Assembly: GCA_964187785.1 (NCBI GenBank)
Contig: OZ076421.1
Location: forward strand, 54,002,001-54,066,000
Source of the DNA: Amphiscolops sp. MND2022
Taxonomy: Eukaryota
Length of the DNA stretch: 64,000 bases
Direction of reading: 5' to 3'
This document shows, one piece after another, positions 1-64,000 of the stretch. Below the pieces are notes generated by a model. That model did not search any database. It worked only from the letters and a program-made list of their open reading frames with translations, and was not told the origin of the DNA. The position numbers were made by a program, and so were the translations under genes. Position 1 is the stretch's first letter. Each line of letters starts with the position of its first letter.

Positions 1-228
1 GCTCATCACTAACGGGCGTCAGCGGGCGGTAATTCAGTGCTTGTTCAACGAGGCAAAAGGTGGTGTTCAGAGTCTCACCTGTCATTCTACGGTTCCCGAG
101 GATACTGTAGAAAACTCTCTTGCAACTCCGGACCATTCTTGCCAGGACCCACCATGATGCGGGGCGCTGGGTGGATTGAACTTCCACCGAATACCCTTAC
201 ACACGAGTGCCGCTGGCGCGTAGTCATT

Positions 229-936
229 TCAGCGACGGGTGACCTCGAGGAGCTCTTTCTCGGCCCCGACAAAATTAGTTCCATTGTCGGACCATATTAC
301 ATTGGGCATTCCTCGCCGAGCTATAAAGCGTTCAATTCCGGCAACGCCCGCACTGGTGTCCATAGAACTAACTTTTTCCAGGTGTATTGCTCGGGTGATG
401 AGACACGTAAACAGGAACACCCATCTTTTCTCCGAGCTGCGCCGAGTAGAAACAAAGAAAGGGCCAAAGTAATCCACCCCGCAGTTACTGAAGGGTGGCT
501 CCAGATAACCTAGCCTCTCTTTCGGTAAGTCTGCCATCATGGGGTTTACGATTACGGTGTCACGTTTTCGACAAGGAATGAATTGGTAGCGGATGGTTCG
601 GAGGATGGAGCGGATCTTCAGAATGATGTACTTAGGGCCCACTTGGGCTCTTACGTAGTCAAAGCCCAGGTGATGGTACATTTGATGTAGATGTTTCAGC
701 ATTAACTTGACGAAATGATGTTTGCCATGAAGTATTACGGGGTGTTTGGTGTCGTGTCTAACGTCTGAAAGACGCCGCAGTCGGCTCTGTGAGCGTAACA
801 AATTATCAGGCCCAACGAAAGGGGAATATGATAGGAGACGGAGTTTGCCGGACTTTTGTTTTTTGGCGGCAAGAAGATCGTTAGAAAAAGACTCTACTTG
901 CGACAAGTAAAGTAGTTTCGTTTCGGCATTCTCCAA
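229..936 (-). pseudogene. BEL/Pao integrase (zinc-binding HHCC plus catalytic core) fragment
   Basis: HQMYHHLG...CRKR zinc region, VDYFGPF, HLEKVSSMDT, WSDNGTNFVG. The frame is broken at both ends. Confidence 0.9.
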
Positions 937-1055
937 CTCGCTCGGGTCCTCAATTTTGCCATTAATGGTACGAAAATGGCGGTAACGAGACGAAAGCTTA
1001 AAAAGGTAAGCGACAATTCGGATTAGCTTGCGATAAGAACTATAGTTACTCCAAA

Positions 1056-1922
1056 CTATGACGGGGAGTTAGGCGGCGACGCTGCTGCCAGCGAGTTGGA
1101 CTGTAATTTGTCAGTTGCACACGTTTCCGTTGGTTTAATAGTGTAAATGGCAGATGGTTCCGGTTCAAATCGCCAGTCGGATGTTCTGAGGAAATTAGGC
1201 CCTTTCGCCCAACAACAACTTGGAAGATCTGCTGCAGCGAGTCCGCGCGTTCCAGCATCTGCAGGGTTTTTAGCAGTAGGAACGTGAAACCATTGGTCAA
1301 TTGTTGTGGTTTCTAGAATTTCCGCTAAGCGGTTCGCAACAAAAACAGGCTGTTTATCTGCCGAAGCAAGCCATTGAAGAATTGTGCTGCTATCAGTCCA
1401 CATGAAAGTCTGGGGCACATCAAAAGTTAATGCACCGAGGATTTTCTGACGTAAGTGTGCAGCGATAAGCGCAGCTTGCAACTCGAGTTTAGGAATTGTT
1501 ATTGGTTTCATAGGCGCAACACGTGCTTTTCCTACTACGCATGACAAATGCGCAATATTTGAACCTTGACACTTAGCTCGAAGGAAGCCTACAGCGCAGA
1601 ATATGTCCTTGGAGCAGTCACCGAACATATGCAGCTCAATTTCTTCGACTGGGCTAGAGAAATATGGGCGAGGGATTGTCAAGTCTTGAAGCAACGGTAG
1701 TCCGGAACACCAATCATCAAATCGGCGAGAGAGGTCTTCGGGCAGTGGATTGTCCCACTGTTGCCCTTTGAGTTTCCAAATATCTTTCAAGAGCACGCGA
1801 GCAACAACGGTAAAGGGTGCGACAATTCCCAGCGGATCGAAAACGGCAGAGACCGTGCTCAACACAATGCGTTGTGTGTTGGGTCGATTTTCCTTCAACT
1901 TAACGCGCCGGCTCACATTCAA
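1056..1922 (-). pseudogene. BEL/Pao RT connection plus RNase H fragment
   Basis: TQRIVLSTVSAVFDPLG, ELHMFGDCS, KARVAP, TIPKLELQAA, WTDSST, NPADAGTRG. Confidence 0.9.
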
Positions 1923-2047
1923 AGTGTCAGCTTTGTGATCCCTTTTGAGACCTAAAAAGCGACGTGATCGTTGGGTGTTGGACTATTTCTTTAACGTGTG
2001 GGACAGGAACGGGCGGTTCAAGTGTTTCAGATAAATCGTTTACGTTA

Positions 2048-2913
2048 CTAATGAACTTTGTTAACTTGAAGAACCCCTAGTTTGAGCATTTCAATCAGCT
2101 CTTGACTCAGTTTCAAAGCAGTTTCAGGACACTCAACAGAGTCGAGGTAGTCGTCCATATAGAACTTCTGTTCGACGGCTTTTGCGGCAAGATGATAGGA
2201 GGCTTCATTGTCTCTAGCTGTTTGTTGAAGCGCAACGTTAGCGCACGTCGGCGAGTCTCTCGCTTCAAAAATGTGTCTCGTGTACTGGAGTGTCTCCACA
2301 TTCTGGGTGGGGTCCTCTCGCCACAAAAATTGCAATGCAAGCATGTTTGATCTGGAGGAGGCCCACCGACCTGAAGGAACATTCCTTCAATATCTGCTGA
2401 AACTGCATACTGATACTGTCGGAAGCGAAGGAGGACGTTTAACAGGTCTTGCAAGAGATCAGGGCCTGTTAACAGGCAAGTATTCAGCGACTTGCCATGA
2501 AACTTTGACGCCCCGTTTAGTACCCCCGGCTTGTTCGGGTTTACCACGGGGTGATGTGGCAAATACCAATCTCGTGAGGAACGGCATTCGGGGTTGAACT
2601 CACCAACGGGGATCACATAACCCATTTGAAGATCATCGTGGACAGTTTTGATATAATTTGATTTGAGTTCTGGGTCCTTTTCCAGTCTCCTTTCAAGTGA
2701 TTTCAGCTGGACCAGTGAAGCGTAGTAACTGCTAGGCAGTGTTACGTTGTCTGTCGCCCACAGCATGCCGACTGAGTACCGCTCTCCATCGTGCACGGTG
2801 GTTGTCTCGAGGATTTTGTTGGCACGCTTGTCCGCAGCAGAGCAGCAAGGATAGGCTTGAACGCAGGAACCATAAGATTCCAGGTCATACCACGCTTTTA
2901 CCTGTTCCGCCAA
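2048..2913 (-). pseudogene. BEL/Pao reverse transcriptase, frameshifted
   Basis: WYLPHHPVVNPNKPG, GPDLLQDL, ADIEGMFLQV in one frame; LQFLWR...HIFEARDSP...FYMDDYLDS in a second frame. Confidence 0.9.
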
Positions 2914-3301
2914 TGAGAGGTCTTCTACAGTAGCCTTAAAACACGTGGAGACAAACGAAGCGGACGTTCGCTCAGGTGTTGCACCACATAGAGCCCACCC
3001 TTACGGCAGCTGAACAACCCACGGGTCATTCATGGGGTCACCCTTGAAGGAATTAATTGGGTGAATAGCATACTACGCGTCTTCACCAATATTGAGCTGA
3101 ATATCGGAGTAATTATAAACGATGGGAGTGATGGGAACGATATGCGGATGTTGCTTTTGTAGTTCGTTCCGGTATGTCAATGAGCTCATTTCCGAGTGTC
3201 AATGATTTCGTGAATGGTTTAAGGTCAAATGAAAAGGGAGGATCGGCATACAGGGACGAAACCACAACTTCAACACGTTCGGTTACGACTTCTTGATTGG
3301 A

Positions 3302-5878
3302 TTAAATGCCACTCAGGGCAACCTTCGAGGGAGAGCCGGTGAGAGACAATGATTTGGCTAGCCTCTCAGATATCCAAGAGTGAACGCTCCCAGTATCACA
3401 CAAAGCTAAGACTTCCGCAGATCCACAACGACTGGAGACGTTCACCAAAACGACAGGTATAAGACCCCTTGTGTCGATATCCGTTGCGGCATAACTACAG
3501 GTAGACTTACTACCGCTCCAGACAGTAGCGCTAGCTGTTTTATTCGACTTCGGTGAAGAAGACTTTTTCTGACGCAATGGAAAGATGCGACTTGCGCCGT
3601 GCAACAAAGTATTATGCTGCCGTGGATTTTGACAGTCTGGAGATGTACATTGTATGTCCTTGTCGCATTCACTGGCTCTATGTACACCATTCACGCATCG
3701 AAAGCAGAAATTGTTATCAGCGGCAAGTTTCGCGCGCTGTGTAGGTGTTTTCGTTTTAAATTCATCACACTTCCACAATGGGTGCTTGCTTTTGCAACAC
3801 TGGCAGGGCAAAAATTTACTTTCCGGGTTGGTCCGTCGCACATGCCTGGGAGTAGTGGACAAAGTGGACCCGGTAGCTGCTGCTGTGGCGGAAAAAGACT
3901 TACTGTTACTTTTGACTTTGCTTTCTTCGGCTTTTGGCTTGCTTGTTCCTGAGACGTCCATTCGCTCATGGGCTTCTGCTTTTCGTTTGAGCCAATCGTT
4001 AAAGTCGATAAGCGTAGGTCGCAGCATGTCTTTTACTGCAGTGTGCATGGACCATTGCTCGCAAAGATTCGGTGGTAGTTTGTAAACAGCTTGGTTCAAC
4101 ATAGCAGCAGCTCTCAAGTCATTTTCGTAGTTCAGTGAACGGAAAACACCTATAATACTTGCAATGAAATTCGCGAAATCAATTATTTGTTCGGAACTAT
4201 GTATTCTGACAGGGGTGTAACTAGCTAACTCATCAAAATAGGCACCCACGACTACTTGTGGCTGGCCAAATTTGCGTTCTAACGTTTTCAGACTATCTCT
4301 ATAGAACCGTCCAGAGTACGCAACGTCAGCGATGGCTAATTTGGCTTTACCAGTCACAGGAGTTTTCAGATAGGTGATTTTCTCGTCGTCCGTCAAGTTA
4401 GCTGAGTCGATCGCACTCTTGAATTGACCCGACCACTCATGCCATGACAACGGGTCTCCGTCATACTTGGAAAGTGTCCACTCCGGGAGGGGGCCCTGGC
4501 GGTTCGATTTCAAGGCTTCGACTAAGTTTTGCATTGTGACTCCGGGCTGAGCGACGTTAATTGTTGAGGCAGCAAAAGGAGTAAGGTGACCTGTTGGCGC
4601 GGATATTGGCCCAGTATGCAGTAAGACGAGCGTTTGTGTGGGAAAGGGCGAGCTCCCATAATGAACAGAACCATGTGCACCCGGCGGAATTACTGCAGTT
4701 GTTGACAAGACGTTCGTGTTTGTACAAGCAGTAAAGATCGGAGCAGGCCGCGTAGTTGTAAGAGACGATGACGTCGTAGCGGCTGCATGGTTATTCACCC
4801 AAAGAGACAGTTTCGGAACGTACGAATTAGTCAGAAGCGAAGACTGTGCATTAAAAATAGGACGTTGTTGCGAATGCGAAGTGGAGATGACAGTCGAAAC
4901 AAAGACGTTGGGTCGCAGTTCTGCCACGGCTTCGGAGTTAAAGTTCAAGTGTTGCTGAAGTGACGGCACAATGGTGTTGTCGATAACATTGGATTGGTCG
5001 GTCGCCGCGTTGTCTGCAGACTCATTCAGGTTATCTTCAATGTGAGTAGTGGATTTCACATTGTCGAGGATAGAGCTGGTAGCCTGGTCCCGGCTCGCTG
5101 GGGAAAAGACATCAGTTGGGAGAGGAACGCCCATCTCCCGTTCGGTCTGATTCACGATCGAGTGCACCCAATCCGCAGTTAGATTACCAGTGCCACCATC
5201 CTCATCGTTGACACCCAAAGGCGCCAAATTTACATTCTTTCCAACACTTGAATCATCTGCTAACTCCATTTCGTCCATTTTTAGCTCATTCAATTTGCGG
5301 CGTTTTTCTTCAGAAATTTCTTTTAGTCTTAGGTCGAAGCGGTCCTTTTCAAGTTGCATTGCAGCTGCAGTTTGACGTTCGGCTTCTTGAGCTCGTAACT
5401 TAGTAGCCTCTAGGGCGCGTCGCCGTTGGCTAAAAGTCATGGAAGCAGCACGTGAAAAAGGTTGTGAACTTTTATGCGAGCGTGAGCCAATGCTTTTATG
5501 GGATGGAACAGATTCCGCATCTTCTGTGGCCTTATCGCTAGTGCCGTCCAATTAATCCCTAGCCATTGTCGTGGTTTTGTCGTGACAAGCCATTGCATTT
5601 TGGAGCCATTGGTCTAGGTCTTCGATAGTTTTCTGAGGATCATTAGTGTTTGGGGCAAGGTCTCTCAGTTGGTTGTTAGTAGCAATAGCTTTTTGCAACT
5701 TCTCTTCGGCGCGTCCTAAAAGGCTTTCGACCTTCGTTTTTTGTTTGGTATCAGAGGTGAGCACAGATTCGAGGTCTTCATATGTATTTCTGAGCTCATT
5801 CTCAAATCTATTACGGGATTTGGACAGCCTGGAAGCTGTTTCAAGCAATGGTTCCGGTTTAGAACCACACGCTTACAT
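3302..5878 (-). pseudogene. BEL/Pao gag-protease part of a single polyprotein ORF with in-frame nonsense codons
   Basis: ATG at 5876-5878 is followed directly by TAA (5873-5875); further in-frame TAA at 5552-5554 and 3302-3304. Contains a DUF1759-like core (YDGDPLSWHEWSGQFKSAID), Cys/His knuckles (CQCCKSKHPLWKC; CFRCVNGVHRASEC) and the protease DTGS motif. Confidence 0.88.
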
Positions 5879-7076
5879 TTTTTCCTTCAAAAAAAGTCAA
5901 AAAAGGAGCAAAAAGCGAGGACTTTTAACTCAGTAGGCCACGACCGTCTTAAGCGGTCTATTGTCCGTTGAGAAGAGAGAACCTAGCCAAAACGAAACTG
6001 ACCGGGGCGGAGGTAATGATTCTCAAGTCCCAACTCGGTAGGCCACGACCGTCTTAGGCGGTCTAGTGTCTAATGAGTTGGGGCAAAAATCAACCAAGAG
6101 ATAGAAAGGCGCTAGAAAAACAAAAAAACGGGCTCGATTGATATTTCGCTCTTATCAAAAGGTGAGTTGGTTTCTACAAGACTTTGGATTTCAGTCTCGC
6201 TCTTCTCCCCTTTGAAAGGCGTTTGGTTGTTGCTCTGAACCGGAGAAGACTTTTAAGGTTATTTTGATGGCGAAGGATTGTTTCAAAAAGACGTTTTTCG
6301 CAACGTACACTAGGATGTACTTGTCCCAAATCGGACTGGACAGAACTATTTTGCCTTTTGAGGCGGGATATCAGGTGTCTGCGAACGTCCAAAATCAAAA
6401 TTTTACTTTGGAAGAGTTTTCGAACGATGTTTATCCTTTCACTAGTGCGTTGCAGGTATAAAATAGCCGCAATGCGGTCTTTAAACTCAGCAAGAGTTTA
6501 AAGATCCTCGGCCGAACAGGGTTGGAAATTGTTGGTTGAATGTGCAGAGACAGTGTTGCTAATGACCCCGTGCCAAATCACAATATCCCGCCTACCTCGC
6601 AGGGGACCTTGCCTAAGCAAATTTTGCTGTTGTTTGCTTTTGGATTAAAACTCAAGCCACCCACGGCGAAGATCTTTGGCCCGTACCGGCGTTTTTCTGC
6701 AGAGGAAAATTTTCGAAACAATCCAGCGAGTCCGCTTGCGCCTATGATGTACACCATCGACTAATCAAAATCAGTATCAAATCAAGGTCTGGTTACACGT
6801 TTTTGTGTCCGGTAGTGTGACTATGCTTTGAAAAGATCAAAAGTGCTCAAGGATCTGACGCGAGTGTCAGAGAAAAGTGAACAAAAGGAGGGGAAGGCGC
6901 TGATGCCTCAGAGATTCAGGAAAAACATTATATATTTTTTTAGTTTAGTTTTTTTTGTCAAGTGTTTTACTCACGACCCCTCGAATGGGGTTGCCTTCTT
7001 CGTTACAGCATGGGAGACAGCCCAGCGACTCCACACTCCGACCACACGACAGGCCCAGAAACAGCGGGTTCCAGGA

Positions 7077-7214
7077 ATATTCCCTCGATTGGAGGATGGA
7101 TATTCCCTCGATAGCAGGATGGATATTTCCTCGATTGGAGGATGGATATTCCCTCGATTGGAGGATGGATATTCCCTCGATTGGAGGATGGATATTCCCT
7201 CGATTGGAGGATGG
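7077..7214. repeat. 6 x 23-bp tandem repeat (ATATTCCCTCGATTGGAGGATGG) in the BEL leader
   Basis: Six contiguous units counted directly; units 2 and 3 carry substitutions; no spacers. Confidence 0.95.
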
Positions 7215-7239
7215 ATACTTTGGGAGAACTTTTGGTAAA

Positions 7240-7255
7240 CCGGGTCGCGGCACCA
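7240..7255 (-). promoter_or_regulatory. Primer-binding site of the BEL element, tRNA-His-like
   Basis: - strand TGGTGCCGCGACCCGG matches 14/16 to the complement of the conserved eukaryotic tRNA-His 3' end (TGGTGCCGTGACTCGG). Confidence 0.7.
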
Positions 7256-7646
7256 GTATTTTACTGACGACAGTAAAAAGGAGTAAAAACTCGAAGAGTT
7301 AATTTGAAGCTGTATTCATATCAAATGAAATAATAGTCGTTTTCATATATGAATTTACTGCAGATGAGGTTTACAATTTCCGTATGAAAGGTTCTTTAGT
7401 GCTCTATTATTGAACACAGTCCGAACCAGACGCGAAAATACCAGCCTGTTATGTAAGAGGTCAAAAGTTGTTGTCGATCGTATTAGTTTTAGGGGTTTCA
7501 TGCTCTAAAAGAACTGTCAATCATTAGTTGTCACTTGCTTATGTTGTTTGTCAACAACAGATTGTGTTGAGTTTTTTGAGCCGGGTGAGTCTGCGAGTCA
7601 GAGTATGGGTGCGCACTTTGATTGTTCGCGGAGTGAAATTAAGGCT

Positions 7647-9087
7647 TCAATGAAAATCCTGTTCTCCTTCCGAGGATGGATCTTCATCGTTGTCTTGTGT
7701 GTCCATTCGGTTCATGGGACGCTGTTTTTGTTTTGGTTCGCTTCGTCGTTCTTTGTTCTCTTGGTCATCTGTTCGTTTGTATGGCAGTTGTCCGTATGGG
7801 GTGCTAGTTTGTTTGGGAATTCGTTTTCGGCAATCTCTAGCTGAATGTCCAGTGTATCCGCAAATCTGACAAACGAGTTTTGGATTGTTTTTGGGTTTGT
7901 CGTCTTCCTGTCGTTTGGCTGGTTGTGTGGCGTCTGGCTTGGTTATGCCATTAGCCTCATCTCGTTGTCGTCCTCGGCATTCTTGTTTTCGATGTCCTTG
8001 TTTGCCGCAGTAGAAACATTTGCCCTCGAATCGTTTAGTCTCGGTTTTGGGTTGGGCTTGGTCAGATCGCGTGAATTCCATCTTTGTGGTGTTATCGGAC
8101 ATCTGGTTGAAGGGTTGGTAGGTGGATGTGGTTTGTTGAAGTACGTTCTGGTACTGGTATTTTCGGAGCAGGTATGTTTTGATTTCTTCGGGGCTACTGT
8201 CTTCCTTGTTCGCCATTGTCAGCTCTTGTTGGATTTCGACGGGTAATTTCCCGAAGAGAAACATCTTTATGCATTTGTCGGCTTCGTCCCTGTAGGCTTG
8301 CTTGGCGATTTTCTTGAGATCTTTCAGGAAATGTCCGAATGTCTGAGTGATCGGGTCGTATTTGGCCTCGTTCCATTTGTAGCGTGCGACTTCTCGCATG
8401 TCTTCCTTTGCGAACTCTTTTCTGAATAATTGGATGACATCTTGCAGTGTGGTGGTGGAGCTAATTGTGATTGTTTGCCAAAAGTCGATGGCTTCGTCAC
8501 GGAGTAGGCTTTGGAAGAAGTGGATTTTATCTTCTTCTGTAATTTTGTTGGCGATTGGTCGGATGTGGTTAAGTAACAGATGTTCAAATTTATTGTACTT
8601 ATCTTTAGTTCCGCAGAATATTGGTACATGTGTTTCGTAATTTCGTGTTTGTTTTCTGTAATTTTCTGGGCAGATCTTGAATGGCGTTGAGTAATGCGGT
8701 TTCCTTTGAACTGCCAGGTGTATGTTCATAGTCGTCTTCGTCTTCTTCATCATGGAAGTGGTTGCGTTGGTTTCTATGAAGTCCTGTTGACTCCTGTCAC
8801 CATGTTGGACGACCGTACTGGGTACGAAGATGTCGTGGCAGCAGCGTCCGTTTGTCTAGTTCTTTCGTCATTTTGTTCTGATAATTCCTCCATCATAGCT
8901 TTTAGAACTGAGAGGCTAGTTCGTTAATTGGAGAATCCTGTCCTGACTGGACTTGTTCGTCTGGATTTTCACTGTTGTTTTCCATTATGCTAACCTTTTC
9001 ACTATCGCTGAATCCATTTGAATTATCTGAAGGAGGTGGAATTAGTGATTTTCCGTTTCTAAGTATTATAGGAGAACTAGAACTCAT
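7647..9087 (-). pseudogene. Ty3/Gypsy-type gag, frameshifted; pol not seen
   Basis: Capsid-like region (FEHLLLNHI...KIHFFQSLLRDEAIDFW) and two CCHC knuckles (CFYCGKQGHRKQEC; CQICGYTGHSARDC). The 5' part (MSSSSPIILRNGK, 9087) lies in a shifted frame. Confidence 0.85.
8790..8802 (-). promoter_or_regulatory. Primer-binding site (tRNA-Leu-like) within the gag reading frame
   Basis: - strand ...CCAACA|TGGTGACAGGAGT: a CA LTR end followed by TGG. Same TGGTGACAGGA motif as at 19952 and 23356. Resembles the tRNA-Leu(CAG) 3' complement TGGTGTCAGGAGT. Confidence 0.7.
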
Positions 9088-10200
9088 GCGATGAAGAAGG
9101 GATGTATTTTTGTGGATAAGAGTTGAATTGTTTAAGGCAAAAGGGGTAAAGTCAAATGTTTGGTTTTACAAATCTCGTATACTTGATTGTACGTGTTAGT
9201 TGTTGATACGTTTTTGTCTCTCTAGTTTTTGTAGTCACTTGCTTGGTAAGACGCAATTCTTACCATCCGTTTTTCCTATTGGTTGCTAGGTAGGTGCCAA
9301 TTAATACCTGGTCACGTAACTAGTCATTTTACAAGTCGCAAGAGGGCTACTGGTTATAAATCGCGCGCCAATTTAGTTTAAACCAATTAGCATGAAGATA
9401 TAACTCGTCCAAACTGGTTAATGCGCAATAATCATTATCTGAGTCATAATAATCATCGCAAATACATTATGATGGGGTTCTAGTCAATCAGGGGTTCAAT
9501 TTAAACATTTATAAAGAAAGGCGATGTGGAAACGATGATTCTACTGCAATAGAATGGTTTTAATGTGAAATTTGATAAGTTTTGTTGTTTAGACATCGTT
9601 TTCATTAGTTGGTTATGTTAGTACTGCTGTAGATGTGTTATAGATGAAAGAGTTCTAGTCTGTAGTTCGTATGACCAATCAGATGTGAACACGATGTATC
9701 ATGTAAGGAGGAGAGGTCAATTTAGCAACTGGGAGGGGTTACATCTCTTTATCATCGTCAGTTATTTTCTCACTTGCGATGTATAAACGATGAAAGATTT
9801 TCATCGTTTCGTCATCGTCTGTATGTTCGCGTTAGATTGAACGAACCGTCCGCGATGTACTAACGACGGAACATTTTCATCGGTTTCATATCGTCATTGA
9901 AACAGCACCAATCAACTTAGTAAGAGGATTCATCAGATTTACATCGTTATTCTAAATTCTCATTTCACGTGGTTCTATGTTGTCAAACGATGTAATATAG
10001 ATGAAACCTGTTAAATTTGTAATGAAACAAAGGTTTTAACATGTTTTTCATCGTTTTAGCATCTTCAGTTGGTTACTGAGTGGAAAAAGGTTTGTCGCGT
10101 TAGTTTACTCTGAAGCAGGAGCTCCCTAACGCGTGCCAGTCCTATTTTTCCAATGTGACGGCCCAGTTTGGCCGTAAGACTACTTTTCTCCTTTTGTGAC
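8803..10200 (-). mobile_element. Probable 5' LTR of the Gypsy element (distal end approximate)
   Basis: Directly abuts the PBS, contains the gag start, and has a CGATG/CATCG motif-rich block at ~9500-10070. The distal boundary and TSD were not identified. Confidence 0.5.
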
Positions 10201-11648
10201 AAGCAATCAATGGATAACAGCACCTTTGGTGATTAGCACGATCATAAATTGCAGACATCGGAACTAGAATGCTCAGTAATTATTTAAATAAACTACTCAA
10301 TTCTCATGGGCGTAGGGGATAAGGTACAGTTAACGTAGGGTTGCTCACAACCATAGCTCTTATTATATGACATCATATTGCCCATATCTAAGTACATAAG
10401 ACATATTATTTACATTATAGATATTTAGTAGATTATATTTCCATCATGCTGGCATGACAAGGTCTTAACCTGTCAACCAAATGCGCTTGGTTCATGTGAA
10501 GTATCAATCAAACCCCCCATGAAGTAAACTATTGCCATAACAAAAGATGAAATTGAAAGTTGGCAAACTCGATGTCACAACCTCGCTATTTTACGAAAAG
10601 AAAGAATTCTAACAGAGCAACTCCTATAATCCTTAAGAACAAATTAAAATATCATCAAAACCTACCAGAAGTCGAATTCCTCATCATAAAACCTAAACCA
10701 GTAGATATAGAAAATTACCACCCACTTCAATAGTACACCGTTTCCGCTTTGAGTGAAGCATATCAGCTTTTAAGTGAATCGCCTCGGCTTTTGTTCCAAA
10801 TTTTCAGCCAATCACTGGTCACCAAATTAAAAGTGCTTTACAATCAGAATTCAAGTGAACAATATCAGCGTCCAAATGTGTTAGCGAATAAGAATCACCA
10901 ACGACGCTTTCAAATTTAACAAACGCTGACCAAAGAATGCTACATGTACACAAAATGGTATGCGACGTTCGCTTACACTTTCCTTCAAGCTACCATTTCG
11001 TTCACATTATTTGAGATTTGCTGTAGCAAGCTAATCAATTTCTATTGGTTGTTCATTTAATATCTGATGTGCCTCATTTAACGTGGAAATGGTGTAAACT
11101 CTACTCCTCGTGTGGTTTATACCACTTTAAAAAATCCTCTAAACTTAATCGACTAAACTATAACATATCATGACCCACCGTGATATACAATGAACAAGTG
11201 CTTGACTTGATGCTAACTCATGCTAAATTTGATAGTTTACAAAACCCGTTCGTATCTCATGTAATCTGAACTTATGACCTTTAAACCCTGTATACCATAT
11301 TACGACCTAAATCTTGTCTACCATATCAAACGATAGAATTTAAATGATATTAACGTCATCGGTTCATTTACCCCCATCTCAGAGGCACAATAAATTATTC
11401 TTTCTGCTCAAGGTGTGTTTCAAGACCTGATGTCTGCAGCTCTGTTAGTGTCCTTTACAATAGCTCCTTCCATGTCACGTTTCAGACAAAATGTCACGTG
11501 ACAAATTTAGATAACTAAACGAATCATATCAAAAAAATATTTGGCATTTTCTCATGTATTTTTCTAACTTTTATGGTTGGCAGTTGGAATTTGTCGAAAT
11601 CAATTTGCCGGATTTTTCTGTCAAGCGTTTAAAATATCTTTGTTGTAG

Positions 11649-11808
11649 AGGCACAATGTGACAGCTACTTTTGTAAACGTCCTAATATGGACGCTGGCTC
11701 CTGTATTTATTCGAGTTGGCTTTGTGACCAGTATGTGGATTGTGAAGACGAATCAGATGAAGCAAATTCGTCAGATGAAGACGAATCAGATCAGACGAAC
11801 CAATGATG
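11649..11808 (+). pseudogene. LDL-receptor class A (LDLa) module exon, apparently disrupted
   Basis: tgttgtag acceptor, phase 1. Reads QCDSYFCKRPNMDAGSCIYSSWLCDQYVDCEDESDEANS, matching the C..FC..CI..W.CD..DC.D.SDE consensus with the 6th Cys missing. Internal 15-nt duplication, in-frame TGA at 11804, GTGAGT donor at 11809. Confidence 0.65.
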
Positions 11809-13903
11809 GTGAGTAGAGGTATCATGATCATACTTGCGTAAAGAAATAACACGCATGAAATTACTGTGAAGCTGGTAGCATCGAGACATTAATTTCAAGC
11901 ACAAGTGTTGCTTAGCATAAAAGTCTCAGGAGGCTTGCGCGGAAACAATGCCTTTTAGAACTGACAGGTCATTGACAAAATGAAGTCAGAAAATTGTTGA
12001 AAATCAACTGACTTTTTCTGCGACTCATCGATGAGACCAGTCATAAGAGTTTCACACATCCAGAGCATCTAAAAAACGCAAAATCTCTAAGCAATCGTCT
12101 CATTCCCCAACCAAACCGTTTTGATTCACCGTATCACTAGGGGTTTGGAAAACTGAAAACAATTCTAGCAAGAAATCGCGAACAATCCTTACCCTGGTTG
12201 GAACTGCTTGACCTTTTTACATGTTTTTGTAGGTTACCAAGCTAATCTTCCATGATTTTATAAACTTCTCAAAGAAACGTCCATGAAATATAACTTCACT
12301 GATTTGATTTAGTTTTATCAAGCTGCCTATAAGATGCATCCTAAAATTGGCGGCAATTGTGCGCCGCAAAGTTTTGTAGGTTTCATTAAGACGTCGTTCT
12401 AATTTTGCAAGCAGCTGAGACCTTCATCAATTTTACCGCGCTTGCAATGCAAATAAACTTCAGTCACTTTATAGGTTTCAAAAAAGCGTCATATTCAGCG
12501 TGCTATTTGGCTAACGGTGATTACATAAGGTACTTACATGAGAAACTTACGCGTGTAAGCAAAGTGATCGCTGCTTTGAAGAAGAGGAAATGTTTTCAGT
12601 TTTGATTAAATTAGTGGAGGCTGCATTGTAATCCTATAAAATGTTTCCATGCATGGTCCCGGAATTTTTCATGTTTTGTAAAAAATTAGCCTGTATGTTT
12701 CCATGCAGCATGTAAAAAGTTCAAGCAATCCCGACTAGGGTATGATGTTTTTAATAATGATGTCGCAAGCTAACGGCAAGCTGTGTTGTTGGTTAACTTA
12801 CCAGGCCGAGTTGGAGAAATCTGCAGGGAGGGCGTTTTTTTTGTTCGGACTCATCTCTCAAAAGTTCTAGTTTGCCACCCTAGGATGAAATGCATCACGC
12901 GTGGAAGGAGGTCCCGCTTCTATTGACTTCTTCTTAACTGATCTTACTTGACTGTTAGGTAAGCAATGCCAGAATCAAAGGTCTCATAGCGCCTAAAATT
13001 GACTAAAAGTAAGCACTATTAATTTACTGAATTCCTGAGTGAGCATTATAAAGTCTACAATCATGATAAATACCTCGCGTCTCTCTTCAGTTTTTGATAA
13101 GTTCTGTTAAAGAAATGCAATTTTTATGTCTTGATGGTGCCTTATTCGAGTTTTTTGACACTTCAGGAGTCATAAGTTTTGTTACTTGTAATCCTGGATC
13201 ATATTTCAAAGCCTTCCCTTCCCACTACATCGTTTTCCAAGCTGATTCACTTTTTCCGGAGTTTTAAGTATCGAACTAGCTGATCATTCTAATGATATTT
13301 CAGTCCCCCACGTTCAAGGAAAACCATCTATATTCATGGACTTTTCAGTCGGAAGAATTTAAATGCACGACTTTTATCTTCATTGTGGTATTTTTGCGAA
13401 AACCGTGACATGATTCCGCTAACCGGCAATTTTTTTAACCGTTTACACTCGCGAGCCTCAAATAAAAACCAAATTACACGCGTCTCCGCCTCTCAATAAC
13501 TGCGATAGGGTTCCGCTTAGAATGGTTTTTTTCTAGTTGGAAGTCCTTTTCTTGCAGTAATCCAGAAGTGTCTATCTCACTTGCAGGATGGTAAATGATT
13601 TTTTAACAGACATTTGTGAAGTCTATTCCGAAAATGTAAAAAGGATTCATCTGAATAATTGAACAGGGTTTTGAACATGGATCACGAAAAACACTGTGAA
13701 GAAGTTAATTGGGACTAAAATTATTGACAAATTACAATTCCAGCCATTTTGACTATTTGCGACACAGCTAAGGAAACATCCCAGCAACAATTATCGAAAG
13801 CTTAGGGGAATTTTTGCCTGGCTAAGGTGGACCCACTTACTATACACATTATGTCAGTAAAAAAACCACCCCCCCAAAAAAAAAATAACAAACTACGTTT
13901 CAG

Positions 13904-14127
13904 GAACCGATGATCCTAATGGGGCGGATTACCCTTTTGAGATTTTTACCGTGACCGATAATGCCATGACGTCCTACTTGAATGGTCCTATTGTCAGCGA
14001 AGACTCAACAAGTGACAACTCTAATGGTGCTGATTCGGATGGTGTCGAAAATTCAGTGATTACAAACCACTGCTCGGCAAGTTCAATCCTCGCTTTCACA
14101 ATCATCGGATTCTCTCTTCAAATCTGA
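13904..14127 (+). CDS. Putative terminal exon of a host gene with a Ser/Asp-rich stalk and hydrophobic C-terminal (GPI-signal-like) tail
   Basis: tttcag acceptor, phase 1. Stop-free frame TDDPNGADYPFEIF...NHCSASSILAFTIIGFSLQI* with ATTAAA hexamers downstream. Confidence 0.45.
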
Positions 14128-14354
14128 CTTTGTTTCAAACCCAAAAACTGATTATCTCCTGAACGAGAATTCAAAATACTCCTCACACCCCATTAAACAG
14201 GTCAATTCGGTTTTCACCTGAACAAATATAACACTTTTTCTTTCCTATTAAAATGATAATGTTATAGTAGTCAAGTTTTCAGGCACAAGAAAGGAAGTTG
14301 TTGTGTACGCGATTTTCTTTGAAAAACTTATGTCAATATCTAGCAGATCAGATG

Positions 14355-14886
14355 TTTTCAGTAGAAAATGAGCCCGACTATTACAGTGAGTAGTTTTTTA
14401 AGACGCATAAGGTCCACTTTTTGTTCATTTGTTCAACAACGTCAACTTGAACTACGGACGTGCAAAACATACTCGAAATGCCAGAACCTCGTCCAAAACA
14501 GAACCATTGACGTCCAGAACCTCGAAAATATTCTAAAGATCCCCCTTTGGTGTTTTTTCACTCGGATTTTTTTCGCACTATGCGACTTTTTTGAAATTTT
14601 TTGGATTGCACCAAAGGGCCTCCTCTTCGTTTGTTTCCATGTTTTGCAAGACAATGGATGTCAAAAAGTCCCAAAGGGACCCCCCTTTTACATTTTTCGG
14701 CACTGTGACACTGTTCACAAACTCATTTTAAAATTTTTCCCGGAATTTTTTAAAATCTCCCAAGGGTCCCCCTTCAATTTTTTTTATATTTTGCAACGAA
14801 CTGGAGTTTCACAAAGCCCAAAGTGTACCCCTTTTACATTTTTGAGCCTCAGATATAGCGCCGACTTTAATCGTTCTCGGCTTGTT
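14355..14886. mobile_element. Non-autonomous Helentron/DINE-1-like (HINE) element, copy A
   Basis: Diverged reverse complement of 19252-19782. Has the GCGCCGACT subterminal motif, internal AAGGG-N-CCCCCTTT-like repeats, and ends ...CGTTCTCGGCTTGTT. Confidence 0.6.
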
Positions 14887-17794
14887 ATAATTGAATTGGG
14901 CAGCTGGATAAGCGTCATGTCACTTTTCAGGAAGGCCACAAAAAAGTGAAAATATCTTTGAGTGCTTGGAAATTTCATTGAGTACTGATATTGTTTCACT
15001 TGTCTTTTATTCAGTTGTTGAAAAGTTTTCCCTTTAGCCTCCACCTGACCATCTAAGTTCTCAAGGTCACATTTTTAGATGCCTTCAAAACACAATGGGA
15101 TTATTGAGGAGAAGATCTCCCAAGATTCCTATTTCAGCAGAATTACGACTGTCAGATATTTTTAAGATCTTCCATTCAACAGACGTTGCTACTATGCCGT
15201 TGTTCACGTTTTTTGCCCACCAATAACCTACTGGAGAGAAAGTGATTAGATGAAGCTTTTTACGCTGCTATGGCCGATATCTCAACATTTGGCAAGCCGT
15301 TGTTCTGTTGTTTTTTAATCTACAGGGATATTTTTTTTGGCTGCGATGGTTCAGACAGCAATATCTTGTCAGATCTAGAGATTTGTTTTCGATGTTCGAC
15401 CGCATAAACTAGAACAATTGAAGAATAAGAGTCCGTGTAAGTTTGTTGATTCTATGTAACGACAAGCGCTAGCGCTTAACCGAGACTTAGAAGTGGAGGA
15501 ACTAGAACGATGAATATGATCCGGGACCTAGATCTCCACAGCCCTTGCTCATTTTGCCTCCAAGGGAGCCAGTCCCAAGGTGGGGGAAACGTCTTATGAG
15601 ATACTCTCTGGCCTGGTCCCCGTTTTTAACTGCTAAGAATAACAGGCATCTTCCTTGGGCTAAAGAACACTGCTTAATTAGCCTTTGAAAAGGGGGGCGA
15701 AAGACTGAATTGAATTTGAACCATATATCTGGGAAATCTGATGAATCGTCAATAATGAAATAGCACAGATGTTATTCAGACAGCTCTCGAGCATATCAAT
15801 CTAAACTACGATAACGTACAATAAATACAACAGTTTGAGTCCGTTTCGTCCATGGGTAAGACCGAAAGGAGGTCGAGCTGGTAACACCACAGAACACCAC
15901 AGGGATCTTTAGGCAGACATCCGGATTCACAGGTTTCAGCTCCAAAAGTAGTGAAATCTTGTCTGAAATTGCCCAATTCCGTGAACAATATGTACGAATA
16001 GCTGCTCTTGCTGCTGGTCTTGCTTTTTTCGTTCTCGCGGGCAGCGTTCTGTGTCTTTTGAGGCTGTTTCTGGGAAAGCAAGGTACTTTGCTTCAAACAT
16101 GCTCAGGCTTCCACGTCAGATTTGAACGAAATTTTGGTAAACTTGTTGGAATATGTTGGTATCGGCAGTTACCGTTACACCAGTTTACCGACGTTCGGGT
16201 CATTGGGTTCCTGTAGTTCATACTGTAGGAAGGGTTACAGATCTTTAAGTCGCTAACGGACCGCTGTAGTTGCTTTTTCAGGTCGTTTTTTGTACAGTAG
16301 AAAAGGCTTACGTTCGAAGGGGTTATATTCAAAATTTTTATTTCTTGACTCAAAATATCAATGTTTCCTGCTTTTGTGTACGGGAATCTCAGATTGAGCC
16401 TCAAATACTAGCGTTATGAGAAATCAAAATAAATTACCAAAATCACTTGTGTTGTGTACATTCAAAGCCGAGTGAAGTCTTGATTTTCATAGAATTTGTT
16501 CCAGATTTGGCATTTCAAATTTGTACTATTGAAGGTTTTCAAGACAAAATTTTGTTTTATTTCTTATTAAAATTGACTTCATTAAAGTTTAACGGCGACG
16601 TAAGGTATAATTAGACAAGAACTGTTATTTAATAAATCAACTCGCAATGAGAGCTAGGTTTGAAATAGACGTGCGTGAATTAATCTGAAAACTAAGTTGT
16701 TGAGGGTAAAGAAAATTTCAGAAACTTTAAGGGGTCCCACAGTGCCGAAAGATCGTATGTTCGTTTTATGTTCATCTGATTTGCACCACACATGAAATGT
16801 CTTCTTTATAAAGACTATCACAGACCATCCAACAAACCTAAGCTCTTTTGACGTTGTAACAACCCTTAGAGTGTTGTTAAAACTACTAATGCTTTCATTT
16901 GGCTTCAGCAAATACTGGTACAAAGTCGAATAAATTGTCTCAGCTGTATTGAAATGCGAATATGAAAACACACAGCGTTGTAAATTTAGAGAAAAAAATC
17001 CGGCATTCCAAAAACTATTGGATTTAGTGTTTCGTGCACACCATACTATGACCATTGCCCGGGAAACGCGATATTCATACTATGATCCTCTTATGGAACG
17101 CATACTTTTCATACACGGCATTTTAGGGATAAATAAAAAGGACAACATTTAACGTTGCTGTTGATGATTTTACTGTCTATTTCTCAACCAACCAACCAAT
17201 GTCTTTCAGAACCGTGGCAAGTGCTGGCATGGTATGATTTTTTACTTTTATTACTTAAATATTCACTATTAATTTCCAAGAAAGTACAAATCTCCTCAGA
17301 AAGTGGGAATAGCTGTAGCAAAAGAGCACAAGAGTTCAGGTGCAATTATTCGACCGCTTTTTAAACATCGATGGCTTTTAAGTGAGCGGATTCGCATTTG
17401 ATAACGGAACTTCAATGCCAAAAGCATGAACGAAATCGTGACAACAGTTGAACAAACGAAACATGTGAAAACTTTCCTTTCAATCACGGATTAAGGTTAC
17501 TGCGTGCATCAATGAAATTAGGAAAACAAAAAGTTCAGAAAAGATTCGAATCAGCTACCCTGGAATGATCTTGAATTGACATTGCTGAAATGTGGAAACG
17601 TTGAAACAACGAAAGTGGTAACGCTGTGGAAAGGAGTTCACGCTGACTGAATCAGATCTTTAATGAGTTTTTCAAGCCCTCGTGAAATATGTGTAAAAAT
17701 AATCCACCCTGAAATAATTCACTCGTGCTTCAAAGTCTCATTCAAGAACTACTACCTCGTCTCAACCTGGGAATGAATGTTGAAGGAACCTAGC

Positions 17795-19951
17795 TGTCGC
17801 AGGGCTATCCGTGCGAGATGTCCGGAGTGCAACGTAATTGAAGCAGTCAACGACAGCATCTTGATGAATTTACACGTAATTGTGCTTGTAATTTATACTG
17901 CATAATGCGGTTTGTATAAAACAGCATATGCGGTATTATTGACAAAACAGCATAATGATTTCAAGCCTACTTCTGCTTATGCTTTATGCTGCATTATTAG
18001 GTTTTCATAGAACAGCTTATGCGGTATTTCAATCAAAACAGAATAAAGATTAGTCACTCTGGTGCTCACACATATTATGATGTACTATACAGTTTATGCA
18101 GTAATTTCACAAAAACAGCATGATGTTTTTATTCAAAAACAGCATACTGAACACCAGCAGGACAGTGCTAGCGAAATACACTGCATTATGCGGTTTGCAC
18201 AAAACAGCATATGCAGTTTCATTAGAAAAATAGCATAACATCTACACGTGTGTTCATACATACACTTCACGCCACAGTATGCGGAAATTATATAAAAACA
18301 GCATTATGATCTTAATCAAAAACAGCATGATGATCTTATCAGTAGCAGCTTAATGATCATTCACACTGGCGCTCACATATTATGATGTATCATATGGCTT
18401 ATGCGGAATTTTCAAAAAAAACAGCATGATGATTAAAAGTGAAAACAGCATAATGAATATATGTGCGGCGGCGCTAGTAATTTATAATGCAACATGCGGT
18501 TTTCATAAGACAGTATATGCGGAATTATGACAACAGTCAGCATAATCTGCATAAAAATCCGCGTTAATCCGCCGCTACTACAGTGCTATATTTAAACTTT
18601 CTAGGAACATGATGTAACTTCTGACCCTAGAAACATGACGTTATGATGATTTGCATAAAACTGACGGTCATGCTACTACTAATACCACCCAATGGAATGA
18701 TTTGAAGAGAGACCCTTAAAAAATCAATTCAGAACCATCCTTCAACAAAAATCTCACATACAGCGCAGTCAATCACTTTCACGAACGACCCACAATCCCC
18801 AAACTCTGCAGTTTGCTTTCTCTGTAAAGATAACTTCTACAGTCTCATTTCACCTGAGTATCTTTGTAATTCAAAGATTTTTGCACTCAAGACTGTTTTC
18901 AACATGGGAAATAGAAAGAAGAGACGTACAAGGAAAACAGAGTCCCAGTCTCCAGAGAAAGATGAGATTACTTCAAAAACAAGTCTTTCACAAGAACCCT
19001 CACAATTCAGCAATGAAATAGAAGTAATTTCACAAAGACTAACAGAACAAAACAATACTAAGATGACACAGATTGAAGAAGAACTAAACAACAAATTTGA
19101 AGAGATACTTAAAAAAATCAGAACAAACAGAAATTCCACCATAACAACTTATGAAGAGGATGCTGAGAGTAGTCAAACCGGTCCTTCTAACTCGACAAAT
19201 AAAAGTCTCTGGAACACACACGCAGCAAATACAACAATAGATGAATACAAAACAAGCCGAGAACGGCCAAAGTCGGCGCTATATCTAAGGCTCAAAATTG
19301 TAAAAGGGGGACTCGTTGGGTTTTGTGAAACTCCAGCTGGTGGCAAAATCTTAAAAAAATTGAAGGGGGGACCCTTTAAGGACTTAGAAAAATTGCCCAA
19401 AAAAATTTAAAATGTGAATTTTGAACAGTGTCACAGTGCCAAAAAATGTAAAAAAAGGGACCCTTTGGAATTTTCTGACATCCATTGTGTTTTAAAATAT
19501 CGAAACAAATAAAGGGGGGACCCTTTGGTGCAATCCAAAAAGTTTCAAAAAAGTCGCATAGTGAGGGGGGGGGAGGCTTAGGGGAGATCCTTAGTGTGTT
19601 GTCGAGGTTCTGTTTGTTTTGTTTTGTTTTCGTTTTGGACGCGCTTCTTAGGTTCGCCAAGTTGTTGAAGAAATGATCTGAACGAAAAGAAAAGAAACAG
19701 AAAAAAAGTGGACCTTTCGTGTCTAAAAAAAACTACCCACTGTAAGAGTCGGGCACATTTTCTACTAAAATGCGCCGACTAAAAACAGGATGGTTGGTTC
19801 TATCCATTAGAAGTGAGCGAACTAGGTCAACCGTATAGTCCCCTAGGAGTTGTGAACGAAAGGCTAGATGAAACCATTATAATAAACGAAAACAGACAGA
19901 AAGCCGATTATCACATGATGTCAGGGGGAGTGGGATTAGCCGATTATCACA
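17795..19951 (+). repeat. LTR1 (5' LTR, interrupted by a HINE insertion)
   Basis: TGTCGCAGGG...GATTATCACA, followed by the PBS at 19952. Diverged homolog of LTR2 and LTR3. Confidence 0.85.
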
Positions 19952-20200
19952 TGGTGACAGGACCTGCCAAATTATCCTGAGACAAAGTTCTAACAAAACA
20001 AATATCACAAATACATTTGGACGAAACGCAGAACATCTTTTCCTCGAGCATCCCGAACCGCCAGACCCCGTCAATCAGATTCCCAAGCAATTGGGACGCT
20101 TGCAAGGAAAAATCAAAAACCTTCCACATCGAAGGATCTAAACTAACAACGATATGCCTTCACATCAATTTACCAAAGAAAAATAAAACTCAGCAGTGAA
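18904..20200 (+). pseudogene. gag N-terminus starting inside LTR1, split by the HINE and truncated
   Basis: MGNRKKRRTRK...coiled-coil region...DYHMMSGGVGLADYHMVTG reading across the LTR end and PBS, then a frameshifted DPVNQI-containing continuation. Confidence 0.6.
19252..19782. mobile_element. Non-autonomous Helentron/DINE-1-like (HINE) element, copy B, inserted in LTR1
   Basis: Absent from the empty sites at ~23187 and ~26591. Asymmetric subterminal inverted repeats AGTCGGCGC/GCGCCGACT, a terminal hairpin, insertion into an A/T run, and no clear TSD. Confidence 0.7.
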
Positions 20201-21186
20201 ATTGTAGCAACCGCTGACTCCAAGACCCATAAAAATTACACTAATTAAAAACGACTCAACGACTACTACACCTGACACTTATTCGGAGGACCGGTATGAA
20301 TTATACAAGCACACCCCAGATATCTACATACTGCGAGAATTATTTGAACCCAAAATTGAACAAGAAACACAAAAGAATTCACATCAATTCAAAACCTCAC
20401 TTTTCATGTCATGGTAGGAAATGACCAATTTGAACGCCCTTTTGATACAACCCTCCTCGAATTCCAGGTAGCTGATTTTCAATTCCAACAAAACTTCATC
20501 GTGATGTTCAAAAAGGTGACACACTTCTTTCTCAAGATGACTTGTGTACCCACAATAGGGACACTAACTTTGGATCTATGTCATATGCTTCTGAGCCGGA
20601 AAAAACTGACCAACCAGAGGACAAAGTTGAAAATGAATCGATTTGTCAACCCGAAATATAACACCCACCCACCCGCGTCACTTCAATCAAAAAACAGGGG
20701 AACCTCGGCAGAACAGCCTGCCGTGAATAACAATGAACTACAAAAGGTTGAAAAAACTACAGAAATCAAAAATCATGAGCCCTGATTTTTTCAAGAAATT
20801 CAGAAAATTCCCAATTTAACCCTACCCAAGGTGCTATCAAATCTCCCGAAAACAACCAAGAAACTGAAACACAAGGAAAGAAGAAATTGTTATTACATGA
20901 GAAGATGCCAGCGAGTCGGAGATGGGAGAAGACACGGGACCATTTCTTGTACAGTTAGTCAAGCGTTATGACAGACCCTTCATGGCTGTATTCGGAGCTG
21001 GGGAGGGCCTAAAACAAACAGGGAGATTGAGCCTGGATGAAAACGTGAAGATCGAGAGGAGCTAGAACACAAACAAAATTCCAAATACAAGAAGCTGAAA
21101 CCAATCAGAAACAAAAGTTGTCTGATCAAAATTGTGAGAACCTGATCAATTCTCACATTGAATTCTGGAGTCGACTCAAAAAAAAT

Positions 21187-21381
21187 TGTTCATCACCTGG
21201 AACAAGGAACCCGAAAACGGATCGGTGAAGAGCTGATGAAAAAACGGAATGTGTTCATCACTTTGGACAGGAAACCCGAAAACGTGCCTGTTGAATGCTG
21301 ACGAAAATACAAAACTTGTTCATCACTTTGTATAGAAAACCCGGAAAGAAACCTGTTATAAAGCTGATGTGAAATTAAATA
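21187..21381. repeat. 3 x 65-bp imperfect tandem repeat (duplicated at 24591-24785)
   Basis: TGTTCATCAC...ACCCG anchor at 21187, 21252 and 21317. Confidence 0.75.
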
Positions 21382-21715
21382 CGATTGTTTTCTTCTATTA
21401 GGAAATAGGCAAAAATGTTTGAAAATACTGACGTTCTGTTGGCGACTCGATTTCTTCATCATATCCAGATATTTTCTCCCCTTTCGAAGTATTGATTTGG
21501 CAGTTCAAAAAGTTATAACGGGTTGTTCGAATTGCGAACTCTAAGAACTAAGTGAACTACACGAGGAACAATCACAAAGGTCAGAAGGTAGAACTGTTGA
21601 CACTGAGGTTTCAAAGCAGATGACGACAAAGAGACTATACGAGATCGACACGTACAATCGAGGGCATTCATCGATGGACTTGGAGCGGCGTAGATCTGCT
21701 TCAAACAAGCTGGAC

Positions 21716-23355
21716 TGTCGCAGGGCTATTCGTGCGAGATGTCCGGAGTGCAACATAATTGAAGCATTCAACGACCGCATCATGATGACTTTACACGTAA
21801 TTGTGCTTGTAATTTATACTGCATTATGCGGTTTGTATAAAACAGCATATGCGGTGTTTTTGACAAAACAGCATAATGATTTCAAACGTAATTCTGATTA
21901 TGCTTTATGCTGCCTTATGAGGTTTTCATAGAACAGCTTATGCGGTATTTCAATCAAAACAGCATAACAGTTAGTCACTCTGGTGCTCACACATATTCTG
22001 ATGTATTATACAGTTTATGCAGTAATTTCACAAAAACAGCATGTTATTTATATTCAGAAACAGCATATTGAACACCAGCAGGACAGTGCTAGCAATTTAC
22101 ACTGCATTATGCGGTTTGCACAAAACAGCATATGCAGTTTCATTAGAAAAATAGCATAACATCTACACGTGTGTTCATACATACACTTCATGTCACAGTA
22201 TGCGAAAATTCTATAAAAACAGCATGATGACCTTAATCAAAAACAGCATGATGATTTTAATCAGTAACAGCGTAATGATCATTCACACTGGCGCTCACGT
22301 ATTATGATGTATCATATGGCTTATGCGGAAATTTCAGAAAAACAGCATGATGAATAAAAGTGAAAACAGCATTATGAAAATATGTGCGGCGGCGCTAGTA
22401 CATTATACTGCAATATGCGGTTTTCATAAGACAGTATATGCGGAATTCTGACAACAATCAGCATCATCTGAATAAAATTCCGCGTTAATCCACCGCTACT
22501 ACAGGGCTATATTTAAACTTTCTAGGGACATGATGTAACGATTTATTTTTAACTTCTGACCCTAGAAACATGACGTTATGATGATTTGCATAAAACTGAC
22601 GGTCATGCTACTACAAATACCAACTAATGGAGTGATTTGAAAAGAGACCCTTAAAAAATCATTTCATAATCATCATCCAACAAAAATCTCACATACAGCG
22701 CAGTCACTCAATTTCACGAACGACCCACAATCCCCAAACTCTGCAGTTTGCTTTTTCTGTAAAGATAACTTCTACAGTCTCATTTGACCTAAGTTTCTTT
22801 GTAATTCAATGATTACTGCACTCAAGACTGTTTCCAACATGGGAAATAGAAAGAATAAACGTTCAAGGAGAACAGAGTACCAGTCTCCAGAGAGAGATGA
22901 GGTTACTTCAGAAACAAGTCTTTTACAAGAACCTTCACAAATCAGCAATGAAATAGAAGTAATTTCACAAACACTAACAGAACAAAACAATACTAAGATG
23001 ACACAGATTGAAGAAGAACTAAATAACAAATTTGAAATGATACTTGAAGAAATCAGAACAAACAGAAATTTCACCATAACAACTGATGAAGAGGATGCTG
23101 AGAGTTGTCAACCCGGTCGTTCTAACTCGAAAAATAGGAGTCTCTGAAACACACACGCAACAAATACAACAATAGATGAATACAAAATTCAGGATGATTG
23201 GTTCTAGCCATCAGAAATGAGCGAACTAAGACAACCTTATACTTCCCTAGGAGTTGTGAACCAAACGCTAGATGAAACCATTATAATAAACGAAAACAGA
23301 CAGAAAGCCGATTATCACATGATGTCAGGGGGAGTGGGATTAGCCGATTATCACA
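21716..23355 (+). repeat. LTR2 (recombinant middle LTR, 1640 bp)
   Basis: Matches LTR3 up to 23266 and LTR1 from 23303 onward; followed by the PBS at 23356. Confidence 0.88.
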
Positions 23356-25119
23356 TGGTGACAGGACCTGCCAAATTATCCTGAGACAAAGTTCTAACAA
23401 AACAAATATCACAAATACATTTGGACGAAACGCAGAACATCTTTTCCTCGAGCATCCCGAACCGCCAGACCCCGTCAATCAGATTCCCAAGCAATTGGGA
23501 CGCTTGCAAGGAAAAATCAAAAACCTTCCACATCGAAGGATCTAAACTAACAACGATATGCCTTCACATCAATTTACCAAAGAAAAATAAAACTCAGCAG
23601 TGAAATTGTAGCAACCGCTGACTCCAAGACCCATAAAAATTACACTAATTAAAAACGACTCAACGACTACTACACCTGACACTTATTCGGAGGACCGGTA
23701 TGAATTATACAAGCACACCCCAGATATCTACATACTGCGAGAATTATTTGAACCCAAAATTGAACAAGAAACACAAAAGAATTTACATCAATTCAAAACC
23801 TCACTTTTCATGTCATGGTAGGAAATGACCAATTTGAACGCCCTTTTGATACAACCCTCCTCGAATTCCAGGTAGCTGATTTTCAATTCCAATAAAACTT
23901 CATCGTGATGTTCAAAAAGGTGACACACTTCTTTCTCAAGATGACTTGTGTACCCACAATAGGGACACTAACTTTGGATCTATGTCATATGCTTCTGAGC
24001 CGGAAAAAACTGACCAACCAGAGGACAAAGTTGAAAATGAATCGATTTGTCAACCCGAAATATAACACCCACCCACCCGCGTCACTTCAATCAAAAAACA
24101 GGGGAACCTCGGCAGAACAGCCTGCCGTGAATAACAATGAACTACAAAAGGTTGAAAAAACTACAGAAATCAAAAATCATGAGCCCTGATTTTTTCAAGA
24201 AATTCAGAAAATTCCCAATTTAACCCTACCCAAGGTGCTATCAAATCTCCCGAAAACAACCAAGAAACTGAAACACAAGGAAAGAAGAAATTGTTATTAC
24301 ATGAGAAGATGCCAGCGAGTCGGAGATGGGAGAAGACACGGGACCATTTCTTGTACAGTTAGTCAAGCGTTATGACAGACCCTTCATGGCTGTATTCGGA
24401 GCTGGGGAGGGCCTAAAACAAACAGGGAGATTGAGCCTGGATGAAAACGTGAAGATCGAGAGGAGCTAGAACACAAACAAAATTCCAAATACAAGAAGCT
24501 GAAACCAATCAGAAACAAAAGTTGTCTGATCAAAATTGTGAGAACCTGATCAATTCTCACATTGAATTCTGGAGTCGACTCAAAAAAAATTGTTCATCAC
24601 CTGGAACAAGGAACCCGAAAACGGATCGGTGAAGAGCTGATGAAAAAACGGAATGTGTTCATCACTTTGGACAGGAAACCCGAAAACGTGCCTGTTGAAT
24701 GCTGACGAAAATACAAAACTTGTTCATCACTTTGTATAGAAAACCCGGAAAGAAACCTGTTATAAAGCTGATGTGAAATTAAATACGATTGTTTTCTTCT
24801 ATTAGGAAATAGGCAAAAATGTTTGAAAATACTGACGTTCTGTTGGCGACTCGATTTCTTCATCATATCCAGATATTTTCTCCCCTTTCGAAGTATTGAT
24901 TTGGCAGTTCAAAAAGTTATAACGGGTTGTTCGAATTGCGAACTCTAAGAACTAAGTGAACTACACGAGGAACAATCACAAAGGTCAGAAGGTAGAACTG
25001 TTGACACTGAGGTTTCAAAGCAGATGACGACAAAGAGACTATACGAGATCGACACGTACAATCGAGGGCATTCATCGATGGACTTGGAGCGGCGTAGATC
25101 TGCTTCAAACAAGCTGGAC

Positions 25120-26759
25120 TGTCGCAGGGCTATTCGTGCGAGATGTCCGGAGTGCAACATAATTGAAGCATTCAACGACCGCATCATGATGACTTTACAC
25201 GTAATTGTGCTTGTAATTTATACTGCATTATGCGGTTTGTATAAAACAGCATATGCGGTGTTTTTGACAAAACAGCATAATGATTTCAAACGTAATTCTG
25301 ATTATGCTTTATGCTGCCTTATGAGGTTTTCATAGAACAGCTTATGCGGTATTTCAATCAAAACAGCATAACAGTTAGTCACTCTGGTGCTCACACATAT
25401 TCTGATGTATTATACAGTTTATGCAGTAATTTCACAAAAACAGCATGTTATTTATATTCAGAAACAGCATATTGAACACCAGCAGGACAGTGCTAGCAAT
25501 TTACACTGCATTATGCGGTTTGCACAAAACAGCATATGCAGTTTCATTAGAAAAATAGCATAACATCTACACGTGTGTTCATACATACACTTCATGTCAC
25601 AGTATGCGAAAATTCTATAAAAACAGCATGATGACCTTAATCAAAAACAGCATGATGATTTTAATCAGTAACAGCGTAATGATCATTCACACTGGCGCTC
25701 ACGTATTATGATGTATCATATGGCTTATGCGGAAATTTCAGAAAAACAGCATGATGAATAAAAGTGAAAACAGCATTATGAAAATATGTGCGGCGGCGCT
25801 AGTACATTATACTGCAATATGCGGTTTTCATAAGACAGTATATGCGGAATTCTGACAACAATCAGCATCATCTGAATAAAATTCCGCGTTAATCCACCGC
25901 TACTACAGGGCTATATTTAAACTTTCTAGGGACATGATGTAACGATTTATTTTTAACTTCTGACCCTAGAAACATGACGTTATGATGATTTGCATAAAAC
26001 TGACGGTCATGCTACTACAAATACCAACTAATGGAATGATTTGAAAAGAGACCCTTAAAAAATCATTTCATAACCATCATCCAACAAAAATCTCACATAC
26101 AGCGCAGTCACTCAATTTCACGAACGACCCACAATCCCCAAACTCTGCAGTTTGCTTTTTCTGTAAAGATAACTTCTACAGTCTCATTTGACCTAAGTTT
26201 CTTTGTAATTCAATGATTACTGCACTCAAGACTGTTTCCAACATGGGAAATAGAAAGAATAAACGTTCAAGGAGAACAGAGTACCAGTCTCCAGAGAGAG
26301 ATGAGGTTACTTCAGAAACAAGTCTTTTACAAGAACCTTCACAAATCAGCAATGAAATAGAAGTAATTTCACAAACACTAACAGAACAAAACAATACTAA
26401 GATGACACAGATTGAAGAAGAACTAAATAACAAATTTGAAATGATACTTGAAGAAATCAGAACAAACAGAAATTTCACCATAACAACTGATGAAGAGGAT
26501 GCTGAGAGTTGTCAACCCGGTCGTTCTAACTCGAAAAATAGGAGTCTCTGAAACACACACGCAACAAATACAACAATAGATGAATACAAAATTCAGGATG
26601 ATTGGTTCTAGCCATCAGAAATGAGCGAACTAAGACAACCTTATACTTCCCTAGGAGTTGTGAACCAAACGCTAGATGAAACCATTATAATAAACGAAAA
26701 CAGACAAGAAGCCGGTTGTCACATGTTGACAGGGGGAGTGGGATTAGCCGATTATCACA
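25120..26759 (+). repeat. LTR3 (3' LTR, 1640 bp)
   Basis: TGTCGCAGGG...GATTATCACA followed by the TSD CTAGC and unrelated flanking DNA. Confidence 0.88.
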
Positions 26760-29664
26760 CTAGCGAAATCTGGTTTCCCCAAAAAATAAGAAGTGGGCCT
26801 CGAAATTCGAAGTTTCTGCATCTTTCATTGACACACACGAAGTAACTTGTTTGTTGCATTTGACTTTAACAAAAGAAACGATTTGGCTTGTACAGTGAAA
26901 GTTGGCAGCCACAAAAAGCAAATCTGTAGAACTTTTTTAAAGGGAGATTTTGTTGTGATTACAACATTAGGCCTGTGCAGATTCGAGTATCTCAGCTATC
27001 TATGGATGAACCTTGAGCAATTCGTTCATCACCCGTTTGTCCGAGTAGGTGTTTCATGACAAAATGAACTCAATTGAAACAAGCAAAATTTGAAGTGCAA
27101 CAGTGAGCAGTCAGAACTTTGCGACCGGAGACAATTCACCTTGAAATCACAGCTTCAAGGAGCACATTGCTTGGCAATTTGACTGCAACTATGATACTCT
27201 GACTTGCCATTGGTAGAAAATTTTTGAAAAACCTCCTAAAATGCTTCTTCGGCGTCTAGCCTTTCGCTGCACTTAATTCCCCAGAAATGATGGTAAACGT
27301 TTGCTTTAAACTACAACTGAGCAATTGCATATAAAAACTTTTCGGGCAGCATTTTTTTGAGCATTTGTTTTGAACTACAATAACCCCCATACCTTGTGCC
27401 GATTCAATACGTCTAAGCTCCTCTTTCTGTCTGCTCGGAGCTATCGTATTGTTTATTGAAGAATGTTTTTCGATTTTAATTTTGTACGTTTTTTCGTACG
27501 AGAAGAATCGACTATAGCAGTAGCTTTTTTAGGACCACCGAACTAACAGATTTCTACGAGTTTTTCTATCTGCTTATATTACTCTATGTAATTGTATTTA
27601 CTACTCTGTATTGTAATATTACTCTATTCTTAATTTTTAACTGTCCTATGCCCTAGAGGTTAACCCAGACTTTGTTATTTTCAGCCCAATGTGACTTTTA
27701 TCAGCACAGGAAATCAATTTCCTGATTATTAAGGGTGGCATCTTTCTTTTGTGTCCTAAGAAACTGATAAGAGTTTTCTCAATATTTTTCGAAAAGACCT
27801 GCGATTTTTCGTCACTGTCTGACCTTTTTTGAGAAAGATTTTTTTGGTCAAAGGGTTTTCATAAATGTTTCCGACTTGAAAAAAAAATCATTTTGCAAGC
27901 TTAATGTTCGTTTTTCGCCACTGAAATTCTTCATGAATTGTTTTGTGATATTTCCAATTGGCGAAAACTGGTCTACGAATCTTTTGGATATCATTTAGGC
28001 TGTTTTTTGGCACTGTAAATTGACAAACAGTTCATAAATGTGTCGCGTTGCATATTTAATGAACTTCGTTTTTCAAACCTTGAGCGCGGCGCAGACTTGG
28101 ACCGCTCCCGGTTAGTTTTTTATTACTTTCATCAATTCTGAAGCGGCAGTTCAGTAAATTCACTCTTTGATCGGGAAAAAAGTTGGTGCAAGCTCAGACA
28201 AACGACAAGAAAGCAGCTAAAAAATCTAAAATCAAAACATACGACTGCAAGACAATTGATTTTTTTGGAAAATCACGCCTATATACATACACTAAGCATT
28301 TGTTGAAAAAAAATGGAAAAAAATCCGATGGTTGTTTTCTTCTTGATGTAGTTTTTCAAACGCCTTATCGGCTGCAAAGAATTTCGATTCGTTTTTTCGG
28401 GAGAATTCTCAGAATAGATTTTCCCTGCAAAAAAACAGTGGATAAAGCTAATATTTTTCAAATTTGACGGTTTTTGAAATCTTTAGTGTTGTTTAGTGTT
28501 GTTTCAACAGTAAAAACAGTTTAAATCAATTTTAATAATTCTTGGTGCAGCTTGTTGGTGGAATTGTTGGTCGAAGTCGAAGCAATGATTAAAAATTCTT
28601 TCATTTTCTTGCACAAAATTCTATAAAATAGTGTGAGCTTCTTTCTATTTGACACTTTGAGGTACTTAAGTCAACTGAGTTACCCTTTTGACAATTTTTT
28701 TTCTTTCATGAATTTATTTGATGAAAAGCGTTCCTCATGTCTTCTTTTCGAAAAAAAGTGTGAAAAAAATCTCTTGATAACAGTAAACAAGGTTGATCAT
28801 GCAAAGTTTCGAAGAAACATTCTTTGAGACTCAATACCTTGAAAAAGGCTTCTCTTTGAGGGAAAACTAAAACATGGAGTTATTGAAACGAAAAATATTC
28901 CGTCGTTAAGTTTTTACTATTCGTCAAAACACTGTTTTATGCTATCACTACAGTGTTCCAAGAAAATTGAGGTTTTAGATGAAAATGTTTGAATCATAAC
29001 AAATTCGCCTCTTTTGTCATTTCAAATCTGCATTTATAGAGACAAATAGCCAATCGCGAATCATGAAGCTGCCTCAGCTATCTGCAATGATGCTCTTCCT
29101 ATTCGGAGGGATTTTCATTCAACCCTCCAAGGCAACATACGGTTAGAATAACTTCCATTCTTTTCGACTGAATTTAGCATGTTCCTGAGCGGTTTGACCA
29201 GACTTTTTTACATTCGTTTGCGACTTTTTTGTAAAAGTTTGAAACCTTTTTTGTAAAACAAATCTTGCGTGTTTACACTAAGCAGCGTTTAACATTACGA
29301 CAAAGATCGAACTTTTTTCAAAAATTAGAAAATCAAAAATGGTTTACCTAACACAGATGATTCCCCATGCTGTCAACCTTGAATACTATGGTATCAACTG
29401 TAGCTAATAAAACAGAAATAGGACATTTCACTGACGGAACATTTAAATAACGTTTTCAAGTATTTTCGAAATATTTTCAGAACAATAGTGTTATGTACAC
29501 CGGTTATTGGTATTAAATTACGTGCATAACTAATTGAGTGAAACTATATTTCAATTTTTTTAAAATTTCCCATTTGAAAAAATAGTTTTTAACGTTTTTG
29601 ACATTATACTAACTCACGACTACATTAACATAATTTCTCAGTATGAAGTACATTGAATTCAAGA

Positions 29665-29823
29665 ATCTTGCAAGGAAATGTTTTCCTTGCAAGATCTTTC
29701 GAGGAAAACACATCCTTGTAAGATCTTGCAAGAACAAAATTTTTTGCAAGATCTTGTTAGTAGTGTGTTTTTGCAAGGATCTTGCAAGATCCTTGCAAGG
29801 TATGCATTTGTGCTCAACTAGGG
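29665..29823. repeat. Cluster of palindromic CTTGCAAG motifs, probable small MITE remnant
   Basis: Five exact CTTGCAAG plus variants; perfect 14-bp stem with a 3-nt loop at 29665-29695. Confidence 0.7.
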
Positions 29824-30007
29824 GACACTAAGATACAGAAACAAAGTGGTAGATTTTTTCAATGTATTTCACCAACTCAACTCAAATACAAAAATTACAA
29901 AAATACTCAAATACTAGTGTTGTTGCTCAAAAAACTGTTGCTAACTGGTTGAACAATGCAACAAAATAAGTTATATAGAACGTTTCAAGCAACTTTCGCA
30001 ACCATTA

Positions 30008-31175
30008 CAATACATATCCCGCTAAAATGGAAATCGATCACTTGAAGTAAAAAGTATTTTGGTTCAATATAATCAAATAGTGTAAAATCGTCAAAGACCG
30101 TAGTAATTCATTAGTGTAGTGGTGCAGCAAAGTGTAATATGAACGCGGTGAATTTTAGTCAAAATGCGTAGTTAGTAAATGGTGTAAAACAGTCAAAATT
30201 GTTAAAGTGAATTTTCGCTAATTGCATAATTTGTAGTAAGGTGTATATTAGTCAAAGTTTGATTCAATTACAATTTTCTTGAGTCCTCATTTATAAATCT
30301 GCCGAATAGTGTAAATTAGTCAAAGTTTGACTGGTTTACGGCATTTTAATAGTTACTTCAAACACATGAATTTATATTGAATAGTTGCTTGGCGTTTAAC
30401 TACTGTGACTAAATTAAACAATAACTTGACTGAATTACGCAATTATTTAATTAACGAATACGAACATTAACACATGTGAATTTCTCCGAAGAAAAAACTA
30501 ACCTAAAAGTTCCTAAGCTCGTTTTGTGATTAGAACTAATTGCCCACTGATAATGTCAGTAAGCAAAACTTTCAACCGTTACTTTAATGATTTGATCTAA
30601 TTGCTTACTGATCATGACAGTATGCAAAATTTTTAAACACAAACCTTATGATTTTTATTCTCGTGATTGAGTTCAAATTACTCAGAATTCATTACTAATT
30701 ATCATTGAATACTGATGTTTCTTTACAGTAACTGAAACATCAAGCATTGAAGTGAAATTCTTTCATGGCAATCTTCACAACAATGTTTGTAAAACCATCT
30801 TCAATATAGGTAAACCAATACTCACAAAACGAATGAAATAATCAAGGTCCTTACTGTGCTACACTGTTTGACTAATTTACACCGCGTGATTAGTAAGACG
30901 GCGTAATTCAGTCAACTTGTGTCGTGGAAAATCGCGTAATTAGTCAAAGTGTGTAGTACTGCATAAGTGCGTTATGCAGTCGATTAGTGTAAATTTATGC
31001 TCCGGAAAATTGTGTAAACCAGTCAGTTAGTGATTTCTAGTCATTCGGTGTAACTAATTATCACTTGGTGTATTATGAGAAAACTGTAAAACTGTATTTA
31101 TAAAAATAACTCACTGTGGTTGGTTAATAATGCAAGTCGCTAGATCTGGGAACTTGCTTGCGGGGATATGTATCG
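30008..31175. mobile_element. Non-autonomous TA-flanked TIR element (Tc1/mariner-like MITE or foldback)
   Basis: TA|CAATACATATCCCGC ... GCGGGGATATGTATCG|TA inverted termini; internal GTGTAAATTAGTCAAA-like motifs in both orientations. Confidence 0.5.
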
Positions 31176-32206
31176 TAAAGACCTAAATCAGAAAGCTCGG
31201 TTCCGAGTTTTTGTCAGTGCCAAAAAAAATTGGTCTAGAGTCCATAATATAAAATGAAGAATCGATACTTCCGAGCTATCCCACTGAAGTTGCTAATGGT
31301 TGTTACGACATTACCAGACTTATCCCGGTAACGATCTAGGGGGATTTTTGTCCAATCAAAGCGCGAATATTGTATTGGAAGATTTACACTTGTCACACAT
31401 TACTCGCATTGATAGGACGTTACACTAGCTGACAAATCAAATTTGTTTTGGTTCAACAAGTTGCGGACGATAACTTTTTGATCAGGAGTTAATGTTTAAC
31501 ATCGATAAGTGTCTGGATGAAGAGCAATAACTTTTTAAGGACTGTTTTAGCAAGGAATCATACTCAGCAAAATGTTGACGGGTGGTTGAGTCTATCTAGA
31601 AAATGAAAGTTTTGTAATTAACTGGACATTTGTGATACCATGGCTCAGCAAAGTGGAGAGGTGAGAGATTGCGATGACAATCATTAAAAGAAGCAGTGGA
31701 GTTTTACTAATTTGATTTAGAAAGTCGAATAAATCCTTCCCAAATATTGTCAATTGGTTTAAAGATTATACACTTTGCAGTTATTTGACGGTAGCAGTTA
31801 AACGCATGTCCTAGGTTTTTATATGATCAAGCGGTTTTACTGCAAAAAAAGAGAGATTGGTTTCACCTCGCTCGTCGTACTCGTGTTTAAAGATGTCGCA
31901 GCCAGCTCCTTGGTGTTATGGGTTTGAACGCGAATACAATTGAATTCACTGCGATGAACGGATGGAAAAGATTTTTGTTACGTCATCAAGACGACTATGC
32001 TAGCAATACTTTAATATATGAAATGATTTTGTGACGTCACTAAGTATAGAGTTGGAATGATTATCTCAAGCTTGCTGTAACGTCTCCGTCAGGGCTTGGC
32101 TAGCAATAGCTAACCTTAATACACACAGAGACACTACGTTGCAATCGTCAAATTGTCTTCCTTAATACGAAGATTTAGGCACTACAGTCTGTGTATAACG
32201 TACCGT

Positions 32207-35200
32207 CTTGCAAAGTGCGCTCCATCGACGTTTACGCTATTTTGAAGCAGTCCTTAAAACTTGTTTTCACAGAGATTTAAACTACTCAATGGAAGAAGTC
32301 AGTAAACCTGCAATTCGACCATATTTATCATATAACCTATCAATGGCACTGGTCTCGGTTTCTAAATCATGACAGGCTAAGTAGATTTGAGCGTTTCCAA
32401 TGCTTGGAAAACCTGGTTTGAAGATGGCATTATGTTCGGTATTCTTCATCTTCTTCGTTTTCATCTATTCCCATTTTCCATAATAGTTTCGGTATACTAT
32501 TATTGCGATTGGGTGTAGTAGAACCCTTTTTCATTCCGGTCCTAATTATCTTCTTCCGAAAAACCTGTTTTGCGCAATAAAATGTCAAACCAGTCGCTAA
32601 CAAAAGTTTCGTCTAGTGTGCCCGCTTGTCCGTAAAGTTTCTTTAAATTGATATTGTATCGTGCTTTGAATCATCTAGGAAACCCCTACTTGGCGCAAAG
32701 TTCGTAATTTCAATTGATCGTAAAATAATATTTGCCTGTTGTGGAATAAGGTCACCCGTAAGAACCTTTTTTCTGGGTCTCATTTGAACAAATCAACTCT
32801 AAAGCGATTTATCAACATATTGATATGCGCTCTGTTTGTATCTTTTCTTCCGTATCTCATTCTTCAGATAAATTAGCTGATGAGATATAAAAAAGTTTAC
32901 TTTATTCTTGAGAATGGTAGAAACAGTTGGCAAATTGTGCTGCTTACCAATCATTGCCTTTGTTCCTTGTTGTGCTTATCGTTTTCAAAATCCTTGATAA
33001 TAGCGAATTATTGATGACATTGGCAAATCAAATGCGTTTTTGGTCATTTGGCTTGACAATGGAATTTCAGCGTTTCAATAGAAACAAGGTGCATGAAGCG
33101 TGTTAATGTAATTTGAAAAAGCATGTGAAGTACGTGATGTTTTTTGTTACATATGAATTTTATTCACCAACAGTGTATTGACGAATCAGGTCACGCTTCA
33201 TCAACGCGCGATGCTTGCATAGTGTGCTACATCGGGGTTTACGCTATATCGAAGCAATCCTTAAAACTGGTTTTCACAGAGAATTAAACTACTCAATAGA
33301 AAAAAGTCCGTAAACCTGCAATTCGACCATATTTATCCTGTAACCTATCAATGGCACTGGTCTTGGTTTCTAAATTATGACAGGCTAAATAGGTTTCAAG
33401 CGTTTCCAATGCTTGGAAAATCTGGTTCGAAGATGGCAATAGAATCGGTATTCTTCATCTTCTTCGTTTTCATCTATTCCCATTTTCATAGTAGTTTCGA
33501 AATACTATTATTGCGATTGGGTGTAGTAGAACTCTTTTTCATCCCAGTCCTAATTATCTTCTCCGAAAATCCTGTTTTGCGCAATAATTTGTCAAACCAG
33601 TCGCTAGCAAAAGTTTCGTCTAAAGTGCCCGCTTGCCCGTAAAGTTACTTGAAATTGATATTATATCGTGCTTTGATTCATCTAGGAAACCCCTACTTGG
33701 CGCAAAAATTGTAATTTCAAACGATCATAAAAATATTTGCCTGTTGTGGAATAAGGTCACCCGTAAATATTTTTTTCTGGGTCTCATTTGAACAAACTAT
33801 CTCAAAAGCGATTTATCAACATATTGATATGCGCTCTGTTTGTATCTTTTCGCCCGTATCTCATTCTTCAGATAAATTAGCTGATGAGATATAATAGTGT
33901 CTACTTTATTCTTAAGAATGGTAGAAACAGTTGGCGACGTGTGCTTCTTATCAATCATTACCTTGGTTCCTTGTTGTGCTTTTTGTTTTCGTAATCCTTG
34001 ATAATAGCGAATTATTGGTGATTTTGGCAAATCAAATGCGTTTTGGTCATTTGGCATTGCGCCTGACAATGGAATTTCAGCGTTTCAATAGCAACAAGGT
34101 GTATGAAGTGTGTTAATGTAATTTGAAAAAGAATTTGAAGTACGTGATGTTTTTTGTTACAAATGAAGTTTATTCACGAACAGTGTATTGACGAATCAGG
34201 TCACGCTTCATCAACGCGCGATGCTTGCAAAGTGCGCTACATCGGGTTTACGCTCTATCGAAGCAATCCTTAAAACTGGTTTTTACGGAGAATTAAACTA
34301 CTCAATAGAAAAAAGTCCGTAAACCTGCAATTCGACAATATTTATCCTATAACCTACCAATGGCACTGGTCTTGGTTTCTAAATCATGACCGGCTAAATA
34401 GGTTTTAAGCGTTTCCATTGCTTGGAAAACCTGGTTTGAAGATAACATTATGTTCGGTTTTCTTCATCTTCTTCGTTTCATCTATTCTTATTTTCCATAG
34501 TAGTTTCGGTATACTGTTATTGCGATTGGGTGTAGTAGAACTCTTTTTCATCCCAGTCCTAATTATCTTCTTCCAAAAAACCTGTTTTGCGCAATAATTG
34601 GTCAAACCAGTCGCTAGCAAAAGTTTCGTCTAAAGTGACCGCTTGCCCGTAAAGTTTCTTGAAATTGATATTATATCGTGCTTTGAATCATCTAGGAAAC
34701 CCCTACTTGGCGCAAAAATTGTAATTTCAAACGATTATTAAAAATTTTTGCCTGTTGTGGAATAAGGTCACCCGTAAATATTTTTTTCTGGGTCTCATTT
34801 GAACAAACTAACTCAAAAGCGATTTATCAACATATTGATAGGCGCTCTGTTTGTATCTTTTCTTCCGTATCTCATTCTTCAGGTATATTAGCTGATGAGA
34901 TATCAACAATTTTACTTTATTCTTGAGAATGGTAGAAACAGTTGGCAAATTGTGCTTCTTAACAATCATTGCCTTAGTTCCTTGTTGTGCTTATCGTTTT
35001 CGTAATCCTTGATAATAGCGAATAATTGGTGATTTTGGCAAATCAAATGCGTTTTTGGTCATTTGGCATTGCGCCTGACAATGGAATTTCAGCGTTTCAA
35101 TAGAAACAAGGTGCATGAAGCGTTTTAATGTAATTTGAAAAGCATGTGAAGTACGTGATGTTTTTTGATACAAATGAATTTTATCCACCAACAGTGTATT

Positions 35201-38200
35201 GACGAATCAGGTCACGCTTCATCAACGCGCGATGCTTGCAAAGTGTGCTACATCGGGGTTTACGCTGTATCGAAGCAATCCTTAAAACTGGTTTTCACAG
35301 AGAATTAAACTACTCAATAGAAAAAGGTCCGTAAACCTGCAATTTGACCATATCTATCCTATAACCTATCAATGGCACTGGTCTTGGGTTCTAAATTATG
35401 ACCGGCTAAATAGGTTTCAAGCGTTTCCAATGCTTGGAAAACCTGGTTCAAAGATGGCATTATATTCGGTATTCTTCATCTTCTTCGTTTTCATCTATTC
35501 CCATTTTCCATAGTAGTTTCGGTATACTATTATTGCGATTGGGTGTAGTAAAACTCTTTTTCATCCCAGTCCTAATTATCTTCTTCCGAAAAACCTGTTT
35601 TGCCCAATAATTTGTCAAACCAGTCGCTAGCAAAAGTTTCGTCTAAAGTGCCCGCTTGCCCGTAAAGTTTCTTGAAATTTATATTATCTCGTGCTTTGAA
35701 TCATCTAGGAAACCCTTTCTTGGGGCAAAAATTGTAATTTCAAACGATCATAAAAACTATTTGCCTGTTGTGGAATAAGGTCACCCGTAAATATCTTTTT
35801 CTGGGTCTCATGTGAACAAACTAACTCAAAAGCGATTTATCAACATATTGATAGGCGCTCTGTTTGTATCTTTTCTTCCGTATCTCATTCTTCAGGTAAA
35901 TTAGCTGATGCGATATAAAAAATTTTACTTTATTCTTGAGAATAGTAGAAACAGTTGGCAAATTGTGCTTCTTAACAATCATTGCCTTAGTTCCCTGTTG
36001 TGCTTATCGTTTTCGTAATCCTTGATAATAGCGAATTATTGGTGACTTTGGCAAATCAAATGCGTTTTTGGTCATTTGGCATTGCGCCTGACAATGGAAT
36101 TTCAGCGTTTCAATAGAAACAAGGTGCATGAAGCGTGTTAATGTAATTTGAAAAAGCATGTGAAGTACGTGATGTTGTTTGTTATAAATGTATTTTATTC
36201 ACCAACAGTGTATTGACGAATCAGGTCACGCTTCATCAACTCGCGATGCTTGCAAAGTGTGCTACATCGGGGTTTACGCTATATCGAAGCATTCCTTAAA
36301 ACTGGTTTTCACAGAGAATTAAACTACTCAATAGAAAAAAGTCCGTAAACCTGCAATTCGACCATATTTATCCTATAATCTATCAATGGCACTGGTCTTG
36401 GTTTCTAAATCATGACCGGCAAAGTAGGTTTCAAGCGTTTCCAATGCTTGGAAAACCTGGTTCAAAGATGGCATTATATTCGGTATTCTTCATCTTCTTC
36501 GTTTTCATCTATTCCCATTTTCCATAGTAGTTTCGGTATACAATTATTGCGATTGGGTGTAGTAGAACTCTTTTTCATCCCAGTCCTAATTATCTTCTTC
36601 CGAAAAACCTGTTTTGCGCAATAATTTGTCAAACCAGTCGCTAGCAAAAGTTTCGTCTAAAGTGCCCGCTTGCCCGTAAAGTTTCTTGAAATTGATATTG
36701 TATCGTGCTTTGAATCATCTAGGAAACCCCTATTTGGCGCAAAATTTGTAATTTCAAACGATCGTAAAAAAATATTTGCCTGTTGTGGAATAAGGCCACC
36801 CGTAAATATAATTTTTCTGGGTCTCAATTGAACAAACTAACTCAAAAGCGATTTATCAACATATTGATATGAGCTCTGTTTGTATCTTTTCTTCCGTATC
36901 TCATTCGTCAGGTAAATTAGCTGATGAGATATTAAAATTTCTACTTTATTCTTTGAGAATGGTAGAAACAGTTGGCAAATTGTGCTTCTTAACAATCATT
37001 GCCTTAGTTCCTTGTTGTGCTTATCGTTTTCGTAATCCTTGATAATAGCGAAATATTGGTAATTTTGGCAAATCAATTGCGTTTTTGGTCATTTGTCCTT
37101 GCGCCTGACAATGGAATTTCAGCGTTTCAATAGAAACAAAGTGCATGAAGCGTGTTAATGTAATTTGAAAAAGCATGTGAAGTACGTGATGTTTTTTGTT
37201 ACAAATGAGTTTTATTCACCAACAGTGTATTGACGAATCAGGTCACGCTTCGTCAACGCGCGATGCTTGCAAAAAGCGCTACATCGAGGTTTACGCTATA
37301 TCGAAGCAATCCTTAAAACATGTTTTCACAGAGAATTAAACTACTCAACGGAACAAAGTCCGTAAACCTGCAATTCGACCATAATTATCCTATAACCTAT
37401 CAATGGCACTGGTCTTGGTTTCTAAATCATGACCGGCTAAATAGGTTTCAAGCGTTTCCAATGCTTGGAAAACCTGGTTCGAAGATGGCATTATATTCGG
37501 TATTCTTCATCTTCTTCGTTTTCATCTATTCCCACTTTCCATAATAGTTTCGGTATACTATTATTGCAATTGGGTGTTGTAGAACTTTTTTTCATCCCAG
37601 TCCTAATTATCTTCTTCCGAAAAACCTGTTTTGCGCAAAAATTTGTCAAACCAGTCGCTAACAAAAGTTTCGTGTAATGTGCCCGCTTGCCCGTAAAGTT
37701 TCTTAAAATTGATATTGTATCGTGCTTTGAATCATCTAGGAAACCCCTACTTGGCGCAAAATTTTTTTTTATTTCAAACGACCGTAAAAAATATTTGCTT
37801 GTTGTGGAATGATGTCACCCGTAAATAATTTTTTTCGGGGTCTCATTTGAACAAATAAACTCTAGAGCGATTAATCAACATATTGATATCCGCTCTGTTT
37901 AAATATTTTCTCCCGTACTCATTCTTCAGATGATATAGCTGATGAGATGTAATAATTTCTACTTTATTCTTAAGAATGGTAGAAACAGTTGGCAAATTGT
38001 GCTTCTTAACAATCCATGCCTTAGTTCTTTGTTGTGTTTTTTGTTTTCGTAATCCTTGATAATAGCGACTTATTGGTGATTTTGGCAAATCAAATGCGTT
38101 TTTGGTCTTTTGGCAATGCGCCTGACAATGGAATTTCAGCGTTTCAATAAAAACAAGGTGTATGAAGCGTGTTAATGTATTTTGAAAAAGCATGTGAAGT

Positions 38201-41200
38201 ACGTGATGTTTTTTGTTACAAATGAATGTTATTCACCAACAGTGTATTTACGAATCAGGGCACGCTTCATCAACGCGCGATGCTTGCAAAGTGTGCTAAA
38301 TCGGGGTTTACGCTATTTTGAAGCAGTCCTTAAAACTTGTTTTCACAGAGATTTAAACTACTCAATGGAAGAAGTCAGTAAACCTGCAATTCGACCATAT
38401 TTATCATATAACCTATCAATGGCACTGGTCTCGGTTTCTAAATCATGACCGGCTAAATAGGTTTGAAGCGTTTCCAATGCTTGGAAAACCTGGTTCGAAG
38501 ATGGCATTATATTCGGTATTCTTCATCTTCTTCGTTTTCATCTATTCCCACTTTCCATAATAGTTTCGGTATACTATTATTGCAATTGGGTGTAGTAGAA
38601 CTCTTTTTCATCCCAGTCCTAATTATCTTCTTCCGAAAAACCTGTTTTGCACAATAATTTGTCAAACCATTCGCTAACAAAAGTTTCGTGTAATGTGCCC
38701 GCTTGCCCGTAAAGTTTCTTGAAATTGATATCGTATCGTTCTTTGAATCATCTAGGAAACCCCTACTTGGCGCAAAATTTGTAATTTTAAACGATCGTAA
38801 AAAAAATTTGCCTGTTGTGGACTAAGGTCACCTGTAAATATTTTTTTTCTGGGTCTCATTTGGACAAACTAACTCAAAAGCGATTTATCAACATATTGAT
38901 ATGCGCTCTGTTTGTATTTTTTCTTCCGTATCTCATTCTTCAGGTAAATTAGCTGATGAGATATAAAAATTTCTACTTTATTCTTTGAGAATGGTAGAAA
39001 CAGTTGGCAAATTGTGCTTCTTAACAATCATTGCCTTAGTTCCTTGTTGTGCTTATCGTTTTCGTAATCCTTGATAATAGCGAATTATTGGTGATTTTGG
39101 CAAATCAAATGCGTTTTTGGTCATTTGGCATTGCGCCTGACAATGGAAATTCAGCGTTTCCATACAAACAAGGTGTATGAAGCGTGTTAATGTAATTTGA
39201 AAAAGCATGTGAAGTACGTGATGTTTTTCGTTACAAATGAATTTTATTCACCAACAGTGTATTGACGAATCAGGTCACGCTTCATCAACGCGCGATGCTT
39301 GCAAAGTGCGCTACATCGGGGTTTACGCTATATCGAAGCAATCCTTAAAACATGTTTTCACAGAGAATTAAACTACTCAATGGAACAAAGTCAGTAAACC
39401 TGCAATTCGACCATATTTATCATATAACCTATTAATGGCACTGGTCTCGGTTTCTAAATCAGGACCGGCAAAAAATGTTTTAAGCGTTTCCAATGCTTGG
39501 AAAACCTGGTTTGAAGATGGCATTATATTCGGTATTCTTCATCTTCTTCGATTTCGTCTCTTCCCATTTTCCATAATAGTTTCGGGATATTATTATCGCG
39601 ATTGGGTGTAGTAGAACCCTTTTTCATCCCAGTCCTAGTTATCTTCTTCCAAAAAACCTGTTTTGCACAATAATTTGTCAAACCAGTCGCTAACAAAAGT
39701 TTCGTCTAATGTGCCCGCTTGCCCGTAAAGTTATTTGAAATTGATATTGTATCAAGCTTTGAATCACCTAAGAAACCCCTACTTGGCGCAAAGTTTGTAA
39801 TTTCAAGCAATCGTAAAAAAATTATTGCCTGTTGTGGAATAAGGTCACCCGTAAAAAAACTTTTTCTGTGTCTCATTTGAACAAACCAACGCTAAAGCGA
39901 TTTATCAACATATCGATATGCGTTCTGTTTATATCTATTCTCCCGTATCTCATTCTTCAGATAAATTAGCTGATGAGATATAATAATTCTAATAATTTCT
40001 AATTTGTTCTTAAGAATGGTAGAAACAGTTGCCAAATTGTGCTTCTTAACAATCATTGCCTTAGTTCCTTGTGCTTATCGTTTTCGTAATCTTTGATAAT
40101 AGCGAATTACTGGTGACTTTGGCAAATCAAATGCGTTTTTGGTCATTTGGCATTGCGCCTGACAACGGAGTTTCAGCGTTTCAATAGAAACAAGGTGTAT
40201 GAAGCGTGTTAATGTAATTTGTAAAAACAGGTGAAGTACGTGATATTTTTTGTTACAAATGAATTTTGATCATCAACAGTGTATTGACAAATCATGTCAC
40301 GCTTCATCTATGCGCGATGCTTGCAAAGTGCGCTACATCGGGGTTTACGCTATATCGAAGCAATCCTTAGAACATGTTTTCACAGAGAATTAAACTATTC
40401 AATGGAACAAAGTCAGTAAACCTGCAATTCGACCATATTTATTATATAACCTATCAATGGCACTGGTCTCGGTTTCTAAATCAGGACCGGCTAAAAATGT
40501 TTTAAGCGTTTCCAATGCTTGGAAAACCTGGTTTGAAGATGGCATTATGTTCGGTATTCTTCATCTTCTTCGTTTTCATCTCTTCCCATTTTCCATAATA
40601 GTTTCGGGATACTATTATCGCGATTGGGTGTAGTAGAACCCTTTTTCATCCCAGTCCTAATTATATCTTCCGAAAAACCTGTTTTGCGCAATAATTTGTC
40701 AAACGAGTTGCTAACAAAAGATTCGTCTAATGTGCCCGATTGCCCGTAAAGTTTCTTGAAATTAATATTGTATCGTGCTTTGAGTTATCTAGGAAACCCC
40801 TACTTGGCGCAAAGTTTGTAATTTCAAGCGATCGTAGAAAATATTTGCCTGTTGTGGAATAAGGTCACCCGTAAATTTTTTTTCTGGGTCTCATCTGAAC
40901 AAACCAACTCTAAAGCGATTTATCAACATGTTGATATGCGTTCTGTTTATATCGTTTCTCCCGTATCTCATTCTTCAGATAAATTAGCTGATGAGACATA
41001 GTTATTTCTACTTTATTCTTAAGAATGGTAAAAACAGTTGGCAAATTGTGCTTCTCAACAATCATTGCCTTAGTTCCTTGTTGTGCTTTTCGTTTTCGTA
41101 ATACTTGATAATAGCGAATTTTTGGTGATTTTGGCAAATCAAATGCGTTTTTGGTCATTTGGCATTGCGCCTGACAATGAACTTTCAGCGTTTCAATAGA

Positions 41201-44200
41201 AACAAGGTGTATGAAGCGTGTTAATGTAATTTGAAAAAGCATGTGAAGTACGTGATGTTTTTTGTTACAAATGAACTATGTTCACCAACAGTGTATTGAC
41301 GAAGCAGGTCACGCTTCATCAACGCGCGATGCTTGCAAAGTGCGCTACATCGGGGTTCACGCCATATCGAAGCAATCCTTAAAATTTGTTTTCACAGAGA
41401 ATTAAACTACTCAATGAAAAAAAGTCAGTAAACCTGCAATTCGACCATTGTTATCATATAACCAATCAAATGGCACTGGTCTCGGTTTCTAAATCATGAC
41501 CGGCTAAATAGGTTTCAAGCGTTTCCAATGCTTGGAAAACCTGGTTTGAAGATGGCATCATATTCGGTATTCTTCATCTTCTTCGTTTTCATCTATTCCC
41601 ATTTTCCATAATAGTTTCGGTATACTATTATTGCAATTGGGTGTAGTAGAACCCTTTTTCATCCCGGTCTTAATTATCTTCTTCCGAAAATCCTGTTTTG
41701 CGCAATAATTTGTCAAACCAGTCGCTAACAAAAATTTCGTCTAATGTGCCCGCTTGTCCGTAAGTTTCTTGAAATTGATACTGTTTCAAGCTTTGAATCA
41801 CCTAGGAAAACCTATTTGGCGCAAAGTTTGTAATTTCAAGCAATCGTAAAAAAATATTTGCCTGTTGTGGAATAATGTCACCCGTAAAAAAACTTTTTCT
41901 GTGTCTCATTTGAACAAACCGACGCTAAAGCGATTTATCAACATATTGATATGCGTTCTGTTAATATCTTTTCTCCCGTATCTCATTCTTCACATAAATT
42001 AGCTAATGAGATATAATAATTTCTACTTTATTCTTAAGAATGGTAGAAACAGTTGTCAAATTGTGCTTCTTAACAATCATTGCCTTAGTTCCTTGTTGTG
42101 CTTATCGTTTTCGTAATCCTTGATAATAGCGAATTACTGGTGACTTTGGCAAATCAAATGCGTTTTTGGTCATTTGGCATTGCGCTTGACAATGGAATTC
42201 CAGCGTTTCAAAAGAAACAAGGTGTATGAAGCGTGTTAATGTAATTTGAAAAAGCATGTGAAATACGTGATGTTTTTTGTTACAAATGAATGTTGTTCAC
42301 CAACAGTGTATTGACGAAGCAGGTCACGCTTCATCAACGCGCGATGCTTGCAAAGTGCGCTACATCGGGGTTTACACTATATCGAAGCAATCCTTAAAAT
42401 TTGTTTTCACAGAGAATTAAACCACTCAATGGAAAAAAGTCAGTAAACCTGCAATTCGACCATTGTTTTCATATAACCAATCAATGGCACTGGTCTCGGT
42501 TTCTAAATCATGACCGGCTAAATAGGTTTCAAGCGTTTCCAATGCTTGGAAAACCTGGTTTGAAGATGGCATTTTATTCGGTATTCTTCATCTTCTTCGT
42601 TTTCATCTATTCCCATTTTCCATAATAGTTTCGGTATACTATTATTGCAATTGGGTGTAGTAGAACCCTTTTTCATCCCGGTCCTAATTATCTTCTTCCG
42701 AAAACCCTGTTTTGCGCAATAAATTGTCAAACCATTCGCTAACAGAAATTTCGTCTAATGTGCCCGCTTGTCCGTAAGTTTCTTGAAATTGATATTGTAT
42801 CAAGCTTTGAATCACCTAGGAAACTCCTACTTGGCGCAAAGTTTGTAATTTCAAGCAATCGTAAAAAAATATTTGCCTGTTGTGGAATAATGTCACCCGT
42901 AAAAAAACTTTTTCTGTGTCTCATTTGAACAAACCGACGCTAAAGCGATTTATCAACATATTGATATGCGTTCTGTTAATATCTTTTCTCCCGTATCTCA
43001 TTCTTCACATAAATTAGCTAATGAGATATAATAATTTCTACTTTATTCTTAAGAATGGTAGAAACAGTTGTCAAATTGTGCTTCTTAACAATCATTGCCT
43101 TAGTTCCTTGTTGTGCTTATCGTTTTCGTAATCCTTGATAATAGCGAATTACTGGTGACTTTGGCAAATCAAATGCGTTTTTGGTCATTTGGCATTGCGC
43201 TTGACAATGGAATTCCAGCGTTTCAAAAGAAACAAGGTGTATGAAGCGTGTTAATGTAATTTGAAAAAGCATGTGAAATACGTGATGTTTTTTGTTACAA
43301 ATGAATGTTGTTCACCAACAGTGTATTGACGAAGCAGGTCACGCTTCATCAACGCGCGATGCTTGCAAAGTGCGCTACATCGGGGTTTACACTATATCGA
43401 AGCAATCCTTAAAATTTGTTTTCACAGAGAATTAAACCACTCAATGGAAAAAAGTCAGTAAACCTGCAATTCGACCATTGTTTTCATATAACCAATCAAT
43501 GGCACTGGTCTCGGTTTCTAAATCATGACCGGCTAAATAGGTTTCAAGCGTTTCCAATGCTTGGAAAACCTGGTTTGAAGATGGCATTTTATTCGGTATT
43601 CTTCATCTTCTTCGTTTTCATCTATTCCCATTTTCCATAATAGTTTCGGTATACTATTATTGCAATTGGGTGTAGTAGAACCCTTTTTCATCCCGGTCCT
43701 AATTATCTTCTTCCGAAAACCCTGTTTTGCGCAATAAATTGTCAAACCATTCGCTAACAGAAATTTCGTCTAATGTGCCCGCTTGTCCGTAAGTTTCTTG
43801 AAATTGATATTGTATCAAGCTTTGAATCACCTAGGAAACTCCTACTTGGCGCAAAGTTTGTAATTTCAAGCAATCGTAAAAAAATATTTGCCTGTTGTGG
43901 AATAAGGTCATCCGTAAAAAATCTTTTTCTGTGTCTCATTTGAACAAACCGACGCTAAAGCGATTTATCAACATATTGATATGCGTTCTGTTAATATCTA
44001 TTCTCCCGTATCTCATTCTTCAGATAATTTAGTTGATGAGATATAATAATTTCTACTTTATTCTTAAGAATGGTAGAAACAGTTGGCAAATTGTGCTTCT
44101 TAACAATCATTGCCTTAGTTCCTTGTTGTGCTTATCGTTTTCGTAATCCTTGATAATAGCGAATTACTGGTGACTTTGGCAAATCAAATGCGTTTTTGGT

Positions 44201-47200
44201 CATTTGGCGTTGCGCTTGACAATGGAATTCCAGCGTTTCAATAGAAACAAGGTGTATGAAGCGTGTTAATGTAGTTTGAAAAAGCATGTGAAGTACGTGA
44301 TGTTTTTTGTTACAAATGAATGTTGTTCACCAACAGTGTATTGACGAAGCAGGTCACGCTTCATCAACGCGTGATGCTTGCAAACTGTGCTACATCGTGG
44401 TTTACGCTATATCGATGCATTCCTTAAAACATGTTTTCACAGAGAATTAAACTACTCAATAGAACAAAGTCAGTTAACCTGCAATTCGACCATATTTATG
44501 ATATAACCTATCAATGGCACTGGTCTCGGTTTCTAAATCATGACCGGCTAAAGAGGTTTCAAGCGTTTCCAATACTTGGAAAACCTGGTTTGAAGATGGC
44601 ATTATATTCGGTATTCTTCATCTTCTTCGTTTTCATCTCTTACCGTTTTCCATAATAGTTTCGGTATACTATTATTGCGATTGGGTGTAGTAGAACCCTT
44701 TTTCATCCCAGTCCTAATTATCTTCTTCCAAAAAACCTGTTTTGCGCATTAATTTGTTAAACCAGTCGCTAACAAAAGTTTCGTCTAATGTGCCCTCTTG
44801 CCCGTGAAGTTTCTTGAAATTGATATTGTATCGTGCTTTGAATCATCTAGGAAACCCCTACTTGGCGCAAAGTTTGTAATTTCAAGCAATCGTAAAAAAA
44901 ATATTTGCCTGTTGTGGAATAAGGTCACCCGTAAAAAATTTTTTTCTGTGTCTCATTTGAACAAACCAACTCTAAAGCGATTTATCAACATATTGATATG
45001 CGTTCTGTTTATATCTCTTCTCCCATATCTCATTCTTCAGATAAATTAGCTGATGAGACATAATAATTTCTATTTTATTCTTACGAATGGTAAAAACAGT
45101 TGGCAAATTGTGCTTCTTAACAATCTTTGCCTTAGTTCCTTGTTGTGCTTTTCGTTTTCGTAATACTTGATAATAGCGAATGTTTGACGATTTTGGCAAA
45201 TCAAATGCGTTTTTGGTCATTTGGCATTGCGCCTGACAATGGAATTTCAGCGTTTCAGTAGAAACAAGGTGTATGAAGCGTGTTAATGTAATTTGAAAAA
45301 GCATGTGAAATACGTGATGTTTTTGTTACAAATGAATGTTATTCACCAACAGTGTATTGACGAATCAGGTCACGGTTCATCAACCCGCGATGCTTGCAAA
45401 GTGCGCTACATCGGGGTTTACGCTATATCGAAGCAATCCTTAAAACTTGTTTTCACAGAGAATTAGGCTACTCAATGGAAAAAAGTCAGGAAACCTGCAA
45501 TTCGACCGTATTTATCATATAACCTATCAATGGCACTGGTGTCGGTTTCTAAATCATGACCGACTAAATAGGTTTCAAGCGTTACCAATGCTTGGAAAAC
45601 CTGGTTCGAAGATGGCATTATATTCGGTATTCTTCATCTTCTTCGTTTTCATCTATTCCCACTTTCCATAATAGTTTCGGTATACTATTATTGCAATTGG
45701 GTGTAGTAGAACTCTTTTTCATCCCAGTCCTAATTATCTTCTTCCGAAAAACCTGTTTTGCGCAATAATTTGCCAAACCAGTCGCTGGCAAAAGTTTCGT
45801 CTAAAGTGCCCGCTTGTCCGTAAGTTTCTAGAGATTGATATTGTATCGTGCTTTGAATCATCTAGGAAACCCCTACTTGGCGCAAAGGTTGTAATTTCAA
45901 ACGATAGTAAAATAGTATTTGCCTGTTGCGGAATGATGTCACCCGTAAATAATGTTTTTCTGGGTCTCATTTGAACAAATCAACTCTAAAGCGATTAATC
46001 AACATATTGATATCCGCTCTGTTTAAAAATTTTCTCCCGTATCTCATTCTTCAGATAAATTAGCTGATGAGATGTAATAATTTCTACTTTATTCTTAAGA
46101 ATGGTAGAAACAGTTGGCAAATTGTGCTTCTTAACAATCATTGCCTTAGTTCTTTGTTGAGCTTTTTGTTTTCGTAATCCTTGATTAAAGCGAATTATTG
46201 GTGAGTTTGGCAAATCAAATGCGTTTTTGGTCATTTGGCATTGCGCCTGACAATGGAATTTCAGCGTTTCAATAGAAACAAGGTGTATGAAGCGTGTTAA
46301 TGTAATTTGAAAAAGCATGTGAAGTATGTGATGTTTTTTGTTACAAATGAATGTTATTCACAAACAGTGTATTTACGAATCAGGGCACGCTTCATCAAGG
46401 CGTGATGCTTGCAAAGAGAATTAAACTACTCAAAGGAACAAAGTCAGTTAACCTGCAATTCGACCATGTTTATGATATAACCTATCAATGGCACTGTTCT
46501 CGGTTTCTAAATCATGACCGGCTAAATAGGTTTCAAGCGTTTCCAATGCTTAGAAAACCTGGTTTGAAGATGGCATTATTTTCGGTATTCTTCATCTTCT
46601 TTGTTTTCATCTATTCCCATTTTCGACAATAGTTTCGGTATACTATTATTGCAATTGGGTGTAGTAGAACTCTTTTTCATCCCAGTCCTATTTAACTTCT
46701 TCCGAAAAACCTGTTTTGCGCAATACTTTGTCAAACCAGTCGCTGGCAAAAGTTTCGTCTAAGGTGCCCGCTTGTCCGTAAGTTTCTTGAAATTGATATT
46801 GTATCGTGCTTTGAATCATCTAGGAAACCCCTCCCTACTTGGCGCAAAGTTTGTAATTTCAAACGATAGTAAAATATTATTTGCCTGTTGTGGAATGATG
46901 TCACCCGTAAATAATGTTTTTCTGGGTCTCATTTGAACAAATCAACTCTAAAGCGATTAATCAACATATTGATATCCGCTCTGTTTAAATATTTTCTCCC
47001 GTATCTCATTCTTCAGATAAATTAGCTGATGAGATGTAATAATTTCTACTTTATTCTTAAGAATGGTAGAAACAGTTGGCAAATTGTGCTTCTTAACAAT
47101 CATTGCCTTAGTTCTTTTTTGAGCTTTTTGTTTTCGTAATCCTTGATTAAAGCGAATTATTGGTGAGTTTGGCAAATCAAATGCGTTTTTGGTCATTTGG

Positions 47201-50200
47201 CATTGCGCCTGACAATGGAATTTCAGCGTTTTAATAGAAACAAGGTGTATGAAGCGTGTTAATGTAATTTGAAAAAGCATGTGAAGTATGTGATGTTTTT
47301 TGTTACAAATGAATGTTATTCACAAACAGTGTATTTACGAATCAGGGCACGCTTCATCAAGGCGTGATGCTTGCAAAGTGTGCTACATCGGGGTTTACGC
47401 TATATCGAAGCATTCCTTAAAACATGTTTTCACAGAGAATTAAACTACTAAATGGAACAAAGTCAGTTAACCTGCAATTCGACCATATTTATGATATAAC
47501 CTACCAATGGCAGTGGTCTCGGTTTCTAAATCATGACCGGCTAAATAGGTTTCAAGCGTTTCCAATGCTTAGAAAACCTGGTTTGAAGATGGCATTACAT
47601 TCGGTATTCTTCATCTTCTTTGTTTTCATCTATTCCCATTTTCGACAATAGTTTCGGTATACTATTATTGCAATTGGGTGTAGTAGAACTCTTTTTCATC
47701 CCAGTCCTATTTAACTTCTTCCGAAAAACCTGTTTTGCGCAATACTTTGTCAAACCAGTCGCTGGCAAAAGTTTCGTCTAAGGTGCCCGCTTGTCCGTAA
47801 GTTTCTTGAAATTGATATTGTATCGTGCTTTGAATCATCTAGGAAACCCCTCCCTACTTGGCGCAAAGTTTGTAATTTCAAACGATAGGAAATTAATATT
47901 TGCCTGTTGTGGAATGATGTCACCCGTAAAAAATTTTTTTCTGGGTCTCATTTGAACAAATCACCTCTAAAGCGATTATTCAACATATTGATATCCGCTC
48001 TGTTTAAATATTTTCTCCCGTTTCTCATTCTTCAGATAAATTAGCTGATGAGATGTAATAATTTCTTCTTTATTTTTAAGAATGGTAGAAACTGTTGGCA
48101 AATTGTGCTTCTTAACAATCATTGCCTTAGTTCTTTGTTGTGCTTTTTGTTCTAGTAATCCTTGATTAAAGCGAATTATTGGTGAGTTTGGCAAATCAAA
48201 TGCGTTTTTGGTCATTTGGCATTGCGCCTGACAATGGAATTTCAGCGTTTCAATAGAAACAAGGTGTATGAAGCGTGTTAATGTAGTTTGAAAAAGCATG
48301 TGAAGTACGTGATGTTTTTTGTTACAAATGAATGTTATTCACAAACAGTGTATTTACGAATCAGGGCACGCTTCATCAAGGCGTGATGCTTGCAAAGTGT
48401 GCTACATCGTGGTTTACGCTATATCGAAGCATTCCTTAAAACATGTTTTCACAGAGAATTAAACTACTCAATGGAACAAAGTCAGTTAACCTGCAATTCG
48501 ACCATATTTATGATATAACCTATCAATGGCACTGGTCTCGGTTTCTAAATCATGACTGGCTAAATAGGTTTCAAGCGTTTCCAATGCTTAGAAAACCTGG
48601 TTTGAAGATGGCATTATATTCGGTATTCTTCATCTTCTTTGTTTTCATCTATTCCCATTTTCGACAATAGTCTCGGTAAAGTAAAGATTCGCATTGTTTT
48701 CCATTTCCGGAATTGAAGTTGGTAGCTGATCGTCATCATGTTACACTTCTTCAATTTTTTCATCACATAAAATACCCTCAACATCGGGGATGACTTTAGT
48801 AATAATACCTTCTCCGAAACAATTCTTTGTAGTCGAAACCCAAATCTTCTGCTGCCAAACTGTTTTCAGAAGAAATGGAGCATCCAGTAAAATAATATCC
48901 GTCTCGTGTATGTTATTGCAGGTTATTGCAGTATATCGACGTAAGTGCAGAGCAGTCTTGTGAGGATGTTTTAAACACTTAATGATGTCCATGTCCATGT
49001 GTCGGCATGTACTTGTTACATTCGATGGCAGAAAAAGCCACTTCACATTTTGCGATTGATCATGGGGATGTGCAGAAAAATTATTGAGAAACAGCAGCAC
49101 TTTTCTATTTGTACACCCTTTGCCCTACCGAAGCGTTGTAAACTTCCAGCAAAAACATGGGCATCCACCCAGGCTTTTGTCTGTGAATAATATTTGACAG
49201 AAATACGAGCCTGTTTAAAAGCCCTGGGGGTTTTCTAATTGCCGATTTAACAAAAATGCAATATTTCTCCAGCCATAGACACACCAACAAGAACCGTCGC
49301 CCTTTGTTTTTTAGTTCCCTGCCCCCTCTATTTTCTATCTATGGCTGCCTCTGCAGTGATATACAACGCGTATTGCGATTGGGTCTAGTAGAACATTTTT
49401 TCATCCCAGTATCAAAAATCTTCTTCCGAAAAATTTGTTTTGCGCAATAAAATGTCAAACCAGTCGCTAACAAAAATTTCGTCTAATGTGCCCGCTTGTC
49501 GGTAAAGATTCTCGAAATTGCTATTGTATCGTGCTTTGAATCATCTAGGAAACCCCTACTTGGCGCAAAGTTTGTAATATTACACGATCGTAAAAAATAT
49601 TTACCTGTTGTGGAAAAAGGTCACCCGTAAATAATTTTTTTCTGGGTCTCATTTGAACGAACTAACTCGAAAGCGATTTATCAACATATTGATATTCGCT
49701 CTGTTTATATCTTTTCGCTACTTTATTCTTTGAGATTGGTAGAAACAGTTGGCTAATTGTGCTTCGTAACAATCATTGCCTTAGTTCCTTGTTGTGCTTG
49801 TCGATTTCGTAATCCTAATTTTATTCACCAACAGTGTATTGACGAATCAGGTCACGCCTCATCAACGCGCGATGCTTGCAAAAAGCGCTACATCGGGGTT
49901 TACGCTATATCGAAGCAATCCTTAAAACATGTTTTCACAGAGAAATAAACTACTCAATGGAACAAAGTCGGTAAACCTGCAATTCGACCGTATTTATCAT
50001 ATAACCTATTAATGGCACTGGTCTCAGTTTCTAAATCAGGACCGGCTAAATAGGTTTGAAGCGTTTCCAGTGCTTGGAAAACCTGGTTCGAAGATGGCAT
50101 TATATTCAGTATTCTTCATCTTCTTCGTTCTCACCTATTCCCACTTTCCATAATAGTTTTGGTATACTATTATTGCAATTGGGTGTAGTAGAACTCTTTT

Positions 50201-50896
50201 TCATCCCAGTCCTAATTGTCTTCTTCCGAAAAACCTGTTTTGCGCAATAAATTGTCAAAACAGTCGCTAACAAAAATTTCGTCTAGTGTGCCCGCTTGTC
50301 TGTGAAGATTCTCGAATTTGCTATTGTATCGTGCTTTGAATCATCTAGGAAACTCCTACTTGGCGCAAAGTTTTTAATTTCAAACGAAAGGAGAATAATA
50401 TTTGCCTGTTGTGGAATAAAGTCACCCGTAAATAATTTTTTTTCTGGGTCTCATTGGAACAAATCAACTCTAAAGCGATTTATCAACATATTGATATGCG
50501 CTCTGTTTAAATCTTTTCTCCCGTATCTCATTCTTCAGATAAATTAGCTGATGAGATGTAATAATTTCTACTTTATTCTTGAGAATGGTAGAAACAGTTG
50601 GCAAATTGTGCTTCTTAACAATCATTGCCATATTTCCTTGTTGTGCTTATCGTTTTCGTAATCCTCGATAATAGCGAACTATTGGTGATTTTGGCTAATC
50701 AAGTGCGTTTTTCATCATTCGGCATTGCGCCTGACAATGGAATTTCAGCGATTCAATAGAAACGAGGTGTATGAAGCGTGTTAATGTAACTTGAAAAAGC
50801 ATGTGAAGTACGTGGTGTTTTTTGTTACCAATGAATTTTATTCACCAACAGTGTATTGACCAATCAAGTCACGTTTCATCAACGCGCGATACTTGC
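32207..50896 (-). repeat. Tandem array of 18 units of ~1007-1022 bp (unit 15 is 962 bp, unit 17 is 1486 bp)
   Basis: Junction motif ...GATG-CTTGC-AAAG at 33214, 34224, 35235, 36249, 37266, 38283, 39298, 40320, 41332, 42347, 43362, 44377, 45393, 46408, 47370, 48389 and 49875. Confidence 0.96.
48679..49370 (-). pseudogene. pogo/Tigger DDE_1 transposase catalytic segment, present only in unit 17
   Basis: TVLVGVSMAGE...IG..KTPRAFK..VKYYSQTKAWVD..VF, then LLFLNNFSAHP...NVKWLFLPSNVTSTCRHMDMDIIKCLK. This matches the pogo pattern DNAPAHP / FLPPNTTS..QPMDQGII. Stops and frameshifts present. Confidence 0.88.
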
Positions 50897-51285
50897 GCAA
50901 CAAACGGCAATGCGCGTCACGCGTGACGCAAGACGCAATTACGTCGTAACAACAGTTGCTTTGTAATTTCACAGTAAATTTCAGACAAAGTATAAGACAA
51001 CAAAAGTTGAGACAAGCATGTTCTGTAGATCTAGCGAAAGTTTTCATTTCTCTTCGAAGAGCTTGAAAACTTGAAGTTTTCGAAGAGCATATAGCTTCGC
51101 CTAAAATCTGGAAAAACATTGTGGTCTATTTTATAGAATTCAGAACTTCTGTGCAACTAAGCATAATTTTTTAAGAGTCGATAGGTAACATGGAACATCA
51201 GCGATGCGATGTTTGCCGATGTAAAAATTGCAAAAAGTTATCTAGAGACGAAATTCTGATGTTTTTTTGAAACAAACTCTGATGC

Positions 51286-51536
51286 GTCACAGTCCGCTCC
51301 TGGACTGGCTTGCTCATATCGACGAATACAATTCGGAAGGGGACACTGATGCCTAATGAAAGCTAAGTACTGTTGGAATTATTCAGTTCAAACAAAACTA
51401 AACAAACTGAAGTCAATTCAACAAGTTAACTTGGGAATATCTCCTAAATCTAATTTTGAAACAATAAGGTGAAAGAACTAAAACTATCAGGTCTAAAAAA
51501 CGTCATTGTAGACGGACTGCTGAACTTTTGAACAAG
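51286..51536 (+). repeat. ~250-bp direct repeat copy 1 (probable retroelement ORF end plus spacer)
   Basis: Highly similar to 53033-53280; encodes HSPLLDWLAHIDEYNSEGDTDA*. Confidence 0.75.
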
Positions 51537-53032
51537 GTAGAAGAAAGAAAAGCTGAGAAGATAAACCCCCGATAGAAATACAGATAGACAACACATAAAA
51601 ACACTAACTCGAAAGTAGTGGATCCACTGCAGTCGACTACACTTCAGACGCTATGTGACTTCCGAGGCCCACCACTTGTCATCTTGACAGCGTTACCACC
51701 AAAGAAATCGCGATCATCAGCAACTACAAAAGACAACATGAAACAAGGGCTCAATGATTCAATCAAGCACATAATATACCACCAACTATCAAAACGCTTT
51801 CGAAGAACTTCCACAGATGCAGACGTTGACCTCGACGTCCCCCGTGTCAGCGGCGAAGGAGTACCCATACCAGCTAGAGCTTGCTAAGTTCTATCACTAC
51901 TGCTAATGTCATCCCCAGAAACACTTTCTTCATCTGATTTCGACGACAGCAGTTCGGCTAAATCTGAGAAAATCAACGCCACAATTCAGAACATACACAC
52001 GCAATAAAAAAAAGCTGTTTTAGTAAAATACTAACAACTAGCAAGCTGGACATCAAGTTTTACTAACCAGGACATGCAGGAACAACAGGTGCCTCAACCT
52101 CATTGGCCATAATGTCAGTTTCTGTTAGGCCATATTGAGTCTCCTCTCCACTAGCCATATTGCGCGACGTAAAAGATGCGAGATTGTTCCTCATTCATCA
52201 AACAACCGATCTAGAAAAGACAACATTAAGATCACGTTTTCGTCAAAGAGAAAAGTCAAACCAATAGGCGGTTGAAAAGTCAACACCTGCTTAGAAATTT
52301 AAATAGCCAATCAGAGTGAAGGGAAATCCATAAACCAAAGAAATCAATACTGACGATAAAATCAATACTCGAAAGTCAAAATAAAATGCAGTTAGTTGAA
52401 ACAAAATATAACCCCGCCATGGAATTCATCGAATTAATCGACTTTGTCTCGTCTTGCAAGACTGGGAAAGAAACAGAAGGTGAACCCTCTCAACTGTCAA
52501 AGACAAATGGAACTAGAAGAAGAGAAATATGCAACTCTTCAATCTCCTCACTAGACGTTAGAGTTAGCGGAGACCCTGAATTGGATTCATCCATGGAGAT
52601 AGTGTCATAGAACTGCAAAAGAATGAAACTCAACAGTAAAGAGAACAGCTTCTTTTGACTATTATCAAATAAAGAATTTCCCCCGTCTAACCCAGCAAGC
52701 CCGTCAAGTAAACCAGGATTCGTAGTTCAAGGGCAAGATTCGACGTCTTCAGACAATTACGAAGAAGAAGAGAGTGTTAGAAACACAAGACTTACTCGAA
52801 AGAAACCAAGAAAATTCAAGCTCTACAGGGTTCTTTATCACTCCTACGGGACCATTAGGTCAAACAGTGTTAAAAGAAAACAACTCACTTAACGATTTGA
52901 CTTACCCGAGACAGGTTGATTCTTCACGAAACCAACAAAAAACAAAGAGTGGAATCTCCCAACAAAACTGGTAGTATGACTATCCAATTTGCCCAGTCAA
53001 ACTCGGCGCTTTCGACCCATGACAGTGGCCCT

Positions 53033-53280
53033 GTCACAGTCCGCTCCTCGACTGGCTTGCTCATGTCGACGAATACAATTCGGAAGAGGACCCGGATGCC
53101 TAATGAAAGCTAAGTACTGTTGGAATTATTCAATTCAAACAAAACTAAACAAACTGAAGTCAATACAAGGTAACTTGGGAATATCTCTTAAATTTACTTT
53201 CAAAACAATAGTGTGAAATAACTGAAACTATCAGGTCTAAAAAACGTCATTGTAGACGGACTGCTGAACTTTTGAACAAG
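53033..53280 (+). repeat. ~250-bp direct repeat copy 2
   Basis: Highly similar to 51286-51536; encodes HSPLLDWLAHVDEYNSEEDPDA*. Confidence 0.75.
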
Positions 53281-53758
53281 AGGAAAAGTTGATAATCAGT
53301 AAGGACGGTCCATGCAACTCCAAAATGGAGTAGCTTCGGGCATCAACTAAACACACCAAAAAGGGTTTCTTGAAACAAAATACCAATGTCATGAATGATT
53401 TATACGTATCGGTTTATTTGAACAAACAATTACATTGAAAATACTCTAAATGGAATGGAGCCTAAGCCTGCCGCTCACTCAGCCGCGTGACTGACGTCAA
53501 AAATGATCATTCAGTATATGTATCTTAAATATACCCCCCAGTCAGCTGAATAACGCAGTAGTCGCACGACTATTTATTTACACTGAATTATTACTAGTGC
53601 CGCTTACATTAATGAATGAATTATGTCACTACTACGTCGTAGTTACCTACAGGAAAGGAACGAAGCTTACGTCACGACTATGTCACGCCGTACATATAAT
53701 GAATGAAGCTGGCGTTAATATTGAATTATTGACCAGGATTGAACTAGAATATGAACAA

Positions 53759-53880
53759 ACGTCAACCTTACGTGGCACAATGACTAAACTGAAGATTCAA
53801 ATTTACATCAACGTTACGTCGCACAATGACTAAAACGAGGATTCAATTTTACGTCAACGCCACGTCAATCCTAACTAAAA
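53759..53880. repeat. ~2.5 x 46-bp tandem repeat in an ACGTCA-rich block
   Basis: Units start at 53759, 53805 and 53851. Confidence 0.75.
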
Positions 53881-54478
53881 TATAATTGTAATTAATTGAG
53901 AAAACATTCTGAAGAGTATGAAATAAGAGAACTTCCCAAGTGTTCCGTTTCGGAAGATAATTAACTATATGGCGCTTAATATTTATTAATGATTAAACAT
54001 AATTCATCTGTTGAAGTCGATATGTAATAATCATCTAATAAATGCAGTTGACATGTAGTGTTGGTTGATAAATGTTAACGATTTCTTAACGTCTTGCCCA
54101 CCATGGTCTCAGTGTAGTGCGCATGTGTATATATCTTTGTTTGTTTCGTGTTTCATAATTTTGTTGCAAATGAAAACCCATTTCATTTTTATTCTTAAAA
54201 AAACAAGATTTTCATGAAGGATTATAATTTCCCCACTTTTGAACTTTCCCTAGCATCACACAAATGGATGAGTCACCTTTGAGCTTCTCCTGTTTCGCAA
54301 ACAACTAGGTTTTCCTTTCCACTTTCCGGCAACATTTCATGATCATTTCCTTCGATTTCCATTTTTCCGCTCTTTGTGAAATCAAAGTTGGGTTATTTCG
54401 ATGAATATGAAACTAAGAAACCTCCTACTTCCGGTTCAATGACGTTTGTCACTCAAACATTTCTCCCTATTAAGGAAC

Positions 54479-54678
54479 NNNNNNNNNNNNNNNNNNNNNN
54501 NNNNNNNNNNNNNNNNNNNNNNNNNNNNNNNNNNNNNNNNNNNNNNNNNNNNNNNNNNNNNNNNNNNNNNNNNNNNNNNNNNNNNNNNNNNNNNNNNNNN
54601 NNNNNNNNNNNNNNNNNNNNNNNNNNNNNNNNNNNNNNNNNNNNNNNNNNNNNNNNNNNNNNNNNNNNNNNNNNNNNN
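54479..54678. other. Assembly gap (200 N)
   Basis: Run of N. Confidence 1.
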
Positions 54679-56412
54679 CGACTTTGTTGTCGTTATCTTC
54701 TTAATCAACTTTCTTCGCTTCAGTCAAATACTTCGTAAGAATTCGATTGTTCATTCATTAGCTTCAAATGCATTAGTTCCCATTTTGAAAAAAATGAGCG
54801 TTTTTTACAGCACAAAAATAGTCCGGGTTGTCTAGCATGTATATGTTAATGATTTTTCAAGTATATGGAATCTATTTGCCGAAAATAACTAAAAAACTTT
54901 ATGATCTTGCTATGAGCCTAATACATAATCACTGTATGGACATGGTTTTTCATAATTGGTCATTGTTGCGTTTCACACTCTCCATAAATGAAGATACTAA
55001 AACCGGGTTTAAGTTTCGCAGAAACTATCGAATAACTGTGACCTTCTGTTCTATAAGCTGAAAGCGGAGCAGGTGATCACGCCATATCCAAGTCCGAAAA
55101 ATACCCAACAACAGATAATATATAAATTCCTACACTTACAATACAGAATTTACAAAACAATTGAACTATTTAATACCTTGGCATTAACTAAATTAACTTT
55201 GGATACAGCCATATCCACGTTTCAGGGATATTGACGCTCCATCAGTAGATCCCAAAAATTGATAAAAATGGGTATATAATTTGAGAGAAGCCAAACAATT
55301 CAACAACGTCAGCGGTGATTGACTTGGTTATGGTAACAAAGTGCACAATATTTTGAAACACATGGGATTTGGGTTATAGGCTATTTTAAAATAGTGAACG
55401 CTTAAGTGTGTTTTTCTTTCGAGTTCCCTTCGTGTGGTTTTTTCAGTTACTTTCTCAGGAAATCGGTGTCTGCAGATTACATTTTGATGTATTTTGATAG
55501 GCATTGGAAAGACCCCGAAACTGTTTTTATTCTCATTCTCATTCTGTACTGTGATTTCGTTCAGTTAATTTTGGAGTGATCTTATTCCGTTTTGGTCAGT
55601 TTAATGTCCTTCCATGTTATTTATTTTGGAAAATTGGCACTTCTCTGGATTTAGTCTGCATCTTGCTATATTTATTTAGCGATATTTCCCCAAACTCTTT
55701 AGGTATTGTTTACTCTAGGGCTCCTGTGACGCTCATTGGACGCTATTGTCACGACCCGCTCCCGGTCGTGGTTGCGACTGGTGTTTTGCACGGGGGAGAG
55801 GACGTGGCTTCGGATACTGCAAGTATCATTAAACTCAAACTATTAACTTAATTCTACTTACAGTACAGCTAAATTGAATGTAGATAATTTTTCAGTCACA
55901 AAATCCGAGGTGAGCGTTACGGAATATTTTCAGAATTGCTTTTGGACTAACGAATCTTCCGGTCTAATATTTTCACGCGCAACGCTTTTTCCTAGTTCAG
56001 GTTTCACCTTCTCAATTTTCCGTACTAATCTAAAAACTGAAAAGGAAACACTTTCTTTTCTGCTCTACACTAAAGTGAAAACATTAAGAAGAAAATTTAA
56101 CTCCGAGATCCCAACGGAGTTCATACGATCTAAAACAAAAGAACATACAAGGTATAGTGGAATTGCTTTTCCAGTATTAAAGTAGTTGTCAATATTCGCT
56201 TAAAGCCTCAGTTAAGTGATTTTAAGCGAATGTTTAAACGTTATGACAACGTCACCCAACTAAGCTCGTATTGGGTGTTTCTATTTTTACGGAGCAATGG
56301 CGTTACTTCTCAGCAGAACTATTTGAGCTCACACCGATAGAATTACGCTCAACAACGGTGAAAGAAAGAGAATGAATTTCGCCTACGCTCTCCGCTTTCT
56401 CTCCGTCAGCCT

Positions 56413-56548
56413 CCGCTGCTCAGCTATAACCAATCTTAATACGTACGGAGAATCTACGGAGCGAATTGTAAAATTGTATTCCGCCGCTCAGATATAACCA
56501 ATCCTCATACGTACGGAGCATCTACGGAGCGAAGTGTAAAATCACAAT
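56413..56548. repeat. 2 x 68-bp tandem duplication, probably within an interspersed repeat (~56240-57300)
   Basis: CCGC.GCTCAG.TATAACCAATC...TACGGAG...TACGGAGCGAA.TGTAAAAT at 56413 and 56481. Confidence 0.75.
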
Positions 56549-57959
56549 TATGAAGCGTTGGTGTAAATTAATTTCAAACGAAGCATTTCCTGAATTGATG
56601 CATCTGAAGAATTTCAGAAATAAGTTTTCATGTAAGAAAAGTTTTACTGTAAAGAAGAATTAAAGACGACGTTTTCAAAATCAAGGATATTACTACAGAA
56701 TGTACTGTAAGATCAATATAAACTCAGAATCAAGTGCTATCTCTGTAGCCAAACTACTCTAATGGTTGAAGCTGGCGCTCTAAAGCTCAATTGGCATTCA
56801 TGTCGAATATTATCCTGTTCGTTTGTGCATTAAATAACTGATATTTACGAATAATATTACCCCACTCATTTGTTCTCCGAATTTTGTACTTTTGTATTCT
56901 TTTCGGTATGGCCACGTATAGGTCAAACTTGAGTTCTAGTGTGAATGTTATCGTTTAATTTATGCAATTAGTTATTGGTCATCATTATGTCTTTCTAGCA
57001 TCGTTTGCTCCTTGGTAATGTCCAAGTATTCGTATTCTCAAATTTTCTTTGCTCCGTTTCATTTCCGTCAAAGTTTTTGCGAGTCATTCTTTTGCTTCAC
57101 ATCCCAACTTCTTAAGTTGGAAATTGACTATTTGGTCACGCCGGCGCGCCTTCGCCGATGAAAATGTCAACTAGATTTTTATTTTGCCGCAATTTCGAAG
57201 AGCAAACAGGAAATAGAATTGCCTGAACATAAATGATTTCAACAAAGTTTACGGCAAAGCGACGCAACTAGGAATTTTGATACCTGATTTCATGACGCAG
57301 GACTGAAATAATTTATATCATATTATATTTATGTATGTAGTTAGGGCATGTAAAGCTTAGTCAGTTTTGTAATCAGCTTGTTACCAATTGTTCCGTTGGA
57401 GAAACGAAACTTTCTTCGAAGAATTCACTGGTTTCCAAACATCCACCGTTTGCTATCTCAAAGTAACAACTAGAAGGCAAAAGAGGAAAGCTGTAGCTGA
57501 GCTAGTCTCCGGAGTTTTTGAAGCTTTTATAACCGGAAATATTCGAAAACCCCCCAAATAGGTACGAAGAGGATTTTTTCACTGGATGCAATGAAGAACC
57601 AACCCAAGACTGGCAACGTCGTTGGAACGTAGGCCTGATCCTCAGACATTTTCCCAGACATCCAGAAGATCCAACACCACTACCTCAATGGATAACGGAG
57701 TCGCCCCACAACTATGCGACACTCAAGAGACCTCTGCCAGAATCCAAACCTGAACGCATTTATATATCGACATGGACTATAGATGCGATCCATGGGACGA
57801 ACCGACTATATACGACACGAATAAACTCTCTTTCAAAATCCAAGTCCCAAATCCTCAAGCTCAGCCCAAAGAAACAACAAACTTCCCATCACCGCCGTCA
57901 ACAATCCTGAAAAGGACAACACTGTCTCCGACAGTACCCGTCACCATAGACGTCCACAC

Positions 57960-59945
57960 CGATAGACGCAGAAAACATCATCTGCGTTGAAGACAAAACA
58001 ATTTGGACAGACTCACTAATTACGGGAAAGGACCGCGACAGATTAGAAGACACAATTGTTGAATTCAATGACATTTTTTCTCGCCACCGACTAGATATCG
58101 GGATACATACGCAATTCAAAGTTCGTTTAACCGCACAAGACGACAAACCGGTATATACACAGAGCCTACCAGTCCCAATCAATCTCAAAGAAGACCTAAC
58201 AGTAGAACTGGCCCTTATGCACAGACACGGCACATTCACGACACTCCCAATCTCCAAGTATGCCAGCCCTACCTTCGCACAACGAAAACCCAACGGCAAG
58301 CTGAGACTGCAAGGCGGATCTGCGCAAGATCAACGCACTCATCGCAGACGACTACATCAACAACAACCACCCCGTCAGCACCCTCTCAGATGCGGCGCAG
58401 CACCAAGCAGGGAAAAAGCTGTTCTGCAAGCTTGACTGCTCCCAGGCGTATCACTGCCTCCAAATGGCGGATCAAAGATCAGTAGTGTTACTTTTAATTT
58501 TGCTAGTAGTACGTTTGCCTATCGTCGCCTGGCACAAGGACTAAGTAGAGCCTATCAGGCTTTTTGAGCGTTATGCGTGAGTATCTGGACTCGATCATCA
58601 AAGCAGATCAGTGTGCACAATATGTTGACGATATTGGAAATGCCGCAAACACAACGGAACAGTTAACAAAGAACATCAGAGCAGTTTTCAAGCGCATCAG
58701 AGAAGCAGGCTTAAAACTAACCATCAAAAAATGTCACTTTGGAGTCACTCAAATTGAACTCCTGGGTGGAACCATCACCCTTGTCAGAGTAGCCCCGCAA
58801 GATCGAAAGGTCAAAAATTTTCTCTCCAAGGTCCGCTACCGCAAGTCCAAAAAACGAGTTCAAAAATATATTGGCTTCGTCAAATACTACCGCAACTACA
58901 TACCCACTGTCAGAAAAACTTATCGGTATGTACGAACGTCTCAAGGCTTATTCAAAAATCAGAATTTCAGAAGAATTTGTGGACAATTTTAAAGAAATCA
59001 ACGCTAGCCTAGCGGAAGCTTGTTGACTTACGCTCAGACAACCCATAGCAGGGAAACAGTACGTCCCAATGACGTATGCCAGCTTCCGCGCATCTGGCTA
59101 TGCCCTCATGATTGAAGAAAATGACGAACGCAAAGTGCTCTCCAAACGAAAACGTTTTGCACCCGTAGCGTTTGGATCACGTGTTTTCTCACCAGCACAG
59201 CTAAAGATGTCAATATACTGCAAGGAAAATTTGGCAATCTATCAAGCTTTCCTAGAGTACAGCCACATCCTATGGGAGACAACAATACCGACACTGGTCC
59301 TAACAGATAACCGTTCAGTGACAAGATTCTTCCACACAAAGACAACGCCGCCTGTACTATGAAATGCCTGTGACTATGTTCGCCAATTTAAATTCCGTAT
59401 CATGCACGTAGCAGGCTCCCAGAACACAGCAGCAGACTTTCTCTCGAGACTTGAACCCACGCCAAAAGAGAAAGTACAACTAAAACTACGTGACGACATC
59501 CTAACGTCACCAATCGATGTCATTTTACAATCGTCAGACGTAGCGGACGAAGAACAACTTTTCATCCTCCCGGATGAAGAAGAAGAATCTGAGCAAGAAA
59601 TATTTGCCAGGAAAGCACTTAGCAAGCAACGTGCTATAGAAGACCATGAAAAAGATTTGTCAACAAAAGTAACCGAGATTGTCAAATTACCACTCAATTC
59701 CGCAGTTTACTCGGTCGGAGCAATCAAGGAAAATGCAAGGATCAGAAACAAGCAAGATGCGGATCCTCTCCTTAAAGCATTGAAACTACGGATATTACAC
59801 AAAGAATATGACAAGCATCTCCTAAAAAATGAACCAAGAGGACGAAATCTACTTCGACACGAAGAATTATAATGAAAGATGGAGTCCTAATGCGAAAGTA
59901 CTACGGAGAAGACGGATCAGTCACGCACAACCAAGTCATAATCTT
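57960..59945 (+). pseudogene. Ty3/Gypsy pol fragment: RT, RNase H and start of integrase, frameshifted and truncated
   Basis: LEDTIVEFNDIFSRHRLDIG, SKYASP..RKPNGKLRL, KLDCSQAYH, QYVDDIG, ASFRASGYAL, AFGSRVFSPAQ, LTDNRS, HVAGSQNTAADFLSR. Confidence 0.92.
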
Positions 59946-60237
59946 ATCTATCATTATACCAGACATTGAAAGCCGTTGCACCAAAGATAGCCAAGGAGCC
60001 AAACCTATCAGCGACGAGATGCCCAACAGTCCGAAGATGGCAATGCAAATCTTCTCAAACCTGAAAGTGCTAGCTTCAAAAGATCAACAGTGCTAATGTT
60101 GGAAAAGTGCTACCAAAATGATATACAATTTTCGAGCAGTAAGATCTAAGACAAAAATTGGAAATAACGTTTCTAGAACCCACTAAGTATGAAATTTTGC
60201 ATTCTCCTCGTTTGCCAAGGACAACAAACTACGGCCC

Positions 60238-60443
60238 GGGGAGGATGTAACGTCCACCAGTCAACCTCCAAAATTCAATCGAAACGTCGAAAATGTGCGA
60301 GTCAATATGACCGACTGGCAGGTCGTTGAAATCAAAAAACGAACACACATAACGGGAAGAGGAAGAAACCCCCCAGCCCCAACCCCGAGAGAGAAGAACT
60401 GACGTCCCAACACGGAAAAAGTTAGAAAACCCAGAGTTGTGCC
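60238..60443 (+). mobile_element. Possible PPT plus start of a + strand LTR
   Basis: GGGGAGGA immediately followed by TGTAACG at 60246; partner LTR not seen. Confidence 0.35.
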
Positions 60444-60712
60444 TGTTCTATTTCTTGGTTAGATAAAAAAACAATGTGGGTTTTGTTAAAAGTACCTTTA
60501 AACACCAAAGCAAAGTCAAAGCGATCTTCTTTCTATTCTGATTGTTAACACAAATGATAAATCGTTAGAACGAAAGATTTAGCATTATGTTTACAAATAT
60601 GTATAAGCATAAACCTCATTTGTTCTACAAAAGTCTATAGAAAGATCTAAGTTTGATTGTCAACCGAAAGGATCGGTTCAGTTTTACACCATATAACATT
60701 TTCTCCCTTCTA
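60444..60712 (-). mobile_element. Probable 3' LTR (~60444-60698) and PPT (60699-60712) of the - strand Gypsy element
   Basis: - strand AGAAGGGAGAAAA|TGTTATATGG just downstream of pol; the distal end (...TAGAACA) is tentative. Confidence 0.55.
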
Positions 60713-60819
60713 GGCTTTCTTCGTTCTTTGGTTCGATGGTCCTGGAGTCGGTGTTTTCTCCCGAGTGAAATCTGCCGGCTTTGTTAATGGTTTTGAGGGC
60801 TCTTTTCGGATGTTCCATC

Positions 60820-63800
60820 TTTCACCTGTAAAAATTTTGTTTTAAAATCACACCCAGAAATTTTTTGTATATGTAACCCCCTGTATCTATTCGTTTGTCT
60901 ACTTTCATGGTTTGAATGTCTTGTTCCTTCGTTCTCGGTTGTATTGTTTTTTTAGGTTTTTTCTCACCGGTATATATTTCACCGTCGGTATGTAGATTGA
61001 GTTCATCCTCGGGGGATGTCGTCACTGGTCGGTAGCAGCAGTCTTTCTCGGAGGTATCTTGATTTTCGAAATCACTCTCATCGTCCTCTATCTCACCTTC
61101 CTCGCTATCCGAGTCTTATTCGGTTCTTTGATTTGGAACGATTTTCAACTTTCCGTTGAGTACATCGCGCAGTACCTCGTTCCATTGTATATCTTTACCA
61201 TCATTTCCCCTGAGGCAATGGCGATTTTCGGGGGTAATCACCCACTGGCAAAGAATTGGAAAGGATATAAAACCAACCGAATTTTTCTTCCTCAGAGATT
61301 TTTTTGCTAATGCTTTTTCTTCCCTCTTGGTCCGGGCCCTTACGATGTGATTTGACACTTCTCCATCACCATTTCTGGTTATATAAATGGGGATCTTCGG
61401 TCTATCACTTGCTAAAACAGGTAATTCCGATCAGTTAGAAAGGAATGATGTTCCACTTTTGATCACGTTCGTTAGTTCGGTTCTTGGTTTCCGACCGTGA
61501 TGTAAATCAAATGGCGTGATTTTCATCCCCGTATGTATTGTGAAGCGCATCACATTCAATGTTCTATTTACACATTCTGTTAGACATATATTTTCTTCTA
61601 GGTTGGTAATGACCAAACTCTTCAATGTCTGTATTTTGCGATCTACTGCCCCCGTACCGGTATGGATTCTCGGTGTGCTACATTCAATCTCTACATTTTT
61701 TGATTCACAAATTTCTTTGTATTCTTTCGAAAAGAACGCTCGACCTTTATCCGTTTTTATTTTCTCCGGCAGTCCGTATAAGGTAAAATTCTGTTTTAGA
61801 AAAATTAGAACTTCTTTGGTTTCCGCTGATTCACAGAATTTTTTTGCCGTCGGTCATTTACTAATTCTTTCTACCGCAATTAGAAGTGGTTATTCTCCAT
61901 TTAGTTTTTCATTACTTAGTTTTCCGGAAATATCAATTTGAGTTTCTTGTCCCGCTTCCGTTAGTGTTTTTATATTTCCGAATTCGCGTTTTATTATTTG
62001 GTATTTTAAATTCTTACTGGATGCTATGCATGCCACACAGTGTTTTGCTTTCTCTTCGATCTCCTTTTGTATGTTTGGCCACCAAAAGATTTTGGATTCC
62101 GCTGCCATCTTTGTAGATCCGGCGTGTCCGAAGTGTAGTTTTTCCAGTATTTTTCTTCTCAATTCATTTGGTACTATCATTCGGTCATCATTGAAAGTTA
62201 GTCCCCACTTGTTGCTCAGTTTTTCAAATGTTAATTGGTATGCTTTCGGAGCCGTGTTTCTCTCGTTTCTTCTCATTGCGTTCCTGACTCTGTTCCGTTC
62301 CGCGTCGGTTGCTGATTTGGCTATCAGCGTTTTTAGGTCGAGCGTGAATTCGGCCTTTTTGATTGCTTCTTCGGTAGCTTTTTTGTTCCCGGTAATTTTG
62401 TCGATCACTTGATTGATCTGTATAATTTGGGCTTCTTTTCCTTCCGTGTTGAATGCCTTCAGATCAACGATTGAAAAGTTGTCGCCCCGGATTATCTGGC
62501 TTTCGCCCTCACTTTCTACTTCGGTTTCTTCAATTATCTCCGGTTGTTGTGGTTCTTGATCCTCCTCTTCTACTCGTTCTTCTAATGGTTGGTATCCTCC
62601 TCCGAATCTATTGGCCCGTGTTAGTAGTTCGCCGTCTATTTCCGCAATCTCCTCTCTGCTTCTTTGTTTGGTCTTGAAGGGACACATATTTGTCTTTGGG
62701 CATTCATGTCGAACTTTCTTCTGATTGTTCCGGGTCGGGAGATTTCTAGACGTCTCTCTACCAGTCTGAGTGTTTCCGGACTTTTTCTCCTCTTTCCGAT
62801 AATTTCCATTATTTCGGCAGTTGCGCCCCAGTGAAAGTAATCCCGGTTCATTTCGGTCCTAAATAGAGGTAAATTTTGTAATGAATTTGTATTTGAATTT
62901 GAGTTTTGGTTCAGTTTTCGGATTTGACTTTCCGTTTTAGCTTTTCGGCGTCGATTATCTTATGTGAGTTTCGCTTGTTCGTAATTTTTGTTCACGTCTC
63001 GGTTCTTCTCGAATGTTCTACTCCGTTGTGATTGGTCGTTAAAATTTGTTTTGGTCGTTTTTGTTCTTTCCGTCGCGTTTTGTGATTGGTCGGCTAATAT
63101 TAGTCCGTATTTTCTATTTACTTCGGCTTGTTCTGAGAGACTGTTAATTACGTATTGCTCATCGTATACGTCTTCGTTCGTTTCGTTTTCTGCCGGATTT
63201 CGACTTAGAAAGTCGGTAAACTTTAGATTGCTCTCGGCGAAGTGTTGAATAGCTATATCAATAAGTGCGAGGCGGTCTAACCATCTAGTTAATCTCGCGC
63301 TATATTGTCTATTACATCGGATCCGTTTAATCAAAGGTTCGAGCGCTTGGTGGTCTCTGTAAAGAAAGACTTTCTTCCCGTATAAATAAAATCGGAATTT
63401 TTCTAAAACTTAGACAACTGCCATTAATTCTAGTTCTCCGATTGAATTGTTTTTTCACTGTCGTTTAAGTATCTGCTACCGAATTCTACCGGTTTGATTT
63501 CCCCATCCGATTGTTTTTGCCATAATGTAATTTCGAGTCCCGTTTTGCTTGCGTTGGTTGTCACTATGTTTCCTCTATCTTTTGCATAGTGTGCCAAGCA
63601 AGGTTCTTTGGTTAGCATTTTCTTTATGTTGTTAGAATATTCATCTTGTTGTTTCCCCAATTCCATGTGGAATCTTTCTTCAGAAGTCTTCGGAGTCTTT
63701 CCGTCCTTTCCGATAGTCTCGGTAAATACATCGCCAGATATTGAATTGCGCCAAGGAATGATTTCAGTTGTTTGTGGTTTTCTGAGTGTTTTAATTCCAG

Positions 63801-64000
63801 TGTTTTTTTTATTTTTTCTTTGTTTGGTTTGATTCCCGTTTCGTCAATTTCGTGCCCCAGCCCTTTGGTTTTGTTCAGGAAGAATTCGGATTTTCTTTCG
63901 CTTGCTCGGTATCCTGCATTCTCCAATTTTCCCAAAATATCGAATAGTTTCTTTTCGTGTTCTTTTCGGTCACCCCGTTCTATCACTATAATGTCATCCA
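60820..64000 (-). pseudogene. Ty3/Gypsy pol (RT end, RNase H, long linker, integrase), decayed, running off the right edge
   Basis: LDDIIV at the edge, LGHEID, LKSFLGAIQY, TNASKTGL, FGSRYLN, DFLSRNP, HFGHAG...FWWPNI...CVAC, IDISG, KTDKGRAF, GAVDRKIQTLK, TPFDLHHGRKP. Confidence 0.92.

Follow-up and report, generated by a model that had tools for sequence, protein, structure and literature searches.

The plus-strand strong-stop DNA made in vitro by HIV-1 and MLV reverse transcriptase (RT) on an 18-nt primer binding site (PBS) stops one nucleotide before m1A58 of the tRNA primer, with 18 nt copied (PMC8599865). In HIV-1, a set of 44 proviruses attributed to delayed second-strand transfer carry tRNA(Lys3) inserts of 7-54 nt, five with a base change at position 58, and all 44 are classed there as defective (PMC12657518). 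In the yeast elements Ty1 and Ty3 strong-stop DNA that copies the tRNA is considered to be a dead end, so that primer sequence is not inherited (PMC5371799 section 2.2; PMC7472051 section 4.3). The Drosophila element Gypsy has two sites for tRNA-Lys2, the second lying at the far 3′ end (PMC1635307). Human tRNA-Leu gives a mutation signature at m1A58 and a stop signature at m1G37 in tRNA sequencing (PMC5066629). No heritable capture of primer sequence by an LTR retrotransposon was found in the literature searched, most older and subscription papers lying outside its scope. Nothing relevant came from PMC7197481 or PMC8775094. Older virology work on HIV-1 strand-transfer errors and PBS-adjacent insertions may include closer cases.

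The window (i.e. the whole 64,000-nt stretch of Amphiscolops sp. DNA that was analysed) lies on C13 of the 1.07 Gb host genome assembly G000. It contains at 17795-26759 a decayed, non-autonomous Ty3/gypsy LTR retrotransposon, organised as LTR-internal-LTR-internal-LTR with a period of 3404 and flanked by the target-site duplication (TSD) CTAGC (17790-17794 on the left and 26760-26764 on the right, both plus strand, as are the element's own parts given below). The 5-bp TSD is exact in six of seven relatives checked, with one mismatch in the seventh. The LTR termini are TG...CA (TGTCGC...TATCACA). LTR1 (17795-19951) contains the 5′ part of gag, and is interrupted by a MITE-like insertion of about 530 bp with approximate edges at 19256 and 19786. 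The MITE-like copy resembles 14356-14886 in inverted orientation, and MITE-like pieces are found also in five of 35 unrelated loci compared by BLAST. Internal region 1 (19952-21715) comprises decayed remnants with no long ORF, its gag being devoid of capsid and knuckle, and internal region 2 (23356-25119) has just two differences from it. With an internal region of 1.76 kb that contains stops and frameshifts, and no long pol ORF, this copy is not autonomous.

The remaining LTRs are LTR2 (21716-23355, with the gag ATG at 22839) and LTR3, the 3′ LTR (25120-26759). LTR1 and LTR3 are 92.6% identical when the insertion in LTR1 is set aside. LTR2 is of the LTR3 type up to about 23266 and of the LTR1 type from 23303 onwards, which makes it the recombinant product of an unequal crossover and leaves two independent LTRs. 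The preliminary description of this locus had placed the feature discussed below in three LTRs; it is indeed present in all three, but the mosaic nature of LTR2 rules out their being three independent witnesses.

Each LTR ends in a 36-nt unit, lying exactly where it had been reported (19916-19951, 23320-23355 and 26724-26759). The unit comprises 22 nt of tRNA-like sequence (19916-19937 in LTR1), followed by the last 14 nt of the LTR again (19938-19951), restoring the ...TATCACA terminus. The first and second units are identical; the third has two differences within the unit and four just upstream. The PBS, TGGTGACAGGA, is located directly after the first two units (19952-19962 and 23356-23366) and provides 11 nt of complementarity to tRNA-Leu. 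The third unit is followed by the same CTAGC that precedes LTR1, and the second ...TATCACA is the integrated end of the element.

Compared with the complement of the host tRNA-Leu, the three units match at 17, 17 and 18 of 19 positions with three bases set aside. In the aged copy at 19916-19937 the TGG that would pair with CCA reads TGA. The match reaches 8 nt past the 11-nt genomic PBS, and these 8 nt (GTGGGATT), which could not have come from any local PBS, have a chance of occurrence of about 4e-5 when six offsets are allowed. The departure previously termed a 3-G expansion is really a 3-nt insertion plus a substitution, relatives reading GGAGGAG or GGAGGAC at this point. Position 15 of the unit is C in 38 and G in six of 47 units, and the G-type tail of the window may be ancestral, or may have been refreshed by a later tRNA copy. 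Neither ARAGORN nor Rfam gave matches within the window.

A pattern for the 3′ end of tRNA-Leu matched 767 places in the genome, from which 20 loci were fetched. ARAGORN found tRNA-Leu in four of these (three CAG and one AAG), and by inspection six more are intron-bearing tRNA-Leu genes of the CAA type. The remaining ten are truncated CCA-bearing copies adjoining LTR-like ends. The suggestion that a host tRNA has the required 3′ end is borne out, since the tRNA-Leu genes (CAG, AAG and intron-bearing CAA) end ...ATCCCACTCCTGTCA; the complement quoted at that time was of the vertebrate type (TGGTGTCAGG...) and was incorrect, the host having TGGTGACAGG... The complement of the mature tRNA-Leu is TGGTGACAGGAGTGGGAT, then T (opposite A58), then CGAACC. 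Intron-bearing genes of the tRNA-Leu(CAA) type form a large tandem array on G000:C8 from about 35.59 Mb, with a period of about 296 bp; most of the 767 pattern matches, of which 100 are listed, probably belong to it. Five tRNA-Leu genes at G000:C11:6.11-6.13 Mb (L290-L292) each have a genomic CCA directly after them.

Several other elements are present in the window. Another LTR element lies at 7647-8855 on the minus strand; its gag has a zinc knuckle, and its PBS, at 8802, provides 13 nt of complementarity to the same tRNA-Leu. A decayed BEL/Pao element (DUF1759, Peptidase_A17 and rve) lies at 229-5872 on the minus strand, and an integrase zinc-binding domain at 61890-62858, also on the minus strand, marks a further LTR element. 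Between about 32200 and 51000 some 18 units of about 1015 bp are arrayed in tandem; they are 88-100% alike in the core, and the array has no match in Rfam.

The open reading frame that crosses the LTR end encodes, from its homologues, the N-terminal part of a Gag of 552 aa that has a CCHC knuckle. In those homologues zf-CCHC scores above the cut-off, and the match to Ty3_capsid is weak and falls below it. A Pfam search with two unit-bearing ORFs found no domain; their identity as Gag comes from the longer homologues. The pol order in a full-length relative (L213) is PR-RT-RH-IN, and together with the CCHC Gag this places the family within Ty3/gypsy. The PBS of the window family lies inside gag, as does that of Ty1. 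Full-length members (L207-L212 and L085+L214) are 16-17 kb long, and just upstream of the 3′ LTR they have one more ORF, of 236-318 codons and in the sense orientation.

A census of the family was made using an exact pattern of PBS plus gag that is blind to the sequence upstream, giving 109 matches; 99 of the 100 that were listed were examined. The unit is absent from 83 of these junctions; 13 have a single unit and three have two. In each of the 16 long Gag homologues DYH/DHH-M(V/M)TG occurs just once, and the unit is absent. The unit is therefore a derived character. Thus comparison of LTR ends across the family, as proposed in the preliminary description, does reveal members that lack the 36 nt, and they are the majority.

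In a tree of the 175 nt 3′ of the PBS (102 rows) 25 of the 28 unit-bearing junctions fall in a single clade (SH-aLRT 99), together with 14 unit-less rows. That clade has lost both capsid and knuckle, and the other three junctions are found in capsid-bearing clades. The tree of the 380 nt 5′ of the LTR end contains 131 rows, one of which was re-anchored and two added by hand; the long-branch rows W_19915 (which includes the MITE), L118, L124 and L062 are unreliable in it. A single clade of unit-bearing LTRs was rejected, as the starred branches of this tree force at least ten label changes. The window LTR groups with unit-less, capsid-bearing lineages, whereas its internal region is of the deleted type. 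This mismatch and the label changes show that the unit has moved between LTR backgrounds. Neither flank tree makes the unit monophyletic, so that the case for a single origin depends on the TGA and the 3-nt insertion that the units share.

It had been proposed that the unit was kept in frame with gag. The register (DYH-MMSGGVGLA-DYH) is correct, but the frame in the window is open for only 49-56 codons before the PBS and nine after it. The gag of the window element is dead. In four young relatives a frame of 230-245 codons is open through one or two units. All units in the family of the window element are multiples of three in length (33, 36 and 39 nt), yet 25 of 28 lie in a capsid-less gag, so that the argument for selection acting to hold the gag frame would be a weak one.

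Most of the unit-bearing elements for which both ends were seen have the unit in both LTRs (the window element, L109, L112, L113, L114, L116 and L118). This is also true of the full-length L025, with L023 being partial. Nine elements are discordant between the 5′ junction and the 3′ LTR. In L068, L069, L070 and L124 the 5′ junction has two units and the 3′ LTR a single one; in L076, L084, L086 and L085/L214 the 5′ junction has one unit and the 3′ LTR lacks it. L071 has a unit in the 3′ LTR alone, having lost the one at its 5′ end.

Among these, L068, L069 and L070 each combine an aged unit in both LTRs with a further, perfect 19-nt tRNA copy that is confined to the 5′ junction. TSDs are present in all three, and their LTRs are 97.3, 99.9 and 99.9% identical respectively. 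The extra unit comprises 19 nt of tRNA and 14, 14 and 20 nt of LTR end, making 33, 33 and 39 nt. Where the new copy differs from the aged unit of the same element it always does so towards the tRNA. These comparisons indicate that the extra unit arose at or just after integration, and was not templated by the adjacent aged unit. The discovery of such fresh, perfect captures strengthens the original reading of the unit as a primer-derived copy. In the 380-nt tree the 5′-only unit copies group with their own unit-less 3′ LTR, with support of 99-100. The same architecture is found at the 5′ junction only in three other families, with units of 25 nt (L055/L077), 26 nt (L271/L308) and 54 nt (L031/L079); the LTRs of the last are 100% identical.

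Units are present in public protein sequences as well. Among the matches listed 136 proteins were examined (for one search 120 of 195), the unit being called by a loose pattern, and at least 24 carry it on this basis. One (P0025) ends in four stacked units. In P0035 a 33-nt unit stands alone at the 5′ junction, and in P0082 one stands alone at an LTR end. The two are on contigs of equal length and so are probably one element, which points to a second, independent fixation as judged from the proteins. Note that P0082 and P0025 carry MVTG units at LTR ends, and this weakens the idea that TGG must be lost before a unit can enter the LTR.

Primer copies were sought more widely using the exact 18-mer of the tRNA-Leu complement, which has 123 matches in the genome. 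Examination of 100 of these showed five tRNA genes, 38 sites following ends other than CA, and 57 following CA. Most of the 38 belong to multi-copy families with a genuine 18-nt PBS, for which the MITE is the only sequence shared with the window family (35 loci, BLAST). Amongst the 57 sites that abut CA, 40 stop at 18-19 nt (i.e. at A58) and 17 read on. Adding two non-CA cases gives 19 read-through copies, all of which have CCA. The architecture of the window unit is shared by six of the 95 sites that are not genes, three within its family and three in others. Other integrated outcomes include overwriting of the PBS region (L053), forward jumps (L057 and L322) and a fold-back (L268). In L268 (G000:C7:27524119-27524197) two LTR ends are linked head to head through inverted tRNA copies; the fold-back occurs at the variable arm, and both arms have the same change at nt 19. 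L080 (G000:C10:37121000-37130999) is a tandem array of sister-family LTRs with a very short internal region repeated several times, in which an 18-nt tRNA copy abuts the sequence just before the next LTR.

The read-through copies depart from the gene sequence at a particular place. Nucleotide 19 is A or G in nine of the 19, compared with 0-1 of 19 non-T at each of nt 20-25. A non-T at nt 19 is found at 12 places in the genome, comprising 11 truncated copies at LTR-like ends and one gene. A variant tRNA gene is thereby ruled out as the source of A, present in no gene; G is present in one. A copy of tRNA-Leu(CAA) of about 57 nt at an LTR end in L040 (G000:C7:20817649) is without the intron of the genes. 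The CCA, the miscopying at nt 19 and the loss of the intron together show that primer RNA was copied into the genome. The CCA would not have been sufficient proof of an RNA origin, because five of the 100 18-mer sites are tRNA genes with a genomic CCA.

Six of the 19 read-throughs (which include L031, L032, L041, L259, L268 and L274) end at nt 47, the base before G37. This peak, counted as five of 17, has p of about 2e-4 for the named position under a uniform null of 30 and about 5e-3 for any position, the peak having been noticed before G37 was named. Anticodon-loop cleavage may be an alternative to m1G37 as the cause of these ends, though L040 and L042 extend beyond this point. There is no excess of stops at U54 (22 nt), with one in 100 18-mer sites. 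If m1A58 and m1G37 are assumed for the host, it is likely that the longer primer copies record the modification sites of its tRNA-Leu.

We consider it very probable, from evidence that is all in the form of integrated DNA, that the unit is a piece of primer that was trapped by a backward jump of plus-strand strong-stop DNA and has since been inherited in U5. The PBS of the family pairs with just 11 nt of tRNA-Leu. By analogy with retroviral biochemistry, plus-strand synthesis should copy 18 nt of the primer and halt at A58, and the 18-19-nt stop profile of the genome fits such a halt. The 18-nt copy would then have a 7-nt tail that could not pair with the region of an 11-nt genomic PBS. Occasionally synthesis from this tail might resume some 14 nt upstream of the PBS, with the minus strand as template; the landing would involve microhomology of 0-6 nt, or be made end to end where a short remnant of U5 is left. 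The predicted product is LTR, tRNA copy, LTR end and PBS at the 5′ junction only, and products of this kind are present in young copies. At the landing site L068 has 6 nt of microhomology, L077 has 5 and L079 has 2-3. None is apparent for L308 or L070, which makes annealing and end-to-end jumping both candidate routes.

A later transcript primed at the downstream PBS would place the unit in both LTRs, which is the end state seen in the window element and its relatives. The unit has since aged (TGG becoming TGA, with addition of 3 nt), crossed LTR lineages, disappeared once from a 5′ junction, and in some elements acquired newer tRNA copies beside it. Most likely the unit is a by-product that is tolerated; it would persist because the 14 nt copied again give back the integrase end, and lengths of 33 or 36 nt maintain the gag register. 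The fresh captures and the derived state of the unit are in good agreement with the earlier proposal of an aberrant strand transfer that spread to both LTRs.

Two other sources for the tail should be considered. The unit contains a 23-nt direct repeat (the 14-nt LTR end plus the start of the PBS), as would result from a local DNA duplication of LTR end and PBS, with the tail being derived from an ancestral full-length PBS or chance filler. Such a duplication could likewise arise at a 5′ junction alone, and L308 of another family already has a genomic PBS of 17 out of 18 nt. However, there are nine places in the genome with ATCACA plus the 18-mer, and at none of them does a member of the family have an 18-nt PBS that leads into gag; all nine are second captures, overwrites or aberrant ends. 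Thus the genomic TGGTGACAGGAGTGGGATT PBS continuing into gag that might have explained the segment was not found in the family at these places. The 7-mer GTGGGAT, which also served as the probe for the second segment of a bipartite PBS, occurs once in three of four full-length elements, far off and without a flanking tRNA match. Chance filler has the probability of about 4e-5 given above. In L069 every difference between the new copy and the old unit beside it is in the direction of the tRNA. We therefore regard local duplication as largely refuted, and extremely improbable. It is also highly unlikely that the tail came from a template switch onto co-packaged RNA of another family with an 18-nt PBS. 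Potential donor families do exist, with constant downstream sequence and LTRs ending ...GTTAAAA and ...GTTAAAT, but they have no sequence in common with the window family besides the MITE (35 loci, BLAST). Two switches within 20 nt would be required, in several families, and in six duplication events no donor-family bases are seen after nt 18. Moreover, the read-through, miscoded and intron-less copies prove that primer is copied directly at LTR ends.

A different question is whether a unit with the same origin is kept by selection, as a tRNA-fragment decoy, an extra primer site or a landing pad. The computed pairing of the 3′ 18-mer of the tRNA with the aged unit is -20.7 to -23.2 kcal/mol, compared with -19.8 kcal/mol for the real PBS, and reaches -35.7 kcal/mol for fresh copies. 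Lengths that are multiples of three throughout the window family could be read in the same way, and in four elements with a 5′ unit the unit-less 3′ LTR is still the nearest relative, as expected for a landing pad. Against this, the CCA-pairing base has been altered in 46 of 47 old units, a unit is present at only 16 of 99 junctions with 25 of 28 in the capsid-less lineage, the gag frame of the window is broken, and L071 has dispensed with its 5′ unit. A length of 33 nt is what the geometry (19 + 14) gives, and the other families have units of 25, 26 and 54 nt. On balance selection for such a site seems unlikely.

Trapping of the primer by a backward jump resembles the HIV-1 case in that RT copies the primer tRNA past the PBS and then switches to the minus strand (PMC12657518). 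The tRNA sequence expected of an aberrant second-strand transfer extends 8 nt past the PBS in the window unit, and is matched at 19 of 19 positions in the fresh copies. The HIV-1 event is a forward jump that leads to deletion and a defective provirus, whereas here the jump is backward and duplicates the LTR end and PBS. Unlike the products described for those proviruses (PMC12657518), the unit here survives integration, enters both LTRs (including those of full-length L025), is inherited and recurs; HIV-like forward-jump products (L057 and L322) are also found in the host genome. The 18-19-nt class agrees with the m1A58 stop of HIV-1 and MLV RT (PMC8599865), but unlike an 18-nt PBS the 11-nt PBS would leave an unpaired tail on every plus-strand strong-stop. 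The m1A58/m1G37-type pattern is the same as that of human tRNA-Leu (PMC5066629), found here in germ-line DNA where it would have been written by the elements' own RT. As in Gypsy (PMC1635307) and the bipartite PBS of Ty3, the element RNA contains a second site complementary to the tRNA; in those elements it is genomic, at the far 3′ end or in U3, while here it is adjacent, tandem and primer-derived.

The short PBS is like that of Ty1 and Ty3, and the pol order is that of Ty3/gypsy. Unlike Ty1 and Ty3, primer copies have reached this genome many times and one became family sequence. As the yeast elements are described as not inheriting a tRNA copy, capture in the present family reflects either an error pathway or a different enzymology. 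In summary, what is known is the HIV-type error. What the literature searched does not contain is capture in a Ty3/gypsy LTR that is heritable and recurrent, and not a dead end.

The means by which elements with a PBS of 8-12 nt dispose of extra primer sequence has been worked out chiefly in yeast, where it is termed a dead end. In the genome analysed here dozens of integrated outcomes can be seen, among them backward and forward jumps, overwriting, fold-back and direct joining to unrelated DNA. As they come from several families, and both LTRs serve as internal clocks, the question of how the primer sequence is disposed of can be approached by counting. The tandem PBS-like sites will misguide annotation of LTR ends and PBS. 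More tentatively, and with the balance of probability against it, short-PBS Ty3/gypsy elements may operate a primer ratchet, in which the tail is repeatedly written into U5. Its copies, up to four in a stack, would be exchanged between lineages when strands are transferred and would serve as decoys for tRNA fragments or as landing pads, and the leak would leave a germ-line record of tRNA modifications. If this were true, the A58 stop and miscoding and the G37 stop would be readable from assemblies alone, in any species and for any primer tRNA. The DNA fossils suggest a way to map tRNA modification sites in organisms that lack tRNA sequencing. In this family a host tRNA sequence has been turned into heritable LTR and Gag-coding sequence.

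Follow-up and report, generated by a model that had tools for sequence, protein, structure and literature searches.

A head-to-tail array of 18 units that probably grew inside a decayed pogo/Tigger-type transposon of Amphiscolops sp. MND2022

Results

The window, by which we mean the whole 64-kb stretch of DNA analyzed here, carries at 32207-50896 exactly 18 units of ~1016 bp arranged head to tail, as counted from CTTGC to CTTGC in the assembly, which together amount to 18.7 kb of repeat block. The array and its boundaries are as follows.

32207-50896, minus strand (transposase sense): tandem array of 18 units of ~1016 bp, bounded by alignment to the unit consensus
32207-32211, no strand: CTTGC, left array boundary and 5-bp microhomology, the exact start of unit homology
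50892-50896, no strand: CTTGC, right array boundary, the same five bases as in every internal junction and the exact end of unit homology

The commonest self-distances between 20-mers are 1009-1022 bp and are restricted to 32302-50860; one unit BLASTed against the window returns an unbroken head-to-tail series of matches over 32207-50896; and one and the same CTTGC joint is common to all 17 internal junctions. These observations bear out the 18 head-to-tail units of ~1.015 kb described in the original prediction and correspond to the long array of a single monomer (18 units over 18.7 kb) that is expected of a satellite. TRF with a longest period of 500 does not see the array. The units are 962-1021 bp long, except for a single long one at 48069-49721, and are 86-99% identical in pairwise comparisons (mean K2P 0.084), with unit-specific indels and no identical pair among the 18. 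Comparisons of the flanks with the unit on both strands never rose above shuffle level, and no unit copies occur elsewhere in the 64-kb window, confirming that the sequence past the last unit is unique with respect to the array. Pao/BEL retroelements are present in the surrounding sequence.

The minus strand of each unit encodes a broken pogo-type N-terminus followed by an acidic C-tail. The N-terminal remnant comprises, in order, CENP-B_N-like and HTH_Tnp_Tc5-like regions and the first residues of DDE_1, and the long unit in addition retains a DDE core.

44687-45172, minus strand: example of a broken pogo N-terminal remnant in a typical unit, with HTH1, HTH2, and the DDE_1 start (relatives' residues ~15-175), by tblastn with the transposase P0122
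48069-49721, minus strand: single long unit with the ancestral DDE core (~680-694 extra bases), by BLAST of the unit
48677-49370, minus strand: segment missing from the 17 short units through a ~680-bp deletion (end points between TCGG and TA and immediately before TATAC), by homology to L001, a second copy of the element described below
48744-49124, minus strand: open 127-aa DDE_1 piece with the second catalytic Asp replaced by Asn, by Pfam DDE_1 and alignment

In tblastn searches of the whole window with full-length pogo transposases, including P0122, residues 15-175 align to the units (E 1e-11) and residues 122-403 of the relatives to the long unit. An hhalign comparison of the unit ORFs with the N-termini of CENP-B_N-bearing relatives gives an E of 5.8e-6 and a probability of 85%. 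HMM positions 27-80 (CENP-B_N) are matched in several units and positions 82-157 (HTH_Tnp_Tc5) in many, with E down to 1e-6, and these matches are colinear across many units. The CENP-B_N domain is thus recognized through hhalign and the HMM positions rather than by Pfam directly, and HTH_Tnp_Tc5 through tblastn and the HMM positions, its best direct Pfam match (E 0.086) falling below threshold. Pfam's generic HTH models stay below threshold on every single open unit piece, and Pfam searches with single unit ORFs yield chance-level matches only. The match of the unit to CENP-B in the PDB reaches an E of only 0.5, a protein-atlas feature search gave no usable match (best score 0.76), and the unit ORF alignment, used in a word-indexed protein search, retrieved no ORFs other than those of the window itself.

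For the catalytic region, Pfam DDE_1 scores 36.3 bits on 48744-49124 of the minus strand, above its cut-off of 22 (range on the long unit, 29-36 bits). A phmmer search with this piece gives 312 matches, and the relatives retrieved with it are proteins that combine CENP-B_N, HTH_Tnp_Tc5, and DDE_1. A pogo-type DDE_1 (DDD) domain is therefore present, but confined to a single unit out of 18. The HMM check proposed in the original prediction accordingly succeeds for DDE_1 on the long unit and fails for Pfam's own HTH models on single open pieces. The broken pogo-type domains on the minus strand are nevertheless real by the tblastn and hhalign statistics and, together with the DDE_1 match and the colinear HMM matches, support the postulated pogo origin. 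By these sequence affinities, the source element is best classified as a pogo/Tigger-type DNA transposon of the Tc1/mariner superfamily.

The segment at 48677-49370 is homologous to L001 9232-10319, and hence it is ancestral rather than an insertion; by the same comparison, the long unit preserves the ancestral form. No branch of the unit tree is longer than that leading to its right part (49371-49721). The loss of the catalytic core thus holds for 17 of the 18 units, which lost it through one ~680-bp deletion; the long unit still has the DDE_1 core.

The unit consensus already contains one stop and one frameshift. Since these are common to the units, the founder element was already dead. No unit whose frame persists to that point reads beyond codon 111, 11 of the 18 have a broken longest ORF, and substitutions are spread evenly over the three codon positions (113/114/103). 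The broken consensus and even codon positions differ from the open reading frame under purifying selection that marks a domesticated transposase. The units are therefore under no coding constraint and the array has decayed neutrally; the idea that the DNA-binding coding region was "kept" in any functional sense finds no support. The observed/expected CpG ratio in the array is 1.1, indicating no methylation footprint.

The ends of the parent element could be set by homology to L001, a solitary copy that is 77% identical to the array element, at 32185 and ~50943-50960.

32185-32206, minus strand: outer 22 bp of the element 3' end (3' TIR tip; TA followed by CAGT on the plus strand), outside the array, by L001 homology
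50897-50958, minus strand: outer ~47-62 bp of the element 5' end, outside the array and approximate in its end point, by L001 homology

The L001 homology spans the outer 22 bp, which have no unit match, and ends within ~3 bp of 32185. On the 5' side it reaches 50943, and a weak, imperfect TIR alignment extends to ~50956-50960. TA followed by CAGT lies at 32183-32188, where homology to this independent copy stops; the TA itself (32183-32184) adjoins the 3' end, the 5' end is not base-exact, and only the left end displays a TA duplication. No match emerged when the two flanks were compared directly for inverted repeats, and the imperfect TIRs, alike at ~22 of 31 positions and found in both copies, are weak (shuffle p 0.03-0.04), the ends having first been fixed by L001. 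These ends leave 22 bp of the 3' terminus and ~47-62 bp of the 5' terminus outside the array, which places the array inside one element, consistent with the suggestion that it grew there. The proposed left terminus is likewise upheld, and the right end predicted at 50963 is close to that found here.

L001 and the window share one assembly, with neighboring contig names and coverages of 103x and 104x; the idea that L001 is a copy in a related species was rejected on this ground, and it is a paralogue. A further candidate for independent support, L002, was discarded as the window itself. Nor are the two pogo loci duplicates of one region, the repeat they share (window 55747-57509, L001 12094-13818) being wrongly oriented for synteny.

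Divergence among the units increases with the distance between them: K2P is 0.063 between neighboring units versus 0.094 between those at least six units apart (Mantel r 0.51, with none of 2000 permutations as high). In the unit tree, which has a single coalescent root and a star-like structure, neighbors group into clades, and basal positions are taken by the long unit and the edge units. Two parts of the array are of more recent origin.

41012-44056, minus strand: recent sub-block of three units 96-99% identical, by pairwise identity and the unit tree
46088-48676, minus strand: recent sub-block of units 97-98% identical, extending into the long unit on its left side, by pairwise identity

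The junction is thus of single origin, and neighboring units are more alike than distant ones. In the sequencing reads, whose runs behave like DNA and for which depth was taken from read-derived contigs, the summed contig depth over the units is ~8-24x the single-copy depth (four runs; a rough measure). The DDE segment is single copy, being represented by one 753-bp contig with 0 differences, and the reads contain no further DDE-core copy at or above 90% identity. A depth corresponding to ~8-24 copies genome-wide suggests one local array, as opposed to the numerous arrays or elevated copy number expected of a satellite family. The conjecture of a young satellite family consequently fails on both counts, as the units differ by ~8% and the depth is that of no family.

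Discussion

Taken together, these features make it quite probable that the array arose by in-place duplication of a dead pogo element, grew by unequal exchange, and decayed neutrally, and that it is probably a functionless by-product. The starting point would have been a single inactive pogo/Tigger-type element of ~1.8 kb with its transposase sense on the minus strand. An in-place duplication would have joined two CTTGC motifs, one lying 22 bp inside the 3' end and the other ~50-60 bp inside the 5' end, and the resulting dimer would have reached 18 units through successive rounds of unequal exchange or slippage among neighbors. An early loss of the ~680-bp DDE core in one unit would then have allowed the short form to spread to 17 of the 18 positions, followed by neutral decay of an array that encodes no protein. 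The molecular pathway, microhomology-mediated duplication and then unequal exchange, is what we infer from the joint and the unit relationships. The same final structure would be expected from a double insertion followed by deletion across the junction, or from rolling-circle replication of a CTTGC-closed circle.

The former of these follows the double-insertion model of McGurk and Barbash 2018 (PMC5932611): two elements would have inserted head-to-tail at one site, a junction deletion healed at CTTGC would have removed the TIR tips, and unequal exchange would have expanded the dimer. Most hobo dimers have such junction deletions and the route has been proposed for Bari1 (PMC5932611), and the intact outer ends and identical junctions seen here fit it equally well. 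Yet it requires two events where one microhomology duplication is enough, and it calls for them in a family that seems nearly extinct and of low copy number, only one other copy (77% identical) having been found and the DDE core being single copy in the reads. The junction retains no vestige of a TA target site, and the single star-like coalescent root, as against two deep lineages, does not favor such an origin, which we therefore regard as rather unlikely.

A different view of the locus is that the array has been kept for a function, be it as a one-strand piRNA source, as an array of binding sites for a pogo-derived protein, or as centromere-associated chromatin. The surroundings are full of transposon relics and all units point in the same direction, as in many piRNA clusters, and in the case of Bari1 a piRNA or structural role is considered by McGurk and Barbash (PMC5932611). 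Against this, a search of the array for the CENP-B box, with one mismatch allowed, found no match, and the reads hold only about one array's worth of copies; the centromeric proposal thus finds no support at this single low-copy locus. The piRNA idea is weakened by the lack in the reads of any other DDE-core copy at least 90% identical that could serve as a small-RNA target. Neutral decay of the units to ~8% divergence and the CpG ratio also speak against maintenance. We accordingly consider a retained function unlikely, and quite improbable in the specific form of a one-strand small-RNA source or of an 18-copy sponge of subterminal binding regions for a pogo-derived host protein. If true, either form would represent an early stage of a partnership between a transposon protein and a repeat, like that of CENP-B and its box. 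The array shows no sign of function, and that it is a functionless by-product remains the most likely interpretation.

The second route to the same structure invokes an excised circle closed at CTTGC, which was copied by a rolling-circle mechanism into a concatemer that recombined into a resident copy. Such a mechanism was put forward for the Bari1 arrays by Marsano et al. 2003 (cited in PMC5932611 and PMC9659126), and the whole number of units between two partial ends that it predicts is seen here. However, the units of a concatemer made in one step should all be equally old, whereas neighbors are more alike and recent sub-blocks exist, and the one long unit among short ones demands later events; we view this route as very unlikely. 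An over-expanded repeat in the assembly is least credible of all. A contig end and scaffold gap (54407 and 54479) do lie at a distance of 3.5 kb from the array, but artefactual expansion yields identical copies, while these units differ by 1-14% with unit-specific indels. Moreover, the unique DDE segment and its right junction recur with 0-1 differences in the read contigs of two samples, and the unit depth of ~8-24x is consistent with ~18 copies.

Most transposon-derived satellites are recognized only once their origin is blurred. At this locus, the founding 5-bp joint, both ends of the parent, one ancestral long unit, and the gradient of similarity between neighbors all survive within 18.7 kb. 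Growth by in-place duplication and unequal exchange would make the locus a clear illustration of the route from dimer through unequal exchange to array that has been proposed for Bari1, hobo, and P, now in an element of the pogo family. The locus shows how a transposon becomes a tandem repeat and raises no new question. The reviews PMC9659126 and PMC12628747 contain no pogo-derived case among their transposon-derived satellites.

Comparison with known systems

Among known systems, those most similar to the array are the Bari1 arrays of Drosophila melanogaster and the P-related array of Drosophila guanche. In the P-related units of D. guanche, a reading frame for a repressor-like protein reportedly remains open, whereas the frames in the present array are disrupted already in the consensus and evolve free of constraint. 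As far as they are summarized in PMC5932611, which cites Miller et al. 1992, these units are likewise tandem copies of a DNA transposon that are missing ~100 nt of terminal sequence and some of the catalytic region while keeping the DNA-binding end. The Bari1 arrays, according to the account of Caizzi 1993 and Marsano 2003 in PMC5932611, also consist of head-to-tail copies of a cut-and-paste transposon of the Tc1/mariner superfamily, with identical junctions devoid of TIR sequence, partial elements at the array edge, and a location among other transposon relics, all of which recur here. In that same account, the Bari1 units are near-identical, near-complete, and present in ~80 copies, in contrast to units that are ~8% diverged and in 17 of 18 cases without the catalytic core. 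The present array further differs from Bari1 in deriving from the pogo family and in having both outer element ends visible on the flanks, so that it is seen inside one element.

CENP-B derives from the pogo/Tigger group. The CENP-B system and the array thus share a pogo/Tigger source element, and the relatives of the latter carry CENP-B_N. Unlike satellites with CENP-B boxes, the units have neither the box nor an intact DNA-binding ORF and are confined to one low-copy locus. More generally, the array accords with models of dimer expansion, whether by double insertion (PMC5932611) or by microhomology-dependent NHEJ followed by NAHR (reviewed in PMC9659126 and PMC12628747), in the passage from dimer through unequal exchange to array, in the spread of deletions within the array, and in the microhomology at the founding joint. 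These models are population-level or general, whereas the locus described here is a single fossil in which the 5-bp joint, the ancestral unit, and the outer ends can all still be read.

Structure and pogo origin of the array

The array comprises exactly 18 head-to-tail units when counted from joint to joint. Window-wide, 20-mer self-distances peak at 1009-1022 bp only within 32302-50860, and a single unit used as a BLAST query returns a gapless head-to-tail series of matches over 32207-50896; in the unit alignment, lengths range from 962 to 1021 bp and identity from 86 to 99%. A TRF run misses the array because its maximum period is 500. Aligned to the unit consensus, the array edges lose unit homology at CTTGC on both the left (32207-32211) and the right (50892-50896), and the same pentamer forms the joint at all 17 internal junctions. 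In the flanks, similarity to the unit does not rise above shuffle level on either strand. Together, the edge alignments, the common joint and the dissimilar flanks bear out the original description of 18 tandem units with unique sequence past the last one.

Features of the array and its paralogue
32207-50896, - strand: array of 18 pogo-derived units
41012-44056: recent block of units in the unit trees
46088-48676: recent block of units in the unit trees
48069-49721, - strand: long unit, containing a decayed core absent from the short units
L001 6621-10660: solitary decayed pogo paralogue, same assembly as the window

An open piece within 48677-49370, a stretch of the long unit that breaks the unit register, matches DDE_1 above the Pfam cut-off (29 bits in one run, 36.3 bits for a 127-aa piece), whereas single open pieces of the ordinary units give nothing significant, the best match being HTH_Tnp_Tc5 at E 0.086. 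A phmmer search with the DDE_1 piece against 1.84 billion representatives returned 312 proteins, 27 of them 440-600 residues long, and the pogo architecture of CENP-B_N, HTH_Tnp_Tc5 and DDE_1 is present in all four relatives checked. Run against the whole window, residues 15-175 of the relatives match ordinary units on the - strand (45172-44687, E 1e-11; also units at about 34.9, 40.0 and 41.0 kb) and residues 122-403 match the register-breaking stretch, with no match outside the array. When the 27 relatives are combined into a profile, it yields colinear matches in the natural open pieces of many units (positions 27-80, 84-126 and 124-157) and, in the unit majority consensus, matches in the order 27-79, 82-127, 124-157 and, weakly, 452-480; in a profile-profile comparison, the unit ORFs align to the N-termini of the relatives at E 5.8e-6. 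The probe, profile and profile-profile matches thus show that each unit is a pogo transposase gene lacking its core (roughly residues 160-450), with about 325 bp of untranslated sequence alongside. The - strand remnants of pogo-type HTH domains noticed in the first reading are confirmed by the residue 15-175 and profile-profile matches, and the consensus unit is likewise recognized as pogo by the colinear profile matches.

Ends of the element and the long unit

A 78-aa protein match (P0008) led to locus L001, where the same element occurs once, not in tandem, and is about 77% identical in nucleotide sequence. L001 is an old paralogue, since it comes from the window's own assembly; the neighbouring record of equal coverage, L002, is the window's own contig and is identical to window 38741-54407. 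A foreign insert of about 1.9 kb (7311-9232) splits the L001 copy, and the long unit has no counterpart to about 340 bp of that copy (9353-9697). Homology to L001 continues past the array by 22 bp on the left, ending at 32185, just inside the TA|CAGT terminus noted at first, and by 47 bp on the right, ending at 50943. This homology past both edges places the array inside one element, of which the last 22 bp at the 3' end and some 47-62 bp at the 5' end were left unamplified; amplification of the transposon between its own termini, as first proposed, is thereby supported. With the ends set by L001, weak and imperfect inverted repeats appear in both copies (about 22 of 31 positions, at a shuffle p of only 0.03-0.04); an unguided inverted-repeat search found none.

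A single deletion of about 680 bp (end points TCGG|TA ... |TATAC) sets the short units apart from the long one. The extra segment of the long unit is homologous to L001, and so is ancestral rather than an insertion. Frameshifts disrupt the DDE core of the long unit at several places, and Asn has replaced the second catalytic Asp. In read-derived contigs from two samples, the extra segment recurs with 0-1 differences at single-copy depth.

Decay and growth of the array

The founder element was dead before amplification, because the unit consensus carries an in-frame stop and a frameshift in the N-terminal region, and all units still open that far reach a stop by codon 111. Substitutions are even across codon positions (113/114/103) and the longest ORF is disrupted in 11 of the 18 units; decay after amplification was neutral. 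Mean K2P among units is 0.084, with 0.063 between neighbours versus 0.094 for units six or more apart (Mantel r 0.51; none of 2000 permutations as high). With L001 as the root, the unit trees take a star-like shape in which neighbouring units group into clades (units 2-5 with 7; 8-13; 14-16 with 6). Basal to these lie the units at the array edges and, on the longest branch, the right half of the long unit. A founding duplication and many small unequal exchanges after it, homogenizing the edges least, would be expected to leave such a pattern.

Judging by the single 5-bp joint, the founding event was probably a microhomology-mediated duplication (through template switching, or through end joining of sister chromatids), after which the array would have grown by unequal exchange; reviews describe this route (PMC9659126, PMC12628747). 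Two alternatives discussed for Bari1 (PMC5932611) are also compatible with the final structure, namely a double insertion with a later deletion at the junction, and rolling-circle copying from a circle that had closed at CTTGC; against the latter as a one-step concatemer counts the distance-dependent similarity of the units. The array is unlikely to be an assembly artefact, since all units differ from one another and reads support unit-specific sequence.

Genomic surroundings and possible function

The window, from an animal genome, is rich in transposons, and relics of Pao/BEL and gypsy-type retroelements lie on both sides of the array.

Other features of the window
229-8753, - strand: Pao/BEL-type LTR retroelement relic with broken ORFs (integrase core, Peptidase_A17, DUF1759 with aspartyl protease, zinc-knuckle gag-like)
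7077-7217: 23-bp tandem repeat, six copies, 94% matching
17794-26759: second large tandem repeat, about 2.6 copies of a 3.4-3.9-kb unit
51286-51479 and 53033-53223: direct repeat of about 190 bp, two copies, 91% identical
54479-54678: scaffold gap (N run), 3.5 kb right of the array
58564-62687: retroelement fragments, RVT_1 (+ strand) and Integrase_H2C2 (- strand)

In the second large repeat, identity is 99.7% between copies 2 and 3 (offset 3404 bp) and 92-99% for copy 1. Short repeats of 23-91 bp are nested within this repeat, and a protein family search on its ORFs found none. The 190-bp repeat has a read depth about 50-100 times single copy and many loose ends at 51286 and 51411-51448, and is therefore a high-copy short element (MITE or SINE-like). 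The array-bearing contig ends at 54407. A repeat family 71-78% identical between window 55747-57509 and L001 12094-13818 is found within a few kb of each pogo copy; its opposite orientation relative to them rules out synteny of the two loci.

A protein-coding role for the units was rejected in view of the consensus stop and frameshift, the disrupted ORFs and the even codon-position substitutions. The suggested centromeric role finds no support, since a search of the array found no CENP-B box and summed read depth over the units is, by a rough measure, only about 8-24 times single copy. CpG observed/expected is 1.1, and there is thus no methylation footprint.

Comparison with known transposon tandems

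Among known cases, this array comes closest to the Bari1 arrays of D. melanogaster, the P-related array of D. guanche, and those hobo dimers that carry junction deletions; each is a tandem of a DNA transposon whose junctions lack TIR tips (PMC5932611). The present locus is likewise a DNA-transposon array, here of the pogo family, and thus adds a pogo example to an already known type of tandem. Unlike those cases, it is old and decayed, and the joint that founded it, the two outer ends of the element and one long unit of the ancestral form can still be read in it.
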